A DNA stretch of 58,829 nt from a virus: IMG/VR virus record IMGVR_UViG_3300045988_093898, positions 1-58,829 of that record, one strand, 5' to 3'. Made by a program: the position numbers and the translations under genes. Positions 1-58,829 of this stretch are shown here, one piece after another. How positions within the stretch are numbered: the first letter of the stretch is position 1; each line of letters starts with the position of its first letter. The notes beneath the pieces were generated by a model. That model was given only the letters and a program-made list of their open reading frames with translations. It did not search any database and had not been told where the DNA came from.

Positions 1-47
1 GATTTATGCCAATGGGAAATGGCAGAAGAAAGTATGTGTCATTGATT
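1..47. repeat. Terminal direct repeat identical to 58783..58829 (assembly overlap of a circular or circularly permuted genome; unit length 58782 bp)
   Basis: Read directly: gatttatgccaatgggaaatggcagaagaaagtatgtgtcattgatt occurs at both ends. An ORF starting at 58727 continues in frame into 2..187. Confidence 0.95.
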
Positions 48-187
48 ATCACGCACAATGTAGTAGCAAAGATGGCATAAATGTTACTTGCAAATTTGAT
101 AAACTGAAAACTGATAAAAACGGTTCGGCTATCTACGATGAAGCTAAAAAAGATTTTGCAAAAGAACACATAGTTGCAAGGATTTAA
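2..187 (+). CDS. 3' part of a small basic protein gene that starts at 58727 (gene spans the circular junction)
   Basis: Frame beginning at base 2 is open to TAA 185-187. It continues the reading frame of 58727..58829 through the 47-bp overlap. Confidence 0.6.
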   Translation: MYANGKWQKKVCVIDYHAQCSSKDGINVTCKFDKLKTDKNGSAIYDEAKKDFAKEHIVARI

Positions 188-198
188 GGAGCAAAGTT

Positions 199-417
199 AT
201 GAAAATATCAGAAATGAATAACTGCATTGAAGAAATGCGTAAATGTTACAAGTTTGATGATAATAAAACGGAAATAAGACTTGGCAACATATCAAGTGGT
301 GGCTGTGACATATATGTATCTGTCTGCACAAGGGACGAAAACGGAACACAGATTGAAATGACAAGGCGTGCGGATAAACTGGATGAGGAGCGAGATTATG
401 AAACACCAAGTAATTGA
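199..417 (+). CDS. hypothetical protein (72 aa)
   Basis: ORF track. AAGGAG 8 nt upstream of the ATG. Confidence 0.5.
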   Translation: MKISEMNNCIEEMRKCYKFDDNKTEIRLGNISSGGCDIYVSVCTRDENGTQIEMTRRADKLDEERDYETPSN

Positions 418-874
418 GGGAACCGAAAAAGAAATAATAAGGCTTCAAGAGGAATTAGGTAAAGCCAAATTAGGAAGAGAAGTATTGTCAAACGAGTTAC
501 TTATTTACGATGATACGATGAAAATAGATATTCTTGGAACAGAATACAGAATTGAAATCCACAAAGTATCAGAGGACAGTTACATGGAGAAAAAAGGTCT
601 TGCAGGCTATTGTGAAGAAGAAAACAAGTTGATTGTAGTTGCCGATATGTCCGAAGAAAAATATTTTGTAGGCATGGACGAAAAAGCTCAGGAAACATAT
701 CGCAAAAAGACCTTAAGACATGAAATTATGCACGCTTTTCTTAATGAGAGCGGGCTGTCTGATAGTTCAAATCGGTTTGATGGTGCATGGGCAAAGAATG
801 AGGAAATGGTTGACTGGTTTGCAATTCAAGCCCCAAAAATATTTTTTACGTTCAAGAAAATGAATATTTTGTAA
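398..874 (+). CDS. HExxH metallopeptidase-like protein
   Basis: Motif LRHEIMHAF. GAGGAG lies 7 nt upstream of ATG 398; the ORF track starts it at GTG 368. Confidence 0.55.
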   Translation: MKHQVIEGTEKEIIRLQEELGKAKLGREVLSNELLIYDDTMKIDILGTEYRIEIHKVSEDSYMEKKGLAGYCEEENKLIVVADMSEEKYFVGMDEKAQETYRKKTLRHEIMHAFLNESGLSDSSNRFDGAWAKNEEMVDWFAIQAPKIFFTFKKMNIL

Positions 875-940
875 ACATGTATTACCGGCTACAGATTGAT
901 TGTAGTCGCTACCCTAAAACAGTTATAGGCAGAGGTCTAT

Positions 941-976
941 AAGCACCTTTGCTAGAAAGCGAGGTGCTTCTTTTTT
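941..976 (+). terminator. Hairpin aagcacc/ggtgctt followed by T6; overlaps the putative terL start
   Basis: Stem 941-947 / 963-969 and T-run 971-976, read directly. Confidence 0.5.
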
Positions 977-2717
977 GGCATCTAAATATCTTAAAGAAAC
1001 AGTTCAAAGTTATGAAAATTACATAGAGAAAAATGGAATAGATGAAAGTGTTATTGATGCATACATAGAAGCGGCAGGAGTGGCAATAAATACAGAAAAG
1101 GATATTCAGTATGGATTGCAACTTACAAAGCGTTCTAAGGACTTTGTAGAGCGTTTTTGCATGAAAAAAACAGGCGGCACAATATGGAAATTGGAAAAGT
1201 ATGCGTTTGAGAATAAAGTTGAGTATGATTTAATTGATAAATATTATAAACCAACATTATATGAAGCTCAAAACAAAATTGTAGACAGTTATTTTCAGTA
1301 CATAGAGAGAAAAAGAGAGCCTAAAGACAGATTTTATATGCCACGAAGAAAGCAATTAGTAAAAATTGGGCTTATTGAGGCATTGCAAGGCATGATAGAT
1401 GATAAATATGACATTTTATGTGTTAGCTTAGTGCCGGGTGCTGGGAAAAGTACGGTTGAAAAGTTTTTTCATTCGGGCATAGCTGGTTGGTTTCCAAAAG
1501 ATTATAGTTTGTTTTATTCTCATAGCGGTGATATTACACGAATGTATTATGATGGCGTTTACGACATTGTGACAAATGACGAGGAATATGCATGGCATGA
1601 AATATTTCCAAAACTTTCAGTAACAAGCACAAATGCAAAGATGGAACAGTTTAACATAGGGAAATATAAACCATTTCCAAGCGTGCAATGCGCATCTGTA
1701 GGAAGTAAAAATGCCGGTAAAGTTCGTGCAAGTAAATTTTTACTTGTAGATGATATGATAGGCGGCATCGAGGAAGCCTTAAATCCGGTTATTCTTGATA
1801 AACTATGGAATAAGTATGCGGTAGACGCAAGACAGCGTAAGACACAAGACACGGACGGAAAGCCGTGTAAGGAGATACACATTGCTACTAGGTGGTCGGT
1901 ACATGATGTTATTGGCAGAATACAAAATATGTATGAGGAAAATCCGAGGGTTAAAGTGATTGCAGTACCGGATGTTGACCCGATTACAGGAGAGAGCAAC
2001 TTTAATTATGAATACGGAGGCTTTACAAAAGAGTTCTTTGCAGACCAACAACTTTTAATGGATGAAATCTCTTATAGATGTTTGTATAAGCAAGAACCCA
2101 TTGAGCGTGAGGGATTATTGTTTCCTGATGACAAAATACGCAGATACCTTAATTTACCACACGGAGAACCGGAGATTATTACAGGGCAATGTGATACAAA
2201 AGGAAAAGGAACGGATTATTTTGTATTGCCGGTGCTTCAAAAATATGGTGATGATTATTATTGTGTTGATTGCGTGTGTGACAATACGGCAGATTATGAA
2301 GCACAATACAGAAACGCAGCGGGTGTACTTGTAAATAATAAAGTACAGGAATGCGAATTTGAGCGTAATGCTGGTGGAGACAGAGTTGCAATGGAAGTTA
2401 ATAAGAGAGTTGAGAGCGTAGGCTGGATATGTAACATCACTGACACCCCAACGGAAACAAATAAAGAAGCAAGGATATTCCAATGTTCTAACTGGATATT
2501 ACAGCACATTATTTTTAAAGACCCCTCACTTTATAAACCTAACGAGCCATATGGAGTAATGATGTCATTATTAAAGCAGTATTCGGTGTCGGGTAAAAAA
2601 CAATTAGATGATGTACCGGATGTTTTTTCAAACTTTGCATTAAGAATAACTCAAGGAAATAGAATTTCCAAAGTTGAAGCTGCTATAAATCCATTTAGTA
2701 GCGGTAGGAGGTATTGA
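975..2717 (+). CDS. terL: terminase large subunit
   Basis: 580 aa. Walker A-like VPGAGKST, acidic LLVDDM Walker B-like motif, C-terminal nuclease-sized domain, and position upstream of the portal gene. The TTG start at 975 is uncertain because it lies in the T-run of a hairpin. Confidence 0.88.
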   Translation: MASKYLKETVQSYENYIEKNGIDESVIDAYIEAAGVAINTEKDIQYGLQLTKRSKDFVERFCMKKTGGTIWKLEKYAFENKVEYDLIDKYYKPTLYEAQNKIVDSYFQYIERKREPKDRFYMPRRKQLVKIGLIEALQGMIDDKYDILCVSLVPGAGKSTVEKFFHSGIAGWFPKDYSLFYSHSGDITRMYYDGVYDIVTNDEEYAWHEIFPKLSVTSTNAKMEQFNIGKYKPFPSVQCASVGSKNAGKVRASKFLLVDDMIGGIEEALNPVILDKLWNKYAVDARQRKTQDTDGKPCKEIHIATRWSVHDVIGRIQNMYEENPRVKVIAVPDVDPITGESNFNYEYGGFTKEFFADQQLLMDEISYRCLYKQEPIEREGLLFPDDKIRRYLNLPHGEPEIITGQCDTKGKGTDYFVLPVLQKYGDDYYCVDCVCDNTADYEAQYRNAAGVLVNNKVQECEFERNAGGDRVAMEVNKRVESVGWICNITDTPTETNKEARIFQCSNWILQHIIFKDPSLYKPNEPYGVMMSLLKQYSVSGKKQLDDVPDVFSNFALRITQGNRISKVEAAINPFSSGRRY

Positions 2718-2720
2718 CAT

Positions 2721-3146
2721 ATGACGACAAAAGACTATCTTAATCAAATCAATAGATTAAATATGCTGATAAATAATAAATTACTGGAAATTTCACAATA
2801 TAGAGAATTGTCTTGTAGTATATCGGCAGTAAAAAATGAAGAAAAGGTTATGACAAGTCCTAACCAAGACAAAATTGGTACAAACATAGCTAAAATTGAT
2901 GAAATGGAACGAAAACTTGATGAAATCATAGATGATTATATAACACTGAAGGAAAAAATAAAGCAACAAATAAATAAACTTCCTAAAAAAAGACATAAAA
3001 TAATTTTATATGAAAAATATATAAAATTTAAAAGTATTTCAGAAATTTCAAAAAAAATGGATATGACAGACAGAGGATGTAAAAAAGCACATAAAAAAGC
3101 GTTGGAAGAATTTGAAAAAATAAATAAAATACAATATACAGTATAG
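2721..3146 (+). CDS. DUF1492 / sigma-70 region-4-like phage transcriptional regulator
   Basis: N-terminal KDYLNQINRLNMLINNK coiled segment. C-terminal HTH-like KRHKIILYEKYIKFKSISEISKKMDMTDRGCKKAHKKALEEF. Confidence 0.5.
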   Translation: MTTKDYLNQINRLNMLINNKLLEISQYRELSCSISAVKNEEKVMTSPNQDKIGTNIAKIDEMERKLDEIIDDYITLKEKIKQQINKLPKKRHKIILYEKYIKFKSISEISKKMDMTDRGCKKAHKKALEEFEKINKIQYTV

Positions 3147-3149
3147 GTA

Positions 3150-3179
3150 TTGACAGTTCACTACTATATGTAGTATAAT
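3150..3179 (+). promoter_or_regulatory. sigma-A type promoter (TTGACA, 18-nt spacer, TATAAT)
   Basis: TTGACA 3150-3155 and TATAAT 3174-3179. Followed by a hairpin-rich leader (tatggga ... tcccata) before 3286. Confidence 0.55.
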
Positions 3180-3285
3180 TGTAATATGAAAAAATATGGG
3201 ATAGGGTAGCTCCCGACAAAGATAAAAGCCTATTATCTTTCCCATATCATAATAAATAGGTGTTTGCAGAAAGGCAGTAGACAAT

Positions 3286-3909
3286 ATGAGTAAAATAGAA
3301 GCAGAACTTGACGGTATAGAAACTGAATATGACCCGAATTATGGAAGTCGTGGCAGACGTGGGACATATTTGTATAAAATACCATGTGCTATATGTGGGA
3401 AAATAGTAAGAAGAGTTTGTTATACTAGGACAATTACATATTTATGTGATTATTGTAAAACAACGATAAGAAAGAAAAAAGAAATATCAAAAGAACTTTT
3501 GGAAGTGAAAACTCCGAAAGAAAAACAATTTGATAAGGCGGTAAACAAAATTAAAAAACAAGTTTTTGATTTTAGTTTGTACGAAAAAGCAATTAAAATT
3601 GCAGAAATAAGACAAGAATTATACGGCAGTATTCCAGAAGCGATGGTTGCAATCGAATTGCTGAGGTTGGGATACAGCATAATACCTCAGCAAAAGATAA
3701 AGAAATATAAAGTTGACTTTGCTATTCCAAAAGAAAAGATTATTATAGAAGTAGACGGCTCGTTGTATCATAAAGATGTATATAAAGGAGAAAGAGAAGC
3801 TATAATACAATTATCTTTAGGGCTTGACTGGAAAATCATTCATGTTCCAGCAGAAAAAATAGCAGAAAATATTACTAAACTGAAACAAGTCATAGAAGTT
3901 TTGAAATAA
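3286..3909 (+). CDS. zinc-ribbon + DUF559/Vsr-like (restriction-endonuclease fold) endonuclease domain protein
   Basis: N-terminal CxxC...CxxC. C-terminal KVDFAIPKEKIIIEVDGSLYHK ... IHVPAEKI pattern typical of DUF559. Confidence 0.5.
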   Translation: MSKIEAELDGIETEYDPNYGSRGRRGTYLYKIPCAICGKIVRRVCYTRTITYLCDYCKTTIRKKKEISKELLEVKTPKEKQFDKAVNKIKKQVFDFSLYEKAIKIAEIRQELYGSIPEAMVAIELLRLGYSIIPQQKIKKYKVDFAIPKEKIIIEVDGSLYHKDVYKGEREAIIQLSLGLDWKIIHVPAEKIAENITKLKQVIEVLK

Positions 3910-3976
3910 AATAAAATCTTTTCGGTGCGTATCACTTTTTAACAGGCGGTACGCATTTTTTGATGGAGAAAACAGA

Positions 3977-4168
3977 ATGAAAAGCAAAATGATATATTGT
4001 CCTCAATGCAGGCGAAAAGTCGCTACATATGATGGGCGAGCAACGATAAATAAAATTGCAAAATGCAAAAAATGTAATTTACAAGTTATTTATGATGTTG
4101 CAAGGGATGAAACAACAGTTAAGCCGTTACCAAAAAGAGAAACATCTAGCGGTGCTGTTTTATATTAG
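3977..4168 (+). CDS. Com-like zinc-ribbon protein
   Basis: 63 aa. CPQC..(21)..CKKC resembles the phage Mu Com layout. Lies immediately upstream of the portal gene. Confidence 0.4.
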   Translation: MKSKMIYCPQCRRKVATYDGRATINKIAKCKKCNLQVIYDVARDETTVKPLPKRETSSGAVLY

Positions 4169-4176
4169 GAGGGAAT

Positions 4177-5640
4177 ATGCGGAACACAAGACCTCTGAGA
4201 GATATTATAAAAGGAAATTACGGCAGAAAAGTATTATATACTACTGCGGAGACAATAACACAGAACAACATATTAAAGGTTGTCGGTGATGCTATCGGAA
4301 ATTTCTATTATAACAAAACAATAATCGATTATTTGTGGCGATATTACAAAGGCGACCAACCGGTATTGTACAGAACAAAAGTTGCAAATGATGATATTAT
4401 AAACAAAATTGTAGAAAATCATGCATATGAGATAGTGCAATTCAAAGTCGGGCAAACTTATGGGGAGCCGGTACAGTTTGTGAGTAGAAAAGATGATGAT
4501 GCCGTAAATAATGCTGTTGATGAACTTAACGACTATATGTCAGATGCAAATAAACAAGAAAAAGACATTAAGTCGGGTGAATGGCAGTCGGCAACAGGAA
4601 CATCATTCAAAGCGTTACAGTTTTCAGATGGCGACATACCATTCAGAATTGTGTGTCCTACACCCATAAATACTTTTGTAGTTTATAATTTAAGTACAGA
4701 AGAACCCATGCTTGCAGTACAAGAATTAAAGGACTTTGAGGGCAATTATTACAAGTTGTGCTACACAGATACAAGTTCATGTATCATTAGAGATGGTGTT
4801 GTATCTGACTGGAAACTACATGGTTTTGGAAGTATTCCTATCGTTGAGTTTCCAAACAATCACGAAAGATTGTCTGATATTGAAATTGTTATTGATATGT
4901 TAGATGCAATTAACAATATGCAGTCTAACAGAATGGATGGAGTTGAACAGTTTGTTCAGTATTGGGTTAAGTTTATAAATTGCGAGATTGACGAAGAAAC
5001 ATTTGCAAAAATGAAAGAAAGCCATGCACTTGCGGTCAAATCAATCAATAAAGACAATAAATCAGATGTTGACATTATGACGCAAGAACTTAATCAAACA
5101 CAATGTCAAGTTGCGAAAGATGACTTGTGGGACAATACATTATCCATTTTGGCTATACCGAACAAAAATAACAATAACAGCGGCGGCGATACGCAAGGGG
5201 CTGTACAGCTAAGAAATGGATGGGACTTTTCTAAAACTAGAGCAAAGTTAAAAGACCCGATTGTTAAGTCAGCAGAAAAACGGCTTGCTAAAGTAGCTTT
5301 AAATATTATTCGTATTAAAGACCACGATTTAGGTATAACCTTAAGAGATTTTGATGTGCAGATAAATCACAGTCCACAGGATAATATGTACACTAAGGCT
5401 CAGACATTGTTACAGCTTTTACAGTGCGGTATACATCCACTTATAGCCATTAAAACTGTAGGATTGTGGGGAGATGCAGAAAAGACATTCTTGCTATCAC
5501 AGCCATACATTGATAATTTATGGAAAACTATTGATGATGTAGAAGCACAGGAACAAAAAGCACAAGAGATAATGCAACAAATGAACAGTAACAATGAAGT
5601 AAATAATGATAATAACAAAAATGAAGCAGTTATCGAGTAA
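4177..5640 (+). CDS. portal protein (SPP1 gp6-like)
   Basis: 487 aa. Position after the terminase region and before the scaffold; acidic N/Q-rich C-terminus. Confidence 0.82.
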   Translation: MRNTRPLRDIIKGNYGRKVLYTTAETITQNNILKVVGDAIGNFYYNKTIIDYLWRYYKGDQPVLYRTKVANDDIINKIVENHAYEIVQFKVGQTYGEPVQFVSRKDDDAVNNAVDELNDYMSDANKQEKDIKSGEWQSATGTSFKALQFSDGDIPFRIVCPTPINTFVVYNLSTEEPMLAVQELKDFEGNYYKLCYTDTSSCIIRDGVVSDWKLHGFGSIPIVEFPNNHERLSDIEIVIDMLDAINNMQSNRMDGVEQFVQYWVKFINCEIDEETFAKMKESHALAVKSINKDNKSDVDIMTQELNQTQCQVAKDDLWDNTLSILAIPNKNNNNSGGDTQGAVQLRNGWDFSKTRAKLKDPIVKSAEKRLAKVALNIIRIKDHDLGITLRDFDVQINHSPQDNMYTKAQTLLQLLQCGIHPLIAIKTVGLWGDAEKTFLLSQPYIDNLWKTIDDVEAQEQKAQEIMQQMNSNNEVNNDNNKNEAVIE

Positions 5641-5755
5641 TCGGTAGCTGTTTTTATTTTATAAAAATTCGCAATGCCGTGAGCGTATAAACCGGCAATG
5701 TCAACCGGTGTCGTTGCACCGTATAAAAATTCGTAGGACATAACGGAGGTAATTT

Positions 5756-6310
5756 ATGAAGAGAGAAGAACTGACAGCTATGGGTTTGACTGATGAACAG
5801 ATTGAAAAAATCATTGCTGAGAATAGCAAGGATGTTCAGGCAGCAAACGCAAAGGCAAACAAAAACAGTGAAGAGTTGACAAGACTGCGTGAGTTGGAAA
5901 AGGAATACACAGCCATGAAAGATAAGGATTTATCCGATTCGGAAAGACTGCAAAAAGACCTTGATTCTGCAAATGCAAAAATCGCAGAACTTGAAAAGAC
6001 ACAAGCTATTGCAAATCAAAGAAGCAATGCGGCATCCAAGTTTAACATTTCTGCTGAACAGGCGGCACAGGTTATCAAAGATGACGGCAGTTTTGACTAC
6101 GAAGTACTCGGAAAAATTATCTCTGATAAAGAAACCGCTGCGGCACAGGCTAAGGAACAGGAGATTGCAAACAATACGACAAATCCGGGCGGCAGCAGTG
6201 CAGGTAGTGATAAAGGAACTGAAAAACCGGCAGATGTTGAAAATGCCGAAAAGATAACTTTCGGAGAAGCATCAGCCAACAATGAAGCAAAAAATGAATA
6301 TGTTTTATAG
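5756..6310 (+). CDS. capsid scaffolding protein
   Basis: 184 aa, highly charged alpha-helical sequence (MKREELTAMGLTDEQIEKIIAEN...), located between portal and capsid. Confidence 0.72.
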   Translation: MKREELTAMGLTDEQIEKIIAENSKDVQAANAKANKNSEELTRLRELEKEYTAMKDKDLSDSERLQKDLDSANAKIAELEKTQAIANQRSNAASKFNISAEQAAQVIKDDGSFDYEVLGKIISDKETAAAQAKEQEIANNTTNPGGSSAGSDKGTEKPADVENAEKITFGEASANNEAKNEYVL

Positions 6311-6320
6311 GAGGTAAACA

Positions 6321-6665
6321 ATGGGAAAACCTATTGAAAGAGATTTCACACAAAGTAAAGGGATTTTGAAATTTTTCCCTTATGAGGGTGCGGCGTGCAT
6401 AGTACCGCAGACGATGGTAGCTGATGCGGACACAAATGGCCGCAAGATTGTTAAAGCGGGAACACCATTCCCTAGCAATGACAAGGATTGCGTAGGTTAT
6501 CTGCTTAAAGATGTAGATGTAACGCAGGGTGACGCACCAGGAACATATGTATATCAGGGAACTATCGACTGGGAAAAAGTGAAAGGACTTTCAATCGCAG
6601 AAGCGGCTAGAAAGGCAACACCTAGAGTAACTTTTTACGGTGCAACAGCATTAGCAGGCGAATAA
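6321..6665 (+). CDS. head decoration-like protein
   Basis: 114 aa, directly upstream of an E-family capsid gene. The VGYLLKDVD...TYVYQGTIDWEKV pattern resembles lambda gpD-like proteins. Confidence 0.5.
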   Translation: MGKPIERDFTQSKGILKFFPYEGAACIVPQTMVADADTNGRKIVKAGTPFPSNDKDCVGYLLKDVDVTQGDAPGTYVYQGTIDWEKVKGLSIAEAARKATPRVTFYGATALAGE

Positions 6666-6683
6666 TAGGAGGTAAATAGAACT

Positions 6684-7778
6684 ATGGCAGCATTACCATT
6701 ATCAGAAGCATTTACAGCGAGAAGTCTTGGTGTAATGTGGAATAATTATGAAAAAACTTTAGGTTCTGCCCCTTATCTTGGCAGACAGAAGTTTGGAACA
6801 AGAAAACAGGATTCACTTGAACTTAGATTTATCAAAGGCAAAAGTGGACTTCCAGTATCGTTAAAGGCATCTAACTTTGATGCGCAGGCAGAGCTAAGAG
6901 ATGCAGGTGGTTTCTCCGACATTCAGAACAAAATGCCGTTCTATCGTGAAAGTTATATGGTCACAGAGGAAGAAGAACAGGAGTACGCAAACTATCAAAG
7001 TGCTGAAAACTCTAGCCTTGCAAATCAGGTACTTAGAGAAATTAGCAAGAAGCCTATGAACCTCATTGAGGGAGCGTTAGTAGTCCCTGAGCGTCAGATT
7101 TGGAACTTGTTAGCACCAGCAGATGGAGTTCCAAAAATTCCGGTTACGATTGGTGGAAAGAACTACAATGTTGAATATACATTAGACAGTGGAGTGGAAC
7201 ATAAGAAAGACCATTTTATCGAAATTCAGACGCCAGCTGATAAGTGGGATGCGCCGACAACGGCAACACCCCTCGACGACCTTATACAGGCAAGAAGAAC
7301 ATTTGCAAAGAAAACAGGTTATTCACTGACAAGATTTACTATGAATACAGAAACTTTTGAGAAACTTCTTGAAGCTGAGGACACAAAGAAGCAGGTACTT
7401 GGAATTGCGGCATATCAAGGTGGTATTAGAGTACAGCAGGGACAGGTTGTTGATTATCTGAAAGGCTATGGCATTGAGATTGAAGTTTACGACAAACTTT
7501 ACATCGACCCAGCAGACGGTCAGACAAAATATTTTGTACCGACAGGTGTTATTTGTGCTCAATCGGGCGGTGTGTATCTCGGAGATTATGTGTTTGGCAG
7601 AACTCCTGAGGAAAGAAGTGGAAGTCTTACAGACGGAAATCTTTCTATTGTGGAAACTGGTATCGCTGTTTACACATATGCTACAAATCATCCTATCAAT
7701 ACTCATTGTGTAGTATCTATGATTGGATTGCCTACTTTTGAGGGCATGGACAGCGTTGTAGTAATGAAAGTAATGTAG
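6684..7778 (+). CDS. major capsid protein (lambda gpE-like family)
   Basis: 364 aa with strong RBS AGGAGG, in the expected position. The C-terminal pattern (...YFVPTGVI...SMIGLPTFEGMDSVVV) resembles Phage_cap_E. Confidence 0.82.
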   Translation: MAALPLSEAFTARSLGVMWNNYEKTLGSAPYLGRQKFGTRKQDSLELRFIKGKSGLPVSLKASNFDAQAELRDAGGFSDIQNKMPFYRESYMVTEEEEQEYANYQSAENSSLANQVLREISKKPMNLIEGALVVPERQIWNLLAPADGVPKIPVTIGGKNYNVEYTLDSGVEHKKDHFIEIQTPADKWDAPTTATPLDDLIQARRTFAKKTGYSLTRFTMNTETFEKLLEAEDTKKQVLGIAAYQGGIRVQQGQVVDYLKGYGIEIEVYDKLYIDPADGQTKYFVPTGVICAQSGGVYLGDYVFGRTPEERSGSLTDGNLSIVETGIAVYTYATNHPINTHCVVSMIGLPTFEGMDSVVVMKVM

Positions 7779-7788
7779 GAGGTGCTAC

Positions 7789-8013
7789 ATGAAAGCGACA
7801 CACACTATTAAGTACAACGGAAAATGGTATAACGCAGGTCAAAAAGTTCCCAAAGATAAACAGGGGGCTTCTTTTGCTTATACCAAAACAGACATAAATC
7901 GTATGAGCACTGCCGACCTACAGGCACTTGCATCTGAAAACGGAATTTTAGATGCTGACAGTTTTAGCGGTGCTGATTTGAAAAGTATGTTAATCGAGAA
8001 ATTCAATTTGTAG
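7789..8013 (+). CDS. hypothetical head-module protein (74 aa) with SAP/Rho-N-like C-terminal motif
   Basis: ORF track with RBS AGGAGGTG. Motif STADLQALASENGIL...LKSMLIEKF. Confidence 0.5.
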   Translation: MKATHTIKYNGKWYNAGQKVPKDKQGASFAYTKTDINRMSTADLQALASENGILDADSFSGADLKSMLIEKFNL

Positions 8014-8024
8014 GAGGTAATCAT

Positions 8025-8507
8025 ATGGAATTCATAGATGCTTTAGAGTTGTTGAAACAGGGTAAAAAAATAAAATTACCTAGTTGGAGTGGCTACTGGG
8101 TAAGGGAAGATAATACAGTAAAAATGTATTGTAAAGATGGTAATGTATTGGATATAAGAGAAACAGAAGATGTATTTTATACATTATCTAATATTGCATC
8201 AGAAAATTGGAAAGTGGCAGAAGATGAAGAAATTCATTTAGATGTGCATACTTTTACTTTCGGAGAAGCAATCCGTAGATTAAAAACAGGACAGAAAGTT
8301 GCACGAAAAGGTTGGAATGGCAAGAAACAGTATATTCAGTTGGCAACAGGCATCTCTTATAAAACAGGAGATGATGAAATTGTAAATTGCGAACATGATG
8401 CGATAGGTAATAAAGCAATTGCTTTTGTCGGAACATCTGGTGTACAGATGGGCTGGCTTGCATCACAGGCTGATATGCTTGCAGAGGATTGGATTGTTGT
8501 AGAATAG
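8025..8507 (+). CDS. tandem DUF2829 (Tad2-like) domain protein
   Basis: Two repeats of the F..A...LK.G.K+....W motif: FIDALELLKQGKKIKLPSW and FGEAIRRLKTGQKVARKGWNGK. C-terminal WLASQADMLAEDWIVV is typical of DUF2829. Confidence 0.62.
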   Translation: MEFIDALELLKQGKKIKLPSWSGYWVREDNTVKMYCKDGNVLDIRETEDVFYTLSNIASENWKVAEDEEIHLDVHTFTFGEAIRRLKTGQKVARKGWNGKKQYIQLATGISYKTGDDEIVNCEHDAIGNKAIAFVGTSGVQMGWLASQADMLAEDWIVVE

Positions 8508-8523
8508 AAAGTGAGGCTTAAAT

Positions 8524-8916
8524 ATGGAATTGAACAAAGCAGAATATACGATTTTAGCACAAGTCAAAATCAGACTTAAACAATTTCATATGGAAACTGT
8601 CACAAATGAAGATGATACAACAAAGGATGTAGCCGTGTTTGATAACAAAGAAGATGATTTGCTCATTGAACAGCTTATTAAACAGGCTACAGAAGATGTT
8701 AAGAACAGGAGAAATTACCCCGACAGCTACACGGAAAAAATGATAACAGAGGACTTGAAACAGTTCGAGGGAGTTATCGTTAATCTTGTTGTGTATGACC
8801 ATTCACAGGCGGGCGAAGAATTTATGGCAAGTTTTGGCGAAAATGGTGTAAGTCGAACATGGAAAGACAGAGACAGCTTATTTGTCGGGGTATTTCCTTT
8901 TGTAAAAATGTTATAA
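8524..8916 (+). CDS. head-tail connector (gp6-like)
   Basis: 130 aa, positioned after the capsid genes. The LIEQLIKQATEDVKNRRN pattern is typical of gp6-like connectors. Confidence 0.55.
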   Translation: MELNKAEYTILAQVKIRLKQFHMETVTNEDDTTKDVAVFDNKEDDLLIEQLIKQATEDVKNRRNYPDSYTEKMITEDLKQFEGVIVNLVVYDHSQAGEEFMASFGENGVSRTWKDRDSLFVGVFPFVKML

Positions 8917-9027
8917 ACATTAAAAAGAAGATTGTGCGTACCATATACGTGAGGTCACGAAAATGGTGCAGGCGATACACTTTAAAGGGTGGTGGGCGGT
9001 GTATCAAAATTATACAGGAGATATAAA

Positions 9028-9333
9028 ATGCAAGATATTTTATTACAAACATATATAATAGCATTACCGATTTTTTTGGGCTATATTGTTTGGCTTCTAA
9101 AACAACAAAAAAATGATAAAGACGCAAATAGCAAAGGAACTATGTTGCTATTGCGTGTACAACTTATCGAATACCACGATAAGTATATGAAAATTGGTGA
9201 AATGCCCTCTTATGCGTATGACAATTTTGTTGAAATGTATAACGCATATCACGCACTTGGCGGTAATGGCATGGTAACCAAAATGTATAACGAAATACAA
9301 GAAATTCATTTAAAGAATGGAGGTAAAGACTAA
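9028..9333 (+). CDS. single-pass membrane protein (holin-associated?)
   Basis: N-terminal TM segment LLQTYIIALPIFLGYIVWLL. GGAG lies upstream of ATG 9028. Stop overlaps the holin start (TAATG). Confidence 0.5.
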   Translation: MQDILLQTYIIALPIFLGYIVWLLKQQKNDKDANSKGTMLLLRVQLIEYHDKYMKIGEMPSYAYDNFVEMYNAYHALGGNGMVTKMYNEIQEIHLKNGGKD

Positions 9334-9602
9334 TGGATATAACATCAGTATCAACAGTAGTTGCCATTGTCGTGATTACATATCTTATCGGGTATGCGGC
9401 AAAGCAGATACCACAGATAAAAGATAACCTTATTCCGGTTATTGTAGGCATAGCAGGAGCAGTCTTGGGCGTTATTGGTATGTATATCATACCTGATTTC
9501 CCAGCAAGTGACATTCTCAATGCTATTGCTGTCGGAATTGTTTCGGGATTGTCCAGTACCGGTATAAATCAGATTTATAAGCAAGGAAAAACAAATGCTT
9601 GA
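9333..9602 (+). CDS. holin
   Basis: 89 aa with three hydrophobic segments and a charged C-terminus. NAIAVGIVSGLSSTGINQIYKQ resembles Gram-positive phage holins. Confidence 0.68.
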   Translation: MDITSVSTVVAIVVITYLIGYAAKQIPQIKDNLIPVIVGIAGAVLGVIGMYIIPDFPASDILNAIAVGIVSGLSSTGINQIYKQGKTNA

Positions 9603-10059
9603 TATAAATAAACAGGCTATGAAATATTCACAGCAGGGACAACGAATAACAATCTATGAAAAAGACGACGAGGGTAACATACTTTACGAGGGATATACTG
9701 ATAATGAGGGCAATTTTATCCCTTATCTTGATGATGAGGGTAATAAAATTCCGAAAATTATTGGCGAAGTAATTGGCTTTTCTAAACCAGTTGACTTTAA
9801 AGCAAACATAGCTTTCAGCGGTGGCGAAGCAAAGATTGAAGAATTTGGCTTTGATACTGCTGACTATGACGCAATCATGTTGACAGACAGAAACAAATTT
9901 CCGCTTAAGAAAGGGGATTTAATATGGCTTGATAGCGAAGTAGAATTTACTGACGGAGAAAACGAAGTAGTGGACGAAACATCAGCAGATTTTACTATTG
10001 TTGGAATTAAGCCGGCTTTGAAGTCAACAAAGTATGTGCTTAAAGCGGTTGTAAAGTAG
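9595..10059 (+). CDS. hypothetical head-tail joining protein
   Basis: 154 aa. Called from its position between connector and tail genes only. Confidence 0.4.
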   Translation: MLDINKQAMKYSQQGQRITIYEKDDEGNILYEGYTDNEGNFIPYLDDEGNKIPKIIGEVIGFSKPVDFKANIAFSGGEAKIEEFGFDTADYDAIMLTDRNKFPLKKGDLIWLDSEVEFTDGENEVVDETSADFTIVGIKPALKSTKYVLKAVVK

Positions 10060-10065
10060 GTGATT

Positions 10066-10608
10066 ATGTCTAAGCAAACAATAGCATTAGGATTGTCGGT
10101 AAAGTCTGTAGAAAAGGCTATAAGACAGCTTAAAAGCTATAAACAATGGCTAAGGAATAAAACGACAGAACTTGTAAAGGCACTTGCGGAAATTGGCATA
10201 TCTGTTATAGAAACAAATGTAGCAGACGCAAGTTATACCTTTGACAGCAAAGGGGTTAGAAGTGGTTCTAACACCGAACATTATAACTATGTAAAACTTA
10301 ATAATTTTGGAAGTTATTCACAGGCAAATCTTATTGTCGAGGGTGAAGAAATTCTTTTTATTGAGTTTGGAGCTGGTGTTTATTACAACGGCGAAGCAGG
10401 AACAAGCCCACATCCAAAAGGGCAGGAATTTGGCTTTTTAATTGGCTCATACGGTGTCGGTCATGGTGTTCAGAAAGTGTGGGGATATTATGACGAAACA
10501 GGAGCACTTGTAATGACGCATGGTGTTGAAGCAACAATGCCTGTTTTAAAGGCATACCAAAAAATCATTACTGATTACATATCAGTAGCAAAGAAGGTGT
10601 TCGGATGA
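10066..10608 (+). CDS. tail-completion / HK97 gp10-like protein
   Basis: RBS TAGGTG upstream of ATG 10066. Called from position and size. Ends with TGA, overlapping the next start (ATGA). Confidence 0.4.
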   Translation: MSKQTIALGLSVKSVEKAIRQLKSYKQWLRNKTTELVKALAEIGISVIETNVADASYTFDSKGVRSGSNTEHYNYVKLNNFGSYSQANLIVEGEEILFIEFGAGVYYNGEAGTSPHPKGQEFGFLIGSYGVGHGVQKVWGYYDETGALVMTHGVEATMPVLKAYQKIITDYISVAKKVFG

Positions 10609-11018
10609 AAGCAAGAACTGAATGGGCTTATAACTTAGAAAGAACTATTTTTTCTATCGTTAAAGCAAGAGCTGAAAATAGCTTGAAAAATAAATATCCG
10701 AAAATTCGTTTTACAAATGAAGAAGAAGCTGACGGAAACGCAATTTTCCCAACTGTATTGATACAATCTGTACAACCTTTAGAGAAAGTGGCAGATTTAG
10801 AAAAGATAAATATTGATACAGTGCTTTACACAACACAGGTCACAATTACAACGAACAAAAGTAGAAATGAAGCTTTGAATATTGCTTATGAGATAGCTGA
10901 TAAATTTAAGCAAATGGCATTTACTTTAAATCCTATGCCTTTTGTTAGAAAAGAAAATAAAGTTTACACAGCAACTTTTAGAGCATCACGAACTTTTGAT
11001 TGGAATGATATTATATAG
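10605..11018 (+). CDS. tail terminator-like protein
   Basis: 137 aa, immediately upstream of the major tail protein. Called from position only. Confidence 0.4.
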   Translation: MKARTEWAYNLERTIFSIVKARAENSLKNKYPKIRFTNEEEADGNAIFPTVLIQSVQPLEKVADLEKINIDTVLYTTQVTITTNKSRNEALNIAYEIADKFKQMAFTLNPMPFVRKENKVYTATFRASRTFDWNDII

Positions 11019-11065
11019 AGCTTTTATAGCTCTTATTTTTTTACGCAAAATTAGGAGGTAATACA

Positions 11066-11563
11066 ATGGCAACAGGTTTAAAATCAAGAATCGCTTACAA
11101 AGAACCAAATTCAAGTGCGGCAGAGGGTGAATACTGGGCTGGTACTTATAAATTGCTTATGAGGGCAAAGTCTATCCCATCGCCATTCGGCTCACAAAAT
11201 ATGGTCGATACATCGACGCTTGAAGATTTGGTGGAAACACAGGAAATGGGTAGACGTTCAGCAGGCTCAATGGAAGTACCGGGAGCGTTTGAAAAAACAT
11301 ATAAAGATGACATGGTTTCAAATGAGGGCAAAAAACTCGACTTTATTATTTTGTATGGCACCGATGGTAAAGGCTCAGAGGGAATATGTGGTTTTATAGG
11401 ACAGGAATCATTTGCACCGGATGAAGCAACAGAAGACCATTTAACAGGTACGGCTACGGTATCAGTTCAGACAGTACCTAAGTGGATTGAGGACAATTAC
11501 ACTGTAGCGGTAACAGAGGATGAAAATGGTTATCCAACGGCAATTACACTCACAAAAAAATAA
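11066..11563 (+). CDS. major tail protein
   Basis: 165 aa with strong RBS AGGAGG, positioned before the chaperone pair and tape measure. Confidence 0.62.
   Translation: MATGLKSRIAYKEPNSSAAEGEYWAGTYKLLMRAKSIPSPFGSQNMVDTSTLEDLVETQEMGRRSAGSMEVPGAFEKTYKDDMVSNEGKKLDFIILYGTDGKGSEGICGFIGQESFAPDEATEDHLTGTATVSVQTVPKWIEDNYTVAVTEDENGYPTAITLTKK
11554..11560 (+). promoter_or_regulatory. A_AAA_AAA slippery heptamer in phase at the 3' end of the major tail protein gene (possible -1 frameshift; 28-codon extension to 11646)
   Basis: Zero-frame codons are aca aaa aaa taa. The -1 frame stays open from 11560 to TAA 11644-11646. Confidence 0.3.
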
Positions 11564-11718
11564 ATCGCCAGTCGGCTAGAAGTGAAAAGGCTGTTACGGC
11601 TGGCGTTAGTGATGATACAGCCGCTTCTTACTCATACGATGAATAATTAAATTGATTAAAAGTGGGGCGGTCTTAGGACTGCCCCCTTTCTTACAAATGT
11701 AAGGGAAAGGGAAATAAT

Positions 11719-12171
11719 ATGTATAAAATTATAAATATCAATAAAAAGGACTATAAACTTGAATACTCATTAGAAGCATCACTTTATCCTGAGAGCACAG
11801 AAAAGTTATTAGAACTTATATCATCAACAGATGCAGAAAACGAGAATGACAAGATTAAAAATATAATTAAAGGAATGTCAAATGTTCCACAAACAACATT
11901 ACATATGTTCTATGCAGGCTTACTTGAGCATCATGGTACAGGCTCAGATAGTGACGGAACAGTAACATCAATAGAAGATGCAAAGGCATTGTTAAAACAG
12001 TATATAAGTGAAAATAAAACAAACTTCTATGCTGTTATGGAAATGATTATGGGACAGATGGCAGAAGATGGTTTTTTAGACTTGATAGGTCTGAACGACA
12101 TGATACAGACCGAGGAAGAAGAACCGAAGAAAACTCCGAAAATTCCACAAGACCATTTGAAGAAAAATTAA
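11719..12171 (+). CDS. tail assembly chaperone (gpG-like)
   Basis: 150 aa, acidic, located between the major tail protein and the tape measure region. Confidence 0.62.
   Translation: MYKIININKKDYKLEYSLEASLYPESTEKLLELISSTDAENENDKIKNIIKGMSNVPQTTLHMFYAGLLEHHGTGSDSDGTVTSIEDAKALLKQYISENKTNFYAVMEMIMGQMAEDGFLDLIGLNDMIQTEEEEPKKTPKIPQDHLKKN
12072..12078 (+). promoter_or_regulatory. T_TTT_TTA slippery heptamer for -1 programmed frameshift (gpG to gpGT)
   Basis: Zero-frame reading is ggt ttt tta. The -1 frame is open from 12018 to 12539. Confidence 0.55.
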
Positions 12172-12539
12172 GTTTCAAAGAAAATATTGAAAAAAATATC
12201 TTGCCAAGTGCGATAAAGGCAGGATTGACATATAAAGAAGCTATGCATATGACCCCAAAAGCCATCGAGATGCACATAGAAGCGTATAGTGAGAAAGAAC
12301 AGGAAAAAGTAAAAGTATCTGAATATCTTTCATGGCTCAACGGCTATTATGTTGTCGAAGCAATAGCTTGTACTTTTGGAAAAGGAAAATATCCTAAAAA
12401 TCCTTTACTTGAAGAAGAAAAAGAAGAAAAAATTAAAAATAATTCAAATAAAGAGGGACAAGAAGAAATCGCTGTATTTGAAATGAAGCAAAGAATTAGG
12501 TTGCTAAGAGAAAGCGGACTTCCTGAAAGCCCTGATTAA
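12078..12539 (+). CDS. -1 frame extension of the tail chaperone (gpT-like part; no independent strong start)
   Basis: The frame is open across the 154-nt overlap with 11719..12171. The ORF track only finds a TTG at 12201. Confidence 0.5.
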   Translation, partial: RLDRSERHDTDRGRRTEENSENSTRPFEEKLSFKENIEKNILPSAIKAGLTYKEAMHMTPKAIEMHIEAYSEKEQEKVKVSEYLSWLNGYYVVEAIACTFGKGKYPKNPLLEEEKEEKIKNNSNKEGQEEIAVFEMKQRIRLLRESGLPESPD

Positions 12540-12587
12540 AGACGGTGTGATTGAAGCATACCGTCTTATTTTTTGAGGTGATAATCA

Positions 12588-13280
12588 ATGAAAATGACTA
12601 CAAAGTATGCAAAAAGCATTAGTTATGGAAATAAAAGACCATTAAGTAATATCAAATACATTGTGATACATTACACAGGCAATAAAGGAGATACGGCACA
12701 GAATAATCTTGATTATTTTGCAAATGGCAATACAAGACAGGCAGGAGCACATTTCTTTGTTGATAAAAAAGGAAAAGTCGGCAAGTCAATAGCAATGAGC
12801 CGTACAGCATGGGCGGTAGGTGGCGACCACAGAAGCGGAAGAAAAGGCGAAGCGGCTTATTTTGGCAAATGTACAAACGCAAACTCAGTGTCTATTGAAT
12901 TATGCGATATGTGCTTAAAAACAAACTGGGAACAGATGTATGCGACAAGAAAACTTGTTAAATACATTCAAAGTAAGTGCCCTAATGCAAAAACAATTAT
13001 CAGACATTGGGATGTAAACGGAAAAGATTGTCCAGCACCTTTTATAGGCAATGGTAACGAGAAATGGACTGAATTTAAGCGTTTTATAACAGCAGGCTAT
13101 AAATTTACGGCGGTTGTTACAAAACATGCGGCATTAAGAAGTAAACCGAAATTGGGGGCAGTAAATAAAAAAGGTACTGCAAAAAAAGGAACAAAAGTTA
13201 AGATTGTCAAACTCAATGGGAATTGGGGACTTACTGACAACGGATATTGGATAAGTCTTGAAAAAGTAAAAGAGATTTAA
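12588..13280 (+). CDS. N-acetylmuramoyl-L-alanine amidase endolysin (Amidase_2/PGRP fold + SH3b-like C-terminus)
   Basis: Motifs IVIHYTGN, AHFFVD, SIELC, IRHWDVNGKDCPAPF. C-terminal KGTKVKIVKLNGNWG...GYWISL. Confidence 0.85.
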   Translation: MKMTTKYAKSISYGNKRPLSNIKYIVIHYTGNKGDTAQNNLDYFANGNTRQAGAHFFVDKKGKVGKSIAMSRTAWAVGGDHRSGRKGEAAYFGKCTNANSVSIELCDMCLKTNWEQMYATRKLVKYIQSKCPNAKTIIRHWDVNGKDCPAPFIGNGNEKWTEFKRFITAGYKFTAVVTKHAALRSKPKLGAVNKKGTAKKGTKVKIVKLNGNWGLTDNGYWISLEKVKEI

Positions 13281-13295
13281 TCAGAATGAGGTGAT

Positions 13296-16200
13296 TTGAT
13301 GGAATTAGATAGTTTAGAACTGAAAGTATCGGCAGAAGCACAGTCGGCAGAAAAAGCACTTGACAGCCTTATAGGTAAATTGCAGAGTTTTTCGGAAGCA
13401 CTTGGCGGTATAAACACTACTTCCATCAGTAAAAACCTTGAAAATCTTGCTAAAGTCGGCGGCTTGAAAACTATCACTAAAGAGGTAGAGGACTTAGGAA
13501 AAACTGTAGACAATGTCGGTAAGAAGAAAACAAAGACTGAGGTTAAAGTCGATGTTAAGCAAGGGTTAGAAGCTATAAAGGAATTACAAAGCAAGTTTTC
13601 CAATATAGGTAAAGGAACACAATTTAACGGCAATTTAAGCAGTTTAGAAAAAGAATATGATAAATTGTCGGCTAAGCTAGATAAACTTGCTGAAAGAGAA
13701 CAGAAAGCACTTGCAATAGGAACTGCATCAACAAACGATAAGGCGTTTCAAAGTTTACAATACGATATTGCTAACACAATAAACAAACTAGCAGAACTTG
13801 AAACAAAGATACAAAGTGTTAAAAACCAAAATACATCTCAAACAGCTAATATACCGATTTTTAGATGGGACAATCAAAATACAGGCAGTACACAAAATAT
13901 TACAGAGAATATTGAGAAGTCACTTAAAAGCATTCCTGAAACCGCAAAATATTCGGTAGAGCAAGCACAGAAATCATTAAATGAAGCTATATCTAAAGTG
14001 CAAAATGCACAGACGAATGTTGAAGATTTTTCGCAAAGAATATCACAGGCTAGAGCTAATCTTAAAAATGTTGAAGTGAGCGGCAAAGGCATGGGTACCG
14101 ATGAATGGGATAGAGCCTATATTGCTTTGCAAAAAGTTGTTTCAGAAGCTAAGCAATATAAAGCGGCTTTAAATGAGCGTGCAACAGGTATCAATACAGA
14201 TATAAGCGAGACAGACAGTCTTGATACTAAGGTTAATAAACTGAGAGAAGATTTAAAGCAGTTAAAAGCGGATGGATTTGGTTTTGGTGATACCACATTT
14301 GACAAAACATATCAGCAACTTAATCAAGCTGAAAAAGAACTTGCAGAGTACAAAGCTAGACTGACAGAAAGCGAAACATCGACAAGAAGTTTTAGCAGTA
14401 CATTAAAGAGTGCGGCAACAGGTTTTTCTAATTTTATCAGTAAGATTAAAAATGCTGGTGCGGCAACATTGAATTTTGCTAAGAATGTCCGTAACATGAA
14501 ATCGCCTTTGAAACTTGCACTCGGTCAAATTAGTAAATTAGGAAATTCGGTTGCAAGGCTGTATTTCAAGTACATGATGCTGTCAAGGGTTGCTGGTGCA
14601 CTTGGTAAAGTTCTTGGTATATCAAGTGATTATGTTGAGGAATACAACTATTTTCAAAAGGCAATAGACAAGATTGCACAGGAAAATAAAGGCAATTACA
14701 AAAAATACGGCTATGATAATGCTAAGAGTTATGCGGATAGCTTTGAGGATAGACTTACAACTCTTACAGGCAAAATGACAGGATATAAGCCCGATAAAAA
14801 TGGAAATCTTATAGATACTGATACGGCAAGTCTTGGGCTTGATATTACACAGGTTACAAACTTTGAAGCTCAAATCGCACAAATGACAAACTCTGTCGGA
14901 ATGATGGGTGAGGCATCTATTGCAACCTCAAAAGCCATGACAATGCTTGCTGGGGATATGTCCTCATTAACAAATATGCCACTCGACACCGTTATGAAAA
15001 ACTTTTCAAGTGGTCTTTCGGGTGCGGCAATGGCTGTCAAAAAATACGGCATGGACATATCAGTTGCAGCATTACAGGAAACAGCACTTGGGCTAGGTGT
15101 TAAGAAAAATGTTTCTGATATGACACAGGCTGAGAAAGAGTATTTGCGTGTTATCACTATGTTACAGCAGTCTAAAGTAGCATGGGGCGACTTAGCAGAC
15201 ACAATAAATCAACCAGCAAACCAGTTTAGAATGTTAAAATCAAACATTAAGCAATGTGGTTTGATGTTATCAAGATTATTTATGCCTGTCATACAAAAAG
15301 TATTACCGTGGTTAAATGCAATGGCAATGGCTGTTAAAGACTTAATGAAACATATCGGTGATTTGTTTGGTTTAAAGTTTGATAGCAGTCTTGGTTCAAC
15401 AGGCAGTGACACATCAGATACCTATGACGATGTATCAGACAGTGCCGACAATGCGGCAGATAGTATAAATGATGCGGCAGATGCACAGAAAAAGTTTAAT
15501 AAGCAGTTACAGGGATTTGATAAGTTAAATAATCTTACGACAAATGAAACATCTAAGAAAGACAGTGACAAGGATAAAAACGGCACAGGAAATGTTAGCG
15601 GCGTATTATCTGATGCTCTTATAAATGCTGTCGAGGATTATGAAAAACGCTGGAATAAAGCGTTTAAAAGCATGACAAGTGATGCTGATAACCTCAAAGA
15701 AAAGATTGAAAAATTATTTACAACAGCTTGGGACACAGGTGACGGAACAGAAATCGGTGAAGCACTTGCGACAACCTTAAATAAGGGCATTGACTGGGTG
15801 AATAATAATACAGACAAGTGGACTAAAGGACTTAAAAAGATTACAAGTATCATGGGTACATCTTTGAATGGTTTTGTTAAAAAGTTCAAATGGGATGGTC
15901 TCGGAAAAGCTGTTGGAAATTCGATTAAAGGAGTGCTTGAAGCAGAAACAAACTTTTTTAAAAAAGTAAACTGGGTAAATCTTGGAAAAGGTTTGTCAAG
16001 TACACTTAATTCAGCTATAAAAACAGGAGTTTTGCAGTCGTACTTTAAATCAATGGCAAGTAAGCTAAGGGCGGCTATTGAGACAGCGTTTGGAGCAATT
16101 ACTACTTTTGATTTTAAAGGACTTGGAAATGCGTTAGGACAGGGAATAAATGACTTTTTTAAGACAATGAATAAGAAAAATAAGCAGACTGGTCTTAATG

Positions 16201-18263
16201 GATGGCAAGAACTTGGAAAAAGTTTAAGTGATGGCATAAAAGGCATTGCAGATACATTAACTACAGCTTTAAAAAAGGTGAAGTGGGAGAAAGTCGGTCA
16301 AAGTATTGGAGATTTTATCTCAGCTATTGATTTTGGCAAGGTTACTTGGAGCTTATTAGGTTTAGCAAAAGCGTTGGTCAGTGCGATAGGCTCAGCTCTC
16401 AAAGGTTCATTTTCAAAAGCACCTATTGAGACAGGTTTATTGGCGGCATTTGCATTGGTAAAATACACTGGTATAGGAAAGTTTATTGCTGGCGAAGTTT
16501 CTAAGAAAATGGCGGCTTTTTTAGCTGAAAAAATGGGTTTTGAAATCGCAAAAGACGCAGGAATAAGCACAGCCATCAAAACAGGGCTTAAAGGGCTTAT
16601 AGCAAAAGCAGGCTTAACAAGTTTAAGTGTTTCAGTAGGTGTAGTTGGGATAGCTGCGGCAACAGCGGCGTTGGTAACTTTCTATAACTATGTAGAAAGC
16701 AAAGCTGATGAAAAAATAAAGTTAGATATATCAGAAGCTAATAAGGCATTAGGTGACTTAAATTCATCAGCGAAAGAATGTGAAAAAGCGGTCAACAAAA
16801 CTAAAGATGCTTTAAAGAAAGTTGAAGCAAGAGACGAAAATGCTCAAAAAAAGGGAAAAGACCTTGAAGTATTAGCAAATGCTTATTATAAATTATCGAA
16901 AAAAGTTAATAAAACCAAAGGTGAACAAGAAACTTTAAAGAGAATGTCGAAAGAGCTTTCAAAACAAATGCCCGGACTTAAAAAGAATATCGACAAAGAA
17001 ACTGGAGCGTATAAAGGAAGTTATAAACAGCTTAAAAAACTTGTTGAAAAAACGAAAGAGTATTACAAAGCGAAAGCTGCGCAAAAAGACCTTGAAGATA
17101 TTGGAAAAAAACTTTATGAAAACGAAAAGGATTTAGCAAAAGCGGCAAATGATGCAAAGAAAGCGGAAGCTATATTAAAGAACGAAAGAATAAATCTTGT
17201 AAATCAGACAAAAAGATTAAATGAACTTGAAGAAAAAAACTTAAAATGGAAAAGTGGCTCAGCTTCAATGACCAAATCCGAATATACGGAAATGGAAAAA
17301 TTGCGTACAGAAGTGCCGAAACTTGCACAAAAATTACAAGACCAAGAAAAAGTTTATAAAAACCACAAAAAGGAACTTGGGGCACTTAAAGACACACAAC
17401 AAGAACTCAATGAAAAGTATAATACAGCTTCTGACTATGTAGAGAAATATACAAAAAAGGTAGACAGTAATACTACTAGCACCAATAAGCAAAAAGACGC
17501 TATAAAAGGTGTTGGGGAAGAAACCGATAAATTGTCAGGCAAAAAAGCTACTGTATCTATAAATTCCAAAGGAGTTGAAAAGACTAAAAAAGATATTGAC
17601 GGTATAACGAGTAAAAAAGTTAAAGTTACCGCAAATGCCAAAAAAGGTAAAAATTTTGATAAAACAAAAAAGGATTATGACGATTTTAAGACTAAAAATG
17701 CAAATATAAAGCTAAATGTAAAAAATGCAGACAAGTTAAAGGAAGTTGTGAAAAATCCGTTGCTAACCGATATAGGTAAGAAAAGCACAATAAAAAGGAA
17801 TGTAGAGATTACTTTTAAGATGAAAAACAATTTCACTGACAATCTCTCTGATTTTTTAAATAAAATTTCGACTGGAAGCAAACCTAAAAAGAAAGCAAAA
17901 GGCGGTATCTTTGAAAACGGCTCATGGCATAACATAGCTAAGTATGCAAGCGGCGGTATGCCGAACATGGGGCAGTTATTTGTAGCAAGAGAAAAAGGTC
18001 CTGAGCTTGTAAGTACATTAAAAGGTCATACTGCGGTTATGAACAATGACCAAATAGTTGCGTCGGTATCTCAAGGTGTGTCAGATGCGGTATATAATGT
18101 TATGACACCTGTTTTAACAAGTCTTGTAACAAGTATAAACCGCATGAATAGTAGCGGCACTCCTTTGTATGTCGAGGGTGTTTCTGAGGGCGATATAGTT
18201 AAGATAACACAGAATGCTAATGCTGATTACAAGAAGCGGTATGGCAAACCTCTTTTCACTTAG
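13296..18263 (+). CDS. tape measure protein
   Basis: 1655 aa, coiled-coil rich with central hydrophobic segments, positioned after the chaperones. Confidence 0.9.
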   Translation: MMELDSLELKVSAEAQSAEKALDSLIGKLQSFSEALGGINTTSISKNLENLAKVGGLKTITKEVEDLGKTVDNVGKKKTKTEVKVDVKQGLEAIKELQSKFSNIGKGTQFNGNLSSLEKEYDKLSAKLDKLAEREQKALAIGTASTNDKAFQSLQYDIANTINKLAELETKIQSVKNQNTSQTANIPIFRWDNQNTGSTQNITENIEKSLKSIPETAKYSVEQAQKSLNEAISKVQNAQTNVEDFSQRISQARANLKNVEVSGKGMGTDEWDRAYIALQKVVSEAKQYKAALNERATGINTDISETDSLDTKVNKLREDLKQLKADGFGFGDTTFDKTYQQLNQAEKELAEYKARLTESETSTRSFSSTLKSAATGFSNFISKIKNAGAATLNFAKNVRNMKSPLKLALGQISKLGNSVARLYFKYMMLSRVAGALGKVLGISSDYVEEYNYFQKAIDKIAQENKGNYKKYGYDNAKSYADSFEDRLTTLTGKMTGYKPDKNGNLIDTDTASLGLDITQVTNFEAQIAQMTNSVGMMGEASIATSKAMTMLAGDMSSLTNMPLDTVMKNFSSGLSGAAMAVKKYGMDISVAALQETALGLGVKKNVSDMTQAEKEYLRVITMLQQSKVAWGDLADTINQPANQFRMLKSNIKQCGLMLSRLFMPVIQKVLPWLNAMAMAVKDLMKHIGDLFGLKFDSSLGSTGSDTSDTYDDVSDSADNAADSINDAADAQKKFNKQLQGFDKLNNLTTNETSKKDSDKDKNGTGNVSGVLSDALINAVEDYEKRWNKAFKSMTSDADNLKEKIEKLFTTAWDTGDGTEIGEALATTLNKGIDWVNNNTDKWTKGLKKITSIMGTSLNGFVKKFKWDGLGKAVGNSIKGVLEAETNFFKKVNWVNLGKGLSSTLNSAIKTGVLQSYFKSMASKLRAAIETAFGAITTFDFKGLGNALGQGINDFFKTMNKKNKQTGLNGWQELGKSLSDGIKGIADTLTTALKKVKWEKVGQSIGDFISAIDFGKVTWSLLGLAKALVSAIGSALKGSFSKAPIETGLLAAFALVKYTGIGKFIAGEVSKKMAAFLAEKMGFEIAKDAGISTAIKTGLKGLIAKAGLTSLSVSVGVVGIAAATAALVTFYNYVESKADEKIKLDISEANKALGDLNSSAKECEKAVNKTKDALKKVEARDENAQKKGKDLEVLANAYYKLSKKVNKTKGEQETLKRMSKELSKQMPGLKKNIDKETGAYKGSYKQLKKLVEKTKEYYKAKAAQKDLEDIGKKLYENEKDLAKAANDAKKAEAILKNERINLVNQTKRLNELEEKNLKWKSGSASMTKSEYTEMEKLRTEVPKLAQKLQDQEKVYKNHKKELGALKDTQQELNEKYNTASDYVEKYTKKVDSNTTSTNKQKDAIKGVGEETDKLSGKKATVSINSKGVEKTKKDIDGITSKKVKVTANAKKGKNFDKTKKDYDDFKTKNANIKLNVKNADKLKEVVKNPLLTDIGKKSTIKRNVEITFKMKNNFTDNLSDFLNKISTGSKPKKKAKGGIFENGSWHNIAKYASGGMPNMGQLFVAREKGPELVSTLKGHTAVMNNDQIVASVSQGVSDAVYNVMTPVLTSLVTSINRMNSSGTPLYVEGVSEGDIVKITQNANADYKKRYGKPLFT

Positions 18264-18328
18264 AATATTGCAATATTGTGCCGAATGTGGTATGATATAG
18301 CAAATATTGAAAAGGAGTGTGAACGGAT

Positions 18329-19147
18329 ATGAGAAAAAGTTTTTTTACAAAGATTGTAGCATTTTTAGGGATAGCAACTCTTGTTATTTCCAGTACCTAT
18401 ACTACATCTTATGCAATATGTAATCACAGATGGGTTTTAGATTCTAGTTTTAGTGAAAAACCCACATGTTCTGAGGCGGGTTATAATTGGTATGATTGCT
18501 CTATTTGCGGCGATTCTAAGAAAGTGACTGTTCCAGCGACAAGAATACATAAATGGACGGAGTGGAAAGCTGATGGTTATTTATGTGAGGATGGAAAGTG
18601 GGAAAGATATTGCACTGAATGTTACAAAGAAGAAACAAAAGCAAGACAAGGTGATGGCTCACATTTATGGTCTAATTGGGAAGTGTGGACAGAAGCTGAC
18701 TGTTTAAACAAAGGACAGGAAAGCAGATATTGTTATAATTGCTCTCAAAGAGAATACAAGGATATTCCAGTTGATGACACAAAACATGATTGGAGTAGTT
18801 GGAGTACATTGTGGGATGAAAGTGTAGAACCTACAATTTTTAAAAGTGGAAAACAGACAAGACATTGTTATACTTGTTCAAAAATAGAAATAAAGAAAAT
18901 ACCTAAATTAAAGGCAACAGTTTTAATATCATGCAAGAGCAAAACTTTAAAAGTAGGTGAAAAGCTGAAATTAAAAATAAAGAAAAGAACTTATCCTGAT
19001 GTATTGAAAAGTTGGACTACTGACAACAAAAAAGTTGCTAAAGTCAATAAAAAAGGAAAAGTTTTGGCTGTTAAAAAAGGGAAAGCTACGATAACTTTAA
19101 AAATGAAAAGTGGTTGCACAGCAACTTGCAAGGTAAAAGTTAAATAA
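18329..19147 (+). CDS. secreted Cys-rich repeat protein with C-terminal Big_2 (bacterial Ig-like) domain
   Basis: Signal peptide MRKSFFTKIVAFLGIATLVISS. Four ~40-aa repeats of H.W..W....C...G...R.C..C. C-terminal KVAKVNKKGKVLAVKKGKATITLK is typical of Big_2. Confidence 0.62.
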   Translation: MRKSFFTKIVAFLGIATLVISSTYTTSYAICNHRWVLDSSFSEKPTCSEAGYNWYDCSICGDSKKVTVPATRIHKWTEWKADGYLCEDGKWERYCTECYKEETKARQGDGSHLWSNWEVWTEADCLNKGQESRYCYNCSQREYKDIPVDDTKHDWSSWSTLWDESVEPTIFKSGKQTRHCYTCSKIEIKKIPKLKATVLISCKSKTLKVGEKLKLKIKKRTYPDVLKSWTTDNKKVAKVNKKGKVLAVKKGKATITLKMKSGCTATCKVKVK

Positions 19148-19171
19148 AACAAATATCATATAAAACCACAA

Positions 19172-19196
19172 GGCGGATTTAATATCCGTCTTTTTT
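19172..19196 (+). terminator. rho-independent terminator
   Basis: Stem ggcggat/atccgtc followed by T6. Confidence 0.65.
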
Positions 19197-19234
19197 AGTA
19201 CAATCAAAAAACTTGAAAAAATTTAAAAAAGGTA

Positions 19235-19263
19235 TTGACTTTCTGTGGCTACAGTATTATATT
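19235..19263 (+). promoter_or_regulatory. promoter of RHH cassette 1 (TTGACT, 17-nt spacer, TATATT)
   Basis: Read directly. The upstream A-rich block ttgaaaaaatttaaaaaagg is homologous to 47476-47500. Confidence 0.55.
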
Positions 19264-19296
19264 TATTGTAGCGACAAAAAGAAAAGAGGTGATAAG

Positions 19297-19476
19297 ATGT
19301 CGCCAAGAACAGGCAGACCAAAATCTGATAACAGTAAAGATGTAATGTTTAGAGTTCGCCTTGATAAAGATATGGTTGAAAAACTGGAAAAGGCTTCGGA
19401 AAACTTAAATATTACAAAATCAGATGTTGTCAGAAACGGTATTGAAAGTGAATACCAAAGGTCTATAAAAAAATAA
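19297..19476 (+). CDS. ribbon-helix-helix (CopG/Arc-like) regulator, paralog of 47562..47729
   Basis: MSPRTGRPKSDNSKDVMFRVRLDKDMVEKLEKASENLNITKSDVVRNGIE: a beta-strand followed by two helices. RBS AGAGGTG. Confidence 0.7.
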   Translation: MSPRTGRPKSDNSKDVMFRVRLDKDMVEKLEKASENLNITKSDVVRNGIESEYQRSIKK

Positions 19477-19541
19477 GAACAGTTACATCACCCTGAGAAA
19501 GTACGCAACTGTTCTAACAACAACCCTATAAAGGAATTGAT
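19467..19541 (-). ncRNA. predicted cis-antisense small RNA (about 75 nt) between the RHH gene and the downstream gene
   Basis: A minus-strand promoter at 19548-19576 points into hairpin 19477-19514, which on the minus strand is followed by a T-run. The same arrangement is conserved at 47719-47827. Confidence 0.5.
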
Positions 19542-19547
19542 AAATAT

Positions 19548-19576
19548 ATTCTATCATTACTTTATAGGGAAATCAA
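19548..19576 (-). promoter_or_regulatory. minus-strand promoter TTGATT, 17-nt spacer, TAGAAT
   Basis: The plus strand reads attcta (19548-53) and aatcaa (19571-76). Both hexamers and the 17-nt spacing are conserved in cassette 2 while the spacer sequence differs. Confidence 0.5.
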
Positions 19577-19604
19577 GCAAATTTTGAAAGCGAGGTAGAA
19601 TATT

Positions 19605-19979
19605 ATGACAAAAGCAGAATTAGAAGAAAAAGCAGACCGCATGGAATATCAGTTAGACTTAGAGAAAACAAGGAAAGAAATCATTGAAATGGTAAACGGA
19701 TGTAGTTCGCTTATAACTCTTAAAGAAATGAAAGGAAATGTCAAAGAATTGTATCGCAGACATACTACAGACTGGGTAAATGTAGCGTTAAGGGATAATC
19801 TTTGCGACCTTGCCAAACAGTTGTCAGACAATTACGAATATGAAATATTGAGAAATATAAATGTTATGCTCTATGCAATGGTTTTGAAAAATGGAAAAAT
19901 TGACACTGACAGCCTTTTTCTTACACCGTACATGGAAAGTATGAAACAAAAACGCAATATACAAGGGGGTGCAGCATAA
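19605..19979 (+). CDS. hypothetical protein (124 aa), translationally coupled to the antirepressor gene
   Basis: RBS GAGGT. Its stop overlaps the next start (TAATG at 19977-19981). Confidence 0.55.
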   Translation: MTKAELEEKADRMEYQLDLEKTRKEIIEMVNGCSSLITLKEMKGNVKELYRRHTTDWVNVALRDNLCDLAKQLSDNYEYEILRNINVMLYAMVLKNGKIDTDSLFLTPYMESMKQKRNIQGGAA

Positions 19980-20764
19980 TGAATGAGATAAATAATGTAA
20001 TAGATATGAAAACTCCGATTGAGATTGCTTTACAGATTGATGAAAGCGGTCACACTACAGCGAGAGCATTGTATGATTTTTTGGAGCTTGCACCAAGTCA
20101 GTTTTCAAGATGGGCTAAAACCAATATTGAGAGTAATGAGTTTTATGAAGAAAATAAAGATTGGTGGGGGTTCGACATTATGTTGAACGGTAATAAATGT
20201 AAGGATTATCGACTTACAACAGATTTTGCGAAGCATCTATCTATGGAAAGTCATTCTGCCAAGGGCAAGACAGCAAGGCAGTATTTTGTTAAGGTAGAAG
20301 ATAAAGTAAAGGAAGTTGTAATCAATCGTTCTCAGTTATCTCCACAGATGCAGATGTTTTATGCAATAGCAGACGAACAGGCTAAAATGGAGCTTGAACA
20401 AAAACGGCAGGCAGAGCAGATAAATAAAGTTGAGCAGACAGTTGACAACATGAAAGAGATATTCACAGAGCCTATCGGAGATTGGAAAGCCGAAATAAAT
20501 TCAAGGGTTCGTGAAATATCAATCAAGAGTAACATTGACTATCAGACACTTTATAATCAGCTTTACGGCGAACTGGAGACAACAGCACATTGCAGTCTTA
20601 AAAGATTACAGGATAACAAGAAAAAGCGTATGGAAAAGGCAGGCAATACAAAGACTGCTATTAAACAGGAAACTACAAAAATTGCAATTATATACGAAAA
20701 GCCACAACTTAAAGCAATATTTGAAAATATAGTCAAGAAATATGCTATGAGTTATTGTGCATGA
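19979..20764 (+). CDS. AntA-type phage antirepressor-like protein
   Basis: N-terminal ...TARALYDFLELAPSQFSRWAKTNIESNEFYEENKDWW... resembles the AntA domain. The C-terminal half is coiled-coil. Confidence 0.6.
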   Translation: MNEINNVIDMKTPIEIALQIDESGHTTARALYDFLELAPSQFSRWAKTNIESNEFYEENKDWWGFDIMLNGNKCKDYRLTTDFAKHLSMESHSAKGKTARQYFVKVEDKVKEVVINRSQLSPQMQMFYAIADEQAKMELEQKRQAEQINKVEQTVDNMKEIFTEPIGDWKAEINSRVREISIKSNIDYQTLYNQLYGELETTAHCSLKRLQDNKKKRMEKAGNTKTAIKQETTKIAIIYEKPQLKAIFENIVKKYAMSYCA

Positions 20765-20800
20765 TATGAAATTATGTGATACATAGATATGATAATAAAA

Positions 20801-20828
20801 GGACAGAACTACATATTCTGTCCTTTTT
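20801..20828 (+). terminator. rho-independent terminator
   Basis: Stem ggacagaa/ttctgtcc followed by T6. Confidence 0.7.
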
Positions 20829-20872
20829 TGATGCAAAAAATCATTAACCTTAAAAAGTTTAGAGGTAGAATT

Positions 20873-21322
20873 ATGGCATTTTCAAAGAGTAAAGGTCTTG
20901 TTTCTATTGCTACAGGCTATAGCGGTGGAAATTACGAATACACAAAGATAGACCAATTTATTGCGGCAGATAATTTAAGTATCACCGCTGACAGGGCACA
21001 GGATTTAGATAGTTATGTCAATGCAAACGGTCATTTAAAAAGAAATGTTTTAAAGCATATGCGTGATGGCATATCTTTTTCAACGGTCTATATGGGGTAT
21101 GACAAAAAAGAAAACTTTATGACTATCATTCGCAAAGCTATGAAACAAAAGGATTGTGCAGAGCCACCCGAAAAGAAAGTTCGTGTTAGGTACTTTAATG
21201 AATGGACTAATGATTACGAAACAGGATTTTTCTATATACCGGATGTTGAATGGAAATATGGTGGTACATATAAGGGAACACCGACATATTTGCCTACGAC
21301 ATTTGAGTTAATAGAGTATTAG
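20873..21322 (+). CDS. distal tail protein candidate
   Basis: 149 aa, the first structural gene after the tape measure and moron island. RBS AGAGGT. Confidence 0.4.
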   Translation: MAFSKSKGLVSIATGYSGGNYEYTKIDQFIAADNLSITADRAQDLDSYVNANGHLKRNVLKHMRDGISFSTVYMGYDKKENFMTIIRKAMKQKDCAEPPEKKVRVRYFNEWTNDYETGFFYIPDVEWKYGGTYKGTPTYLPTTFELIEY

Positions 21323-21334
21323 CGAGGTGAGACG

Positions 21335-24139
21335 ATGCTTAATCTTACAGATAGTGAAAAAGAGTGCTTTTACGGCAGAGGAACTTATTTTAATGACTAT
21401 GAATTTAATTTTTCTGATTTGAATTTTACAATAACAAATGAGACATTACATCAAGAGTCAGTAACTATTAAAGAAAGTATATGTGATAGTGAAGATTTAC
21501 AGTTAGGCGGTTGTATTGCATCCTCATGTGAATTTGAGGTATCGGAGCTTGAAAACAATCAGCTTGCAGGATTGGAGTTTACAGCAAAATTACTTGTAAA
21601 TGATGGTAAAGACGTAGTTGTAAAAATGGGTAAATATCGTGTGGATTCTGCAAAAAGAGTTAATGATAAAGACTATAGAAAAATTGTTGCTTATGATGCT
21701 TTATACGATGCACAAATAGATGTTTCCGACTGGTATAACAAAGTTTTCTATGTAGTATCTGAATATGAAGAAGTAGTTGCAATCGGAGATATTGATGATT
21801 TATGGGAACACGGAGACTATTATATTGATAATTCGGGAAGTAAACCACCTTGGATAGCGTTTTTTGCGAATGGTGCAGTACCCGAAGAATGTCAAGATAC
21901 AACATATCTTGATACATCAACAGGCAAATTATACGAAGCACAAAATACAAGTAAAGACGAAGATAACGAATTATATCGTTGGGTTGAAGTGTATCAATGT
22001 AAAAGGAAAACAACCACGAAGCGTATTTACGCAAAAACAACATTAAAAAAACTAAGAGAAAGTCTTTTAAATCACTTGAACATTTCTTTTATAGAACAGG
22101 ATTTAATAAATGATGATGTAACTATCGAGAGGACATTTGATGCTAGCGATACTGGTGAAATCATCGGCACAGATATACTAAAATACATTTGTGAATTAAA
22201 TGCTGGATTTGGAAAAATAAATCGTGATGGAAAATTTGAAGTAATTCAATTGACAAGTGCGGGGTTATATCCCGAAGAAACATTGTACCCATCTGAGGAT
22301 TTATACCCCGAAGAAAGCAATTATGAGCTTTTAAGTGCAGAAGAAAACGAAGCTAATTATATTTCTGTAGCTTATGAAGAATATGAAACAGAAGCTATTA
22401 CGGGTGTTATAGTAAAAAGCAATAGTGATAATGTTGGTCAAGTTGTAGGAACAAAAGATAATGCTTATATGCTTACTGGAAATCCTTTGATATACAATAA
22501 GACCTCAGAAGATTTAACAAAAATCGGACAAAATATATTTGCAAAAATAAAAGGAATTACATACAGACCAAACACAACAACTTTAGAGGGGTTGCCGTAC
22601 TTAGAAACAGGCGATTATTATATTCTGACAAAAAACAATGACGATGTAGGTTCACCTATATTTACAAGGACATTGGCAGGAGTACAAGCGTTAAAAGATA
22701 CGTTTGAAAGCAAGGGAAATAAACTAAGAGTAAACGAAGATAGTCAAACGTCAGAAATGATGACTTTACAGTCAAAAATGCTTAAAATTCAAAAAGGTGT
22801 TGACGGACTGTTGATAGAGGTTACAGACCTTGACGAAAATACAAGTTCAAGATTTGAACAGACAGCAAATAAGATTGAAGCTGAGGTTATAAGAGCAAGC
22901 AATGCCGAAGGAGAACTTTCGGGCAGACTGACAATTACGGCAGATGCAATTACACAGGAAGTCACCAGGGCGAAAGCCGAAGAAGCAACATTGAGCGGTA
23001 GAATAAATGTCACAGCGGAACAAATTACAGCCGAAGTAAAAAGAGCCGAGAACGAAGAAAATAGCATAAGAACAGCACTTACATTAAAGGCTGACAGTGC
23101 AGAACTGGGATATTACCAGACAAAAGCTGATATGACAAATTATGCTACGACTACTTGGGCTGAGAATCAGATAAGTAGCAAAGTGTCGAAAGGGGATGTA
23201 TGCAGCGAGATAAATCAATCATCAGAGCAGATTATTTTGAAGTCAAATAGGCTTGTTATCGACAGTACAAATTTTAAATTAGATGCAAACGGTAACGCAG
23301 ATTACAGAGGAAACATATCTGCCAGTGATGCTAAATTTTATAACATAACAGGCTTTGGAGGAATGATAAGCATTATCTCTGGAAGCAGTTTTTCAGCGGG
23401 AACAGGCGGCTACCAAAGAGATACTTATGGATATATCAAGGTACATAGTGATGATGGTACAGCAAACTGTTATGTTGAAAGTGATAAACTTATAGGAGAC
23501 ACAATAGAAGCCGGAAGAATCAACGGTTCAACTGGATACTTAGAATTGCACGGTTACACAAAAGCAAAAATGTTTGTATTTAACGATGAAGCATACGGCA
23601 TTGTTCTCGATATGAATAGTAATCGTGATTTGCATTTAAGACCAGCATCTAACGAAGATACAGACTGCGGTTCAGCATCTTATAAATGGCGAAATTTGTA
23701 TTGTAAAAATGGCACTATACAAACATCTGACAGAAACGAAAAAATGAACATATCGGATATGTCAGAACAATATGCAAATGCAATTATTGATGATGCTTCA
23801 CCAAAAACATATATGATGCTTAACAATGAAAGCGGAAGAACTCATGCAGGAATGATAGCACAGGATTTAGAAGAACAGTTATCAAAAAACGGTATGAGTT
23901 CAAAAGATTTTGCAGGGTTCATAAAATACGAAAAAGAAGATACTAACGGAGTTCCAACAAGTGAATACGGCTATGGAATACGCTACGAGGAATATATAGC
24001 ACCGCTTATTAAGTATTCTCAGTGTTTAAAAAGAGATTTGAAGCAGGAAATAGAGAGAAATCAGCAGTTACAATTTCAACTTTTAAATTTACAAGGTGAA
24101 TTTACAATATTAAAACAACAGATTTTAGGAGGAAAATAA
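21335..24139 (+). CDS. tail-associated / tail fibre protein with C-terminal peptidase S74 intramolecular chaperone domain
   Basis: 934 aa. C-terminal TSDRNEKMNI...THAGMIAQDLEEQL...YGIRYEEYIAPLIK matches the S74 autoproteolytic chaperone signature (Ser-Asp-x-x-x-Lys). Confidence 0.72.
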   Translation: MLNLTDSEKECFYGRGTYFNDYEFNFSDLNFTITNETLHQESVTIKESICDSEDLQLGGCIASSCEFEVSELENNQLAGLEFTAKLLVNDGKDVVVKMGKYRVDSAKRVNDKDYRKIVAYDALYDAQIDVSDWYNKVFYVVSEYEEVVAIGDIDDLWEHGDYYIDNSGSKPPWIAFFANGAVPEECQDTTYLDTSTGKLYEAQNTSKDEDNELYRWVEVYQCKRKTTTKRIYAKTTLKKLRESLLNHLNISFIEQDLINDDVTIERTFDASDTGEIIGTDILKYICELNAGFGKINRDGKFEVIQLTSAGLYPEETLYPSEDLYPEESNYELLSAEENEANYISVAYEEYETEAITGVIVKSNSDNVGQVVGTKDNAYMLTGNPLIYNKTSEDLTKIGQNIFAKIKGITYRPNTTTLEGLPYLETGDYYILTKNNDDVGSPIFTRTLAGVQALKDTFESKGNKLRVNEDSQTSEMMTLQSKMLKIQKGVDGLLIEVTDLDENTSSRFEQTANKIEAEVIRASNAEGELSGRLTITADAITQEVTRAKAEEATLSGRINVTAEQITAEVKRAENEENSIRTALTLKADSAELGYYQTKADMTNYATTTWAENQISSKVSKGDVCSEINQSSEQIILKSNRLVIDSTNFKLDANGNADYRGNISASDAKFYNITGFGGMISIISGSSFSAGTGGYQRDTYGYIKVHSDDGTANCYVESDKLIGDTIEAGRINGSTGYLELHGYTKAKMFVFNDEAYGIVLDMNSNRDLHLRPASNEDTDCGSASYKWRNLYCKNGTIQTSDRNEKMNISDMSEQYANAIIDDASPKTYMMLNNESGRTHAGMIAQDLEEQLSKNGMSSKDFAGFIKYEKEDTNGVPTSEYGYGIRYEEYIAPLIKYSQCLKRDLKQEIERNQQLQFQLLNLQGEFTILKQQILGGK

Positions 24140-24140
24140 A

Positions 24141-24386
24141 ATGGTTAAATTAAACAAACAAACTACAGTAACAGGGGCATGTGTATTGACAGTTGATGGT
24201 AAGGAAGAACAGGTGGCGTACATGAACGCTTCAATTCCAGTCGGCGGCGCACCTAATATCAGTCGTGCTATTCAGAATGTAGAGTTATTCAACGCAAACA
24301 AAGAGGAAGTATTGAAAGACTTTGCGGCATTTGACAATTATGTATATAGCCTTATGGAAACAGAGGAAACAAAAAAAGCAGAATAA
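24141..24386 (+). CDS. hypothetical tail protein (81 aa)
   Basis: ORF track. Tightly packed between the two fibre genes. Confidence 0.5.
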   Translation: MVKLNKQTTVTGACVLTVDGKEEQVAYMNASIPVGGAPNISRAIQNVELFNANKEEVLKDFAAFDNYVYSLMETEETKKAE

Positions 24387-24399
24387 GAGGTGACACACG

Positions 24400-25854
24400 A
24401 TGGCAGTAGTAAAGGTTTACACCCGAATAAATTGGCTTAATAAGTCGGAAAGTCTGACAACACCGCTTGGTAAAACAAACTTAAATAAGATGGATAAAGC
24501 AATAGACACCATTGATAACGAAGTAGTATCTATTTCAGCGACTGCGGAAAGCCTTGATACAACAAAAGCCGATAAAGACCAGCTTAACAATATGATAACT
24601 GATATATCTTTTAACGACAAAAATGGTGTTATCAGCATAACAAAATATAACGGTACAGTATTGAATATTGATACCGCAATGGAAAAGATAGCCGTAAACT
24701 TTGAATATAACGCACAGACACAACAACTTATACTTACACTTGAAAACGGTGAAAAGCAATACATTGATATGTCGGCTTTGATTACTCAGTATGAGTTTAA
24801 AGGCACTGATACGATAGCTTTTAGCATTGATAGTGATGGAAAAGTGAATGCGTCTATTAAAAGCGGCAGTATAACAAAAGCTATGCTGTCAAGTGAAGTT
24901 ATGTCGGCTATAACATTATCAGAAAGCAATGCGGTTGCATCGGCACAGGCGGCGTCTCAGTCAGCTACAAATGCTGATATGGACGCTAAGTTATCTCAGT
25001 CGTACAGCGTTGGCAAGAGCGGTATTCGTGATGGCGAAGATACCGACAATGCAAAATACTATTCAGAGCAGGCAGAAAAATTTGCAAAAGAAGCAGAAGA
25101 TATTGTTGGCAGTAATTTTATAACTCAAGCTGAAAAAGGTGTTGCAAATGGTGTAGCTGTCTTAAATGCAAACTTAGCAGTTGAAAAAGCGGTAGCAGAT
25201 GAAGATGGTAACAACATTCAAAATACATATGCTAAAAAGACAGAAATATCAGAAGCTATAGAAGTTGACAGCAAGTTGTCGACAACAAGCACAAATCCAG
25301 TACAGAATAAAATAGTAACTAATGCAATTAACAGTGCAAGTCAACAGGCGGGCAAAGCGAATGGGATTTTAACTCAGTGGCAAGAACAAGGCAGAATACC
25401 AAACGGCATTGCAAACAATCTTGTTACGACAGAAGAGGGATATGTTGCGGATGCAAGACAGCTAAATAAAAGTGTTAAAAATAGCTTTGCGTATGAGATG
25501 GATAAAAGTATCTCCGCGATAAATAACAGTTCAATATGGCAACAAGTGTCACCTAAAAACCTTAGTACACAAGTCGAATGGAATGTTTTCAGACAAAGAA
25601 TAACTACAGCAAGTTCTTTGTGTAATTTAGAATTAAACTTTACAACCAAACAAATATTTTCACGAGGTAACGATTATGAATTAGCCATATTAACAGGTTT
25701 TACACCTAACACACAATGCAATATGTTGATATTTTGTGATACAAATGTTGTAGCTGTAGCTATAAAAAGCGATAAAACAATAACATTACGCCCTTTAAAT
25801 ATGGACATCCCAGCCAATTACCAACTGAGTACACAATGTATATACACATATTAA
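24400..25854 (+). CDS. tail fibre / receptor-binding protein
   Basis: 484 aa. The N-terminal LTTPLGKTNLNKMDKAIDTIDNEV motif is common in Firmicute phage fibres. Last large gene of the tail operon. Confidence 0.68.
   Translation: MAVVKVYTRINWLNKSESLTTPLGKTNLNKMDKAIDTIDNEVVSISATAESLDTTKADKDQLNNMITDISFNDKNGVISITKYNGTVLNIDTAMEKIAVNFEYNAQTQQLILTLENGEKQYIDMSALITQYEFKGTDTIAFSIDSDGKVNASIKSGSITKAMLSSEVMSAITLSESNAVASAQAASQSATNADMDAKLSQSYSVGKSGIRDGEDTDNAKYYSEQAEKFAKEAEDIVGSNFITQAEKGVANGVAVLNANLAVEKAVADEDGNNIQNTYAKKTEISEAIEVDSKLSTTSTNPVQNKIVTNAINSASQQAGKANGILTQWQEQGRIPNGIANNLVTTEEGYVADARQLNKSVKNSFAYEMDKSISAINNSSIWQQVSPKNLSTQVEWNVFRQRITTASSLCNLELNFTTKQIFSRGNDYELAILTGFTPNTQCNMLIFCDTNVVAVAIKSDKTITLRPLNMDIPANYQLSTQCIYTY
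25520..25531. repeat. left copy of 12-bp inverted repeat TAAATAACAGTT (inside the fibre gene, read as N-N-S)
   Basis: The exact reverse complement is at 26181..26192. Confidence 0.8.
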
Positions 25855-25857
25855 ATA

Positions 25858-26217
25858 TTATTTGCAACGATAAAAGAAATTTGCGTATCCTGATAAATGT
25901 ACTCCTTTGGGACAATAAATATTTATATTTCCGTTTAGAGAAATCCATCCATAACTTAAGCAAGGATTTCCTGTTACTGCGTCCCATGAACTTAATGAGA
26001 AATACTGCACTCCGTCTGGAACATGAGATGAGTCGTTTAATACTACAAGCGTTGCCTCTGAACTTGATAAACCAGAATGTTGATAATAAAATGATACAAA
26101 CATCATTTTGTCTTTTTTATCATAAAAAGCATTTAAACCTTTTATTTCAGAAGCAACATTTACAAAAGTGAACTGAGTTAAACTGTTATTTAACAAACAG
26201 AAAATAAGATAAACCAT
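25858..26217 (-). CDS. inverted alternative fibre C-terminal cassette (silent ORF, 119 codons)
   Basis: Converges on the fibre stop with a 3-nt gap. No RBS, and a stop codon sits directly upstream of its ATG. Shares the in-phase N-N-S 12-mer, followed by exactly 107 codons as in the fibre gene. Confidence 0.5.
   Translation of the reverse strand: MVYLIFCLLNNSLTQFTFVNVASEIKGLNAFYDKKDKMMFVSFYYQHSGLSSSEATLVVLNDSSHVPDGVQYFSLSSWDAVTGNPCLSYGWISLNGNINIYCPKGVHLSGYANFFYRCK
26181..26192. repeat. right copy of the 12-bp inverted repeat (AACTGTTATTTA)
   Basis: Exact reverse complement of 25520..25531. Both copies are 325 nt from the symmetry centre at 25856. Confidence 0.8.
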
Positions 26218-26223
26218 TTATTA

Positions 26224-26247
26224 AAGAGCTTCACAGCTCTTATTTTT
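26224..26247 (+). terminator. rho-independent terminator of the tail operon
   Basis: Stem aagagct/agctctt followed by atttttat. Confidence 0.6.
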
Positions 26248-26261
26248 ATACAAAGAAAGGA

Positions 26262-26621
26262 ATGACCATTATGAAAATCAAATTAAAAGACAAAACAGAA
26301 CTTACGGTAACAGATGCTTGCACATCAACATCAATAGTAGCTGAGTTTATTTCAGCTGAGGAAATTGAAGATTTCCGTAAAAAACTTACAGACGAGAATT
26401 TATCATCTTTTGCATATGTAAATGATGACGGAACGATAGTAGGAGAATATAAAAACTGCACTTTTACAAATGTCACTTATGCAGAAAAAGGCGGCAAGTT
26501 TACGGCTACATACAACATCCGTCAGTACAGTGACATGGAAGTAAGATTAAATGTACTGGAAAAAGAACAGACCTTACAAGGCGATGCCATTGCAAGTATG
26601 TCAGAAACAGTATATTCATAG
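26262..26621 (+). CDS. hypothetical protein (XkdW-position protein)
   Basis: 119 aa. The start could instead be ATG 26271. Confidence 0.5.
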   Translation: MTIMKIKLKDKTELTVTDACTSTSIVAEFISAEEIEDFRKKLTDENLSSFAYVNDDGTIVGEYKNCTFTNVTYAEKGGKFTATYNIRQYSDMEVRLNVLEKEQTLQGDAIASMSETVYS

Positions 26622-26635
26622 AAAGAGGTGATAAT

Positions 26636-26758
26636 ATGAACGGAATTGTAAAATTTTGGGCTTACAGAATAGGCTTTGATTTGTCGAGGATTGATGAAGT
26701 CCCAAACAAACTTAAAACACCGGTCAGCGAATACATAGCTCAAAGCATGGCAGATTAA
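26636..26758 (+). CDS. small XkdX-like protein (40 aa)
   Basis: RBS AGAGGTG 6 nt upstream. Found by reading the sequence; not in the ORF track. Size and position resemble XkdX. Confidence 0.35.
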   Translation: MNGIVKFWAYRIGFDLSRIDEVPNKLKTPVSEYIAQSMAD

Positions 26759-26905
26759 GTCATAAAATGTCGAACTATAACAGCCAAATCCTCTTGTTTC
26801 CCTTATCCTCAAGCCGTACAATAAACTTGTCAGAAGTTATCTGACAACATCAAGTTTTGGCAAGGGGCGGTGTAATTGGCGTTGCACTGCCCTACATTGA
26901 GGGGA

Positions 26906-26934
26906 TTGACATAGCAGAACAGTTGTTCTATAAT
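26906..26934 (+). promoter_or_regulatory. consensus promoter TTGACA, 17-nt spacer, TATAAT
   Basis: Read directly. Preceded by the palindrome ttgtcagaagttatctgacaa. Confidence 0.6.
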
Positions 26935-26956
26935 GTGTCGCATAGGAGGATTAAAT

Positions 26957-27082
26957 TTGAGTAAAGAAGAACTAAAACGAGAAATTGTGGAACTTGTAGA
27001 CCAAATTGACAACGAAAAGATTTTAAAACTTATAGCGGGCTTTGTAAAAAGTGGCTATAAAGAGGAACAGGCAGGGAAATAA
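26957..27082 (+). CDS. small hypothetical protein (41 aa, TTG start)
   Basis: AGGAGG 7 nt upstream of the TTG. Helical, charged sequence. Confidence 0.35.
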   Translation: MSKEELKREIVELVDQIDNEKILKLIAGFVKSGYKEEQAGK

Positions 27083-27098
27083 AACCCTGCCTTTTTTT
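27071..27098. terminator. terminator hairpin between convergent genes
   Basis: Stem gcaggg/ccctgc followed by T7. Confidence 0.65.
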
Positions 27099-27112
27099 GT
27101 TTGACAAACTTT

Positions 27113-27487
27113 TTAATCAATAAACTTTTCAAAAAAATCACATAACACTTCTTTTTTATCTGTTGATAACTTATCATACTTTATAATGAATTTCTTAAAT
27201 CTTTCATCATGCAATCCTATTTTCATCACAATATCTGAATATTCATCGTCGGTATCTTCAAATTGCTTTTCTTCTATCAAGTCGGTCATTCCTATATTGA
27301 AGTAATCAGCAATCTTTCTAAGTTTTCCAGTACCAGGAAGTGAATTGCCTTTACACCACATATTTAATGTTGTAGGCTTTTCGTTCAATTCTTTTGCAAC
27401 ATCTATCTGTTGTTTCTGATTTAAAGCTATATATTTGTTTAAGTTTTTGGCAAATATACGCTTTGTTTCTTCCCTATCATCTGTCAT
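27113..27487 (-). CDS. CI-like repressor (XRE-family HTH)
   Basis: Motif IFAKNLNKYIALNQKQQIDVAKELNEKPTTLNMWCKG. Divergent from a Cro-like gene. Confidence 0.8.
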   Translation of the reverse strand: MTDDREETKRIFAKNLNKYIALNQKQQIDVAKELNEKPTTLNMWCKGNSLPGTGKLRKIADYFNIGMTDLIEEKQFEDTDDEYSDIVMKIGLHDERFKKFIIKYDKLSTDKKEVLCDFFEKFID

Positions 27488-27529
27488 AGCTATCCTCCTT
27501 TCATTTTGTATTATATAGCAAAACTAAAA

Positions 27530-27597
27530 AAAATTCAATATAAAATCCAATTATTTTGAATTTTAGTCTTGACAATTCAATGTGATTGAATTATAGT
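27530..27597. promoter_or_regulatory. genetic switch: two palindromic operators with half-site AATTCAA plus the rightward promoter
   Basis: aaaattcaa (27530-38) pairs with ttgaatttt (27556-64). aattcaat (27574-81) pairs with attgaatt (27585-92). TTGACA 27569-74, 17-nt spacer, TATAGT 27592-97. Confidence 0.6.
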
Positions 27598-27628
27598 TGT
27601 ATTATCAAATCAAGAAAGGAGTGGTTAG

Positions 27629-27832
27629 ATGCCGAAGATTTCTCTTGAAGCAGTAAGAGTAAATGCAAAAATGACACAGAAAAACTGGGCTAAATTGCTT
27701 GGTGTTTCGGTAACAACAGTGATTAACTGGGAAAAAGGGAATACTGAGCCGAGCTTATCTCATTTGAAAGAAATGAGCCGTTTATCAGGCATTCCAATGG
27801 ATTTTATTTTTGTACCCGATAAATCCAATTAA
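27629..27832 (+). CDS. Cro-like XRE-family HTH regulator
   Basis: 67 aa. Motif MTQKNWAKLLGVSVTTVINWEKG. Confidence 0.75.
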   Translation: MPKISLEAVRVNAKMTQKNWAKLLGVSVTTVINWEKGNTEPSLSHLKEMSRLSGIPMDFIFVPDKSN

Positions 27833-27862
27833 ATTGAATTTTAAATGTCGGAAAGGAGAATT

Positions 27863-28609
27863 ATGAACGATTTACAGATATTTAATAATGAAGAGTTCGG
27901 AAAAGTAAGAACGGCTCTTGTAAATGAAGAACCAATGTTTTGCTTAATAGATATTTGCAAGGCGTTGGAAATTAAAAATGCTACTGATGTAGCGAAAAGG
28001 CTTGATGAAGATGAACTGACTAGATTAAATCTAGGCAGTCGTGCAGGTGAAACAAATTTCATAACAGAAAGCGGTTTGTATGCGGTTATCTTAAGAAGTG
28101 ACAAGCCGAATGCAAAGAAGTTTCGTAAATGGGTAACATCAGAGGTTCTTCCATCAATCAGAAAAAACGGCGGTTACATAGTAGGACAGGAAAACATGAC
28201 GGATGATGAACTCATGGCAAAAGCACTTATGGTGGCACAGAATAAGATTGCTGAGAGAGACAAACAGATTGAACGCATGAAACCGAAAGAAATATTTGCC
28301 GACGCAGTATCGGCTAGTGAAACATCAATCCTTGTCGGAGATTTAGCAAAGCTGATTTCTCAGAACGGTTACAAAATCGGACAAAAGAGGTTGTTTGAAT
28401 GGTTAAGAACGAATAACTTCCTTATTAAATGCGGTTCATCGAGAAATATGCCACAGCAGAGATTTGTTGAACAGGGATTGTTTGAAGTCAAAGAAAGCAA
28501 CATTCAGAACCCCGATGGCAGTGTGAGAATAACACGCACAACTAAGGTCACAGGCAAAGGGCAGATTTACTTTGTTAATAAGTTTATGAAAAGTGAGGTA
28601 ACAGCATGA
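27863..28609 (+). CDS. antirepressor (Bro-N + KilAC/ANT domains)
   Basis: LQIFNNEEFGKVRTALVNEEPMFCLIDICKALE (Bro-N). The C-terminal ...LAKLISQNGYKIGQKRLFEWLR...VTGKGQIYF is KilAC-like. Confidence 0.75.
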   Translation: MNDLQIFNNEEFGKVRTALVNEEPMFCLIDICKALEIKNATDVAKRLDEDELTRLNLGSRAGETNFITESGLYAVILRSDKPNAKKFRKWVTSEVLPSIRKNGGYIVGQENMTDDELMAKALMVAQNKIAERDKQIERMKPKEIFADAVSASETSILVGDLAKLISQNGYKIGQKRLFEWLRTNNFLIKCGSSRNMPQQRFVEQGLFEVKESNIQNPDGSVRITRTTKVTGKGQIYFVNKFMKSEVTA

Positions 28610-28761
28610 CAAGAGAACAGAGAATATCAGAAATCATGGACGAACTTTCATGTTGTCGTGATGTGGCAGAGCAGATGTTCTTAGACGAGATTTGCGACAA
28701 ATATGGAACTGATGATGTGGATGTGGCATTACAGATGTTTTTGGATGACGAGGAAACATAA
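28606..28761 (+). CDS. small acidic hypothetical protein (51 aa)
   Basis: ATGA overlap with the preceding stop. Read from the sequence. Confidence 0.35.
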   Translation: MTREQRISEIMDELSCCRDVAEQMFLDEICDKYGTDDVDVALQMFLDDEET

Positions 28762-28777
28762 AGAAAGGAGAATAAAA

Positions 28778-29005
28778 ATGGACGATTTTATCGAAAATGC
28801 TTTAAAAAACGAAATGTTGAAAACAACAGATGGAACTATATTTTTTGCAACGCTTTGCCAAAACAGACGAGCCATAGATTGTTTGGCTAATTCTACAAAA
28901 GAATTGATTGCACAATATGGCTTATCTGCTTCGGAAGCTAAAGGGTTTTTAGATTATATGAAGATTGTTATTGATGCTTCTTCATATCTTTCTCCAAAGA
29001 AATAA
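28778..29005 (+). CDS. hypothetical protein (75 aa)
   Basis: AAAGGAG 8 nt upstream of ATG 28778. Confidence 0.45.
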   Translation: MDDFIENALKNEMLKTTDGTIFFATLCQNRRAIDCLANSTKELIAQYGLSASEAKGFLDYMKIVIDASSYLSPKK

Positions 29006-29201
29006 TGCGAATGCCGCATTCGTCAAAATTAAACATGTCCGATTCGGGTATTTCTTTAGCAGTCTTGAGTATAGATAACACTTTGGCAGAGTGAGGATAT
29101 TCAAGACCACAGTTAGGACAAACAATTTTGTTAGTGGATATATCTTCATTTACAGTATATTCACTATGGCAAGTACAAAATATTTGAAACTTTAAAAACA
29201 C
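28968..29201 (-). CDS. zinc-ribbon protein (77 aa)
   Basis: CTCH...CPNC. A lone minus-strand ORF in the early region. Confidence 0.4.
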   Translation of the reverse strand: MFLKFQIFCTCHSEYTVNEDISTNKIVCPNCGLEYPHSAKVLSILKTAKEIPESDMFNFDECGIRIISLEKDMKKHQ

Positions 29202-29275
29202 AACTTCACCTCCTTATTAAATGATAAGGAGATTATACCACAGGGGCAAAAGAATAGAAAGTGAGGCATATAAAT

Positions 29276-29371
29276 ATGTTCGTAAACCCGTTTGCTTTAG
29301 GAATTTTGGCAACTTTATTCACGGAGATGGCTTTGTTCATTGTTTGGGCGTGGATTTCAAGTAAAAAATAG
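29276..29371 (+). CDS. small membrane peptide (31 aa)
   Basis: RBS GTGAGG. Hydrophobic sequence FALGILATLFTEMALFIVWAWI. Confidence 0.3.
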   Translation: MFVNPFALGILATLFTEMALFIVWAWISSKK

Positions 29372-29384
29372 AAAGGGAAAAGAT

Positions 29385-29513
29385 ATGAGTAAGATTGTTA
29401 CTGATATAAATGAATTATCAGTTTTTGAAATAGAACAGTTAGCAAAAGTGCTGAGGTTTGAACTTGTTATTAACAACGGTAACGAGATAAAGATTGTTAG
29501 AAAGGAGAAATAA
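29385..29513 (+). CDS. small hypothetical protein (42 aa)
   Basis: RBS AAGGGAAAAG. Read from the sequence. Confidence 0.3.
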   Translation: MSKIVTDINELSVFEIEQLAKVLRFELVINNGNEIKIVRKEK

Positions 29514-29516
29514 TAG

Positions 29517-29918
29517 ATGATAGACGCAAGTAGAAAAAGTGATGCGGAGAAGCCAACGGAAGTTATCGGTGTATCGTTTAATGTATATAACGAACTTATA
29601 TGCATATCGACAAAAGTTGATGTTGTAGTCGATTTAATGTGTCACGGAGTTTTAATGGCAGACGATGTTCTGAAAATATTGAAAGTCGAAACATCTTTGC
29701 CAAAGGAAACGACATTTGAAAGTTACATAGCAGTCCCAGTTTACTTTTATAACAATCTTGTAGATTTAAAAGTGCGTGTAGATGTTCTGCTAGATATGCT
29801 GGAAAACAACGACTATGTATCAACAGACGAGATTTTAAGAACACTTGGCACAGAGTTGGCGATTGAAGAAGCCGACAGATGGGAGAAAAAGAAAAATGAA
29901 AGGGTTGACAATAAATAA
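29517..29918 (+). CDS. hypothetical protein (133 aa)
   Basis: ORF track. RBS AAAGGAG. Confidence 0.5.
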   Translation: MIDASRKSDAEKPTEVIGVSFNVYNELICISTKVDVVVDLMCHGVLMADDVLKILKVETSLPKETTFESYIAVPVYFYNNLVDLKVRVDVLLDMLENNDYVSTDEILRTLGTELAIEEADRWEKKKNERVDNK

Positions 29919-30702
29919 TAAAGAGTATCGGGCAAGAGAGGGAGTGAGCAGTACCGACTTAAAGAAGATTGCAAAGTCCCCGGCTCATTTCCGTTACTGG
30001 AAAGATAACCCGCAGGAAGATACTCCAGCGTTGCTTTTTGGCAGAGCAGTACATAAATATGCTCTTGAAAAAGATAAGTTCACTGAGGAATTTGCGATAG
30101 CACCCGAAGTGAACAAAAGAAACAAAGAGGGCAAGGCTCAGTGGCTTTTATTTCAAGACCAAAATGAGGGCAAAGACATTATTTCACTTGAAGATTTTGA
30201 AAAGATAAAGGCTATGAGGGAAACATTATATCAGACATTTTTTGTAAGTCAGTTGTTAAAAGGCAAAAAAGAGCTGTCTTACTTCACGGAAGATGATGAA
30301 ACAGGCTTAACTATAAAGTGCCGTCCCGACTGTCAGACACAAATCGGAGATGCACATATTCTGATTGATTATAAATCCTGTGCAGATGCCAGCGGCGATA
30401 AGTTCATGCGTGACGCAATCAACTTAATGTATGACCTACAAATGGCATTTTATAAAGACATTATGGATAAAGTGACAGGGCACGAACACTCAGTCATTTT
30501 CATAGCACAGGAAAAAACACCCCCGTATGCAGTAAACATTCTTGAAGCAAATGAGTATTTTTTGAAAAGTGGCAGAGATATGTATAGAACTTATCTCAAT
30601 ATTTATAAAGAGTGTTTAGAAACTGGGAACTGGTATGGTTATACCAATGGTGCTATTAACACGCTTGGTTTGCCAAACTGGTTACAGAAACAATATGAAT
30701 AG
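29896..30702 (+). CDS. PD-(D/E)XK exonuclease (RecE/DUF3799-like)
   Basis: GVSSTDLKKIAKSPAHFRYW...LLFGRAVHKYALE and ILIDYKSC motifs. Upstream of recT. Confidence 0.68.
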   Translation: MKGLTINNKEYRAREGVSSTDLKKIAKSPAHFRYWKDNPQEDTPALLFGRAVHKYALEKDKFTEEFAIAPEVNKRNKEGKAQWLLFQDQNEGKDIISLEDFEKIKAMRETLYQTFFVSQLLKGKKELSYFTEDDETGLTIKCRPDCQTQIGDAHILIDYKSCADASGDKFMRDAINLMYDLQMAFYKDIMDKVTGHEHSVIFIAQEKTPPYAVNILEANEYFLKSGRDMYRTYLNIYKECLETGNWYGYTNGAINTLGLPNWLQKQYE

Positions 30703-30715
30703 AAAAGGAGATAAT

Positions 30716-31114
30716 ATGGATATTGTAATTTTAAATACAAGCCGTTTAAGAGTGGCTATTGATAAGTATGTAAAGAAAAACAATGAACATAGCATGACAG
30801 ATTGTTTTAAGCGTAAAAACTTAAATTCAAGTATTTTGTCGAAAAGCGAGAATAGATTTGTTTCTTCATATAAAAATAAGGTTACGGCTGAAATTGATGA
30901 ATATACAGCATACGGTGCTATGTATTCTGATGTGTGGCAACAGATTAAAAATTCTTTTGGTTTTAAAGCAGAAGATTTTGAAATTGAAAGGCTTCCTGCT
31001 ACATCTAACAGCTTAACTAACGGTAAAGTTTTAGATAGAAGAATTTCAGACTTAGAAGAAAAATATATTGTTTTGGCGAAAATAGTTGAGGAATTAAGAA
31101 GAAAAGGAGAATAG
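30716..31114 (+). CDS. hypothetical protein
   Basis: AAAGGAG upstream of ATG 30716. Confidence 0.5.
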   Translation: MDIVILNTSRLRVAIDKYVKKNNEHSMTDCFKRKNLNSSILSKSENRFVSSYKNKVTAEIDEYTAYGAMYSDVWQQIKNSFGFKAEDFEIERLPATSNSLTNGKVLDRRISDLEEKYIVLAKIVEELRRKGE

Positions 31115-31119
31115 AACGA

Positions 31120-31392
31120 ATGAGCAAATTAAGAGTTTGGCATAATTGCCAAGTAGGAGCGGTTAAAAACTTTTATGTCGAAGTTGAAAGCATTGAACAG
31201 GCTTGGAAAGTTCTTAATACATTGTGGAACTATGACTTGTTTCAGTATGAAAACCGTATAAAACCGGACTATTGTAACGCATCCGGACTTGAATATTTTG
31301 ACGAGAAAGAACACGAATGGTGCGAGTGGTGCGATGATGATGGATTAGAGATAAGAGAACATTTTGAAGAATTAGAGGAAAGCGAGGAATAG
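31120..31392 (+). CDS. hypothetical acidic protein (90 aa)
   Basis: ORF track. Confidence 0.5.
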   Translation: MSKLRVWHNCQVGAVKNFYVEVESIEQAWKVLNTLWNYDLFQYENRIKPDYCNASGLEYFDEKEHEWCEWCDDDGLEIREHFEELEESEE

Positions 31393-31395
31393 AAC

Positions 31396-32244
31396 ATGAA
31401 TGAAGTAAGCGTTAAGAACAACAATCATGTACCTTTTAACAACATAAATCAAGGTACAGTCGCAGTTGAAAGTAGCAGAGCAATAACAGAAGCACAGGGA
31501 AAATTGTTACTTGCAAAGCAGTTTCCGAGAAATTATACAAATTGCTATGCAACAGCTATTGAAGCGTGTCAGAGAAAAGGTTTTGCCGATAAAGCGTTTT
31601 TTGCATATCCACGAGGGGGACAGACTGTAACAGGAGTGACAATTAGATTTGCCGAGGAATTAGCAAGATGCTACGGCAATCTTGATTACGGTATCAAAGA
31701 ATTATCGCACGAAGATGGCAAATCTGAGATGCAGGCATATGCATGGGATTTGGAAACAAATACAGTATCAAGTCAGAACTTTACAGTTGAACATATCATG
31801 GAAACACGAAACGGCAGCAGAAAGTTGACAAGCCAGCGTGATATTTACGAGAGAACAGCTAATGACGGTGCAAGAAGATTAAGAAGCCGTATTTTGGCAA
31901 TCTTACCGCCAGATTTGGTTGAGGACTGCATCAAAGAGTGTAAAAAGACACTTGCAGGGCAGAACGGCATTCCTTTTAAAGATAAAGTTAAAAATATGGT
32001 TGTAGCTTTTGCTAAATACGGTGTTACAAAGGAAATGCTTGAAAAGAGATTAGACCACACTGTCGAGAGTATCAGTGAAGATGAACTGACAGAGTATATC
32101 GGCATTTTCAACGGTTTGGCACAGAAAGAAACAACGGTTTCAGATTGGTTTGAACAGCCAAAGACAGCAAGCCAGATGACTGCATTGCTTGAAGAAGCTG
32201 AGAAAGAAGAAAAAGAGAAAGCACAGAAAGAGGAAAAGAAATAA
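31396..32244 (+). CDS. recT: RecT-family single-strand annealing protein
   Basis: 282 aa. The ...AITEAQGKLLLAKQFPRN...AFFAYPRGGQTVTGVTIRFAEELARCYGNL pattern is typical of RecT. Confidence 0.78.
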   Translation: MNEVSVKNNNHVPFNNINQGTVAVESSRAITEAQGKLLLAKQFPRNYTNCYATAIEACQRKGFADKAFFAYPRGGQTVTGVTIRFAEELARCYGNLDYGIKELSHEDGKSEMQAYAWDLETNTVSSQNFTVEHIMETRNGSRKLTSQRDIYERTANDGARRLRSRILAILPPDLVEDCIKECKKTLAGQNGIPFKDKVKNMVVAFAKYGVTKEMLEKRLDHTVESISEDELTEYIGIFNGLAQKETTVSDWFEQPKTASQMTALLEEAEKEEKEKAQKEEKK

Positions 32245-32651
32245 TGACATACAAAGTGATGATTGATAAGAAAAACAGTACATTCCCCTTAAAAGGGTTG
32301 AATGAACTGTTGGGTGCGAGATTGTACAACCCACGCACGAAAAGATATACAAATTCTGTCAAGACTTCAAATGACAGGACTTGCTTAAAGGCAATAAAAA
32401 AGTGCTTGCCATCGGTGCATATTGATAAGCCTATTAAATGCACTTTCTACATTTACGCAGCCAACAAGATGCATGACAGAGGAAATCTTTGCAGTGCAAC
32501 AGAAAAGTCGTTTTTAGACGCTTTACAGATAGCGAAAGTCATTAGAAATGATGGCTGGGATGATGTTCTTGACAGCGTTTTTCACACAGAGGTTGACAAG
32601 GAAAATCCGAGAGTTGTAGTGGAAATTGAGGTTTTAGGAAAGGAGAAATAA
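32244..32651 (+). CDS. rusA: RusA-like Holliday junction resolvase
   Basis: 135 aa. DRGNLCSATEKSFLDALQIAKVIRNDGWDDV resembles the RusA D.DN...K...DAL...DD motif. Confidence 0.65.
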   Translation: MTYKVMIDKKNSTFPLKGLNELLGARLYNPRTKRYTNSVKTSNDRTCLKAIKKCLPSVHIDKPIKCTFYIYAANKMHDRGNLCSATEKSFLDALQIAKVIRNDGWDDVLDSVFHTEVDKENPRVVVEIEVLGKEK

Positions 32652-32996
32652 TTGAAAATAGTGAGAAATAAAAGTCAGTATGACTTTTTAATAAAAATTA
32701 AAAATGAATATGTTACTATAGCATGTCTCCGACCATGGTTGCTTGAAAGAAAATACAATTTATATTTTTATTATTATGGTGAAGAACATGAAGCAGGAAC
32801 ATATGCTTGCAACCACTTTATTAATGGCAATGTGAGTATTGTTGTTTGGGAAAAGGAAAACGAACTTTTTAGAGATTTTCTTGTAAGAGTGGAGCATATG
32901 ATATTAAAAAAATTGTATGCTATAGGAACTTCAATACTTGAAGAAACAAAAAATATTGATGATTCGGATTTAAAAAGTTGGGAAAAAAGAAAGTAG
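32652..32996 (+). CDS. hypothetical protein (TTG start)
   Basis: ORF track. AAGGAG upstream. Confidence 0.45.
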   Translation: MKIVRNKSQYDFLIKIKNEYVTIACLRPWLLERKYNLYFYYYGEEHEAGTYACNHFINGNVSIVVWEKENELFRDFLVRVEHMILKKLYAIGTSILEETKNIDDSDLKSWEKRK

Positions 32997-33004
32997 GTGA
33001 GAAT

Positions 33005-33301
33005 ATGAGAGTAATTTCGCAGAATGGAAAATCTGATATTCCATATGAATATTTTGTTTTTACAATAGTTGGTAATGGCAATAGTTATAGTATTATTGCA
33101 ACTAAAAATATTGCAGAACCACCAGAAGTGATTATGAATAGCATTTTGGCAACTTATTCAACCGAAGAAAAGGCAATTAAAGCTGTGGAAATGTTGAGAA
33201 CGAAATGCAGAAAATTCCAAGAAATAACAAGCGAAAATGGAAGATATTTTGCATTCAATTATCCGAAAGTTTTTCAGTTCCCACAGGATAGTGAGGTGTA
33301 A
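33005..33301 (+). CDS. hypothetical protein
   Basis: RBS TAGGTGAG upstream of ATG 33005. Confidence 0.45.
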   Translation: MRVISQNGKSDIPYEYFVFTIVGNGNSYSIIATKNIAEPPEVIMNSILATYSTEEKAIKAVEMLRTKCRKFQEITSENGRYFAFNYPKVFQFPQDSEV

Positions 33302-33302
33302 T

Positions 33303-33749
33303 ATGGACGTAATGGATGTTATAGAAACTGCTAAAAGACTTTTTAAAGATAGAGAAGAATATTTCAAAGAACTTGAAGCGTTAAAAGAGGATATAAGTTT
33401 CTTTGATATGTATATGAAAAGGAACAAGAAAAGTAAGGCTAAATTTGCAGTAAGAATTTTTTACAACTGTACTTCCAAAGTTTTTGATGATATTTGGAAA
33501 AAGTATAGTTATTATACGTCTGATATTGAAATAGTTTTTTCGGAGTTTATAGTTTTGAAAGCTATTATACAAGATATTGACGAAGATACAAACCGTTTTA
33601 CTAAAAATACAAAGAAAGAATTTATAGATTATTTCGAGCAGTACGGAGAGACTATGGTAAAAGATTATGTTTCAGACTTTATTGGTTGTAGCAGAGGCTG
33701 TACAGCTGTACTTGAAAAAATTGAACAAATTAAAGCTGAGCAAATCTAA
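33303..33749 (+). CDS. hypothetical protein
   Basis: RBS GTGAGGTG upstream of ATG 33303. Confidence 0.45.
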   Translation: MDVMDVIETAKRLFKDREEYFKELEALKEDISFFDMYMKRNKKSKAKFAVRIFYNCTSKVFDDIWKKYSYYTSDIEIVFSEFIVLKAIIQDIDEDTNRFTKNTKKEFIDYFEQYGETMVKDYVSDFIGCSRGCTAVLEKIEQIKAEQI

Positions 33750-33771
33750 AAACTAAGGAGTTGAACTACAA

Positions 33772-34335
33772 ATGAGTGCAAGGAGAGCCGCTATAAGGCG
33801 TGAGAGATTGCAGAGGAACAAAATTGAGAAGAAAAAAGGTGCTATGGCTGAACTTGAAAGAGCAAAAGAGCAAGGCATTATTGATGGTAGGGCGATAGGA
33901 GTTAGTGCGTGTCTTGAAGTGTTACACAGTAAATATAAATTTAGCAACAATAAAGCACAACAGTTACTCAATGTTATGGGGAGAGAAAGTGCAAGACTTG
34001 ATGATACAGGTGTTAGATTTGTTGCAAATTACTATGCTGAGAAGTTTGAAAAGAAACTAGATGCACTGGAAATGTATCAAGATACAGCTGATATTGCTAC
34101 AAAGATTTATTGTGCATCAAAGCATGAGTTGTTTGTAACATCAGTCGCAATAGTCTTGATGGTGCTAAATGAATTATGGAATTTTAGCAGTAACGATAAA
34201 AACACTGGTCGGCTTGATTACATCATGGAGTATTGCACAAATCGGTATTTAGAAATGCAACTTGACCCCGACAAAAACACAGCAGAATATTACTTTGAGC
34301 GAATGTTAAGACGGACTGGTTATAAGTTACATTAA
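33772..34335 (+). CDS. hypothetical protein (187 aa)
   Basis: ORF track. RBS AAGGAG. Confidence 0.5.
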   Translation: MSARRAAIRRERLQRNKIEKKKGAMAELERAKEQGIIDGRAIGVSACLEVLHSKYKFSNNKAQQLLNVMGRESARLDDTGVRFVANYYAEKFEKKLDALEMYQDTADIATKIYCASKHELFVTSVAIVLMVLNELWNFSSNDKNTGRLDYIMEYCTNRYLEMQLDPDKNTAEYYFERMLRRTGYKLH

Positions 34336-34561
34336 GAGGTAAATATGATAGACGAAAAGAAGATTATTAAGAAAATCGAAAACAGGATAGAAGCAAGAGA
34401 ACAAAGCAAATCCGATTTAAGAAAGGAATAACGAGTACCCGGTAAACCGGGTTGATGCAGAGGGTGTATAACTGCTAGCGAAAAATCCTAATTAGTAGAG
34501 TGTAAAAAGCGTGTGAAGCCATTTAGGATTATCCATGTTACGGTATTTGTAGCGTGGTGTT

Positions 34562-35302
34562 ATGACAAAACTAAAAGTATGTTGGATAAGTGCAGGAATA
34601 TCAAGTTTTATGGCAGGATATTTAGCAGGGGATGTAGATGAATGGATTTACATAGACATTGCCGACCAGCATAAGGACAGTATCAGATTTATCAAAGATT
34701 GTGAGAAAGCAATCGGAAAGAAAATAGAAATTTTAAGTAGTGCAGAGTATAAGAGTGTCGAAGATTGCGTCAAGGTTTTTGGCGGTTTTAGAAATCCTAG
34801 TAACAACTTTGCACCATGTACAAACTGGCTTAAAAAGAGAGTGAGAAAGGAGTGGGAAGAACAACACAAAGATTGTGAATTGACTTATGTGTGGGGATTT
34901 GACTTGAAAGAGAAGAACCGAGCAGAACGAACCATTGAAGCCAATCCGCAAGCAAATCATGAGTTTCCACTTATTGACAAATGCTTGTCTAAGGAAGAAG
35001 TACATGGACTATTTGAACGGACTTTTGATTTTAAGCGACCACTCATGTATGACTTAGGTTACCCAAATAATAATTGCATTGGTTGTGTCAAGGGCGGCAT
35101 GGGTTATTGGAATAACATTCGTAAAGATTTCCCTGAGGTATTTAAGGCAAGGTCAGAACTTGAAAGACAGGTCGGTTACGCAATGTTAAAGGATAGCAAC
35201 GGCAAGCCAATTTTTCTTGACGAATTAGAACCGACGAGAGGAAACATGAATACTGAAATTTTTCCCGATTGCGGCATAATGTGTTATTTGAATTTAGAGT
35301 GA
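34562..35302 (+). CDS. PAPS reductase / PP-loop ATP-pyrophosphatase family protein
   Basis: N-terminal CWISAGISSFMAG (PP-loop-like). The ...FPLIDKCLSKEEVHGLF...LGYPNNNCIGCVKGG pattern is typical of phage PAPS-reductase-like proteins. Confidence 0.65.
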   Translation: MTKLKVCWISAGISSFMAGYLAGDVDEWIYIDIADQHKDSIRFIKDCEKAIGKKIEILSSAEYKSVEDCVKVFGGFRNPSNNFAPCTNWLKKRVRKEWEEQHKDCELTYVWGFDLKEKNRAERTIEANPQANHEFPLIDKCLSKEEVHGLFERTFDFKRPLMYDLGYPNNNCIGCVKGGMGYWNNIRKDFPEVFKARSELERQVGYAMLKDSNGKPIFLDELEPTRGNMNTEIFPDCGIMCYLNLE

Positions 35303-35311
35303 GGTGAGAAC

Positions 35312-35494
35312 ATGACAGTAGACGAATTTAAGCTACTTGTAATAGATACTAAAATCTCGGTGCGTGATATACGCACTGGGGAGTATCTGAAAAATAAAAA
35401 CGAATATGGCAGCAGGAAAATACAGGAAGTGTATGCAAGAGCACACAGGTATAAAGACAGCTATGAGGGAAATATAGTTTTGCTGGTGAGGTGA
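35312..35494 (+). CDS. hypothetical protein (60 aa)
   Basis: ORF track. RBS GTGAGGTGAG. Confidence 0.4.
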   Translation: MTVDEFKLLVIDTKISVRDIRTGEYLKNKNEYGSRKIQEVYARAHRYKDSYEGNIVLLVR

Positions 35495-35498
35495 TGTA

Positions 35499-35699
35499 AT
35501 GAGCTGTAAGAATTGTACTGAAAGAAGAATAAACTGCCATGCTGTATGCGAAAAATACATAAAGTGGAAAGCTGAGGACGATAAACGCAAAGAAGAAATA
35601 CGCAAGAAGCGTGATGAATTAGTGAATATCACAGGCTATGAGAAACAAAGACATATAAACATGAAAACACGAAGAAAAGTAAGTGTTGATAGGATTTGA
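35499..35699 (+). CDS. Cys-rich small protein (66 aa)
   Basis: CKNC...CHAVC motifs. Confidence 0.4.
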   Translation: MSCKNCTERRINCHAVCEKYIKWKAEDDKRKEEIRKKRDELVNITGYEKQRHINMKTRRKVSVDRI

Positions 35700-35748
35700 A
35701 AGGAGATGAATGTCCGTTTTGAGAATATAAAGGACAAGATATGTCGTT

Positions 35749-35937
35749 ATGAGACGAAATCGTACTGAAATATGGTGCGGTTTATCAAGAGAATTTCATT
35801 TTGTCAAAGTTGATGAATTGAAAGATACGGCAATTAAAACATACAGAACAGCAAAACAGGCTGAAAGTGGTTGCTCTTCTTGGGATAGAGATTTTGAAAT
35901 TGTTGAGTGCAAAGAAATTATTGATATAGGAGAGTAA
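35749..35937 (+). CDS. hypothetical protein (62 aa)
   Basis: ORF track. Confidence 0.4.
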   Translation: MRRNRTEIWCGLSREFHFVKVDELKDTAIKTYRTAKQAESGCSSWDRDFEIVECKEIIDIGE

Positions 35938-35939
35938 AA

Positions 35940-36260
35940 ATGAAGTTATTCAAAACACATAGAGACATTGAAATAAACAAACGATTTGGAAATGTGAGAA
36001 TTTCAACATTCAAATATTCAAAGCCTATTGAAAATTCTGACAAGTGGGAACATTGCACAGAGATTTCTTGTTGGTATGACAGAGATTGTGAAAACTGCCC
36101 TATGGGGTGAGAAGAGTGTGGTTACGAGGGCGAATGTAACGATTGTGGCTGTTTATTTGATTACAATTTCAGAGTTCCTATATGGAAATGTATGTTGCCT
36201 AAATGGATTAAAAACATAATAGCAAGACATTACAAAAATAAGAATGCGTGTCCGTTTTAG
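35940..36260 (+). CDS. Cys-rich protein interrupted by one in-frame TGA (36108..36110)
   Basis: ATG 35940 to TGA 36108. The same frame then stays open for 50 more codons to TAG 36258-60, with no internal start. Context is CENCPMG-TGA-EECGYEGECNDCGC. Confidence 0.45.
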
Positions 36261-36272
36261 AAAGGAGTAGGA

Positions 36273-36641
36273 ATGGAGAGATTAACAAACAGAGAATATG
36301 GCGAAATTTCCTGCACAGGCAGAGAAATACCATGCAGTTCATTTTGCAATAACTGTTCTCAGGGTACAGGTAATTGTGAGATTGTAAAAAGAATGGTTGA
36401 GAAGTTAGCTGATTATGAGGACTTAGAAGAACGGGGCAGACTTCTCAAGCTACCTTGCGATAAAGTATATTACATTGTTGATAAGAACAATCCGAAATAT
36501 ACGGCAGTAATGAGTAAAGCTATAAGAGATTTGACAGTTTATGAAATTGAAAATATTGATATTGACGGAAGATATTTTTCAACAAAGGAATTAGCCGAAG
36601 CAAAACTGAAAGAATTGAGAGGTAATCAGAATGAAGTGTAA
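36273..36641 (+). CDS. hypothetical protein (122 aa)
   Basis: ORF track. RBS AAAGGAG. Confidence 0.5.
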   Translation: MERLTNREYGEISCTGREIPCSSFCNNCSQGTGNCEIVKRMVEKLADYEDLEERGRLLKLPCDKVYYIVDKNNPKYTAVMSKAIRDLTVYEIENIDIDGRYFSTKELAEAKLKELRGNQNEV

Positions 36642-36698
36642 TGAGTGTAACAATGCAAATATATGTTTAGACCATATTGAACTACCTGACTTGCAGGG

Positions 36699-37139
36699 GT
36701 GTACAAGTGGAATACCAGACCGCATAGCAACCCTATGAGCTTTTGGACTGAACAGGATGTATTGCTTTACATCAAAGAAAACAATCTGCCTATTTGTTCA
36801 GTTTATGGCGAAGTAGTCACAGATTATGAAGCTATGGGGCAATGCGAGAATCAGATGTCATTTGCTGATTTTGGGCTTTTTGACAAGGAAAGACCATTGC
36901 TGAAAACCACAGGATGTCAAAGAACTGGTTGTGTACTGTGTGGGTTCGGATGTCACTTAGAGAAAAAAAGCAGATTTTTAAGGCTGAAAGAAACGCACCC
37001 TAAATTCCATAATCTGCTTTATATCTTGAAAAACAATGGCGTGACATACGCAGAAGCTATTGATTGGGTGAATGAACACGGAAATATGAATATTAAGTAT
37101 TACGAAAGTGAGGTGATTCAGAATGAAGATTTTAAGTAG
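36699..37139 (+). pseudogene. C-terminal fragment of a second PAPS-reductase-like gene (N-terminal PP-loop half absent)
   Basis: SNPMSFWTEQDVLLYIKENNLPICSVYGE...TGCVLCGFG is the C-terminal signature only. The frame opens just after a stop and there is no convincing RBS. Confidence 0.4.
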
Positions 37140-37398
37140 GAAGAAATATAATAAACTCATTGAAGATTTTGAGAAATCGCAGAAAAAGGTCGAGGAACTC
37201 AAAAGGATAAACGAGAGTCTTGGGAAAAAGTTGGAAGATAAAAAGACAAGTTGCAAATTGAACAATGGCAAGGATTTCTGTTTTAACTGTAAAAACTCTT
37301 ACAGATACAAGACATACTGGGGAGTGACAGAATACGAAAAATGCGGTTGCTTGCTTGATGTGCCTTGCGAGAGTTTTGAAAGAAAAGAAGATAACTAA
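37123..37398 (+). CDS. hypothetical protein (91 aa)
   Basis: ORF track. Confidence 0.45.
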   Translation: MKILSRKKYNKLIEDFEKSQKKVEELKRINESLGKKLEDKKTSCKLNNGKDFCFNCKNSYRYKTYWGVTEYEKCGCLLDVPCESFERKEDN

Positions 37399-37465
37399 CT
37401 AAAAACCAAAGAAAGGAATAGGTTGTCGCGACATAAAACCGAGGTTTCCTTTTGGGAGAAAAAGT

Positions 37466-37873
37466 ATGAATTTTGACAATTATTCTTGTAGCAGACAGAT
37501 GGATATATTTGACTTCTTAGAAGATAAGAACAAAGTGAAAGAGTTTAACCCTTTGAAAGCACTTGCTTTATGTGGTACAGGGTTTGAAAACGGAATGAAA
37601 AGAGTAAAAGATTATTTTCTTGAAAATCATAATTTGAGAGAAAAAGTTGCGTTTTTAAAAAACGAATACGGGACAGGCGGTTTCGGTTCGCCTGAGAAGA
37701 AACCTTGCTATATACATGGAATGTGTACGGTTACTTCACAGAAGCTGATTGAATATGAGTATTACGATGAAGATATGCAGGACATAAAGAAATATTGCAG
37801 TTGGGTTGACTTGGCGAATGTTATTACAGAAATGGTTAGATGCAATGAATATATTTATAGAGAGGGTGATTGA
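37466..37873 (+). CDS. hypothetical protein (135 aa)
   Basis: ORF track. Confidence 0.5.
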   Translation: MNFDNYSCSRQMDIFDFLEDKNKVKEFNPLKALALCGTGFENGMKRVKDYFLENHNLREKVAFLKNEYGTGGFGSPEKKPCYIHGMCTVTSQKLIEYEYYDEDMQDIKKYCSWVDLANVITEMVRCNEYIYREGD

Positions 37874-38014
37874 ATGAAAGGGAGATTTCCTAAAACACTT
37901 ATTGAAAGCAAATATAACAGGATGCCTGCTAATGTAGATTTGACAAAATATACATCTCCGAAAAAGTACGGAATTTATTTACAGGAGAAGAAACATAAGA
38001 GAAAAAGGAAGTGA
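37874..38014 (+). CDS. small basic protein (46 aa)
   Basis: TGAATG junction with the preceding gene. Read from the sequence. Confidence 0.3.
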   Translation: MKGRFPKTLIESKYNRMPANVDLTKYTSPKKYGIYLQEKKHKRKRK

Positions 38015-38823
38015 TGATTATGGCGATTTACAGAAATGTAAGGCTTTCATTTTGGACTGACAACAAGGTAATAGACGAGTTCACACCCGAAGATAAGTAT
38101 TTTTATCTGTACTTGCTCACAAACCCTCAGACAAATTTGTGCGGTTGTTATGAGATAAGTTATAAAAGCATGAGTGAGGATACAGGATATAACAAAGATA
38201 CTTGCCTGAGGTTATTGAAAAGATTCGACGAAGTACACAATGTTATCAAATTTAATGAGAGTACAAAAGAAGTGCTGATTCTGAATTGGTATAAATATAA
38301 CTGGAGCAGTTCGGCAAAGACTTTGTCAGGGGTTATGTCAGCGGCGAAGTACATAAAATGCGAAAAATTTAGAAATTATGTTTTAAGTGTTGCAGAAAGT
38401 GTGAAGAATGGTAATAAAGAGCCAGTCAGATACCCCATACAAGCATCTGTATCTGTAGCTGATACTGATTCTGTTTCTGATTCTGTTACTGAAACTGATA
38501 CTGTAAATAATAAAAAGAACATTACAGGAGAGTATATAAAGGAAATTGTTACTTATCTGAATGAAAAATGCGGTACACATTACAGATGTAACACAGCAAA
38601 CACTAGAAAGCATATAACGGCGAGATTTGCTGATGGCTATACGGTTTCTGATTTCATGACAGTGATTGATAAGAAGTCTGCCGAATGGCAAGGTACTAAA
38701 TTTGAATTGTATTTACGACCCGATACTTTGTTTGGAAGTAAATTTGAAAGTTATCTGAATCAGCAGATTAAACAGAAAAATGAAACATCGGATTTTTTAA
38801 GTAGTTGGGGGATAGGAAAATGA
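38011..38823 (+). CDS. phage replisome organizer (N-terminal organizer domain + conserved phage C-terminus)
   Basis: AIYRNVRLSFWTDNKVIDEFTPEDKYFYLYLLTNPQTNLCGCYEIS. C-terminal IVTYLNEKCGTHYR...ITARFADGYTVSDFMTVIDKK...LRPDTLFGSKFESYLNQ. The start could be ATG 38014 or 38020. Confidence 0.75.
   Translation: MMIMAIYRNVRLSFWTDNKVIDEFTPEDKYFYLYLLTNPQTNLCGCYEISYKSMSEDTGYNKDTCLRLLKRFDEVHNVIKFNESTKEVLILNWYKYNWSSSAKTLSGVMSAAKYIKCEKFRNYVLSVAESVKNGNKEPVRYPIQASVSVADTDSVSDSVTETDTVNNKKNITGEYIKEIVTYLNEKCGTHYRCNTANTRKHITARFADGYTVSDFMTVIDKKSAEWQGTKFELYLRPDTLFGSKFESYLNQQIKQKNETSDFLSSWGIGK
38446..38505. repeat. short tandem CTGAT/CTGTT-type repeats inside the replisome organizer gene (candidate origin)
   Basis: tctgtatctgtagctgatactgattctgtttctgattctgttactgaaactgatactgta, read directly. 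Confidence 0.4.
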
Positions 38824-39476
38824 CAAAAGAAGAAGTTCAAATGTTACTTGCCATGACACAGGCTGTATATCCTAACTACAATCCACCAAGCAGAGAAGCG
38901 GCAGTAAATGCGTGGCTCATGTGTTTAAGCGAGTATGATAATAATGTTGTCATGGCGGCATTTAAAGCATACATGACTACGAATACAAGTGGTTTTGCAC
39001 CTGCACCGGGGCAACTTATAGAAATATTGCAGACTTTGACACAACCATCTGAGTTGAACGAGCTGGAAGCGTGGTCGATAGTCAGAAAAGCGTTAAGAAA
39101 TTGTGGCTACAATTCAGAACAGGAGTTTGCAAAGTTGCCGACAGTAGTGCAAAAAACTGTAGGAACACCACAGCAGTTAAAGATTTGGGCTTGCGATAGT
39201 GAATTTAATGAAAATGTTGTGAGCAGTAATTTTATAAAGACATACAGAACAGAGGTCAAGCGAGCAACAGAGTTGAATAAAATGCCTGATGATATAAGAA
39301 AACTTGTAGAAATGGTAAATACAAACTCCACATCGGCTCAAATAGCAAACAAAAACAAACAGGCTATAAAGTTATCACTTGAAGATAAAAAAAACGAGGA
39401 AACAGGCAAAATGGAAGTTAGAAACAGTGTTCCTATGCCCGAGAAATATAAGAAAGAGTTTGGTATTAGAGATTGA
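38820..39476 (+). CDS. helicase loader (G39P-like)
   Basis: Position after the replisome organizer. The N-terminal ...LLAMTQAVYPNYNPPSREAAVNAWLMCLSEYDNNVVMAAFKAY pattern resembles the loader/inhibitor of G40P. Confidence 0.5.
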   Translation: MTKEEVQMLLAMTQAVYPNYNPPSREAAVNAWLMCLSEYDNNVVMAAFKAYMTTNTSGFAPAPGQLIEILQTLTQPSELNELEAWSIVRKALRNCGYNSEQEFAKLPTVVQKTVGTPQQLKIWACDSEFNENVVSSNFIKTYRTEVKRATELNKMPDDIRKLVEMVNTNSTSAQIANKNKQAIKLSLEDKKNEETGKMEVRNSVPMPEKYKKEFGIRD

Positions 39477-39490
39477 AAGCGAGGTATAGC

Positions 39491-39664
39491 ATGAGTTATT
39501 GTGATGGAAATTGTAAGCATTTGAATGATAAAAAGCACAAATGCGAACTTACAGGAGAAAAATTAACATTTATGAAGTATAAAGGTGCTGTTTCATTTTC
39601 AGTTAATGAGCATAGAGGATTTTGCAAATTTGACAACCCCGAATTGTTAGAAAGTGAGGAATAA
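39491..39664 (+). CDS. Cys-rich small protein
   Basis: RBS GCGAGGT upstream of ATG 39491. Confidence 0.4.
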   Translation: MSYCDGNCKHLNDKKHKCELTGEKLTFMKYKGAVSFSVNEHRGFCKFDNPELLESEE

Positions 39665-39665
39665 T

Positions 39666-40016
39666 ATGACAGAGAGCGAAGCGGTAGAAAAACTGAAAAA
39701 TATGCGACTGTTTATGCAGATTATTGACAAGAATAGCAAACATAAATTTGCGGAAGATGATTATAAAACTAACGAAATGGCAATCAAAGCACTTGAAGAA
39801 GTACAACAGTACCGCGCAATCGGCACACCGGAAGAATGCCGGGCGGCGAGAGAAAAACAGATGCCGAAGAAAGTAGTTAAGAACGGAAAACGGAGCTACA
39901 AATGCCCTTGCTGTGGTGAGAGCGCAAAGACAGAGACAGGTGATAGTTTTATCGACTATCGACTAGATTATTGCGATGGCTGTGGTCAGAAATTAGATTG
40001 GAGTGATGAAGAATGA
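39666..40016 (+). CDS. hypothetical protein with C-terminal zinc ribbon
   Basis: CPCCGES...CDGCG. RBS GTGAGGA. Confidence 0.45.
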   Translation: MTESEAVEKLKNMRLFMQIIDKNSKHKFAEDDYKTNEMAIKALEEVQQYRAIGTPEECRAAREKQMPKKVVKNGKRSYKCPCCGESAKTETGDSFIDYRLDYCDGCGQKLDWSDEE

Positions 40017-40297
40017 GATTGATTGATGCGGATAAGTTAATATTACACTTAAATGACTATGCATTGCAAGAAGCACCATTCAGGGGCGAAAGTGCAGATG
40101 TATATGATGCAATAGAAAACTGTATTAAGGCAATAGAAGAACAGCCAACAGCCTATGATATGGAAAAGGTTGTTGAGAAATTGGAAAATCAAAGCAAAGA
40201 ATATAATTCTGGAGTAAGATTACATGGAAAATCAGAAGAAATGCTTACGGATGATGCAATCGAGATAGTAAAGGCAGGTGGAAAGAATGACGATTGA
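40013..40297 (+). CDS. hypothetical protein (94 aa)
   Basis: ORF track. ATGA overlap. Confidence 0.45.
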   Translation: MRLIDADKLILHLNDYALQEAPFRGESADVYDAIENCIKAIEEQPTAYDMEKVVEKLENQSKEYNSGVRLHGKSEEMLTDDAIEIVKAGGKNDD

Positions 40298-40520
40298 ATG
40301 TAAAAATTGTTCTATGCACGAAGAATGTATTTGCGAAGCAAGTGCAGACGAATGTGAAATCAGAAAGCAGTCTTATAACAAGGCTGTTGATGATTTCTAT
40401 AACAAAATTATTGAAGCATACGAAGAAATGAAAAATATTCCACAGGTAGAAAAATCAACAGTACATACAATAGCATTAGGAATAATGGAGCAGTTAAAAA
40501 ATAAGGATTTAGCGAGGTAA
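40287..40520 (+). CDS. hypothetical protein
   Basis: RBS AGGTGGAAAG upstream of ATG 40287. Confidence 0.4.
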   Translation: MTIECKNCSMHEECICEASADECEIRKQSYNKAVDDFYNKIIEAYEEMKNIPQVEKSTVHTIALGIMEQLKNKDLAR

Positions 40521-40527
40521 TTATACA

Positions 40528-40668
40528 ATGAATGATTGCAAAGGATGTAAATATGAGAACAGCGCAGATATAGAGGTACTTTTAGAATTTTGTACAACTT
40601 GTAAAAGAGCCTATTCTAATGAAGAAGATAGAGAATTTCACGAAGATAAGTATGAGATTGTAGACTAA
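40528..40668 (+). CDS. small zinc-ribbon protein (46 aa)
   Basis: CKGC...CTTC. RBS GCGAGGT. Confidence 0.3.
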   Translation: MNDCKGCKYENSADIEVLLEFCTTCKRAYSNEEDREFHEDKYEIVD

Positions 40669-40717
40669 GCTAAAACTAAGAAAGGAGTAAGAGTTTTGTG
40701 CACAGTAAAAACCGGTT

Positions 40718-41389
40718 TTGCTCCATAAAATTATGTATAGTGAGAATAAAAAGAAGTGGCTTAAAGAGCGTTATCGTCAAAGAAAAGAACATAGCTTATG
40801 TACCAAGTGCGGTAAACCTGCAATGACAAACAAAACTCTATGCAAGAAATGTGCCGAAAAAAGAAAGAAGAAATATCGAGAAGATAGAGAGTTTTTCAAA
40901 ACGCTGGGACTATGCCCGAAATGCGGCAAAAACAAATTGTTTGGCGGTGAAAAAACTTGTCCTGAGTGTTTAGCTTATGCTGAAAAAGTAAATGCTAAAC
41001 ACGCAATAAAAACAGCTGGTAGCAAAGAAGCGTACAATAAACAAGTTTATCAAAAAGCAAGACAGCGTTATGATGAGCAAAATCTTTGCGTAATGTGTAA
41101 AATAAGACAGCGTGCAGAGGGACATATACATTGTGAAGAATGTCTCGAGAAAAGACGCAAGAAAGGCAGAGAAATACGAAAACAGCAAGAAAAAGTAGGT
41201 ATAACAAGAAGCGAAAGACCAGCTTACGGACTTTGCTATCGCTGCGGAAACCCACTCGATAGAGACGGGAAGTTGTGCGTAAAGTGTGCAGCAAAAGCTG
41301 TAAGCTGTTTACCTAAATTTAGAAATACAGATGTATGGAAAAAGAATAACAATCTATTATTTGGAGGTAAGCAAGATGATAAAATTTAA
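40718..41389 (+). CDS. basic protein with four CxxC...CxxC zinc-ribbon repeats
   Basis: CTKCGKPA..CKKCAEKRKK, CPKCGKNK..CPECLAYAEK, CVMCKIRQ..CEECLEKRRK, CYRCGNPL..CVKCAAKA. Start uncertain. Confidence 0.5.
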   Translation: MLHKIMYSENKKKWLKERYRQRKEHSLCTKCGKPAMTNKTLCKKCAEKRKKKYREDREFFKTLGLCPKCGKNKLFGGEKTCPECLAYAEKVNAKHAIKTAGSKEAYNKQVYQKARQRYDEQNLCVMCKIRQRAEGHIHCEECLEKRRKKGREIRKQQEKVGITRSERPAYGLCYRCGNPLDRDGKLCVKCAAKAVSCLPKFRNTDVWKKNNNLLFGGKQDDKI

Positions 41390-41570
41390 AAGCGAATGTG
41401 TTGACTGTCCTAGCGAAATAGGTTGTCTTGGGGATAGTTGCCCGAAACGCAATATACCTCACTTTATATGCGATTGTTGTGGGGAAGATGTAGAAGAATT
41501 GTACGGATATGACGGAGAGCAGTTGTGTAAAGACTGCTTGCTTGATGCAGTACCAAAAGTAGAAATATAG
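41376..41570 (+). CDS. Cys-rich small protein
   Basis: GGAGGT upstream of ATG 41376. Confidence 0.4.
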   Translation: MIKFKSECVDCPSEIGCLGDSCPKRNIPHFICDCCGEDVEELYGYDGEQLCKDCLLDAVPKVEI

Positions 41571-41582
41571 GAGAAATGGCTT

Positions 41583-41792
41583 ATGAAGTTTTCAGAACTT
41601 ACTAAGCCGGAACTTGATGAAATTTTAAAGAACGCCAATTTTACAGAGGAAGAAGAGAATATATTTACAATGCTTGCAAGAGGAAAAACACTTACAGAAG
41701 TTGCACAAAGAAATATGATATGTGAACGAACTGTACAGAGAAAAGTTGACAAGATAAAAGTAAAGATTGAAAAATTGGAGGTTTTGAAATGA
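41583..41792 (+). CDS. sigma-70 region-4 / LuxR-type HTH regulator (late activator candidate)
   Basis: FTEEEENIFTMLARGKTLTEVAQRNMICERTVQRKVDKIKVKI. Confidence 0.55.
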   Translation: MKFSELTKPELDEILKNANFTEEEENIFTMLARGKTLTEVAQRNMICERTVQRKVDKIKVKIEKLEVLK

Positions 41793-41966
41793 TTAAAATA
41801 ACAATAAATGGAAACGAGATAAAAGCAGAGGATGTAACTTTATCTGCCGATATTGTAAAAATCATAACATCATGCCTTGATTGACATTATATTTTAAAAA
41901 GGTTAGAATGTGTCGTAAGTACGATAAATGCGGCACATTCTTTTTATATAAAAGGAGGATTTGAAG

Positions 41967-43340
41967 ATGGAATGTGTTGCGTACATGAGAGTATCAACAG
42001 AAAAACAAGCAGAAGATGGAAACGGGCTGGAAAGCCAAAAAAGAGATATTGATAATTACTGCAATAAGAACGGTTATATAATCAGTGATTACTATATTGA
42101 CGATGGTTATACTGGTGCAAACATGGACAGACCACAGCTGCAACGACTTATCAGCGATTGTGTATCGAAAAGAGTGAAGTGTGTTGTTGCTTTTAAATTA
42201 GACAGGTTGTCACGAAGCATGGTTGATGGAATATATATCATCGAACGAGTGTTTCAAGCAAACAACATCTTGTTTAAATGTGTGCATGACAGTATAAGCT
42301 ACGACAGTCCGATGGAGCAAGCATATACTCAGATGATGGCAGTTTTTGCACAGCTTGATAAAAACACAATGATGTTGCGTATGCGTGGCGGTATGTTGGA
42401 AAGAGTAAAGCAAGGCTACTGGATGGGTGGCGGTAATACTCCTTATTGCTATAAGTATGATAAGGAAAAAGGAATTTTAGTACCTATACCCGAACGGAAA
42501 GAGCAGGCAAATCAAGCATTAGATTTGTTTATCGACGGCTATTCGGATGTTGCAATTAAAAAAATGCTTAATTTTACGCATGAGCATACTGTTAAAATGG
42601 TTTTAACAAGTCCAGTAAACATCGGCATGATACCATATAAGGGCAATTTATATAAAGGTTTGCATGAGCCTATTTTTGATAAAGATAGATTTCAGCTTGC
42701 ACAGGAAGCGAGGAAAAACAGAAGAAAAAAGAAAACAGTTAGCCTCAACAAAGAACCAAATTTATTGACAGGTTTATGTTATTGCGGTGTGTGTGGATGT
42801 AAAATGCGTTATCAAAAATGGGGAAGTGAATCTGATGCACCTAAAAAAATTTACTGTTGCTCACGAAACAAAGATTTATTTTATTTGCCGAATTACAATA
42901 GAGACTGCGATAATTCAATAGAATGGGCTACCGACATTGAAAAACAAGTCGAAGCTGAGATAATAAAAATATCTTTAAATTTGTCATCGCAAAAACCAAT
43001 CGCAAAGCAGAGTAAAATTGATATAATACAGTCGCAAATCAAAAAGGAAAAATATCGCCGCAAAAGGCTTTTTAATCTTTACGCAGATGGAAATGACGAT
43101 GTTTTGAATATAATAAAACAGTCAGACGATACTATCAGTAGTTTAAAAGAACAACTTGAAATTGAATTATTAAGTAAAGAAGCAAATAAAAAGAAAAGTA
43201 TTGCCTATGAGAACATCAAAAAAATTGCCGATGTTTGGGACAGCATCGACAAAAGAAATAAAAATATGATACTTAAAACTATAATTGACAAGATAATAAT
43301 TGTCAATGGAGATATTGAGATACAATTAAAGAATTTTTAG
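41967..43340 (+). CDS. large serine recombinase (integrase)
   Basis: N-terminal AYMRVSTEKQ catalytic motif. About 457 aa with a Cys-rich zinc-ribbon (CYCGVCGCKMRY...YCCSRN) and a coiled-coil C-terminus. Confidence 0.85.
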   Translation: MECVAYMRVSTEKQAEDGNGLESQKRDIDNYCNKNGYIISDYYIDDGYTGANMDRPQLQRLISDCVSKRVKCVVAFKLDRLSRSMVDGIYIIERVFQANNILFKCVHDSISYDSPMEQAYTQMMAVFAQLDKNTMMLRMRGGMLERVKQGYWMGGGNTPYCYKYDKEKGILVPIPERKEQANQALDLFIDGYSDVAIKKMLNFTHEHTVKMVLTSPVNIGMIPYKGNLYKGLHEPIFDKDRFQLAQEARKNRRKKKTVSLNKEPNLLTGLCYCGVCGCKMRYQKWGSESDAPKKIYCCSRNKDLFYLPNYNRDCDNSIEWATDIEKQVEAEIIKISLNLSSQKPIAKQSKIDIIQSQIKKEKYRRKRLFNLYADGNDDVLNIIKQSDDTISSLKEQLEIELLSKEANKKKSIAYENIKKIADVWDSIDKRNKNMILKTIIDKIIIVNGDIEIQLKNF

Positions 43341-43420
43341 CACATACTACACACCATGCCGATGGCAGTATGTTAGTGCTAATACCGTATTTATCGTACT
43401 TTTACAACTAAATAAAATCT

Positions 43421-43462
43421 AACTGTCGCTTTTATGTCGTAAAACTGTCGTTTTTATGTCGT
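43421..43462. repeat. two 20-bp direct repeats AACTGTCG(C/T)TTTTATGTCGT separated by 2 nt, downstream of the integrase (attP-region candidate)
   Basis: Read directly. Also the palindrome acatact...agtatgt at 43343-43375. Confidence 0.5.
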
Positions 43463-43633
43463 GTTCAGCGGCTTTTTTTGTGTGAAAATAAAATTACAAA
43501 AGGAGAGTGATTGAATTGTATGACGAAGATTTAAGAGAGCGATTACTCTCACGGGAACAAATACAAAAATTAGACTTAGTAACTCAAACAATATTGTTTA
43601 GTGTTATTGAGGATGTATTAGAGGAGAGAGAAC

Positions 43634-44155
43634 ATGATAAACAATCCTTATCAACCACAGATGACTTATACTCCGGGTTATAACGCATATCCGTACAACC
43701 CGATGCAAAGATTTCAGGAACAGCAGTTACCGCAACAGCCCGTTCAACAAGTACCACAACAGCAGAATTTACAGATACAAGCAGGGATAAATGGCAGAAT
43801 GGTGGCAGCAGTTGAACAAATTGCTGCTAATGATGTACCTATGGACGGCTCAGTTGCATTTTTTCCTAAACAAGACTTGACGGAAATTTATGCAAAACAA
43901 TGGGGTGCAGACGGCTCAATAAAAACAGTCGTGTATAAACCTTATACAGAGCCTAAAAACAGTCAAGGCATAAATAATACAGAAAATATCGAAAACTTGA
44001 AAATTGACCTATCAGACGAAAGCACAGCGGTATTTATGCAGAAGTTTGATGAGATTTTTAATAAATTTGACGAGTTAGAAAACAAAATGTGTAAAAGTGC
44101 TACTTCTCAAAGGAAAACTTCGACTTTAAAAAAGGAGGGCGGTGTAAATGAATAA
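43634..44155 (+). CDS. protein with Q/P/Y-rich low-complexity N-terminus
   Basis: 173 aa. NPYQPQMTYTPGYNAYPYNPMQRFQEQQLPQQPVQQVPQQQN. Confidence 0.5.
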   Translation: MINNPYQPQMTYTPGYNAYPYNPMQRFQEQQLPQQPVQQVPQQQNLQIQAGINGRMVAAVEQIAANDVPMDGSVAFFPKQDLTEIYAKQWGADGSIKTVVYKPYTEPKNSQGINNTENIENLKIDLSDESTAVFMQKFDEIFNKFDELENKMCKSATSQRKTSTLKKEGGVNE

Positions 44156-44378
44156 TCAGATTATGCAGATGTTAAATCAGATTAAAAATATAAAAAATCC
44201 AAAAGAAGCCGCTATGAAAACATTAGAGCAAGCGGCAAATCAAGGAAATCCAATGGCAAAAAATATGTTGCAGAAAATAAACAGTGGCGACATGAATGGA
44301 GCACAGCAAATTCTTGGTAATTTTATGAATGAACAGGGATTGAATATACAGGAAATTCAAAAACAAATTCAAAAATAG
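44148..44378 (+). CDS. hypothetical helical protein (76 aa)
   Basis: ORF track. Overlaps the preceding stop. Confidence 0.45.
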   Translation: MNNQIMQMLNQIKNIKNPKEAAMKTLEQAANQGNPMAKNMLQKINSGDMNGAQQILGNFMNEQGLNIQEIQKQIQK

Positions 44379-44454
44379 TGCATATTAGGGTTTTGTCCGG
44401 ACAATAAAAACCAGTTCCCTATTTTGTAAATAAATCAAATGGAGGTAAACTAAT

Positions 44455-45234
44455 ATGTTTAACAACGGAGTTAGCCTTGCCGATATTGCGGCAGTAACAG
44501 GCAATAACAGAAACAATGACGGTATGTGGGGAGACGGTGCATGGTGGATTGTCATTCTTCTTATTTTCGGCTGGGGTGGTTTTGGTAACAACGGCTGGGG
44601 TAACGGTAATGGAATGGGTTCTACTGCCGCCGCTTATACAGACAGTGCTATTCAGCGTGGATTTGATAATCAGGCTGTTGTTTCAAAACTTGATGGCATT
44701 TCTAACGGACTTTGTGACGGTTTCTATGCTATGAACAACAGTATGCTCACAGGTTTTAATGGTATTAACACAAATATCATGCAGACAGGCTACGGCATCC
44801 AGCAGGCTATTAACGCTGATACAGTTGCTAATATGCAGAATACAAATTCTTTACAGTCACAGCTCGCCAACTGCTGCTGTGAAACGAGAGAAGCTATTCA
44901 GGGTGTAAACTACAATATGGCAACCAACACTTGTGCTTTGCAGAACACCATGAACAACAACACGAGAGACATTATTGACAGCCAGCAGGCAGGAACGAGG
45001 GCAATCCTTGACTTCTTGACAAATGACAAGATTGCAACCTTACAGGCAGAGAATAACGATTTGAGAAGAGCTGCTTCACAGGATAGACAGAACGCACTTC
45101 TGACTTCTGCCATGAGTGCACAGACACAGCAGATTGTCAACTCTGTAAATCCTACAGCTATCCCAGCCTATGTTGTGCCTAATCCTAATGCTTATGCTTA
45201 TGGATGTGGCTGCAATACAGGATGTGGCTGCTAA
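44455..45234 (+). CDS. membrane-anchored N/Q/G-rich protein ending in GCGCNTGCGC
   Basis: TM segment WWIVILLIFGWGGF, a GNG-rich linker, a CCC motif and a Cys/Gly C-terminus. RBS GGAGGT. Confidence 0.5.
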   Translation: MFNNGVSLADIAAVTGNNRNNDGMWGDGAWWIVILLIFGWGGFGNNGWGNGNGMGSTAAAYTDSAIQRGFDNQAVVSKLDGISNGLCDGFYAMNNSMLTGFNGINTNIMQTGYGIQQAINADTVANMQNTNSLQSQLANCCCETREAIQGVNYNMATNTCALQNTMNNNTRDIIDSQQAGTRAILDFLTNDKIATLQAENNDLRRAASQDRQNALLTSAMSAQTQQIVNSVNPTAIPAYVVPNPNAYAYGCGCNTGCGC

Positions 45235-45321
45235 AAGTAGCAGCTACGCAAAAATGAATAATTGAGTATCTTAATTGAGTTTAACTCGATTATGTCTGCT
45301 AAGCAGTATTACTTATAATCA

Positions 45322-45355
45322 AAGGGCAGGCTATAATGTTTGCCCTTATTTTTAT
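45322..45355 (+). terminator. rho-independent terminator
   Basis: Stem aagggca/tgccctt followed by atttttat. Confidence 0.6.
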
Positions 45356-45373
45356 GAAAGAGAGGTAAATAAA

Positions 45374-45802
45374 ATGGCTGAATTTAGTAATGTAGCCGTA
45401 CAGAATGTAGCTACAAACGGAAATGTATTATTTGCAGATACACCGACTTCAACTTGCAATAAAGGATGTATCACTCACCGCACAGGAAGTGGCTTAATCA
45501 ATGTTAAGGGTGCGACAAATAATTGCCGTGCAAAGTACAGAGTAGAATTTAACGGAAATATTGCAGTTCCTGATGGTGGTACGGCAGGGGCTATATCACT
45601 TGCGATTGCAATAGAGGGTGAACCGGATTTATCGACACTGGCAATTTCTACACCGACAGCGGTTGAAGCATTTAACAATGTTTCTACGGCTACGGATGTA
45701 TGGCTTTCTTGCGGATGCTGTCAGGCAATTTCTGTAAAGAACACATCTACACAGGAAATTAGTGTAGCAAATGCCAATATTACAGTTAATCGTGTTGGCT
45801 AG
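45374..45802 (+). CDS. beta-rich protein resembling BclA-C / C1q-like (TNF-like jelly-roll) domain proteins
   Basis: 142 aa. The pattern VAVQNVATNGNVLF...YRVEFNGNIAV...ISLAIAIEGEP...ISVKNTSTQEISVANANITVNRV matches my recollection of exosporium BclA C-terminal domains. RBS AGAGGT. Confidence 0.35.
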   Translation: MAEFSNVAVQNVATNGNVLFADTPTSTCNKGCITHRTGSGLINVKGATNNCRAKYRVEFNGNIAVPDGGTAGAISLAIAIEGEPDLSTLAISTPTAVEAFNNVSTATDVWLSCGCCQAISVKNTSTQEISVANANITVNRVG

Positions 45803-45953
45803 GCTTGCTTGAAATGTATGCAAGAAGCGCATTGTCAACAATTTTGCTGATTGGTATTAGAGTTTGCTTGGAGTATTCTTTCAATTTCTTTTCAACCTCT
45901 TTGTTAAGAGTTGTCGAGAAACGGACGCGATTCTTCAGTTCATTTTTTGGCAT
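45786..45953 (-). CDS. ribbon-helix-helix protein (55 aa)
   Basis: MPKNELKNRVRFSTTLNKEVEKKLKEYSKQTLIPISKIVDNALLAYI. RBS AAAGGTGG. Confidence 0.5.
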   Translation of the reverse strand: MPKNELKNRVRFSTTLNKEVEKKLKEYSKQTLIPISKIVDNALLAYISSKPSQHD

Positions 45954-46061
45954 ATTTGTACCACCTTTCATAAATTTAATTAAGTTTAACACATTTTTTT
46001 ATTGAAAACAAGAAAATAATTTGATGTAATTTAATTAAAGTTAATTAAGTGAGGTGCGAAA

Positions 46062-46715
46062 ATGGCTAGAAACAGTTTGTACAATGACTTGACAGGTATG
46101 AAATTTGGTGCACTAAAAGTATTAAAAAGGCACGAAGGGAAAACCGATATTTCAAAATCTTGTTACTGGATTTGTCAATGCGATTGTGGAAATATTGTAA
46201 GCAGAAGGACATCGACATTAAAAAGGGCAAGTAAAGGCTCAATCCCTAATTGTGGTTGCTTAAATGCAAAAAGACTAAGGAAGTGTTCCTTATCAATGAA
46301 AAAACACGGCATGTCTAAAACAAGAATTTTTGGAATTTGGGAGAATATGCGCGACAGATGCAATAATCCTAATTCAAAGCTGTATTATTTGTATGGCGAG
46401 CGTGGAATTAAAGTTTGTGAGGAATGGTCAAATGATTTTTTGACTTTTTACAATTGGTCTATCAAGAACGGGTATAGGCAAGGATTATCCATTGACCGAA
46501 TAGATGTAAATGGAAACTATGAACCTAACAATTGTAGGTGGGCTACTGCAAAACAACAAATAAGAAACAGAAGAAATACGGTTTATGTCAATATAGGCGG
46601 CGTGAAAAAAACTTTAGGTGAACTTTCAGAAGAATATAACATTAAATACAACACCCTTTATGATAGGTATAGAAGACATAAAGGAGCATCGGATTTTAGC
46701 GATATAATTAAATAG
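46062..46715 (+). CDS. HNH (HNH_3-type) homing-endonuclease-like protein
   Basis: LSIDRIDVNGNYEPNNCRWATAKQQIRNRRNT and an N-terminal Cys cluster. Confidence 0.6.
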   Translation: MARNSLYNDLTGMKFGALKVLKRHEGKTDISKSCYWICQCDCGNIVSRRTSTLKRASKGSIPNCGCLNAKRLRKCSLSMKKHGMSKTRIFGIWENMRDRCNNPNSKLYYLYGERGIKVCEEWSNDFLTFYNWSIKNGYRQGLSIDRIDVNGNYEPNNCRWATAKQQIRNRRNTVYVNIGGVKKTLGELSEEYNIKYNTLYDRYRRHKGASDFSDIIK

Positions 46716-46728
46716 GAGGCTTGATGAT

Positions 46729-47382
46729 ATGCACAAATGGGCTAAACAGATAATGGAATGCGTCAAGGCTAAGGTTGACGGAATTGGAATTGACAATTTT
46801 GAGGGGCAGAACCTTGACGATTTAAAGGATTTTACAGAAATAGCGAAGAACATAGCTTGTTTTGACAAAGATTACAGAATTGTTGAAGCTATGGAAAAGG
46901 CAGAAGATAACGAGGATATTATGCGTATGCTTGAACAGTACGAAGATTATCCAGACAGAAGATATTATGACGCTTACCGCTATGCAAACGGCAGATTCGC
47001 CCCAAAAGGTCGTGGAACACGCAGAGGATATGAAGAACCGCCTTATTATCATATGTACCCAGAAGCAGAGCATATGAGGGACATGGATAGGGATGATAGA
47101 GGAAAGATGTATTACAGCGAACCTGCAAGCAATGCGAATGGTAGCAATAATATGTCAAGAAGCTACTCTGAAAGCAACTATGACAGGGCAAAGCGCAATT
47201 ATACAGAAACAAAAGAGTTACACAAAGGGAACACTCAGGAAGATAAAGAGCATAAGATGAAATCCCTTGACGGCTACATGAAAGAGTTGTCAACAGATAT
47301 TACACACTTGCTCGGCGACATGACCGCAGAAGAGAAAAATCTTTTAAGAACAAAACTTAGTACGCTTGTTTCTAAGATTTGA
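46729..47382 (+). CDS. hypothetical Y/R/D-rich protein (217 aa)
   Basis: ORF track. RBS AGGAGG. Confidence 0.5.
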   Translation: MHKWAKQIMECVKAKVDGIGIDNFEGQNLDDLKDFTEIAKNIACFDKDYRIVEAMEKAEDNEDIMRMLEQYEDYPDRRYYDAYRYANGRFAPKGRGTRRGYEEPPYYHMYPEAEHMRDMDRDDRGKMYYSEPASNANGSNNMSRSYSESNYDRAKRNYTETKELHKGNTQEDKEHKMKSLDGYMKELSTDITHLLGDMTAEEKNLLRTKLSTLVSKI

Positions 47383-47406
47383 GAATAATATTTTCCGACA
47401 ATCTAG

Positions 47407-47440
47407 GGCTATAGATAGCAATATCTGTAGCCTGTTTTGT
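47407..47440 (+). terminator. rho-independent terminator
   Basis: Stem ggctatagata/tatctgtagcc followed by tgttttgt. Confidence 0.6.
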
Positions 47441-47454
47441 ACCTTGAAAACTAA

Positions 47455-47471
47455 ATATCAGTTGATGGTTT
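47455..47471. repeat. left copy of 17-bp perfect inverted repeat ATATCAGTTGATGGTTT flanking RHH cassette 2
   Basis: The exact reverse complement is at 48174..48190. Confidence 0.85.
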
Positions 47472-47500
47472 GTGAATTTGAAAAAAGTTTTAAAAAAGGG

Positions 47501-47528
47501 TTGACTTTTGGAACTCATAAGTTATAAT
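47501..47528 (+). promoter_or_regulatory. promoter of RHH cassette 2 (TTGACT, 16-nt spacer, TATAAT)
   Basis: Read directly. The direct repeat ggaactc appears twice around the -10 element. Confidence 0.55.
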
Positions 47529-47561
47529 AGACTTATGGAACTCAAAAGTGAGGTGATGATA

Positions 47562-47729
47562 ATGAGTCCACGCTTAGGCAGACCAACTGATTGTAAAAAA
47601 GACCATGATGTTAAAGTTAGAATTGATAGTGATACTCACGAAAAGTTATTAGAGTATTGCAAAAATCATGGTATTACAAAAGCTGAAGCTATTCGCCAAG
47701 GCATTCATTTGGTCTTAGAAAAAAAATAA
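47562..47729 (+). CDS. ribbon-helix-helix regulator, paralog of 19297..19476
   Basis: MSPRLGRPTDCKKDHDVKVRIDSDTHEKLLEYCKNHGITKAEAIRQGIHLVL. RBS GTGAGGTG. Confidence 0.7.
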   Translation: MSPRLGRPTDCKKDHDVKVRIDSDTHEKLLEYCKNHGITKAEAIRQGIHLVLEKK

Positions 47730-47792
47730 AAGTAACCGACACCCTAGACAAGTAGAAGTTACTCTTAAAACACCAATCCGAAAGAGATTGAT
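47719..47792 (-). ncRNA. predicted cis-antisense small RNA (second copy)
   Basis: Minus-strand promoter 47799-47827. Hairpin 47731-47763 is followed by a T-run on the minus strand. Confidence 0.5.
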
Positions 47793-47798
47793 AAATAT

Positions 47799-47827
47799 AT
47801 TCTACCAATTTCTTTCGTAGAAATCAA
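47799..47827 (-). promoter_or_regulatory. minus-strand promoter TTGATT, 17-nt spacer, TAGAAT
   Basis: The plus strand reads attcta (47799-804) and aatcaa (47822-27). Confidence 0.5.
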
Positions 47828-47855
47828 GTGAATAAAAACATTGGAGGTACAAGCC

Positions 47856-48155
47856 ATGAAAAGATATAATTTAATAAATAAAGACGGGGAAATCGAAAGC
47901 ACACTTTATATAGGTAGCGCAAGACAAATAAAGAAAGTGTATGATAGAGCACTTTATAACATAAATGATACTAGCTTAGAAGGCTATATCTTTAATACTA
48001 ATTATAAATTTAATATGGACATACATTACGGTGTATGTTTTTGTTACCATAGCACTTTTTTCGACAAGCCACAAATGTTATTTTGTACACCTAATAAAAT
48101 AACTGAAATTTTATTAGATGCTTACAAGGTGGAGGAAGTAACTTTGCTTTGTTAA
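47856..48155 (+). CDS. hypothetical protein (99 aa), cargo of RHH cassette 2
   Basis: GGAGGT upstream of ATG 47856. Confidence 0.5.
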   Translation: MKRYNLINKDGEIESTLYIGSARQIKKVYDRALYNINDTSLEGYIFNTNYKFNMDIHYGVCFCYHSTFFDKPQMLFCTPNKITEILLDAYKVEEVTLLC

Positions 48156-48173
48156 TATGATATTCAAATTTAT

Positions 48174-48212
48174 AAACCATCAACTGATATACTTAGTTGG
48201 TGGTTTTATTTT
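48174..48212 (+). terminator. terminator hairpin whose 5' arm is the right copy of the 17-bp inverted repeat
   Basis: aaaccatcaact (48174-85) pairs with agttggtggttt (48195-206), followed by tattttg. Confidence 0.6.
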
Positions 48213-48225
48213 GTGAGGTGATTTT

Positions 48226-48546
48226 ATGTTTATAATAAACAATATAATGTGGCAAATTGTATTTGTGCCAAGCGATAGTGATAAACTTATGCGTTCTGAC
48301 GGTTCTATTAGCCTTGCTGTGACCGATTTTAACGACAAGACGGTATATGTATCGGATAATGTAAAAAACGGCTATTTACGCAAAGTAATGGCTCATGAAT
48401 TATGCCATTGTTTTTGTTTCAGTTACAACATATATATGCCTATTCAGCAAGAGGAATATTTGGCTGACTGGATAAGTTTATATGGTGCAGATTTGATATA
48501 TTTACTTGACGATTTGATGATAACTTTAACAAGGAGTGTGGCATGA
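48226..48546 (+). CDS. HExxH metallopeptidase-like small protein
   Basis: VMAHELCHCF motif. 106 aa. Confidence 0.5.
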   Translation: MFIINNIMWQIVFVPSDSDKLMRSDGSISLAVTDFNDKTVYVSDNVKNGYLRKVMAHELCHCFCFSYNIYMPIQQEEYLADWISLYGADLIYLLDDLMITLTRSVA

Positions 48547-48701
48547 TAAAGGAATTATTAGAGCAGATACAAAAGACAAACCCCGACATAACAGTAGAAA
48601 AACTTATATCTGAGATACGATATAGTGACTATTTAACAAGAGCGTTGATGATAAGTAAAGGAATTGCCAGTAAAGAGGAAAACTGCTATACTAACAAATA
48701 A
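48543..48701 (+). CDS. small hypothetical protein (52 aa)
   Basis: ATGA overlap. Read from the sequence. Confidence 0.3.
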   Translation: MIKELLEQIQKTNPDITVEKLISEIRYSDYLTRALMISKGIASKEENCYTNK

Positions 48702-48715
48702 AAAGGAGTTTTAGT

Positions 48716-48970
48716 ATGGCAATAACAGGAACAAAAGGCAAATATGTATCGTATGAGTGTGATGACTTGATAGAAAATCTTAAACTTGATATATCAGAGT
48801 ATAGCAAGAGTTGCAGGGTTTACGCAATATCCGAAATGATGCAGGGAGTGGAAATCTATACCGGTTATGAATACACAGACAGAATACAGTTAAAGCGAGG
48901 GCAAAAATATACGCTCATGTCAGCCGGTCAGCTTATGGATATTTTACAAAAACAAAATTCGATATTGTAA
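48716..48970 (+). CDS. hypothetical protein (84 aa)
   Basis: AAAGGAG upstream. Confidence 0.45.
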   Translation: MAITGTKGKYVSYECDDLIENLKLDISEYSKSCRVYAISEMMQGVEIYTGYEYTDRIQLKRGQKYTLMSAGQLMDILQKQNSIL

Positions 48971-49099
48971 ATATTTGTTAAGTGTGGTATTATAGAATTA
49001 CAAGATAAGTTTAAAATGCTTGTCTTGTAAGTTTTGCACAATACATAGATGACAGTATGCGAGCGTGAATGTGCAAATTGCTGAAAGTGAGGTGACAAC

Positions 49100-49765
49100 A
49101 TGAGCAGTCCCGAAAATGATTTTATCGTTGTGAACACAAAGGAGGATGTCTTAAAAGAACGGTATATTGCCGGTGCTGATTTAGTCGGCAGATATGGATT
49201 CCCACAATTAACTCCGGTTTATGCACACTTAGAAGATGTTGAGCCGGTACCGTTCAATCTTGTAAGTAAAGAAAAGCATCCGAAAAATTGTGTTTGCCAT
49301 TTTTTTATAGATGATGTACGGTTTGAACGACTTTGGAACAATCCAAGTAAATACATGGATATATTGAAAAACTTTAAATATATATGCAGTCCCGATTTTA
49401 CTTTCTATGATGATATGCCACTTGCATTGAAAATATGGCAAATATACAGAAGTCGGGCATTAAGCTATTGTTTAAGTCAAGCCGGTTTAAAGATTATCCC
49501 GACTGTAGGCTGGGGAAGTGAAGAAACTTTTGATTTTTGTTTTGATGGTTTACCGGCACACTCCACGCTTGCGGTATCGACAAACGGATGTTTTTCTGAG
49601 GATGGGAAAGAATGTTATAGAAAAGGTTTTAAAGAAATGTGCAGGCGATTGGAGCCGATTCAAGTTGTTGTTTTTGGTTCTCAAATTGATGTTGATATAG
49701 ATGTAGATATTGTTTATAAATCGAGCTACTGGCAGCAAATGAGTGAACGACTAAAAAAGAGGTGA
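49100..49765 (+). CDS. DUF4417 domain protein
   Basis: CHFFIDDVRFERLWNNPSKY...SPDFTFYDDMPLALKIWQIYRSRAL...IPTVGW pattern as I recall for DUF4417. Confidence 0.55.
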   Translation: MSSPENDFIVVNTKEDVLKERYIAGADLVGRYGFPQLTPVYAHLEDVEPVPFNLVSKEKHPKNCVCHFFIDDVRFERLWNNPSKYMDILKNFKYICSPDFTFYDDMPLALKIWQIYRSRALSYCLSQAGLKIIPTVGWGSEETFDFCFDGLPAHSTLAVSTNGCFSEDGKECYRKGFKEMCRRLEPIQVVVFGSQIDVDIDVDIVYKSSYWQQMSERLKKR

Positions 49766-49770
49766 TTTTT

Positions 49771-49917
49771 TTGGGTAGCAGGAGCGGAAACAAAAAAGGC
49801 GGATATATTTACACGCCTGGATTAAAAAAGATTGTATATACAGAACAAAGAGGTGGAATCAAGATTGTAAAAACTCGTTATAAATTCTTAAAACAACGAC
49901 GCTCAAAGAATAAATAA
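49771..49917 (+). CDS. small basic protein (48 aa, TTG start)
   Basis: AGAGGTG 7 nt upstream. Confidence 0.3.
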   Translation: MGSRSGNKKGGYIYTPGLKKIVYTEQRGGIKIVKTRYKFLKQRRSKNK

Positions 49918-50019
49918 AGAGCATGTAAAGGCTTTCAAATGTAAAGATAGAAAAAATGAGGGTGAAATGTAAATCTGCTATATAAGAGCGTGAGAATGTT
50001 AAAAAAAGATAATAAAAAA

Positions 50020-50046
50020 GGAACTTGTTAAATGAGTTCCTTTTTT
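50020..50046. terminator. terminator hairpin with an A-run upstream and T-run downstream (could act in both directions)
   Basis: Stem ggaact/agttcc followed by T6. Confidence 0.6.
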
Positions 50047-50164
50047 CGTCCCAATATGGTACTATTAAATTAAATAGAAATAATTAAATATAAATTATTT
50101 TTTACATCCCACTATGTTTCTATTATTTATTGTAAAAATATTATATCAATTTATAACTTTTTCG

Positions 50165-50863
50165 TCAAGATAAAAAAACTGGCGTTTCGCCGTCATAAAG
50201 TTCAGCAAAAACTTTCGTTCCTTTGTCAAGATAGCGGCATCTTATTTTTTCAAAACGCCGAAAACCTTTTTTAGTGTATTCGTATTTTTTGTTTATCAAA
50301 TAAGCTATGCTCGCAATTTTGTTATCAATAAATTGTTCTGGAATATATGCGTTATTTCTTAAAAAACCTATTTTGTTTTTCTTTTCTAATTCTACGACAA
50401 CAATATCATCAACACGAATTAAATCTTCATATCTTCCAAGCGACAAAAAAGTTTTAGGATGTTTTAAAGCGGCGAAAACTTGTTGAAAATCTTCGTCTTG
50501 CGGCTGTATGTATATTTCTAAATTCAAGTCAGATAAAAAGTTGATTTCTTTTATATCTTGGACCCAGCCGACACACTTTCCGTTATTTTCGACGATAATG
50601 TGCCATCTTTTTCTTTGTTCGTCTGTAATTTTTCCGAAATTATAACCACCCTCCCAAATTTTTTGGGTTTCTTGATTAAAAAAACCTTTTCCGGAAACAA
50701 AAAAATTTAAAGGATGGTAACGCTCCCAGCCACAAGCGTGATGAACCATCCCGGAAATAGTAGAAAATGGTGGAAGCGGTAGAATTTCCGGAAATAGTGA
50801 AAAACCATATGGGAACCTTGCAGTTCCCATATACCCCACCATTTTTATAACTTTTAACGCCAT
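50165..50863 (-). CDS. Cas5-like (RAMP) protein, solitary
   Basis: 232 aa. N-terminal GYMGTARFPYGFSLFPEILPLPPFSTISGMVHHACGW and later FLSLGRYEDLIRV resemble Cas5 signature segments. Strong RBS AAGGAGG. Confidence 0.35.
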   Translation of the reverse strand: MALKVIKMVGYMGTARFPYGFSLFPEILPLPPFSTISGMVHHACGWERYHPLNFFVSGKGFFNQETQKIWEGGYNFGKITDEQRKRWHIIVENNGKCVGWVQDIKEINFLSDLNLEIYIQPQDEDFQQVFAALKHPKTFLSLGRYEDLIRVDDIVVVELEKKNKIGFLRNNAYIPEQFIDNKIASIAYLINKKYEYTKKGFRRFEKIRCRYLDKGTKVFAELYDGETPVFLS

Positions 50864-51051
50864 TCTGCTTCCTCCTTAAAGCCTTCTAAAATTGCAGTTG
50901 CAAGCTCGTCAGAAATTTCTTCATCTGCAAGCGGCTTTCTGTTTTCAAAGCCTAATTCGTTATCGAGGCTTGCGTCAATGTCTGCAAGTGCTTTTTCTCT
51001 GCTAAATCCCAACTCCATAATCTCATTTAATAAATCAATAGTTTTTTTCAT
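50854..51051 (-). CDS. small acidic protein (65 aa)
   Basis: Overlaps the Cas5-like start by 10 nt. RBS AAGGTG. Confidence 0.45.
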   Translation of the reverse strand: MKKTIDLLNEIMELGFSREKALADIDASLDNELGFENRKPLADEEISDELATAILEGFKEEAEWR

Positions 51052-51116
51052 AATAGTCACCTTTTAACCTTTCTTTTATTTTTTATAATTATATCTTTTA
51101 TAGTGATGTTTTTCAA

Positions 51117-51344
51117 TCACCAAAAAATTATATTTTTATTGCTGTCAATGTTGTAATGCCACCATTTGCCCGATTGATACATGATGCAGATATTGCCGTC
51201 CGCATCCGTCCAAGTCTTTTTAATACCGCCATGCTCCCACCAGTCAAATTGTGACCGGTGAAAGTTGTAAAAATCTTTTGCAGCTATGCCGTCATACCTC
51301 AGACTTATTCCCTGCAATTTAATTTTTGCCATAAAATTAACCAT
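51117..51344 (-). CDS. W-rich small protein (75 aa)
   Basis: ORF track. Start may be the second ATG. Confidence 0.45.
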   Translation of the reverse strand: MVNFMAKIKLQGISLRYDGIAAKDFYNFHRSQFDWWEHGGIKKTWTDADGNICIMYQSGKWWHYNIDSNKNIIFW

Positions 51345-51359
51345 CCTTTCTACTATTTA

Positions 51360-51566
51360 TTAAATTCCATATATCAAAATTTCAAAAATATCATTTTCGA
51401 TATTTTCAAATTCGACTTTAAAGAACAAGCCGCAATTCAAGTAGTCACATTCCAATGCTCCGAGATGCGAATATCTCCACGGAATGTTGTTTTTTTCAAA
51501 CGCATCTATAGCGTTATCCGCGAAAGTGCCATTCTTCCACTTAACTAAAAGTCCTGTCCTTGCCAT
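51360..51566 (-). CDS. hypothetical protein (68 aa), first gene of the minus-strand operon
   Basis: RBS AGGAGGTG 7 nt upstream. Confidence 0.5.
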   Translation of the reverse strand: MARTGLLVKWKNGTFADNAIDAFEKNNIPWRYSHLGALECDYLNCGLFFKVEFENIENDIFEILIYGI

Positions 51567-51615
51567 AATCTTGCACCTCCTAAAATGTTTTATTTGTATT
51601 TCTTATCTTGTATAT

Positions 51616-51644
51616 ATAATAGCATAATGTAAGGCACAAATCAA
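51616..51644 (-). promoter_or_regulatory. minus-strand promoter TTGATT, 17-nt spacer, TATTAT, with a TAAGGCACAA box in the spacer
   Basis: The plus strand reads ataata (51616-21) and aatcaa (51639-44). Confidence 0.45.
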
Positions 51645-51742
51645 TATGCAAATTAACTAAAATATAAGGCACAAAGCAAAATCTTTTTTGTGCAATGTGT
51701 ATAAGGCACAATATACAAAAAGAAACATATATATAGAAAGAG

Positions 51743-51771
51743 TTGACATAAGGCACAAAACAAGCTATCAT
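51743..51771 (+). promoter_or_regulatory. promoter TTGACA, 17-nt spacer, TATCAT, for the RHH gene; a box abuts the -35 element
   Basis: Read directly. Confidence 0.5.
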
Positions 51772-51807
51772 ATATACATATATAAAAAGAAAGCGAGGGC
51801 AAAAAAC

Positions 51808-52008
51808 ATGGAGCAAAAAGAATTAAAGACAAGCGAAGCAAGAAGGAGAGCAATATATAAATATGATGATAAATTCGAGCGGGTCAACTGTAGATTTATA
51901 AAAGGTACAAAAAGCCGCATCGAAAAATTAGGCTATAAAAGCATAAATGATTTCATAAAATTAGCGGTAACTGAAAAGCTGGAACACGATGAAAAAATTT
52001 TAAAATAA
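51808..52008 (+). CDS. ribbon-helix-helix-like regulator (66 aa)
   Basis: ARRRAIYKYDDKFERVNCRFIKGTKSRIEKLGYKSINDFIKLAVTEKL: a beta-strand followed by two helices. Confidence 0.5.
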   Translation: MEQKELKTSEARRRAIYKYDDKFERVNCRFIKGTKSRIEKLGYKSINDFIKLAVTEKLEHDEKILK

Positions 52009-52022
52009 GGCACAAAAAACTA

Positions 52023-52051
52023 TTGACATATAAGGCACAAAGATGTATAAT
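52023..52051 (+). promoter_or_regulatory. consensus promoter TTGACA, 17-nt spacer, TATAAT, with a TAAGGCACAA box in the spacer
   Basis: Read directly. Confidence 0.6.
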
Positions 52052-52099
52052 AAGTATATCAAATAAAGAAAGGGCGGCAATGCCGCAAAGGTGAATGTT

Positions 52100-52429
52100 A
52101 TGACAAATATTATAAATTTAAACGATACTTTAGGCAGGGTTGATGTTAGGGCGTTACCTTGCGGAAAAAATCAGAATATAGAGGTCAGGATTGGCAGAAA
52201 ACTCTACATGGTAGATGTGGACAAGAATGCTTTGCTTGCACACCTTGACTTTTACAAAAAGGTAAAAGCTGATAGAAAAAAATATTCAAAGTATGACCCA
52301 GCGGCTGAAATGGTTAGCGTTACGGTGAGAAATGATGTCCGTTTAAATAAAAAATTTTTTGAAAATATCGAAGAAATCAGCAAAGCACAAACAGTCTATG
52401 ATAGTTTCGGAAATTTTTTGTATCGATAA
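52100..52429 (+). CDS. hypothetical protein (109 aa)
   Basis: AAAGGTG upstream of ATG 52100. Confidence 0.5.
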   Translation: MTNIINLNDTLGRVDVRALPCGKNQNIEVRIGRKLYMVDVDKNALLAHLDFYKKVKADRKKYSKYDPAAEMVSVTVRNDVRLNKKFFENIEEISKAQTVYDSFGNFLYR

Positions 52430-52450
52430 AAAAGTTGGGTATTAGTTTTA

Positions 52451-52476
52451 GCAGCTTGAGATATAGCTGCTTTTTT
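52451..52476 (+). terminator. rho-independent terminator
   Basis: Stem gcagct/agctgc followed by T6. Confidence 0.65.
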
Positions 52477-52498
52477 AATATAGTTCTATTTTATAATA

Positions 52499-52721
52499 AT
52501 ACAGAAAATTGAGTTACGGATAGGGTATATGCCGTTACTCGAAAATCTGTATAAATCTAGTCTAGTTTCTGTATAATTTTATAAACACTAACTCGAATTT
52601 CTGTATATTTTTAAAAACAGCATTTTTGTATTGCATTTTTAACAAGCAAATAGGGATGCACATTATCTTATTTTGTGCAGTTATCACAAATATTATGCTA
52701 TAATTATACAGATTTTTGAGT
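52499..52721. repeat. four full copies and one partial copy of the 16-bp motif ATACAGAWWWTYGAGT
   Basis: Forward copies at 52499-514 and 52706-721. Reverse copies at 52537-552 and 52591-606. Partial reverse copy at 52563-574. Copies 1 and 2 form a 54-bp imperfect palindrome. Confidence 0.8.
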
Positions 52722-52938
52722 TTTCTTATACACCATACAAGCATCTGTTTTCTGTTACTGTTTTTAAAAAACTTTATACTGAGTTATATTAAATAAAAGA
52801 CAATAAAGTATATTTAGCATAAATAAATATATATTTATATATAGCCAATACAGTATATTATAAATATATAAATTATATTAAACACATATAAAGCTAGTAT
52901 GTAGATTATATATAAAACAAAAAAATATATTTAGGGTA

Positions 52939-52967
52939 TTGACAGCATATAAATTTAAGTGTATAGT
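52939..52967 (+). promoter_or_regulatory. promoter TTGACA, 17-nt spacer, TATAGT, upstream of the small terminase
   Basis: Read directly. Confidence 0.55.
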
Positions 52968-53099
52968 AAACGCATAAAATTTAATAACTTAGCTGTTTAG
53001 CACTTGTAAGAGATATATAAACACATGTATAGAGTATGTGTAGAATGTATATCTTTACAGGTGCTTTTTTATATTTATAACAATACTGGAGGTGAGCAA

Positions 53100-53747
53100 A
53101 TGGTAAAGAATGTAGAACAAAACATAGATGTATTTGAAAATGATGTAGATAAATATTTACAGCTTTTTCTTGAAGAGCAGAGCATAGAAGACATGAGAAG
53201 CGAGCCGCAAAATGTATGGAGTTCTGCATTGATGTACATTCAAAAGCATGTATTCAAAAACAATAAAATGCTTAAAATGACCACACCACCTGACGGTTAT
53301 AAAAGTAATGATTACGACAATCAGTATAGTAACTTAAATCAAAGCAACTGCAATGCATATGACTTAGAAAAAGTAAAACATGTATGTGATATATATATAT
53401 ATGAGTGTATGCTATATGATAAAATACCTACTCAGCAAGGCTTTATATATATGACAGGTATTACAGGTGATACTATATGCAGGTGGAAGAAAGATAGTAG
53501 TGTACTAAGTAAGTCGGGTTCAGAATTTTTGCAAAATCTTTATGATAGCGAGGAAGAGGCTTTGATGTCTAAAGCGCTCTCGCTCAGAAACCCGACCGGA
53601 GCACTCGCAGCACTCAATCATAAAAAGGGTTGGCGAGAAGATGGCAAGCTTCATGTACAGCAAGTCGAACAAAAGACAGCCGACCAGCTTCCAAGACTTG
53701 ACACAGTACCACAAGATGTAGTGGTTATTGAGGATAAAAGCCACTAG
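53100..53747 (+). CDS. terminase small subunit candidate
   Basis: HTH-like IPTQQGFIYMTGITGDTICRWKK and ...NPTGALAALNHKKGWRED resemble Terminase_2-type small subunits. RBS GGAGGTG. Confidence 0.5.
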   Translation: MVKNVEQNIDVFENDVDKYLQLFLEEQSIEDMRSEPQNVWSSALMYIQKHVFKNNKMLKMTTPPDGYKSNDYDNQYSNLNQSNCNAYDLEKVKHVCDIYIYECMLYDKIPTQQGFIYMTGITGDTICRWKKDSSVLSKSGSEFLQNLYDSEEEALMSKALSLRNPTGALAALNHKKGWREDGKLHVQQVEQKTADQLPRLDTVPQDVVVIEDKSH

Positions 53748-53815
53748 ATATTGTACAAATTTTGATAAATTGTAAGATAAACAATAGTTTATCAAAGAGT
53801 TAAAAAAAAGCGGGA

Positions 53816-53843
53816 TGCCGTCACCAACGGCAGGGGGTCCCCC
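53816..53843. other. GC-rich island with hairpin tgccg/cggca and palindrome GGGGGTCCCCC
   Basis: Read directly. Stands out in an AT-rich genome. Confidence 0.6.
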
Positions 53844-53922
53844 TCTGACAGAGCTGAAAAATTCGCCCCACTTAGTCCCTCAAATATTCTCAAAAAACAA
53901 AAATGGCGAAAAGGAGATTTAT

Positions 53923-54069
53923 ATGTTAAGTACGATAGCGCTATTATATTTAATTTTTATAATCGGTTGTCCTGTATGGATAAAAGCCTTAGTTATTACA
54001 GAGCTTGCTTGGAAAGCATATGAAATTTTATGTTGGATATACAATGCTGGTAAAGAATCAAAGAGGTAG
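53923..54069 (+). CDS. small membrane protein (48 aa)
   Basis: AAGGAG upstream. LSTIALLYLIFIIGCPVWIKALVI. Confidence 0.4.
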   Translation: MLSTIALLYLIFIIGCPVWIKALVITELAWKAYEILCWIYNAGKESKR

Positions 54070-54072
54070 CAT

Positions 54073-54258
54073 ATGAAAGAATATACGGTAAAAGATTTAT
54101 TTACAGTAATGAAAAGAGATGTACCGGTAAAACATATCGTGAGAAACATTTACTTGATACACAATCACATAGTTGATTGGAACTTTGACAAAACCGGTTC
54201 AGCGCCTACCGTGACATATATTTTGACTAAAGGCTGGCATTTAGCAAGATTGATTTGA
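54073..54258 (+). CDS. hypothetical protein (61 aa)
   Basis: ORF track. Confidence 0.4.
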   Translation: MKEYTVKDLFTVMKRDVPVKHIVRNIYLIHNHIVDWNFDKTGSAPTVTYILTKGWHLARLI

Positions 54259-54269
54259 GGAGTAGTTGA

Positions 54270-54425
54270 ATGGTAGTAGAAATTATCAGAAAATTGTTTT
54301 GCAGACATGAGTGGAAACTTAAGCATAAACTTGCAATTTATGAAGATGAGGACAAATTACCTATAGGCTATAAAGATGTTTATGTCTGTGAAAAGTGTTT
54401 GCGAAAGCATTTTATAAAATATTAA
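54270..54425 (+). CDS. small zinc-ribbon-like protein (51 aa)
   Basis: CRHEW...CEKC. Read from the sequence. Confidence 0.3.
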   Translation: MVVEIIRKLFCRHEWKLKHKLAIYEDEDKLPIGYKDVYVCEKCLRKHFIKY

Positions 54426-54443
54426 AGCAAAAGGAGAACAAAA

Positions 54444-54776
54444 ATGACTGGCAATGAGTATCAAAAGTTTGCAAACAGAACTTGCAGTATTACAGAAAAC
54501 AAAACGGATATGCTGCATCATGCAGTATTCGGTTTAACATCTGAGGCAGGAGAAGTAGCCGGGATGTTACAAAAGGAATATCAGGGGCACGAATTTGATA
54601 TAGACCATTTCAAGAAAGAATTAGGAGATTGTACATGGATGATTGCGGAAGCGTGTACTGCGGTCGGAATAACTCTTGACGATGTATTTAACACGAATAT
54701 CAAGAAATTAAAGAAACGCTATCCTGATGGTTTTACAACAGAAAATTCACTGCATAGGGCAGAAAATGATATATAA
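54444..54776 (+). CDS. MazG-like nucleotide pyrophosphohydrolase
   Basis: NEYQKFANRT...GLTSEAGEVAGMLQK...ELGDCTWMIAEACTAVGITLDDVFNTNIKKLKKRYPDGF. Confidence 0.75.
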   Translation: MTGNEYQKFANRTCSITENKTDMLHHAVFGLTSEAGEVAGMLQKEYQGHEFDIDHFKKELGDCTWMIAEACTAVGITLDDVFNTNIKKLKKRYPDGFTTENSLHRAENDI

Positions 54777-54932
54777 GAGTGAGGTGAAGAGATATGGCAA
54801 TTAGAGCACCAACAATTTAAAGTGAAACATTTTTTGAAACTTGTTTAACAATTATTTTTTTTCATATCTTTGTATCTTCTGAGAAATATTACATATCACA
54901 CACCGCAAGGCGATAACAGTCTTGCGGAATAA

Positions 54933-55004
54933 TGGGGCATCGCCAAGAGGTTAAGGCATAGCACTTTGACTGCTACATCATGGGTTCAAATCCCATTGCA
55001 CCAG
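54933..55004 (+). tRNA. tRNA-Gln (anticodon TTG)
   Basis: Manual cloverleaf. Acceptor tggggca/tgcacca (one G-A mismatch). Anticodon arm tagca-cttTTGac-tgcta. T arm atggg-ttcaaat-cccat. No encoded CCA. Confidence 0.8.
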
Positions 55005-55260
55005 TTTGGCAAGATGCCATCTTTGTTTTTCTTCTTGCAAAATTGCGGAGAAAAACTCCTTTCCCACACTAGCGGAATGCTGATTAAAGAGCCATCGCAC
55101 GGCTCGGTGTGGTTGTTCGGGTGTCTATCCCACGATGCCCGAACTTACATACTTTTTCCGTACTGGACTAATGTAGTTCCATTACAACTTTCACACCCAC
55201 CCATAACACACAGGTGCTTGCATACCATCTTAAAAGCCTATACAGAGGTGTATGCAACTT

Positions 55261-55332
55261 TGGCATATAGCTCAGTGGTAGAGCAACAGATTGTTAATCT
55301 GTGGGTCGTAGGTTCGATACCTACTATGCCAG
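55261..55332 (+). tRNA. tRNA-Asn (anticodon GTT)
   Basis: Manual cloverleaf. Acceptor tggcata/tatgcca. D arm gctc-agtggta-gagc. Anticodon arm acaga-ttGTTaa-tctgt. T arm gtagg-ttcgata-cctac. Confidence 0.88.
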
Positions 55333-55525
55333 TTATGTCAACACTTGTGCAGAAACCAATGTCGGCAATGGAAGAACAGAAACTAGCTGTTGACATTATC
55401 AATTTGCTCTCGACAAACGTCATTAGGGACGGTTCGAGAACGGTATAACAAAGTCCGTATGAATTATACAAATATAGCAACAAAAATAATTCAATCCGTA
55501 AGTAGATGCTATGAACTTACGGTTT

Positions 55526-55643
55526 CGGATAGTAGCTTAATGGCAGAGCTTCCTCGGAGCCGAAAGTGTAAGAATAAGGATGGTGCACACGAATTATTCT
55601 GAGAAAAAGCAGAGTGGCAGAGGTTCGATTCCTCTCTATCCGG
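55526..55643 (+). ncRNA. oversized tRNA-like element A (118 nt)
   Basis: Perfect 7-bp acceptor cggatag/ctatccg. D-arm-like gctt-aatggca-gagc. T arm agagg-ttcgatt-cctct. There are 69 nt where about 22 are expected, and I could not fold an anticodon arm. Internal 8-nt direct repeat TGGCAGAG (55541, 55615). Confidence 0.35.
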
Positions 55644-55743
55644 TTTATTTGGTCAGTGATATGCTGTTGGCTTAACTGGTGGTCTATGTCATGGCTGAAT
55701 GCAATACACGCCCACGCAAAAATACTAGTTACGACGCGGGTGG

Positions 55744-55854
55744 TAGATAGTGACGGAATAGGTAAACGGAATTGCCGTAGAGAATTGGGTGCAATCGACA
55801 ACTTAGCTACCCAGGTTGCGCACTCCTGTGTGGTGCAAATCCACACCTATCTAC
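55744..55854 (+). ncRNA. tRNA-like element B (about 110 nt)
   Basis: Acceptor-like gtagata/tatctac. T-arm-like gtgtgg-tgcaaat-ccacac. No canonical D or anticodon arms found by hand. Confidence 0.25.
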
Positions 55855-55922
55855 TTATCCTCAAAACTATCGAGGATAGCTGATAAACAGGCTTTTTAAA
55901 GTTCTTCCTGACAATATGAAGA

Positions 55923-55968
55923 AGAGTAGACAGATGGTGTTTTATCCGGTTCGATTCCGGACTACTCT
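55923..55968 (+). ncRNA. tRNA minihelix-like element C (46 nt)
   Basis: Acceptor agagtag/ctactct and T arm tccgg-ttcgatt-ccgga, joined by only 15 nt. Confidence 0.3.
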
Positions 55969-55996
55969 TTAATAATTTAAGTGAGAGGTAAGAAAG

Positions 55997-56515
55997 ATGG
56001 ATAATTTGGAACAACACAAAACACTTTTACAACAGATACATGATACATATGTCAAGAAAAATCATGATTATGGCGATAGCTTTAGTCGTTCATTTAAGAA
56101 ATATGGACTTGTAGCGGCTATGGTTCGCATGGAAGATAAATGGAACAGACTTGATAATATGGCATTAGGAGCAGAACAGAAAGTTGCTGACGAAACTATA
56201 AGAGATACGCTGCTAGACCTTGCTGGATATTGCGTTATGACAACGATGGAACTGGACAGAGAGAAAGATAACGCAAATCAAAAGGCATTTGAAGAACAGG
56301 TTCGGGATGAATATGTCGAAGTTTTTGGAGAAGATAACGAGAACGAAAATGAAGAAACAGATGCTTCTAATAAAACATCAGTGGAAAAGAGCTCTATTGA
56401 TGTAGGCAAGGTAATGGCTTTACATAATGCCAAATGGTCGCAAGCAAAGATTGCTGATGAAATGGGGTGTTCACAGGGGCGGATTTCGCAGATTATCAAA
56501 GAATACAAACAGTGA
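55997..56515 (+). CDS. DUF1599 / MazG-superfamily-like protein with C-terminal HTH
   Basis: HDTYVKKNHDYGDSF...MVRMEDKWNRL...LLDLAGYCVM. C-terminal WSQAKIADEMGCSQGRISQIIKEY. Confidence 0.5.
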   Translation: MDNLEQHKTLLQQIHDTYVKKNHDYGDSFSRSFKKYGLVAAMVRMEDKWNRLDNMALGAEQKVADETIRDTLLDLAGYCVMTTMELDREKDNANQKAFEEQVRDEYVEVFGEDNENENEETDASNKTSVEKSSIDVGKVMALHNAKWSQAKIADEMGCSQGRISQIIKEYKQ

Positions 56516-56534
56516 GGTAAATTTGAGGTGCAAT

Positions 56535-57011
56535 ATGAAAGATTGCTCGATTTGTAAATATTGTGATGAAGATTTTATTTTTGATGAAGAAATAGGAGAA
56601 GAATATCCGATTTACAATTGCCTAAAGGGGAATGATACATCACTTGACTATGAGTGCAAGGATTTTGAGAAATACAAGTCACAAAAATATAAAGAGAAAA
56701 ATACCGAATGCGATATATGCGAATACAGAGAAAAATGTGCAAAATATAGTTCTGGGATAGACTGTACAACCTACAGAGATACAAAAACACATATTATTTA
56801 TCCACAAGACAAATGTATTAAAAGAGCTTATGATTGTACAGATTTTAATGATAGCTTAGAACATAGACATATTGATATAGACCAATGGTTTAGAACTGTT
56901 AATATGCCTACAAATGAAGAAATAAAAGTATTTAAAAAGGCAAAAAAACTAGGTGTTGAGATACCTAAAAATATTGAAAACTATTTCAAAGAATATGGGA
57001 TTGAGGTGTAA
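56535..57011 (+). CDS. Cys-rich hypothetical protein
   Basis: GAGGTG upstream of ATG 56535. Confidence 0.45.
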   Translation: MKDCSICKYCDEDFIFDEEIGEEYPIYNCLKGNDTSLDYECKDFEKYKSQKYKEKNTECDICEYREKCAKYSSGIDCTTYRDTKTHIIYPQDKCIKRAYDCTDFNDSLEHRHIDIDQWFRTVNMPTNEEIKVFKKAKKLGVEIPKNIENYFKEYGIEV

Positions 57012-57012
57012 T

Positions 57013-57231
57013 ATGTGTAAGTTTTGCGAAAACATAGGAATAGGACTTCCAGATTGGAATTTCTTACCAGAAGAAGATTTTGACATAGTTCCTAGTGGAA
57101 TTAAAATAGAAATACGAAAAATAACAGATAATAACGCACTTGTTTTTACTAACAGTGCAGGTGAATACGGAGCAGGAGCATTAAATATCAACTATTGCCC
57201 TATGTGTGGCAAAAAACTGAGCGAGGACTAA
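57013..57231 (+). CDS. zinc-ribbon small protein, tandem paralog 1
   Basis: MCKFCENIGIGLPDWNF...NYCPMCGKKL. Confidence 0.5.
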   Translation: MCKFCENIGIGLPDWNFLPEEDFDIVPSGIKIEIRKITDNNALVFTNSAGEYGAGALNINYCPMCGKKLSED

Positions 57232-57233
57232 GT

Positions 57234-57446
57234 ATGTGTGAATTTTGTGAAGATATAGGAATTGGCATACCAAAATGGGACTTCTACAACGAAAAATCTC
57301 CGAATTATTCTGGAATTGCTATTGAGATACGCAACATTACTAATAGCCCGGGCTTAGTATTTACAAATTCTGCTGATGAATACGGAAGTGGGTATATAAA
57401 AATCAATTATTGCCCTATCTGCGGTAGAAAGTTGGTGGAAGAATGA
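57234..57446 (+). CDS. zinc-ribbon small protein, tandem paralog 2
   Basis: MCEFCEDIGIGIPKWDF...NYCPICGRKL. Confidence 0.5.
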   Translation: MCEFCEDIGIGIPKWDFYNEKSPNYSGIAIEIRNITNSPGLVFTNSADEYGSGYIKINYCPICGRKLVEE

Positions 57447-57697
57447 ATGAATTTTTAAAATTTTTTGATGATAAAGCAAAAGACTTCCCCATGCATCTTG
57501 AAATTACTTATAGTAAAATATGTGATTGGAATATTTTGATTTACAAAAAAGGCTGTGCTGATGATTACCCTAAAGCTAGGTGTAATGGCGAAGATATAAT
57601 AATTGTTGATGAAAGTGATTGCGATATGGAGCTTTGCTTTGCTAGGGCACATGTGAAGTTGAAAGAATGGCTTTCGGAATTTAATGGCGGATATTAA
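57443..57697 (+). CDS. hypothetical protein (84 aa)
   Basis: ORF track. ATGA overlap. Confidence 0.45.
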   Translation: MNEFLKFFDDKAKDFPMHLEITYSKICDWNILIYKKGCADDYPKARCNGEDIIIVDESDCDMELCFARAHVKLKEWLSEFNGGY

Positions 57698-57709
57698 GGC
57701 GGTGTAAGA

Positions 57710-58057
57710 ATGAAAGAAACTATTTTATATATTTCCAAATCGGAACAGGATATACGAAATTTTCTGAAACTTCTTCAATCAAGGCTAAAAGCAGTACAAA
57801 ATGAATGCATCCTAGATGAAAAACACAATATTTTAAAAGTACCAAAATATTATGATATTGTCGGGAAGAACATTCACGGAAACATGCTTGGTACAGGCTA
57901 TGGATATTGCAAATATTATTGTTTTTCAGAAGCGTATAGCAAAGATAAGTATAGCAATGCAGAAAATGAAAGGCTTAAAGAAATTCTTATGCACACAAGA
58001 GAGGGCGCAGAGGAAATATCAGAATTTGATATTTTACGTATGCTAGGGTTGACTTAA
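57710..58057 (+). CDS. hypothetical protein (115 aa)
   Basis: ORF track. Confidence 0.45.
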   Translation: MKETILYISKSEQDIRNFLKLLQSRLKAVQNECILDEKHNILKVPKYYDIVGKNIHGNMLGTGYGYCKYYCFSEAYSKDKYSNAENERLKEILMHTREGAEEISEFDILRMLGLT

Positions 58058-58068
58058 AAGGCGGTGGA

Positions 58069-58227
58069 ATGATGAAGCAGGAAAAAGAAATTTTATGCGC
58101 ATGTATTAACCATGAAAATTGTCCATTAGACCCGGTTAGTTGCGGATGTTCAATAGAAATTACGACTTTTGAAGATGCTGGTATAGGTAAAAGAACATTC
58201 ATTCCGGGAATCGAATGTGATAAGTGA
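58069..58227 (+). CDS. Cys-rich small protein (52 aa)
   Basis: RBS GGCGGTGG. Read from the sequence. Confidence 0.3.
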   Translation: MMKQEKEILCACINHENCPLDPVSCGCSIEITTFEDAGIGKRTFIPGIECDK

Positions 58228-58238
58228 GGGCGGTTTAT

Positions 58239-58535
58239 ATGAAACATCAAAAAGAATGGCGCACTTGCGACAGGTGCGGAAAAGAGATAAATATTCCAAA
58301 AGAGAAAAAGTGGTATGATTGCATAACACCGCATTTAAGAGAAATGAAACTTAAAAAATCGGTTAGCTTTGATGAGTATGTAACAAACATTCGTCAGAAC
58401 ATTGTTTTACCGGAACCGGAATTGAGCCAAATTAATAGTATCAGACTTAAAGAATATTATGTCAGTGAAACAGAGAGCATTGATTTATGCCCTAAGTGCA
58501 GGAAAGATTTTGAGAGGTTTATGAGAAATGAATAA
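58239..58535 (+). CDS. zinc-ribbon protein
   Basis: CDRCGKE...CPKCRKD. RBS GTGAGGG. Confidence 0.45.
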   Translation: MKHQKEWRTCDRCGKEINIPKEKKWYDCITPHLREMKLKKSVSFDEYVTNIRQNIVLPEPELSQINSIRLKEYYVSETESIDLCPKCRKDFERFMRNE

Positions 58536-58746
58536 CATTGACAATCCTTTATCAGATTATCAACCGCCATCTAAAGAAGCAATGATAAATTTCGGCATAG
58601 ATATTTCAAAAGAAGCGGTAGAAAAATATGCTTTGGAAAAGTTTGGTAGGCTGCCACAAAGCCACATTGAAATGGATTTTGCTAGGGATTCTAAAATAGT
58701 TGAAGAAACAAGGAGATTTATAAGCAATGAAGAAATCAAGAAGTAA
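58528..58746 (+). CDS. hypothetical protein (72 aa)
   Basis: ORF track. Confidence 0.45.
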   Translation: MNNIDNPLSDYQPPSKEAMINFGIDISKEAVEKYALEKFGRLPQSHIEMDFARDSKIVEETRRFISNEEIKK

Positions 58747-58829
58747 AATAATCATTAAAACAAGAGCTGGCGGTTACACAAAGATTTATGCCAATGGGAA
58801 ATGGCAGAAGAAAGTATGTGTCATTGATT
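58727..58829 (+). CDS. 5' part of the junction-spanning small basic protein gene (continues at 48..187 of the circular map)
   Basis: AAGGAG 9 nt upstream of ATG 58727. The frame is open to the end of the window. Confidence 0.55.
   Translation, partial: MKKSRSKIIIKTRAGGYTKIYANGKWQKKVCVID
58783..58829. repeat. Terminal direct repeat identical to 1..47
   Basis: Exact 47/47 identity, read directly. Confidence 0.95.

Follow-up and report, generated by a model that had tools for sequence, protein, structure and literature searches.

We find that the tail operon of a temperate phage of gut Clostridia contains an insulated "moron" cassette that probably holds an antirepressor under two layers of control, as a functional analogue of the immI region of phage P22. 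One layer would be an RHH-type repressor and the other a predicted antisense RNA encoded opposite the spacer behind the repressor gene. This cassette (cassette A) was analyzed within the window, that is, the whole stretch of 58,829 nucleotides under study, which also contains a paralogous unit (cassette B). All of the features listed in an earlier sequence-only reading were found in the 58.8-kb window where that reading had placed them.

Judged from predicted signals, cassette A is an independently expressed insertion in the tail operon, served by a promoter of its own and bounded by terminators. It consists, in order, of a terminator, a TTGACT promoter with operator repeats at the -10 box, the RHH gene, a 128-nt spacer, orf124, a coupled AntA gene and a second terminator. 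The tape measure gene (13296-18263) and then a Big_2 gene lie upstream, and a DUF6711 gene and a gene for a 934-aa tail protein lie downstream. An intrinsic terminator 3' of the Big_2 gene (19170-19199, plus strand), found in a terminator scan as a 9-bp stem followed by a T-run, shields the cassette from the tail genes upstream. The cassette promoter (TTGACT-17-TATATT, 19235-19263, plus strand) matches the consensus at 10 of 12 positions. The closing intrinsic terminator (GGACAGAA...TTCTGTCC followed by T6; 20801-20829, plus strand) was read by eye and is absent from the terminator-scan list. No plausible minus-strand gene lies 5' of cassette A, where the plus-strand Big_2 gene and the terminator are located. 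The sequence-only reading had described a self-contained unit between tail genes, made up of the promoter, the RHH gene, the 128-nt spacer, a 124-aa ORF and an AntA gene overlapping it at TAATG; this description holds, and the flanking terminators complete it. In one sequence alone, 10 promoter-like sites were found compared to 8.9 expected, so that hexamers are no commoner than chance; the cassette signals rise above chance because the element recurs in comparative data, not from single-sequence hexamer counts.

The first gene of cassette A encodes an RHH-type regulator of 59 aa (19297-19476, plus strand; TAA stop at 19474-19476). This assignment, made previously from the sequence alone, is supported by a match to PHROG 876 "transcriptional repressor" (E 1.6e-15) and by homologues that bear PF12651 and are named RHH proteins. 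Matches to Pfam fall just under the cut-off (RHH_3, 5.8e-4; RHH_1, 9e-4), with PF01402 (RHH_1, CopG family) scoring 19.6 bits against a cut-off of 20.5. Weak matches were seen to the PHROG "Arc-like" (6e-4), to RelB/BrnA antitoxin models and to a RepA/CopB regulator, and a sequence search of the PDB gave nothing significant. The AF2 model (pLDDT 81) has an extended segment followed by two helices. In a structure search the best E value was 3.5 and Arc ranked second with a TM of ~0.5, the query being a 59-aa monomer of an obligate dimer and hence a poor one. Across the 18 sequence groups examined, a TTGACT...TATAAT promoter invariably precedes the RHH gene, and in all 18 the -10 box is surrounded by direct or inverted repeats of 8-11 nt whose sequence is specific to the group. 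In cassette A, this comparison defines the putative operators TGTGGCTACA (19243-19252) and TGTAGCGACA (19266-19275) on either side of the -10 box (together 19243-19275, plus strand), and we infer that the RHH protein binds these -10-flanking repeats. The palindrome ctgtggctacag, previously proposed as the operator, is more likely a diverged copy of the direct repeat TGTAGCGACA, which flanks the -10 box in close relatives.

The strand opposite the spacer carries the signals for a predicted cis-antisense RNA of ~75 nt (19467-19541, minus strand), recognized by its promoter and terminator geometry, its fold and a covariance-model match (19462-19580, minus strand, 116 bits). Its promoter (19548-19576, minus strand), identified by a promoter scan and by conservation, consists of TTGATT (19576-19571), a 17-nt spacer and TAGAAT (19553-19548), with a TG at -15/-14, giving the extended -10 form TTGATT-17-TGaTAGAAT. 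The predicted RNA comprises a single-stranded 5' tail, a U/G-rich linker, a terminator hairpin (H1) and a U-run. H1 (gaacagtt/aactgttc, 19477-19514, minus strand) abuts the RHH stop, and its helices 3 and 4 covary. In the predicted antisense RNA it is the terminator stem, and the mRNA has its complement as the matching loop. H1 is more stable on the minus strand than on the plus strand (-14.8 versus -9.9 kcal/mol), with 2.8 versus 0.6 G-U pairs per hairpin, and its apical helix is composed mostly of U-G pairs that form on the minus strand only and are C-A mismatches in the mRNA. The antisense promoter is kept in 43 of 47 distinct viral spacers and, with its 17-nt spacing, in 37 of 39 viral and 38 of 49 genome distinct model hits; a T-run follows H1 on the minus strand in 37 of the 39 and 48 of the 49. 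Compared to this, a regex scan for plus-strand promoters in the spacer found almost none. Neither H1 nor H2, a second hairpin described below, is followed by a U-run on the plus strand, and both were rejected as plus-strand terminators or attenuators. The predicted antisense start lies 52-74 nt past the RHH stop, with the -35 box between the start and the Shine-Dalgarno (SD) sequence in all loci, and the predicted RNA of cassette A ends short of the orf124 ribosome-binding site. The cognate antisense:sense duplex, fully complementary over ~75 nt, has a calculated energy of about -125 kcal/mol. The existence of the predicted ~75-nt countertranscript is thus strongly supported by its extended -10 promoter, its T-run terminator and its minus-strand-specific U-G pairs. 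The conserved signals agree with the earlier proposal of a minus-strand TTGATT-17-TAGAAT promoter and of a hairpin abutting the RHH stop and followed by a T-run, and add the TG at -15/-14.

The sequence-only reading was correct about H1 and overlooked H2, which also covaries. H2 (19524-19569, plus strand) is located in the mRNA leader, with covariation in helices 1 and 2 and z-scores against shuffled sequences of -5.95 on the plus strand and -4.31 on the minus strand. The 5' tail of the antisense RNA would target the 5' arm of H2, and the 3' arm falls within the antisense -35/-10 spacer; because H2 spans the antisense promoter, it can be whole only in the mRNA. Within the 3' arm, AUUCUAUC is complementary to the orf124 ribosome-binding region GAGGTAGAAT (19590-19604, plus strand), which suggests that this arm is a putative anti-SD. 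In folding calculations, the probability that the SD is unpaired fell from 0.40 to 0.27 when the antisense target was masked (Wilcoxon p 8e-7). The duplex between the H2 3' arm of copy A and its own SD has an energy of -11.9 kcal/mol, compared to a mean of -5.6 with foreign SD regions. Native pairings also exceed foreign ones across 17 viral groups (-11.1 versus -8.0 kcal/mol) and across 44 independent genome copies (-11.1 versus -8.3 kcal/mol), with a permutation p of ~1e-5 in each. This complementarity is a moderate trend that is missing in copy B, where the arm-SD duplex (-5.7 kcal/mol, rank 12 of 17) leaves SD sequestration unsupported, and in several further loci. For some loci, folding without the antisense RNA already gives the SD-sequestering helix as the structure of lowest energy. 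In tandem arrays, what follows a unit is a further promoter with its RHH gene, and no SD lies at the usual distance, so SD sequestration cannot be the sole function of the element.

To compare the element across loci, we seeded a covariance model from copy A alone and iterated it once (model R2); it replaced a plain MAFFT alignment of 25 elements, which had yielded no consensus structure (0 pairs). The model has only two matches in the window (116 and 83 bits; E 1e-23 and 8e-16). Beyond the window, the element was recovered 3' of the same RHH family in ~90 distinct Clostridia phage or prophage loci, and it recurs after this family in two independent collections. Family members combine a PHROG 876-type RHH gene with features of the other strand, namely an extended -10 promoter (consensus TTGnnn-17-TGnTAnnnT), an H2 that spans it, H1 and, at the RHH stop, a T-run; both window copies share every one of these features. 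Orientation is nearly invariant: 48 of 49 model hits in genome loci are antisense to the RHH gene, nearly all straight after its stop, as are 49 of 49 in the viral loci plus the window. Paired cells make up 91.5% and 87.6% in two sets, versus 41-49% in slid controls; the alignments were fitted to the model, and the slid controls carry the same bias. Double-sided changes occur at 32 of 36 and 35 of 36 pairs, and the second set was left out of model building. The covariance-model search suggested in the sequence-only reading has therefore recovered a conserved, covarying element, and both the -35/-10 hexamers and the compensatory stem changes that it looked for in homologues are present. All stems covary while the loop motif is retained, and near-identical copies can differ by an exact inversion of the loop; in about 8 of ~70 copies the H1 loop motif is on the opposite strand. 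Units form tandem arrays in some loci, and the phage examined here has two.

Some relatives lie at the edge of the model. R2 scores the phiCD211 copy poorly (17 bits), and the copies on Clostridium perfringens plasmids are also poorly detected; by eye, both follow the same logic in a different register or with a shorter RNA. The phiCD211 unit, which is of the same kind as cassette A, adjoins the tape measure gene of that phage, and small C. perfringens plasmids carry relatives of the RHH gene together with a shorter antisense unit. Searches of Rfam returned only two tRNAs at the gathering threshold and only chance-level matches at E up to 10, of which ctRNA_pT181 was the best relevant one. Our literature searches found no description of the element in Firmicute phages, and the terms "Clostridi" and "Gram-positive" are absent from a 2025 review of phage small RNAs (PMC12197685). 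As defined by these comparisons of sequence and predicted structure, the element is a large family of predicted regulatory RNAs that is uncatalogued and absent from Rfam.

The promoter of cassette B (TTGACT-16-TATAAT, 47501-47528, plus strand), defined by sequence and repeat comparison, has GGAACTCA repeats around the -10 box and is followed by a 55-aa RHH regulator gene (47562-47729, plus strand). The product matches PHROG 876 (9e-16), exceeds the 21-bit cut-off of Pfam RepB-RCR_reg (PF10723) with 23.2 bits, and weakly matches PRK13702 (1.9e-5), a CopB/RepA-regulator model. The antisense element (47712-47831, minus strand; 83 bits, E 7.5e-16) contains a promoter, H2, H1 and a T-run. As previously pointed out, spacer B (47730-47855) has the same promoter hexamers and spacing as spacer A with a differing spacer sequence (TTGATT-17-TGgTAGAAT) and its own hairpin (agtaac/gttact, loop core CACCCT.GA.AAGTA). 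The cargo (47856-48546, plus strand) consists of orf99 (47856-48155) and a gene for a 106-aa HExxH protein (48226-48546), and has no antirepressor domain. Cross-pairing between A and B is only partial, at -36 to -38 kcal/mol compared to -120 to -125 for cognate pairs.

In cassette A, the first cistron under the predicted antisense control is orf124 (19605-19979, plus strand), a variable small ORF without a match in Pfam, PHROGs, NCBIfam or the PDB. ORFs of 40-148 aa occupy this position in most loci; they differ between loci, while the antirepressor 3' of them recurs. The next gene (19979-20764, plus strand) encodes an AntA-family antirepressor, as the sequence-only reading had recognized (Pfam AntA, 7.6e-15; PHROG 373 anti-repressor, 1e-31), and its ATG lies within the orf124 stop (TAATG), in keeping with the translational coupling proposed there. 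Antirepressor-type cargo (AntA, ORF6N, Rha or Bro-N/KilAC) was found behind 36 of 67 modules; in 16 of these it is the first ORF, in 14 the second and in 6 the third. The count is given pooled because iterated local phmmer searches fused the families by way of C-terminal domains that they have in common. In about half of the modules, no antirepressor was recognized within three ORFs. From the antirepressor cargo of cassette A we infer the "second immunity" role of this cassette.

The two layers of control could operate as follows. The RHH protein would bind the repeats next to the -10 box in the TTGACT promoter that drives its gene, resulting in less RHH-orf124-antA mRNA. The convergent extended -10 promoter in the RHH-orf124 spacer would produce the ~75-nt antisense RNA ending at H1 and the U-run. 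The antisense H1 loop would then kiss the complementary mRNA loop, and the single-stranded antisense 5' tail would invade the 5' arm of the mRNA H2. The 3' arm of H2, set free, would pair with the orf124 SD region, halting translation of orf124 and, via the TAATG overlap, that of antA. Both the folding results and the swaps of native and foreign SD regions suggest such a release of the 3' arm. Ant would be made only in a burst, once promoter activity exceeds the RHH protein and the antisense RNA, and the antisense layer would also silence transcripts entering from the tail operon, which escape repression by RHH.

Alternatively, the cassette and its antisense RNA could be as described and act by another route, with no SD-sequestering refolding. 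RNase III might cut the duplex, uncoupling and destabilizing the orf124-antA part of the mRNA, or the convergent promoters might interfere by collision or occlusion. Full complementarity over ~75 nt would provide an ideal RNase III substrate, and the two promoters converge at a distance of ~340 bp. Copy B and several other loci without arm-SD complementarity also fit this explanation, as do the tandem RHH-antisense arrays that have no nearby SD to sequester. However, it leaves unexplained the strong covariation of the full H2, half of which is outside the antisense RNA, and the better match of the H2 3' arm to its own than to foreign SDs in two independent sets, and we consider it rather unlikely.

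Two further explanations would change the identity of the module itself. It is very improbable that the spacer is a sense-strand cis-regulatory leader, in which H1 and H2 form a protein-binding, thermosensing or attenuator structure and the antisense hexamers are by-products of the hairpin sequence. Both hairpins do form in the mRNA, the z-score of H2 is slightly better on the plus strand, promoter-like sites occur at chance frequency in a single sequence, and the loop motif of H1 can be on either strand. Yet the TTGnnn box lies outside H2 and is exactly 17 nt from TGnTAnnnT in most copies, the T-run after H1 is confined to the minus strand, and the apical H1 helix would be mismatched in the mRNA; the plus strand has no U-run after either hairpin, which argues that the spacer is not an attenuator. 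We give as little credence to a toxin-antitoxin or plasmid-derived maintenance or copy-control module without an immunity role, in which the RHH protein would be an antitoxin or CopG/CopB-like regulator and orf124 a toxin or leader peptide. The weak RHH matches to RelB/BrnA and RepA/CopB models, the passing RepB-RCR_reg score of copy B, the related units on small C. perfringens plasmids and the sub-threshold likeness to ctRNA_pT181 all point in this direction. Against it, orf124, orf99 and the other small ORFs show no match to a toxin or Rep family, the small ORFs vary between loci while the antirepressor behind them recurs, and no replication initiator follows the unit in phage loci. A type II toxin-antitoxin pair was rejected, as the genes are separated by a 128-nt gap containing a promoter and orf124 and orf99 lack a toxin-family match.

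The antirepressor cassette under two layers of control that we favor has its closest counterpart in P22, where immI (arc, sar, ant) lies between gene 16 and the tailspike gene 9 and the sar terminator abuts the arc stop (NC_002371.2; PMC2629481). The claim in the sequence-only reading that such an arrangement is undescribed in a tail or late operon does not hold, since P22 immI sits likewise in the late operon. In both regions a short spacer lies behind the gene for an RHH-class autorepressor, putative in cassette A (NC_002371.2; PMC2629481; PMC12197685). Both also have a ~70-nt antisense RNA with a convergent promoter and a terminator hairpin at the repressor stop (predicted in cassette A), and an antirepressor gene followed by a terminator. 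Both are independently expressed units in the late operon, each immediately 5' of tail genes. The components themselves differ. P22 Arc matches PF03869 at 5e-31, whereas RHH A has no PF03869 match and no BLASTP alignment to Arc. Ant of P22 has P22_AR_N/C domains, compared to the AntA domain in cassette A, with no significant BLAST alignment, and the Rfam sar model does not match the cassette A RNA at the gathering threshold or at E up to 10. Direct homology to Arc and Ant was rejected on these sequence and domain comparisons. In P22, Psar falls within ant, and sar extends over the ribosome-binding site of ant up to the AUG, whereas in cassette A the promoter is 5' of the SD and the RNA stops short of it. 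Cassette A has in addition the covarying H2 and a small ORF with translational coupling; P22 has the divergent second repressor Mnt, and no Mnt-like gene is present in cassette A. The hosts are Clostridia and enterobacteria, respectively. Cassette A apparently rebuilds the P22 immI layout from non-homologous parts, and its presumed mechanism differs.

Plasmid and phage systems offer other partial parallels. In pMV158, RNAII pairs with the repB translation-initiation signals (PMC5737340). As would be the case in cassette A, an RHH repressor (CopG) autoregulates the operon promoter of pMV158/pLS1 (PMC5737340). Both systems have a short intergenic countertranscript (predicted in cassette A) with a single-stranded 5' tail and one terminator hairpin, both target the downstream cistron of the same mRNA, and both have Gram-positive hosts. 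Unlike RNAII, the cassette A RNA does not overlap translation-initiation signals; the cargo is a Rep initiator in pMV158 compared to orf124 and AntA, and pMV158 lacks an equivalent of H2. The likeness to CopG/RNAII and to P1 c4-icd-ant noted in the sequence-only reading therefore applies to layout, and the direct pairing with the ribosome-binding site does not carry over because the cassette A RNA misses that site. Plasmid R1 (IncFII) has the order copB, copA/copT, tap, repA, starting with a small repressor; its antisense RNA hits the leader well upstream of the main gene, to which a small leader ORF is translationally coupled. In staphylococcal pSK41, RNAI reportedly binds upstream and causes a fold that indirectly sequesters the rep ribosome-binding site. 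These two systems match the indirect, coupled logic proposed for cassette A, a likeness in mechanism accompanied by weak protein matches only; they control replication rather than an antirepressor, and their RNAs are unrelated in sequence to that of cassette A. In P1/P7, the upstream small ORF icd is translationally coupled to ant, and an antisense-type RNA, c4, controls the antirepressor (immI). The action of an antisense-type RNA on an antirepressor through a coupled upstream small ORF is shared with what we propose for cassette A (for c4, PMC12197685), whereas c4, a processing product of the same transcript, works in trans on sites around the ribosome-binding site, with no RHH repressor and no convergent promoter. 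Finally, ctRNA_pT181 (RF00242) is a countertranscript of similar size and architecture and was the only antisense family among the sub-threshold matches (minus strand, 19467-19554; E 2.1). Membership in this family was rejected, with 21.8 bits against a gathering threshold of 56. On the plus strand of cassette A, both H2 and the arm-SD helix lack a U-run behind them, and pT181-type attenuation is unlikely because the sense leader forms no terminator.

A more speculative, and in our view unlikely, extension is that the unit is a portable, stackable RNA and protein "governor," in which a conserved kissing-loop pair (CUUUGGUCGG / CCGACCAAAG type) is common to otherwise unrelated cassettes. The antisense RNAs could then act in trans on non-cognate leaders and link antirepressors within a phage and across co-resident prophages, in an RNA-based network of heteroimmunity or cross-induction; alternatively, an RNA-binding factor of the host or the phage could dock at the loop. 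The retention of the loop while stems covary, its presence on either strand, the tandem arrays and the two copies in this phage fit such an arrangement. Because cross-pairing is only partial, cross-talk between A and B remains speculation.

Antirepressors set when prophages switch on, and they can induce neighboring prophages. To our knowledge, the control of antirepressors is essentially unstudied in gut Clostridia, including the large phiCD211-type phage-plasmids of Clostridioides difficile. The comparisons presented here define a widespread predicted regulatory RNA, with ~90 distinct copies, near-complete covariation, and cognate repressors whose putative operators vary by group. They also offer a mechanism for testing, in which the antisense RNA would free an anti-SD arm, together with a compact collection of repressor, operator and antisense parts that seem to be orthogonal. 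In addition, they give a rule by which "hypothetical" spacers in prophages of Lachnospiraceae and Oscillospiraceae can be annotated. That the logic of P22 immI appears to have been rebuilt from unrelated parts argues that genes within long late operons need a post-transcriptional lock.

The window, about 59 kb long, is a temperate phage whose genes are nearly all on the plus strand. It carries a large serine recombinase that is likely its integrase (41961-43340), a DUF4417 protein gene (49100-49765) and two tRNA genes (54933-55004 and 55261-55332). Its probable primary immunity region lies at 27113-28609, where a CI-like HTH_3 repressor gene of the CI/Cro type (27113-27487, minus strand) adjoins a plus-strand Bro-N/KilAC antirepressor gene (27845-28609). 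The phage therefore has at least two antirepressor genes, since another is found in the tail operon, in a unit that we call cassette A. Tail genes stand on both sides of this cassette: on the upstream side the tape measure gene (13296-18263) and then a gene for a Big_2 protein (18329-19147), and on the downstream side a DUF6711 gene and a tail protein gene (934 aa). The Big_2 protein (272 aa) is Cys-rich and has a hydrophobic segment at its N terminus and the Big_2 domain at its C terminus; its gene has a terminator of its own at 19170-19199 and may be a further accessory insertion in the tail operon.

Cassette A begins with a promoter, TTGACT-17-TATATT (19235-19263), followed on the plus strand by a ribbon-helix-helix (RHH) gene (19297-19476), the hairpin H1 immediately 3' of the RHH stop (19477-19514), orf124 (19605-19979) and an AntA gene (19979-20764) whose start lies within the orf124 stop (TAATG). 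A minus-strand antisense promoter, TTGATT-17-TGaTAGAAT, lies at 19576-19548. With its own promoter and flanking plus-strand terminators (19170-19199 and 20801-20829), the cassette is an insulated transcription unit, or "moron", within the tail operon. A paralogue, cassette B (47501-48155), has the same plan. The anatomy had been drawn correctly in the sequence-only reading, and all of its coordinates held on re-checking; the palindrome it proposed for RHH binding is a divergent version of the repeat TGTAGCGACA, which together with TGTGGCTACA flanks the -10 box as putative RHH operators (within 19235-19280). Because the region contains 10 promoter-like sites compared to 8.9 expected, a single sequence does not rise above chance, and the case for the element, namely the conserved spacer downstream of the RHH gene with its minus-strand promoter, hairpins and T-run, is decided by comparative evidence.

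By BLASTN, the layout of RHH gene, spacer and antirepressor gene also occurs in the C. difficile phages phiCD211, where it immediately precedes the tape measure gene, and ES-S-0107-01. Searches with an alignment of four RHH proteins recovered 80 loci with 47 distinct spacers from IMG/VR and 48 loci from GTDB genomes of Lachnospiraceae, Oscillospiraceae, Faecalibacterium, Blautia, Enterocloster, Sporobacter and others, the closest being Butyribacter intestini (90% RHH identity). A minus-strand TTGnnn-(16-18)-TGnTAnnnT promoter is present in 43 of the 47 distinct viral spacers, 87-109 nt past the RHH stop; the plus strand of these spacers has almost none. Our literature searches found no account of the element in Firmicute phages.

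Because MAFFT could not align the stems, a covariance model was seeded from copy A only and rebuilt from 14 hits. Across the viral loci and the window, the second model picked out 49 elements, every one of them antisense to the RHH gene; copies A and B (116 and 83 bits) were its only hits in the window. In the genome loci, which were outside model training, it found 49 more, 48 of them antisense and nearly all directly 3' of the RHH stop. Paired cells made up 91.5% of the viral and 87.6% of the genome set, compared to 41-46% and 43-49% in controls with partners slid by 1-3 columns. Pairs had changed on both sides at 32 of 36 (viral) and 35 of 36 (genome) positions, and covariation scores were 0.72 and 0.77, compared to about 0.10 and 0.11-0.17 in the slid controls; model-fitted alignments favor structure, but the controls share this bias and the effect is very large. 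The full extended -10 promoter with 17-nt spacing was found in 37/39 distinct viral and 38/49 distinct genome hits, and the T-run at the 3' end in 37/39 and 48/49, respectively. In Rfam, ctRNA_pT181 (RF00242) matches 19467-19554 on the minus strand below threshold (21.8 bits, gathering score 56, E 2.1). The match is not significant; ctRNA_pT181 was the sole antisense-RNA family in the list, and the match falls on the predicted strand.

Three independent features of the sequence point to a predicted RNA on the minus strand: the T-run, the spacing of the -35 box and an apical H1 helix built of U-G pairs. The T-run adjoins H1 on the minus strand only, overlapping the RHH stop and final Lys codons. 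No hairpin includes the -35 box, yet its spacing to the -10 box is kept. The apical H1 helix consists mostly of U-G pairs (for example, in 23 and 28 of 49 sequences at two positions) that are C-A mismatches in the mRNA; H1 has 2.8 G-U pairs per hairpin on the minus strand compared to 0.6 on the plus strand, where it is less stable by 5 kcal/mol on average. The predicted RNA, with a range of 65-90 nt and a length of about 75 nt in copy A (19541 to 19467), comprises a single-stranded 5' tail, a U/G-rich linker, H1 as terminator hairpin and a U-run. The apical loop motif of H1 (CUUUGGUCGG or ACUUGUCnAGGGUG in the antisense sense) is kept while the stems covary, and about 8 of the roughly 70 distinct copies carry it on the opposite strand. 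For example, the stems of the relative loci L044 and L054 (2660-2783) are identical and the loop is exactly inverted, as though the loop had been flipped by way of the palindromic stem; the other loci of note for this motif are L010, L034, L049, L070, L086, L087, L114 and L115.

The RHH proteins match PHROG 876, "transcriptional repressor", at about 1e-15, with weak matches to Arc-like, RHH_3, RHH_1 and aCcr1 models; copy B exceeds the Pfam threshold for RepB-RCR_reg, and homologues are annotated as RHH proteins. An AF2 model (pLDDT 81) has the shape expected of an RHH monomer, two helices preceded by an extended segment at the N terminus; a fold search with it gave no significant match. A TTGACT...TATAAT promoter precedes the RHH gene in all 18 sequence groups, and in each group 8-11-nt direct or inverted repeats, whose sequence varies between groups, flank the -10 box. 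Autoregulation with diversified specificity would give such a pattern.

The usual cargo is a variable small ORF (40-148 aa) followed by an antirepressor gene, and the stop codon of the one often overlaps the start codon of the other; Pfam-confirmed examples are AntA, ORF6N, Rha and Bro-N/KilAC. In a pooled local search, at least 36 of 67 modules had an antirepressor-type gene within three ORFs; the short flanks make this count a minimum. In six loci (L034, L044, L045, L112, L113 and L120), the second ORF past the cassette instead belongs to another recurrent class of cargo, proteins of about 160-212 aa that start MGKFIDLTGQRFGKL... and have Cys-rich motifs. A gene downstream of cassette B (48226-48546) encodes a protein of 106 aa that has an HExxH motif (PHROG 1233) and a weak metalloprotease match to PHROG 87. 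Near-identical proteins are encoded 3' of the Rha antirepressor in L018 and L023, and the protein may serve antirepressor modules as an accessory of the ImmA-like type.

How the RNA would act on its cargo is suggested by a second hairpin of the mRNA leader, H2 (19524-19569, plus strand), which spans the antisense promoter and whose helices 1 and 2 covary as strongly as H1. Since one of its arms falls between the -35 and -10 boxes, upstream of the point where the antisense RNA starts, the whole of H2 can form only in the sense mRNA. In every locus the predicted antisense RNA does not reach the ribosome-binding site because the -35 box sits between its start and the Shine-Dalgarno (SD) region. 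We infer the RNA, the binding of RHH to its operators and the following switch from sequence conservation and folding: antisense binding would release the 3' arm of H2, which could then pair with the SD region. When the antisense-complementary segment was forced to be single-stranded in folding, the arm paired with the SD region, and the mean probability that the SD/AUG window was unpaired fell from 0.40 to 0.27 (25 sequences, Wilcoxon p 8e-7). Arms also paired better with their own SD region than with those of other groups, both in the viral set (-11.1 vs -8.0 kcal/mol, 17 groups) and in the genome set (-11.1 vs -8.3 kcal/mol, 44 copies; permutation p about 1e-5 in each). In copy A, the SD GGUAGAAU pairs with the arm AUUCUAUC (-11.9 vs -5.6 kcal/mol). 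Antisense action would probably be indirect. The nearest mechanistic precedents for such indirect, coupled control are the plasmid systems R1 copB-copA-tap-repA and pSK41 RNAI, the latter reported to act via antisense-induced SD sequestration.

Alternatively, or in addition to this switch, RNase III could cleave the 75-bp duplex or the promoters could interfere. These explanations are live: arm-SD pairing is a trend and not a rule, being missing in copy B (-5.7) and in several other loci. RHH and antisense units also occur in tandem arrays, in L102 (1081-1917; three units with a period of 360 nt), L094 (842-2265), L098, L105, L084, L087, L099, L017/L019 (2666-3144), L064, L066 and L072. In these arrays, what follows a unit is not an SD and cargo but the next promoter and RHH gene, an arrangement that SD sequestration cannot account for.

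Among plasmids, pMV158 CopG/RNAII shares with the cassette the logic of an RHH protein with a countertranscript and the tail-plus-hairpin RNA design. It differs in that RNAII pairs with initiation signals and the cargo is Rep (PMC5737340). A possible plasmid relative is found on a 14.8-kb C. perfringens plasmid (L132, NZ_CP148656.1, 2477-2770) and in L131, where an RHH gene of the CopG family precedes a shorter unit on the minus strand that the covariance model does not pick up. In L132 this unit has a TTTACA-17-TATAAT promoter, a hairpin GGUUGUAGUC/GAUUGCGACC that includes three G-U pairs, and U8; a 45-aa ORF, a DUF6809 gene and an HTH protein gene (440 aa) lie 3' of it.

The closest known system is P22 immI (NC_002371.2). 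There, downstream of gene 16, arc (14861-15022) is followed by minus-strand sar (15021-15090), with its terminator at the arc stop, and by ant (15091-15993), which contains Psar (15097-15125) and precedes a terminator and tailspike gene 9. Casjens and colleagues described this region as an "ant moron" of the late operon (PMC2629481), and the earlier suggestion that such an arrangement was undescribed inside a tail operon is therefore incorrect. Tests of the Arc family, the Ant family and Rfam sar revealed no homology between the two systems. Moreover, in P22 sar covers the ribosome-binding site and Mnt is present, whereas the cassette has neither design feature, and its antisense RNA would probably act in a different way. 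In function, the cassette would be a Gram-positive counterpart of P22 immI assembled from non-homologous parts, and the element represents an RNA/repressor cassette family that is new, large and well supported, with two members in this phage.

Follow-up and report, generated by a model that had tools for sequence, protein, structure and literature searches.

A temperate siphophage of gut Lachnospiraceae with a probable two-cassette inversion switch in its receptor-binding protein

The Gin, Cin, Pin and Min systems (Mu G, P1 C, e14 P and p15B Min), found in myophages or elements of Proteobacteria, combine an adjacent small serine invertase and a Fis-dependent enhancer with 26-bp dyad sites in ~34-bp repeats, which enclose segments of 3-4 kb that also hold fibre-assembly chaperone genes. 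Two precedents come closest to the locus described here, the Rin shufflon and an orphan inversion known from bifidobacterial prophages. The Rin shufflon was described in Bifidobacterium and Eggerthella prophages, where a XerD-like tyrosine invertase (rin) lies beside the cassettes, 3-5 in number, which undergo multiple inversions (Mavrich et al. 2018, PMC6109161; PMC8778435). The orphan inversion was found in the tRNA-Met-integrated bifidophages 689b-1 and Bb423phi2, as an inverted locus with no flanking recombinase, for which the authors proposed an invertase acting in trans; the case consists of one genome pair and involves genes of unknown function (PMC6109161).

The DNA analysed here (the window, that is, the whole 58,829 nucleotides of IMG/VR record IMGVR_UViG_3300045988_093898) comes from a temperate siphophage of spore-forming gut Lachnospiraceae. 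After the tape-measure gene and the gene of a 934-aa tail protein with a Peptidase_S74 domain lies a fibre gene, which encodes the receptor-binding protein (RBP); an earlier reading of the sequence alone (the sequence-only reading) had singled out its 3' end as one half of a mirror-symmetric pair of tips bounded by a short inverted repeat. The features of the locus are as follows.

24400..25854, plus strand: RBP (fibre) gene, 484 aa, in the state in which tip A is expressed
24400..25530, plus strand: constant part of the RBP, residues 1-377, with an N-terminal anchor, a beta-rich domain and a helical shaft, ending in ...SISAINNS
25519..25534, plus strand: left crossover site ATAAATAACAGTTCAA, with the core 12-mer at 25520-25531
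25531..25854, plus strand: tip A, the expressed 107-aa C-terminal head (codons 378-484 and stop)
25532..26180: invertible segment, 649 bp between the two 12-mers
25858..26217, minus strand: ORF of 119 aa that holds the silent tip B
25858..26181, minus strand: tip B, the silent 107-aa head cassette (stop at 25858-25860, codons up to Leu13 of the minus-strand ORF)
26178..26193, minus strand: right crossover site TTAAATAACAGTTTAA, with the core 12-mer at 26181-26192 and an internal dyad TTAAA-N6-TTTAA
26193..26217, minus strand: leader MVYLIFCLL of the minus-strand ORF, which keeps its position, joined to the tip that is silent at the time
26224..26251, plus strand: terminator-like hairpin and T-run, closing the tail operon beyond the silent cassette

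The geometry on which the sequence-only reading was built could be verified throughout: the two ORFs converge with 3 nt between their stop codons, the 12-mer TAAATAACAGTT at 25520..25531 recurs as its exact reverse complement at 26181..26192, both copies are read as AAT-AAC-AGT (Asn-Asn-Ser, NNS) in the same codon phase and are followed by 107 codons in either gene, and the centre of symmetry is at 25856. If one mismatch is allowed the repeat reaches 15 nt (TAAATAACAGTT[C/T]AA). The content of the segment is limited to the two 107-codon tips, tail to tail, with no assembly (chaperone) genes. The equal length of the tips and the exactness of the mirror symmetry turned out to be incidental, since other cassette pairs in relatives differ: their tips measure 98/95 and 95/93 aa, and the stop codons of paired tips are 11 nt apart in one relative (L010) and overlap by 1 nt in another (L026). 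The constant part is 89-99% identical among relatives bearing many different tips, and the N-terminus of the RBP shares 51.5% identity with a protein of Roseburia phage Jekyll, which was the only relative found that has been cultured. Searches of Pfam, NCBIfam and PDB sequences with the fibre returned no match; its sole PHROG match, phrog_17196, is labelled 'kinase', which looks like a mislabel.

The analogy with Mu G and P1 C that had been drawn from the sequence holds for the logic of the fusion: a constant fibre N-terminus acquires alternative C-termini by inversion, the inverted repeats lie inside coding sequence, and in those systems the inversion alters host range. However, the present locus has no adjacent small serine invertase, no 26-bp dyad site and no chaperone genes, and the head-domain shufflon of the Rin type, from Gram-positive prophages, offers the best analogy. 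In both cases the phage is a temperate siphophage of Gram-positive gut bacteria, and the crossover site lies within an RBP gene whose N-terminal part is constant; the silent cassettes encode C-terminal heads of ~95-107 aa and of the TP901-1/p2 type (here judged from the model of tip B), the repeats are very short and asymmetric (11 or 8 bp in Rin, 12-19 bp here), the cassettes share almost no identity, and inversion gives an in-frame fusion. The locus differs from Rin in having one silent cassette and no invertase found in the phage, in its site (the rix sequence TTCCCTAACCC is unrelated to TAAATRAYAGTTTA), and in its hosts, which are Firmicutes (Lachnospiraceae) rather than Actinobacteria.

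The locus of 689b-1 and Bb423phi2 is alike in design, as there too a convergent small ORF and the 3' end of a structural gene are inverted at a very short repeat; here, however, the target is the head of an RBP, four pairs are seen in both states, the site alleles covary, and there are more than 10 head families. The R64-type shufflon (Rci, sfx, PilV tips) also has short, partly conserved sites (one arm plus spacer) and exchanges the C-terminal tip of an adhesin, but it is a plasmid pilus system with an adjacent rci and multiple segments, and bears no sequence relation to the locus. The RBPs of the lactococcal phages p2, TP901-1 and bIL170 resemble the predicted fold of tip B and likewise place a helical/neck segment before an exchangeable head; engineered chimeras of two lactococcal RBPs have solved structures (entry titles 3d8m, 3da0). 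In these proteins, however, head exchange is evolutionary or engineered, with no resident invertible cassette. No description of a switch of the present kind in phages of Firmicutes was found in the literature searched.

The product expected from an inversion between the 12-mers, with residues 1-377 continuing in frame into the other 107-aa tip, is found in public sequences. A chimeric junction built from the window has an exact match in IMGVR_UViG_3300045988_105414, where the segment is flipped over its whole length between collinear flanks and the reciprocal junction also occurs. A search of related phage genomes for the flipped orientation, which the sequence-only reading had named as a check, recovered both orientations in four lineages: the cassette pairs concerned are A/B (in two lineages), C/D and D'/E, with segments 99.5-100% identical and, in three of the four pairs, flanks of 1.1-4.1 kb that are 99.95-100% identical. 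In the first pair (the window, L004 and L020 versus L005) the 649-bp segment is reversed at 99.5% identity. The second (L126 versus L127-135) has a reversed segment with 99.85% identity between a left flank of 4135 bp and a right flank of 2677 bp that are 99.95% and 100% identical, respectively; the 15-bp repeat is exactly the overlap of the collinear and reversed alignments, and the flipped and unflipped shaft proteins (P0012 versus P0093) show 0/377 amino acid differences. The third pair (L026 versus L116) has a 564-bp segment reversed at 100% identity, with 1155 bp to the right that are 100% identical, and the fourth (L139-141 versus L010/L142-144) a segment reversed at 99.8% identity. The breakpoints of all natural inversions fall within the repeat.

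The contigs compared are metagenomic assemblies that differ in sample, repository and assembly set (IMG/VR, ENA, Logan). Among the flipped and unflipped contigs retrieved no sample is shared between orientations, and the evidence on orientation, as read from these assemblies, consists of polymorphism among near-identical genomes that were sampled separately. The same tip family can be found silent in one phage and expressed in another: tip A is in the silent position in L005/L001 and L126, and tip B is the expressed head in L005 and in the proteins P0006-P0012, forming the C-terminal end of a 484-aa protein. The distribution of orientations is skewed, with ~40 protein clusters joining the shaft to tip A and at least 7 (about 7-8) joining it to tip B.

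The crossover site TAAATRAYAGTTTA is present at the RBP-internal position and at the 5' end of the cassette in all complete cassette-bearing loci, and more than 10 unrelated tip families are bordered by this core. In 1.02 Mb of loci, 40 of them site-bearing, every complete locus has exactly one site in forward and one in reverse orientation. The core alleles TAAATAACAGTTTA, TAAATGACAGTTTA and TAAATGATAGTTTA (TAACAG, TGACAG and TGATAG) are always matched between the two arms of a locus, even on the nearly identical C/D cassettes. Identity between the arms extends over 12-19 nt, with unrelated outer and inner flanks, and the conserved core is short, about 15-16 bp with arms of 5 bp. We propose a site layout in which an outer arm (A/T)TAAA and an inner arm TT(T/C)A(A/G) would enclose a central hexamer TRAYAG; the TTAAA/TTTAA dyad could be due to chance in AT-rich DNA. 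Cassette-less relatives have the same junction peptide region (ALNNA) written in other codons, and the site is absent from them.

The AF2 model of the RBP matches tail fibre and RBP entries (BFVD, PDB). Its helix 363-377 ends exactly at Ser377, i.e. at the crossover, which the model thus puts at the boundary between the helix and a beta-domain. The prediction of both tips, also suggested at the outset, was informative for one of them: the tip B model (pLDDT ~90) matches the heads of phage p2 (2bse_A, TM 0.64), TP901-1 and bIL170, with a weaker match to Listeria PSA gp15 (rmsd ~15 A), and tip B is accordingly modelled as having the fold of lactococcal phage RBP head domains, whereas the tip A model, derived from too shallow an alignment, has a pLDDT of only 37. 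There is no detectable sequence similarity between tips A and B. Profile-profile comparison of tips A, B, C, D and F detected no similarity either; the sole related pair that it revealed is D and G.

With a probability that we put at roughly 80%, the locus is a two-cassette, gene-altering DNA inversion switch in the RBP, flipped by an enzyme acting in trans and changing host range. The constant part (residues 1-377) would end at a helix/head boundary encoded by the crossover site, and would be followed by the expressed tip A, by the promoter-less tip B placed tail to tail and starting with the inverted site, and by the operon terminator. Conservative recombination in the identical core of 12-17 bp would reverse the 649-bp segment, fusing the shaft in frame to the other head and moving the previous head to the silent position. 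Such a flip would be expected to change the host receptor recognised by progeny virions, because the heads share no detectable similarity and tip B is predicted to be a head of saccharide-binding fold; we infer that host range would change with it.

Since no invertase was detected in the phage, the flip is presumably catalysed by a site-specific recombinase acting in trans, from the host or from a co-resident element. This enzyme would more likely be of the tyrosine type, because the two variable positions of the site sit in the central hexamer TRAYAG between constant dyad arms, and because both match between partner sites, as in a strand-exchange overlap. More tentatively, at a little under even odds, the locus can be specified as an orphan host-range switch, with a 16-bp core (dyad arms and a 6-bp overlap) flipped by a recombinase that is not phage-encoded; a candidate would then be a tyrosine recombinase with a housekeeping or phase-variation role in the Lachnospiraceae host. 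Prophages residing together in one host might also exchange cassettes at these sites, and the pool of more than 10 head families would then be explained.

It is conceivable that there is no dedicated switch, and that rare short-homology recombination or template switching between the 12-17-bp repeats generated the flipped forms, which were then fixed by selection. The failure to find an invertase, the skewed orientations and the fact that all the evidence is polymorphism between samples are compatible with such an origin, and the phage encodes a PD-(D/E)XK/DUF3799 nuclease that suggests a recombination module. We nevertheless consider it rather improbable. Four flipped pairs are known, and in three of them the flanks differ by 0-2 substitutions over 1-4 kb; flipped backgrounds so nearly identical imply many events on a short time scale for a repeat of 12-15 bp. 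More than 10 unrelated cassettes have also retained the short core at each end, in three alleles that are matched between the arms, synonymous positions included. Other inverted repeats of equal length in the window show no such behaviour: for a 17-nt inverted repeat at 47455/48174, tried as a second switch, the predicted inverted junction is absent from IMG/VR. The inversion core itself is found in the window only at the two arms, apart from one match with 1 mismatch at 53778.

A phage-encoded invertase would make the switch self-contained, and the window encodes one recognisable recombinase.

41961..43340, plus strand: large serine recombinase, 459 aa (Pfam Resolvase, Recombinase and Zn_ribbon_recom; XisF-like)

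That this is the only one, as the sequence-only reading had stated, is confirmed by scans against Pfam, PHROGs and NCBIfam of 47 window ORFs, which comprised all those of at least 170 aa outside the tail genes 13296-18263 and 18329-24139, plus many shorter ones; the two tail genes were scanned separately. No small serine invertase lies beside the segment, the sole Resolvase-domain protein being this one, 16 kb away; no Phage_integrase match was obtained among the scanned window ORFs or among the neighbours in related contigs, and no recombinase family is on record for the 2-10 kb around the cassette in 15 related contigs.

The large serine recombinase is the phage integrase. The attP lies directly 3' of its gene (~43341-43380, GCACATACTACACRCCATGCCGATGGCAGTATGTTAGTGC), and the prophage junction falls at the end of ...CCATGCCGATG, after CCGATG; attP and the attR junction share nothing with the inversion core TTAAATRAYAGTTTAA. 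A role in the switch is unlikely, and the enzyme is probably not part of it. Its presence in 105414 and 070266, the two full-length contigs with a cassette that were checked, is in keeping with a double function as integrase and RBP invertase, yet it is also found, 95-99% identical, in eight relatives that have neither the cassette nor the site. Large serine recombinases act on att sites of ~40-50 bp, exchange strands at a 2-bp overlap and are unidirectional in the absence of a directionality factor; a conserved inversion site of ~16 bp, with two covarying positions 2 nt apart, is a misfit with att sites of this class. That the XisF-like integrase should flip the segment at a site so unlike its own att is therefore the less likely course, and we rate the double function as less probable still than undirected recombination at the repeats.

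Presence or absence did not single out the large serine recombinase, which occurs equally in cassette-less relatives. A search for a gene linked to the cassette led to a 232-aa ORF at 50165-50863 on the minus strand, whose relatives are confined to the two full-length IMG/VR contigs with a cassette, but it is Cas5b-like and not a recombinase, and its co-occurrence with the cassette is therefore treated as a lineage effect. A diversity-generating retroelement was discarded: the scanned ORFs gave no match to a reverse transcriptase family, and the tips are unrelated rather than variants of a template.

The minus-strand ORF could also be regarded as an ordinary independent gene, with the inverted 12-mer as a chance match or a shared peptide motif. 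Gene callers do annotate it as a protein of 116-119 aa, and the repeat has no significance by itself: the window contains ~10 distinct pairs of perfect 12-nt inverted repeats 100-1000 nt apart, against a mean of 7.35 pairs of 12-mers in Markov-1 simulations of the window, which means that in AT-rich DNA of this kind a 12-nt inverted repeat alone is not above chance. We judge the repeat to be real because of its geometry and the comparative data. Against an independent gene, the 107 C-terminal residues of the ORF form the end of a full-length RBP in many contigs, and the junction motif of cassette-less relatives uses other codons. The description of the ORF as a silent cassette also stands. It has a TAA stop immediately 5' of its ATG and no purine-rich Shine-Dalgarno sequence, and no promoter-like site was found for it; the leader is replaced by ATG-less sequence in L020, L117 and L126 and is different in L146, L147 and L019, while L120 keeps only a deletion scar. 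The plus-strand terminator that the sequence-only reading had placed beyond the ORF corresponds to a terminator-like hairpin (26224..26241), which is kept in L120 and is absent at the equivalent place in cassette-less relatives. An independent gene is contradicted by the natural inversion products found in the assemblies, and we give this reading hardly any credence. Finally, although all the data are metagenomic assemblies, the flipped contigs are most improbable as assembly artefacts at the inverted repeat, as both junctions of each state recur across samples and assembly sets, and a repeat of 12-19 nt, shorter than the usual k-mers of metagenome assemblers, should create no graph ambiguity.

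Lachnospiraceae rank among the most abundant commensals of the human gut, and only very few phages infecting them have been cultured. Members of the prophage family described here recur across many gut metagenome assemblies deposited in several repositories. Megablast of the locus found no match among GenBank phages, no GTDB genome contained the left arm in an exact-pattern scan, and a protein-seeded genome scan returned two relatives only, in Butyribacter intestini and in a Lachnospiraceae MAG; both are cassette-less and carry other tips, and they provide the host family and no candidate invertase.

To our knowledge, a phage inversion switch without a cognate invertase has so far been suggested only from one pair of bifidophage genomes, and the switch proposed here would be a well-replicated case. 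A two-state RBP switch would affect the prediction of host range from metagenomes, and would explain the different RBP C-termini on near-identical prophages. It would also offer a natural design for the swapping of RBP heads at a defined helix/head joint, and the covarying core alleles would define a compact site that may be used to seek the responsible enzyme. If the switch indeed depends on a recombinase from outside the phage genome, it would be the recombinase activity of the host bacterium that decides which receptor is targeted by the virions it releases.

The receptor-binding protein (RBP) gene of the window (58,829 bp, G+C 35.5%) converges with a minus-strand ORF, the two stop codons being separated by 3 nt, in the following arrangement.

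24400..25854, plus strand: RBP/fibre ORF, 484 aa
25520..25531: 12-mer TAAATAACAGTT, recurring as its exact reverse complement at 26181..26192
25858..26217, minus strand: silent-tip ORF, 119 aa
26224..26241, plus strand: terminator-like hairpin, beyond the minus-strand ORF

Both copies of the 12-mer are read as Asn-Asn-Ser in the identical phase and are followed by 107 codons in either gene, with the centre of symmetry at 25856; the arm repeat reaches 15 nt if one mismatch is allowed. A TAA lies immediately 5' of the ATG of the minus-strand ORF, and neither a Shine-Dalgarno sequence nor a promoter-like site was found upstream of it. The sequence-only reading had described this geometry (coordinates, 12-mer pair, shared phase, 107 codons on each side, centre) and had considered the minus-strand ORF silent from its lack of a Shine-Dalgarno sequence, the stop before its ATG and the terminator beyond; each of these features was reproduced on the window sequence. 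We refer to the constant RBP residues 1-377 as the shaft, to the expressed and silent 107-aa heads as tip A and tip B, and to the short stretch upstream of the silent tip as the leader.

The 12-mer repeat as such is unremarkable: since the window has about 10 distinct perfect inverted repeats of at least 12 nt at spacings of 100-1000 nt, and a mean of 7.35 12-mer inverted pairs is obtained in Markov simulations, the statistics of this repeat prove nothing. The phase and geometry of the arms are suggestive, and the case depends on the comparison with other genomes. Further perfect inverted repeats include one of 15 nt (51396-51410 / 52358-52372), one of 13 nt within the gene for a 934-aa tail protein (22456-22468 / 23366-23378), and one of 17 nt (ATATCAGTTGATGGTTT, 47455-47471 / 48174-48190), with an imperfect extension to ~29 nt. 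Within the ~700 bp enclosed by the latter are ORFs of 73 aa and 104 aa, the former having a weak RepB-RCR_reg Pfam hit in its L137 copy (L137, like L138, is a circular or virion-form contig); there is no sign that this repeat pair flips, because its predicted inverted junction is absent in IMG/VR.

For the RBP locus, the junction expected from inversion (the left arm from its shaft flank through the 12-mer, then onward into the inner flank of the right arm) was used to scan IMG/VR. The fusion of the shaft to the other tip, predicted to be in frame, was found as an exact match in IMGVR_UViG_3300045988_105414, whose RBP reads ...SISAINNS-LTQFTFVNVASG..., that is, shaft plus tip B. In this contig tip A is reverse-complemented behind the unchanged leader MVYLIFCLLNNS, and the outer flanks on both sides align collinearly with those of the window. 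Two other contigs carry the un-flipped junction.

A family of related phages was assembled by scans of IMG/VR, metagenome contigs and a protein collection. Looking among relatives for the flipped orientation, a check already put forward on sequence grounds, revealed four cassette pairs in both states (letters denote tip families).

Pair 1, window type against contig 105414: 649-bp segment reversed, 99.5% identical
Pair 2, A/B lineage with shaft DNA beside the site 88.7% identical to that of the window: L126 expresses tip B
Pair 3, D'/E, L026 against L116: 564-bp segment reversed, 100% identical; right flank of 1155 bp identical
Pair 4, C/D: tip D expressed in L139-141, tip C in L010 and L142-144; segment reversed, 99.8% identical

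In pair 2, the left 4135 bp of L126 and L128 differ by 2 substitutions, on the right L126 matches L129 (2677 bp) and L133 (2308 bp) at 100% identity, and the 673-bp block that contains both repeats is inverted (99.85% identical). The overlap of the collinear and reversed alignments is exactly the 15-bp repeat, and the shaft proteins of the two states are identical (377/377 residues). In the protein collection ~40 clusters join the shaft to tip A, and 7 clusters, plus contig 105414, join it to tip B. Misassembly should not be the source of the two states, because metagenome assemblers commonly work with k-mers longer than the repeat; the contigs come from differing samples and 3 repositories (IMG/VR, ENA, Logan). 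A 72-aa protein from an 889-bp ENA contig (P0005), in which a start made of leader plus tip B (33 residues) is followed by unrelated hydrophobic sequence, reflects either a chimeric short contig or another rearrangement within tip B.

The arms of all cassette-bearing loci share the consensus (A/T)TAAAT-R-A-Y-AGTT(T/C)A(A/G). The outer flanks are constant (shaft codons ...GCGA on the left, the leader ...TTGT on the right), and the inner flanks follow whichever tip is attached. The centre of the core has three alleles, TAACAG, TGACAG and TGATAG (the last in both arms of L146), and at every cassette-bearing locus the allele is identical in both arms, with no mixed pair seen. TGACAG/TGACAG is found, for instance, on C/D cassettes with 2 other substitutions in ~600 bp relative to a TAACAG/TAACAG locus. 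Both variable positions fall inside the central hexamer, between invariant TAAA and TTTA, and the right arm is a dyad, TTAAA-N6-TTTAA. Since the variable positions in the silent leader are free of protein selection and the alleles nevertheless match, this would suggest either that partner sites must be identical or that heteroduplex DNA is converted; the hexamer would then behave as the strand-exchange overlap. The 14-nt site was found at 40 loci in 1.02 Mb of related-locus sequence, and each complete locus has precisely one copy in either direction; the window has no copies other than the two arms, apart from a single-mismatch match at 53778. The peptide does not dictate the site, because cassette-less relatives encode the joint ...SISALNNALTPFTF... 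with TTAAACAATGCC....

A single extra core copy, TAAATAATAGTTTA, in AT-rich intergenic DNA of contig 105414 (L148, position 1749) has no inverted partner in 2.7 kb of sequence from that contig and is probably a chance match. It lies just past the ORF for a 232-aa Cas5b-like protein (window 50165-50863, minus strand), solitary and divergent, in a small minus-strand module without other cas genes (NCBIfam TIGR01895, E=6e-18 over the full length but under the curated cut-off; Pfam Cas_Cas5d, E=2e-3). In IMG/VR, relatives of this protein were found only in contigs 105414 and 070266, which are the two that are full-length and carry the cassette; the protein may be a moron or else a decoy of the anti-CRISPR type.

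Scanning 47 window ORFs against Pfam, PHROGs and NCBIfam returned one recombinase, a 459-aa large serine recombinase (41961..43340), which upholds its earlier designation as the only one. This enzyme is the integrase: several IMG/VR contigs stop 24-27 nt past its stop codon, and on a 155.7-kb host scaffold the phage ends at ...CCATGCCGATG, where a host sporulation sigma-factor gene continues, ahead of spoVAA-AB-AC. As the invertase it is unlikely, its attP being unlike the inversion core and the protein being 95-99% identical in 8 relatives without cassette and site. In 15 related contigs, the 2-10 kb around the cassette have no recombinase family on record. A recombinase acting in trans, encoded by the host or by a co-resident element, most likely carries out the flip, and the anatomy of the site would favour a tyrosine-type enzyme. 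The prophage in L136 (11340-14100; ENA ERZ28566260 scaffold_58) splits the sporulation sigma-factor gene (sigF-like position) directly upstream of spoVAA-spoVAB-spoVAC, with the XisF-like large serine recombinase (window 41961-43400) at the junction and the crossover after ...CCATGCCGATG, an insertion that resembles the skin element.

A flipped protein (P0007) was modelled with AlphaFold2 from an alignment of 27 sequences. The shaft is poorly modelled, and residues 378-484 (tip B) form a confident beta domain of ~8 strands (pLDDT ~90), preceded by a helix (363-377) that terminates exactly at the Ser of NNS. Foldseek searches of the PDB with tip B matched the RBP heads of the lactococcal phages p2 (2bse_A, target TM 0.64, rmsd 3.9 A), TP901-1 and bIL170, and also Listeria phage PSA gp15 with poor superposition (rmsd ~15 A); the fibre knobs of adenovirus and reovirus were weaker hits. 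Structure matches in BFVD were tail fibre proteins and lactococcal RBPs. Upstream of the RBP gene lie the tape-measure gene and then the gene for the 934-aa tail protein, which has a Peptidase_S74 domain, and the RBP N-terminus is 51.5% identical to a Roseburia phage Jekyll protein. Judged by the matches of the head fold, the position in the tail module and the Jekyll-like N-terminus, the 484-aa protein is a tail receptor-binding protein and the cassette swaps its head, with receptor specificity suggested by the fold for tip B only; the model of tip A has a pLDDT of 37. Profile-profile comparison found no similarity among tips A, B, C, D and F. The AIN(N/D)S joint carries more than 10 head families, and heads that are silent cassettes in one phage form the expressed tip in another. 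Two genes occupy unusual positions, an Amidase_2 (N-acetylmuramoyl-L-alanine amidase) gene just 5' of the 1655-aa tape-measure gene (12588-13280) and an AntA-type antirepressor gene within the tail module (19979-20764); no holin/endolysin pair was seen downstream of the fibre gene in the window.

The proposed analogy with Mu G and P1 C holds for the logic of the switch but not for the defining parts of those systems: their adjacent small serine invertase, 26-bp dyad site and chaperone gene in the segment are absent here, and their hosts are proteobacteria, unlike that of the window phage. Among published systems, the Rin shufflon found in prophages of Bifidobacterium and Eggerthella comes closest: its RBP N-terminus is constant, its cassettes are TP901-1-like and 95-100 aa long, and its repeats are asymmetric (11 or 8 bp), but it also has an adjoining tyrosine invertase and several cassettes (PMC6109161; PMC8778435), whereas the window locus has no adjacent tyrosine invertase and one silent cassette. 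The same design as in the window is seen in a recombinase-less bifidophage inversion of ~500 bp, which has a repeat of 8 bp, affects genes without a known function and for which an in-trans invertase was proposed (PMC6109161). Beyond that case, the window locus extends the design to phages of Firmicutes, for which a limited literature search found no description of such a switch, and adds an identified RBP head as the target, replicated evidence and a defined covarying site.

One relative (L120, OGRR01000020.1) keeps the left site, the terminator hairpin and a 114-aa tip that is expressed, but its silent cassette is reduced to a scar ~470-560 nt after the left site, where the leader MVYFIFSL runs directly into the final residues of tip B (...LFYHCK). 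This locus is a decayed, locked switch; because only the scar is retained, the silent copy is dispensable and its loss can occur, locking the phage in one state.

Follow-up and report, generated by a model that had tools for sequence, protein, structure and literature searches.

The window analysed here, that is, the whole stretch of 58,829 nucleotides of the IMG/VR virus record IMGVR_UViG_3300045988_093898 of a gut phage, carries on its minus strand the gene of a Cas5b-derived protein, termed vCas5, followed by the gene of a crRNA-like RNA. The most likely effect of vCas5 and the RNA together is that the type I-B defence of the host is switched off or sabotaged, and the locus is, on balance, probably a compound anti-CRISPR module directed against that system. 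In such a module, two recent anti-CRISPR strategies, namely a Cas-derived inhibitor protein and a CreR-mimic RNA, would be united as one conserved unit. The module is abundant in the phages, prophages and conjugative elements of human-gut Lachnospiraceae.

The minus-strand gene set and the vCas5 protein

As the first-pass annotation had described, four co-oriented open reading frames (ORFs) lie on the minus strand at 50165-51566 in the ORF list, with products of 232, 65/68, 75 and 68 aa. The gene of vCas5 (232 aa; 50165-50863), assigned from profile and fold evidence, comes last. It is preceded by that of an acidic three-helix protein of 65 aa (50854-51051, with its ATG at 51051), of which a longer version of 68 aa starts from a GTG (50854-51060), and by two accessory ORFs, a Trp-rich one of 75 aa (51117-51344) and one of 68 aa (51360-51566) that is found only in close relatives. 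These genes had been called overlapping, which is correct only for the last two, where the two reading frames share 10 nt at the stop of the acidic-protein ORF and the start of vCas5; the other gaps measure 15 and 56 nt, and an internal minus-strand promoter is predicted before the acidic-protein/vCas5 pair (51088-51116; TTGAAA-17-TATAAT, 11/12).

The promoter of the whole set is predicted on the minus strand at 51616-51644 (TTGATT-17-TATTAT, with TG), and its spacer holds the operator-like motif TTGTGCCTTA. In an exact-copy search, six co-oriented minus-strand copies of this motif were found at 51630-52040, occupying promoter spacers, namely that of the minus-strand promoter and those of two promoters on the plus strand, with no further exact copy anywhere else in the 58.8 kb; two relatives (L001 and L015) show the same arrangement of six copies. 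The divergent gene of a 66-aa basic protein (51808-52008, plus strand) encodes a candidate Aca-like regulator of the locus. The protein gave no Pfam match and no HTH or RHH profile match. Its homologues are found in 32/90 related loci and adjoin vCas5 modules in L003, L008 (as the first gene of the operon) and L017. It is conserved together with the six-copy cluster, and other relatives carry an HTH_26 gene in its place.

The gene set runs opposite to most of the genome, as had been noticed before: nearly every other long ORF lies on the plus strand, and the GC skew is negative solely within 50-52 kb of the window. The earlier statement that the 58.8 kb contain no other cas gene was also borne out, since local HMMs built from 78 I-B operons matched no further gene in the window for cas6, cas8b, cas7, cas3, cas4, cas1 or cas2. 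vCas5 is, therefore, not part of a cas operon, its cas7 and cas8b neighbours being absent. No match was found when the locus was compared by megablast with 50,697 phage records.

The small proteins are acidic and W-rich, as first described. The acidic 65/68-aa protein has a pI of 4.2 and belongs to a family of at least 697 clusters, and a homologue lies directly upstream of vCas5 in L015, L018, L008, L098 and L181-184. Its AF2 model is a confident three-helix bundle (pLDDT 94) without a significant fold match in the PDB; it does not, therefore, look like a mimic of Cas11 or of the Cas8b C-terminus. The 75-aa protein has 6 Trp and is found in just 10/90 related loci. No Pfam, NCBIfam, PHROG or PADLOC family was matched by the small ORFs, nor does any of them match a Listeria Acr in Table S2 of Katz et al.

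vCas5 is a true Cas5b (RAMP) homologue, and the homology is real and not a matter of chance. The Cas5 motifs quoted in the first-pass annotation are present in the 232-aa product, which retains the core motifs PLPPFST..G..H..C and SLG..D, and profile searches agree with that reading. TIGR01895 is matched with an E-value of 6.2e-18, residues 4-220 corresponding to profile positions 2-207 of 217, and the PADLOC Cas5b model with 1.6e-18; the TIGR01895 score of 65.2 bits is under the curated cut-off of 96.7, and the match to Pfam Cas_Cas5d (18.4 bits) is under its cut-off of 23. The fold points the same way. With the AF2 model of vCas5 (pLDDT 93.4, pTM 0.87), the top Foldseek matches in the PDB are the Cas5 subunits of I-E, I-B, I-A and I-C Cascades (E 4e-7), and the first 22 matches are Cas5 chains or Cas proteins with TM values of 0.5-0.6 (maximum 0.61). 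A profile search of PDB sequences with vCas5 gave only a weak N-terminal match to the Cas5 of the I-B CAST.

The identity of vCas5 to operon-encoded Cas5b is 31-37%. Judged against 89 operon Cas5b representatives, the vCas5 clade has lost the operon-conserved residues Q12, N16, R18, K19, S22, E26, T68, H87/Q88, G103 and D221; its orphan-specific features are an insertion at residues 77-84 and the invariant W46, G72 and F204. All the non-Listeria orphan Cas5 homologues form one clade (bootstrap 200/200) apart from 78 operon-encoded Cas5b, and this clade is limited to mobile elements, that is, phages, prophages and conjugative elements. Apart from L017 and L018, all 78 genome homologues sit in cas6-cas8b-cas7-cas5-cas3 operons. 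At least 222 IMG/VR contigs encode a vCas5 relative, and single protein clusters have more than 1,000 members.

The closest characterised relative is AcrIB3 (33% identity, E 2e-36), the sister grouping of the vCas5 clade and AcrIB3 having a bootstrap of merely 94/200 (47%). A tblastn search with vCas5 returned two Listeria phages only (28% identity) among phages and, among plasmids, Listeria 'cas5' (AcrIB3-type) genes along with a few true operons. Since AcrIB3 replaces Cas5 in Cascade, the subunit-poisoning role that had been suggested for the viral protein has a precedent.

The crRNA-like RNA and its linkage to vCas5

The gene of the crRNA-like RNA (50014-50168, minus strand) is directly downstream of vCas5 on the same strand and consists of its own predicted promoter, given as 36 nt downstream of vCas5, a repeat, a pseudo-spacer, a truncated repeat and a terminator. 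The promoter (50140-50168, minus strand; TTGACG-17-TATAAT with TG, 11/12) overlaps the vCas5 stop codon with its predicted -35 box. It is followed by a full type I-B repeat-like unit, TAAATAATAGAAACATAGTGGGATGTAAAA (50100-50129, minus strand), which was recognised by the host-repeat model R1 at 50101-50126 (25.2 bits, E 1.1e-6) and which shares 26/30 positions with a Lachnospira eligens repeat and as many with a variant repeat in the host contig L221. The final 8 nt of the full repeat make up the 5' handle ATGTAAAA (50100-50107, minus strand), after which come the 28-nt pseudo-spacer AATAATTTATATTTAATTATTTCTATTT (50072-50099, minus strand) and the truncated unit (50042-50071, minus strand). 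The latter is matched by R1 at 50051-50069 (model positions 3-21, E 0.0016) and only as far as ..TGGGA, the expected Cas6 cleavage point; the next best R1 match in the window has an E-value of 0.33. An intrinsic terminator with a 12-bp hairpin and a U-run (50014-50046, minus strand) ends the gene. The fold of 50005-50134 has an MFE of -25.2 kcal/mol (z -3.56). An Rfam search of the window returned two tRNAs, away from the crRNA-like RNA, and assigned no family to the RNA itself.

The window had been described as having no repeat array. This stands as far as a canonical CRISPR array is concerned, there being one full and one truncated unit only, but it overlooks these two I-B repeats downstream of vCas5. 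Likewise, the 'solitary' Cas5-like protein is indeed a Cas5 homologue without other cas genes, but the crRNA-like RNA lies beside the vCas5 gene in 88/92 related loci, as found by a repeat-model search over 679 kb. The model gave 99 matches in the 92 loci, every one of them on the same strand as vCas5 and 98 of them next to the gene. In a PWM test, 85/89 loci were positive, against a background of 0.03 matches per 800 nt. The position of the RNA varies by subclade, being downstream of vCas5 in some and upstream in others. Consensus promoters precede the RNA in L015, L103, L112 and L181, the repeat truncation of the window recurs in all the related loci, the position of the hairpin and T-run is conserved in relatives, and the 5' handle is strictly conserved among related loci. 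The pseudo-spacer of the window is also conserved among relatives, and L018 carries up to five tandem repeat units.

The linkage is not absolute in either direction. The sibling phage L226 has the RNA at the same position without vCas5 and without the acidic protein; thus, the RNA does not depend on the protein. Conversely, both the repeat-model and the PWM tests found no repeat-like RNA adjacent to the Listeria AcrIB3 genes, from which it follows that a Cas5-derived inhibitor is able to act alone.

In 78/89 loci, the unit and a terminator hairpin follow the promoter and precede the start codon of vCas5. Such an arrangement would suit a cis-acting autoregulatory mimic, in which vCas5 recognises the handle on the transcript that encodes it and so controls its own expression, the handle being in the leader of most relatives and in the 3' region of the window locus. 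This seems quite improbable, as the RNA of the window type is downstream with a promoter of its own, arrays of several units occur (L018), host promoters are matched by the seeds as described below, and the RNA survives in L226 where vCas5 is missing.

Phages are able to capture cas genes and to integrate into repeats, and the locus could on that ground be what is left, in decayed and inactive form, of a CRISPR-Cas capture, or the repeat could serve as an attP for insertion into CRISPR arrays. Both readings were rejected and hardly deserve credence. The dN/dS of the vCas5 clade is 0.12, which points to purifying selection, and the clade is monophyletic and widespread. Furthermore, cas5 does not stand beside the array in I-B operons, in the integrated prophage L099 the unit lies in the interior, and promoter and terminator are conserved.

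The host type I-B system and the proposed mechanism

Three host contigs (L203, L221 and L238), which are unclassified metagenome contigs, carry a full I-B operon together with a divergent CreR-like unit. The spacer of this unit is identical to the pseudo-spacer of the window over the first 16 nt. In these contigs, the target, CCA followed by AATAAATTATAATTAACAATTGAC, overlaps the -35 box of the predicted cas6 promoter. The window pseudo-spacer pairs with it at 14/14 non-flipped positions of 1-16, next to a CCA PAM, and is mismatched at position 17; the host CreR-like spacer also pairs with this CCA-flanked site. The host in turn targets the phage: the I-B array spacer L203_9883 matches a protospacer at 17770-17804 of the window (plus strand), with a CCG PAM at 17767-17769 (17767-17804 in all), at 33/35 positions (E 9e-10). 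Some hosts of related phages similarly carry array spacers against those phages, and the RNAs of related phages match the cas promoters of their own hosts at 13-15 of 15 positions, the background maximum being 12-13. The analysis further shows that, among Lachnospiraceae type I-B loci, autoregulation of the CreR type with a CCA PAM is frequent.

A first ungapped search with pseudo-spacers against 79 host loci found nothing; the search that succeeded was anchored on a CCN PAM and skipped every sixth position. Among GTDB representative genomes, the best target of the window RNA reached an unconvincing 12/15 (L039). The cognate host was found solely through a metagenome scan, in which 116/120 matches were noise. 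Within the phage genome, the pseudo-spacer has no target, the longest matches being 12 nt.

According to the reading that we favour, that of a compound module, we infer that the RNA is transcribed and processed, that vCas5 binds its handle, that the cas genes are repressed and that protein and RNA divide the work between them. The viral RNA would be made from its own promoter as a primary transcript from about 50133 to about 50014. Host Cas6 would cut its first repeat, giving a crRNA look-alike with the 8-nt 5' handle and a short spacer, and this Cas6-dependent product would begin with AUGUAAAA. The seed of the RNA is a copy of that of the cas-regulating host CreR. Taken up by host Cascade, the RNA may then bind the CCA-flanked -35 site of the cas6-cas8b-cas7-cas5-cas3 promoter without cleavage, so that cas expression is shut down and immune crRNAs are outcompeted, which is the 'Cracr' mechanism. 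vCas5, presumably co-produced with the translationally coupled acidic 65-aa protein, most likely displaces host Cas5 at the crRNA 5' handle. The effect of this may be either to bias Cascade assembly towards the viral RNA or to form new complexes that are harmless, as with AcrIB3.

As regards the length of the guide, one I-B system is known in which spacers of at most 26 nt lead to repression without cleavage, a precedent for the proposed mechanism; the 28-nt pseudo-spacer of the window exceeds this 26-nt switch, an observation that speaks against the compound module, as does the mismatch with the host target at position 17.

The first-pass annotation had also proposed a sponging of crRNA handles. 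In its simple form, this does not agree with an RNA that mimics the host CreR and matches the host cas promoter, both of which argue for a hijacked autoregulatory circuit instead. A related view is that the RNA is a mere decoy or sponge of the Racr kind, which together with vCas5 seeds dead-end mini-Cascades that trap Cas6, Cas7 and Cas8b, promoter targeting having no role. Viral pseudo-spacers are indeed short (16-28 nt versus 32-40 nt in host spacers), the tandem units of L018 would fit, and Racr is a precedent. The seeds are not arbitrary, however; they coincide with those of host CreRs, and their matches to promoter sites flanked by a PAM greatly exceed the background, and the handle is strictly conserved, unlike in RacrIF1. 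A decoy is, for these reasons, rather improbable.

A stronger competitor, to which we still give only a minor chance, holds that two independent inhibitors share one anti-defence island, vCas5 being a defective subunit of the AcrIB3 type that joins Cascade and prevents its binding to DNA, and the RNA a separate Cracr or sponge; the benefit of having both would then come solely through the feedback loop of the host. AcrIB3 acting alone with no adjacent RNA, L226 having the RNA but no vCas5, and the known co-localisation of acr and RNA anti-CRISPR genes are all in its favour. Set against it is the adjacency of the two parts in 88/92 loci across 32-100% protein identity, although the RNA has switched sides. 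Shuffled as they usually are, acr genes are linked less tightly than this; the remaining small ORFs occur in just 2-44 of 90 related loci. Moreover, if vCas5 were to block DNA binding by Cascade as AcrIB3 does, RNA-guided repression would be lost too, and the two parts would be opposed. The conflict of the parts is avoided if vCas5 breaks something other than AcrIB3 does.

A bolder form of cooperation would be a private Cascade, in which vCas5 gathers host Cas7, Cas8b and Cas11 on the viral guide. Such a complex would bind DNA, be unable to trigger cleavage and silence the host cas operon, with the acidic protein inactivating the complexes that contain host Cas5, so that the system would have three parts. 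We regard this combined proposal as unlikely. If it were true, the virus would remodel the host effector, with a subunit and a guide of viral origin at its centre. Should protein and RNA of the compound module form one ribonucleoprotein, this would be the first virus found to re-purpose host Cascade by providing a structural subunit as well as a guide, and it would help to explain how inhibitors evade CreR-based feedback.

Comparison with known systems

AcrIB3, an anti-CRISPR derived from Cas5, takes the place of Cas5 in type I-B Cascade; its homologues were reported from Listeria only (Katz et al., bioRxiv 10.1101/2023.06.24.545427), and it is the sole characterised family of orphan Cas5b homologues. 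Like vCas5, it is a full-length Cas5b homologue encoded on a mobile element outside any cas operon. The two differ in that AcrIB3 retains N16, R18, S22, E26 and H87/Q88, which the vCas5 clade has lost, and in that a repeat-like RNA adjoins the vCas5 loci but not those of AcrIB3. In a review (PMC13131331), AcrIB3 is described as having lost the Cas8b-binding 'hook' and gained a Cas7-contacting loop. Compared with operon Cas5b, the segment from Y173 to the next strand, which is putatively the hook, is shorter by about 5 aa in the vCas5 clade and by about 8 aa in AcrIB3. Operon-encoded Cas5b (TIGR01895), the 5'-handle binder, shares the fold and the core motifs with vCas5 and is of similar length; vCas5, in contrast, is below the family cut-off, outside a cas operon and without the conserved residues.

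Orphan viral cas5 genes of the vCas5 family are already listed in Katz et al. Table S3 (bioRxiv 10.1101/2023.06.24.545427). There, IMGVR_UViG_3300045988_105414, which encodes a vCas5 homologue with 58% identity, is entered as 'cas5, CAS-I-B, host Lachnospiraceae', along with some 20 further I-B cas5 entries from Lachnospiraceae phages. The table is an untested gene listing, and the preprint makes no mention of a repeat-like RNA.

Racr or solitary repeat units (SRUs) resemble the window RNA in being viral repeat mimics placed right after a promoter and co-located with acr genes (PMC10651486). These units were described without an association with cas genes, and RacrIF1 has no 5' handle and excludes Cas5 and Cas8 (PMC10651486). 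The window RNA, unlike RacrIF1, has a conserved handle, a spacer-like seed and an adjacent Cas5 homologue.

The RNA also resembles the Cracrs, viral mimics of host CreR RNAs (bioRxiv 10.1101/2023.03.10.532045), which repress cas promoters and cooperate with co-encoded Acr proteins (bioRxiv 10.1101/2024.10.29.618823). The window RNA is likewise a degenerate phage mini-array outside a CRISPR-Cas locus, partly complementary to a PAM-flanked cas promoter site. Cracrs are defined by at least nine PAM-proximal nucleotides in common with the host CreR spacer, and here there are 16. Their multi-unit arrays have a parallel in relatives of the window locus such as L018. The Cracrs that were tested belong to types V-A, I-E and I-F, those of type I-B being merely predicted (bioRxiv 10.1101/2024.10.29.618823). 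The word 'Cas5' never occurs in that study, which draws no link to a Cas5 homologue; the window RNA adjoins one. Its pipeline dropped candidates adjoining cas genes (bioRxiv 10.1101/2024.10.29.618823), so the class of RNA paired with vCas5 may have been filtered out. Between them, the two published pipelines, one for orphan cas genes and the other for Cracrs away from cas genes, could both miss the combination.

The literature searched contained no instance of vCas5 and RNA in a fixed pairing alongside a translationally coupled acidic protein. Cas5-derived anti-CRISPRs such as AcrIB3 and viral CreR mimics such as the Cracrs are each already known. The early thought that the locus might be part of 'something new' thus applies to the combination only, orphan viral cas5 genes and viral CreR mimics having both been described before.

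The phage genome and its Cas5 homologue

The window begins and ends with the same 47-nt sequence (1-47 and 58783-58829), which indicates a complete, circularly permuted genome of ~58.78 kb (about 58,782 bp). Its genes for a terminase, an SPP1-type portal, a major capsid protein, a 1,655-aa tape measure, a cI-like repressor and a serine recombinase identify the virus as a temperate siphovirus. Two tRNA genes were detected with Rfam at 54933-55004 and 55261-55332 (57.7 and 73.5 bits), and the 160-aa TTG ORF overlapping both of them (54966-55448) is probably spurious. A 74-nt direct repeat with 72% identity is present at 57142-57215 and 57357-57430, spaced by 215 nt. The CPxCG-type coding motif at the end of each copy suggests that they belong to two paralogous small zinc-ribbon ORFs.

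The four minus-strand ORFs described in the first-pass annotation are present: vCas5 (50165-50863, 232 aa), the acidic protein (50854-51060, 68 aa from GTG or 65 aa from the ATG at 51051) and two ORFs of 75 aa (51117-51344) and 68 aa (51360-51566), which are variable accessories across related loci. Their opposite orientation was also confirmed, as the plus strand holds nearly all other long ORFs and the GC skew is negative only at 50-52 kb. The overlap ascribed to the whole set is restricted to its last two genes, those of the acidic protein and vCas5, which share 10 nt; the other genes do not overlap. A strong promoter match lies in front of this pair.

vCas5 is a Cas5b homologue, as had been proposed. 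TIGR01895 (Cas5b/Cas5t) matches residues 4-220 with E 6.2e-18, at a score of 65 bits that is under the curated cut-off of 96.7, and the PADLOC Cas5b models match with E 1.6e-18; the Pfam Cas_Cas5d match is marginal. The structure prediction and fold search called for by the annotation gave the same answer. An AlphaFold2 model with 106 homologues as input reached a pLDDT of 93.4 and a pTM of 0.87, and its best matches in the PDB are the Cas5 chains of type I-E, I-B, I-A and I-C Cascades (E 4e-7, TM up to 0.61). HMMs for the seven remaining I-B cas genes found no match in the whole window, in line with the claim that no other cas gene is present.

An identical protein is encoded by ~10 gut-metagenome phage contigs of 50-59 kb. 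Homologues at 55-78% identity occur in phages and in conjugative elements (with relaxase and coupling protein), and those at 32-40% in further phages and prophages. A scan of one genome per GTDB species returned 80 homologue loci, at most 37% identical, of which 78 lie within cas6-cas8b-cas7-cas5-cas3-cas4-cas1-cas2 operons; the exceptions are two Eisenbergiella MAGs. In a neighbour-joining tree of 93 sequences, the non-Listeria orphans form a single clade (200/200 bootstraps) separate from the 78 operon proteins. The Cas5-derived Listeria anti-CRISPR AcrIB3, which is 33% identical to vCas5, joins this clade along with Listeria plasmid copies at a support of only 47%. The median dN/dS of the orphan genes is 0.12 (2,036 pairs), and they are thus under purifying selection.

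Compared with 89 operon representatives, the orphans keep a core of PLPPFST..G..H..C, G58, R86, G99, P136, SLG, D147, Y173, K192 and R202. They have lost Q12, N16, R18, K19, S22, E26, T68, H87/Q88, G103 and D221, and have gained invariant W46, G72 and F204 as well as an insertion at residues 77-84. AcrIB3 keeps several residues that the gut clade has lost. One variant, P0087 (285 aa; contig L099, 8001-8858), carries an acidic C-terminal extension of ~55 aa, and in its subclade (P0073, P0071, P0077) PSLGEYGDL replaces the otherwise invariant SLGR.ED motif.

The acidic 65-aa protein is confidently predicted to be a three-helix bundle, for which no fold match was found in the PDB. Its family comprises at least 697 clusters. 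For an arbitrary member, P0220, the gene likewise overlaps the start of a Cas5-like gene (230 aa), and the RNA comes next. At 51630-52040 there are six exact copies of TTGTGCCTTA, all in one orientation, and none elsewhere in the genome. They sit in the -35/-10 spacers of three predicted promoters, one on the minus strand and two on the plus strand. The six-copy layout recurs in related loci L001 and L015, conserved together with a divergent 66-aa basic protein, and relatives carry an HTH_26 gene in the equivalent place. By analogy, the repeat cluster and the basic protein resemble a putative Aca-type control.

About 3.5 kb from the module, two 217-aa proteins are encoded in tandem (46062-46715 and 46729-47382). 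Near the N-terminus, both have a Cys-rich motif, W.C.C.CGN...SCGC, that is also found in adc37, the CapR domain of the CasPR transcriptional anti-CRISPRs; the identity is 36% across 66 aa. An AP2 domain was not found in either. They may be a further anti-CRISPR gene pair.

A crRNA-like RNA gene linked to vCas5

The sequence just 3' of the vCas5 stop codon resembles host CRISPR repeats. Searched with a sequence-only model of 23 host I-B repeats, the whole window has two matches, one covering model positions 4-29 (50101-50126; 25.2 bits, E 1.1e-6) and one covering positions 3-21 (50051-50069; E 0.0016), the next best having E 0.33. The minus-strand RNA gene (50014-50168) consists of a predicted promoter, TTGACG-17-TGaTATAAT (50168-50140), a full repeat, TAAATAATAGAAACATAGTGGGATGTAAAA, an AT-rich pseudo-spacer of 28 nt, a second repeat matching only up to ..TGGGA, and a 12-bp hairpin with a U-run at the 3' end. 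The second repeat thus ends at the predicted Cas6 cleavage point, 8 nt short of a complete repeat. On the side of the gene facing away from vCas5, the conserved neighbour is a DUF4417 protein (49100-49765, E 1e-51), which is found next to the module in L001, L015, L226 and the unrelated L181-183 phages as well.

The description of the Cas5-like gene as solitary must therefore be given up, as 88 of the 92 related loci are also positive with the repeat model. Over these loci (679 kb), all 99 matches are on the vCas5 strand and 98 adjoin the vCas5 gene. A PWM test was positive in 85/89 loci, the background rate being 0.03 hits per 800 nt. The four model-negative loci are two Listeria AcrIB3 loci and L156 and L161, where the unit is present with a 3-nt deletion. 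The RNA is directly downstream of vCas5 in the window type, L015, the conjugative elements, L008, L098, L181-184 and the Eisenbergiella loci, which have 3-5 units with pseudo-spacers of 16-18 nt; in a large subclade of ~40% identity, it is directly upstream, between the promoter and the vCas5 start codon. Viral pseudo-spacers are 16-28 nt long, versus 32-40 nt for 840 host spacers, and their conservation within subclades means that they are not spacers gained by acquisition.

The Eisenbergiella MAG DXHY01 (L018, L037) holds a vCas5-linked mini-array of five units (L018, 2153-2370) and, on a separate contig, a complete I-B operon; the pseudo-spacers of the array (16-18 nt) resemble each other. 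The L098 operon that has vCas5 as its last gene contains two copies of TTTAATGTAAAA, a sequence resembling the crRNA handle, in its promoter region (~3790-4040), ahead of the HTH_26 gene.

Host CreR-like units and their promoter targets

Isolated units built like the viral RNA gene occur in many host I-B loci, a short way upstream of cas6 and on the other strand. The pseudo-spacers of these units have an 11-16-nt PAM-proximal match to a CCA/CCT-flanked site 70-110 nt away, which overlaps the TTGACA of the cas6 promoter; positions 6 and 12 are mismatched. The isolated unit has the architecture of CreR, the cas-regulating crRNA-like RNA (bioRxiv 10.1101/2023.03.10.532045). Divergent CreR-like mini-arrays are common in Lachnospiraceae type I-B operons, ~70-250 nt upstream of cas6 (L021, L025, L030, L031, L034, L038, L041, L055, L060 and L203).

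Phage RNAs adjoining vCas5 genes were scored against host promoters over 15 paired positions, every sixth being skipped, and match the sites of particular hosts. The RNA of L181 matches the promoter site of L032 at 15/15, that of L112 a Lachnospira eligens site at 14/15, and that of L008 the L058 site at 14/15; the background maximum over 61,267 CCN sites is 12-13. Several spacers in the I-B arrays of L032 and L035 (Blautia schinkii) target the L181-184 and L008 phages, and one in the array of L058 targets L098.

For the window itself, a metagenome scan with the handle and the first 12 nt of its pseudo-spacer recovered, amid much noise, three host contigs (L203, L221, L238) with cas6-cas8b-cas7-cas5-cas3, an I-B operon whose Cas5 is 32.6% identical to vCas5. 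On the opposite strand, their CreR-like unit lies ~235 nt ahead of cas6, and the first 16 nt of its spacer are identical to the window pseudo-spacer. The host target, CCA|AATAAATTATAATTAACAATTGAC.., overlaps the -35 of a predicted TTGACT-16-TATACT promoter. The host unit pairs with it from position 1 to 21, apart from the flipped 6 and 12. For the window RNA, the 14 non-flipped positions within 1-16 are all paired, 17 is a mismatch and pairing resumes at 19-21. A repeat variant of this host and the window repeat unit agree at 26/30 positions, and one of the host's spacers matches the phage tape-measure gene (17770-17804, 33/35) with an adjoining CCG PAM.

A proposed compound module and its known counterparts

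The best-supported reading is that of a compound module directed against type I-B systems. For the RNA, the sequence evidence in favour of a Cracr-type hijacker of the host autorepression circuit is strong. In one type I-B system, spacers of <=26 nt lead to repression without cleavage. The role of vCas5 is less certain. The linkage is asymmetric, as vCas5 is nearly always found beside the RNA, and the syntenic sibling phage L226 (ERZ779892 NODE-300, 4900-5400) has the RNA at the same place without vCas5, two unrelated small ORFs (69 and 71 aa) replacing vCas5 and the acidic protein. The pattern suggests an add-on role for vCas5, with a benefit that hinges on the RNA. Cas5b is known to bind the crRNA 5' handle, and in one structure, a Cas5b loop contributes to PAM reading. 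Together with the asymmetric linkage, this points to vCas5 occupying the handle, where it may bias assembly towards the viral RNA. Alternatively, it might render complexes harmless for interference while promoter binding is spared. If vCas5 only abolished DNA binding, in the manner of AcrIB3, it would counteract the function of the RNA. The original observation was real, with its Cas5 call and anti-CRISPR direction supported, and was incomplete in missing the RNA.

AcrIB3, a Cas5 homologue carried by mobile elements of Listeria, blocks type I-B immunity through its assembly into Cascade (Katz et al., bioRxiv 10.1101/2023.06.24.545427); according to a later review (PMC13131331), it displaces Cas5, has no 18-residue Cas8b hook and carries an additional loop. 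Among the orphan viral cas genes in Table S3 of Katz et al., IMGVR_UViG_3300045988_105414, which encodes a homologue 58% identical to vCas5, is entered as cas5, CAS-I-B, host Lachnospiraceae, beside ~20 similar entries. A bare phage cas5 without a system was thus already catalogued, for this family as a catalogue entry only. Cracr RNAs are viral CreR/CreA mimics that turn Cas effectors into repressors of cas or toxin promoters and act jointly with Acr proteins encoded alongside them (bioRxiv 10.1101/2024.10.29.618823). In that study, which does not mention Cas5, hits next to cas genes were filtered out and the type I-B candidates are predictions only. Each component of the module is of a known kind; the conserved vCas5-RNA pairing with a coupled acidic protein was not found in the literature searched.
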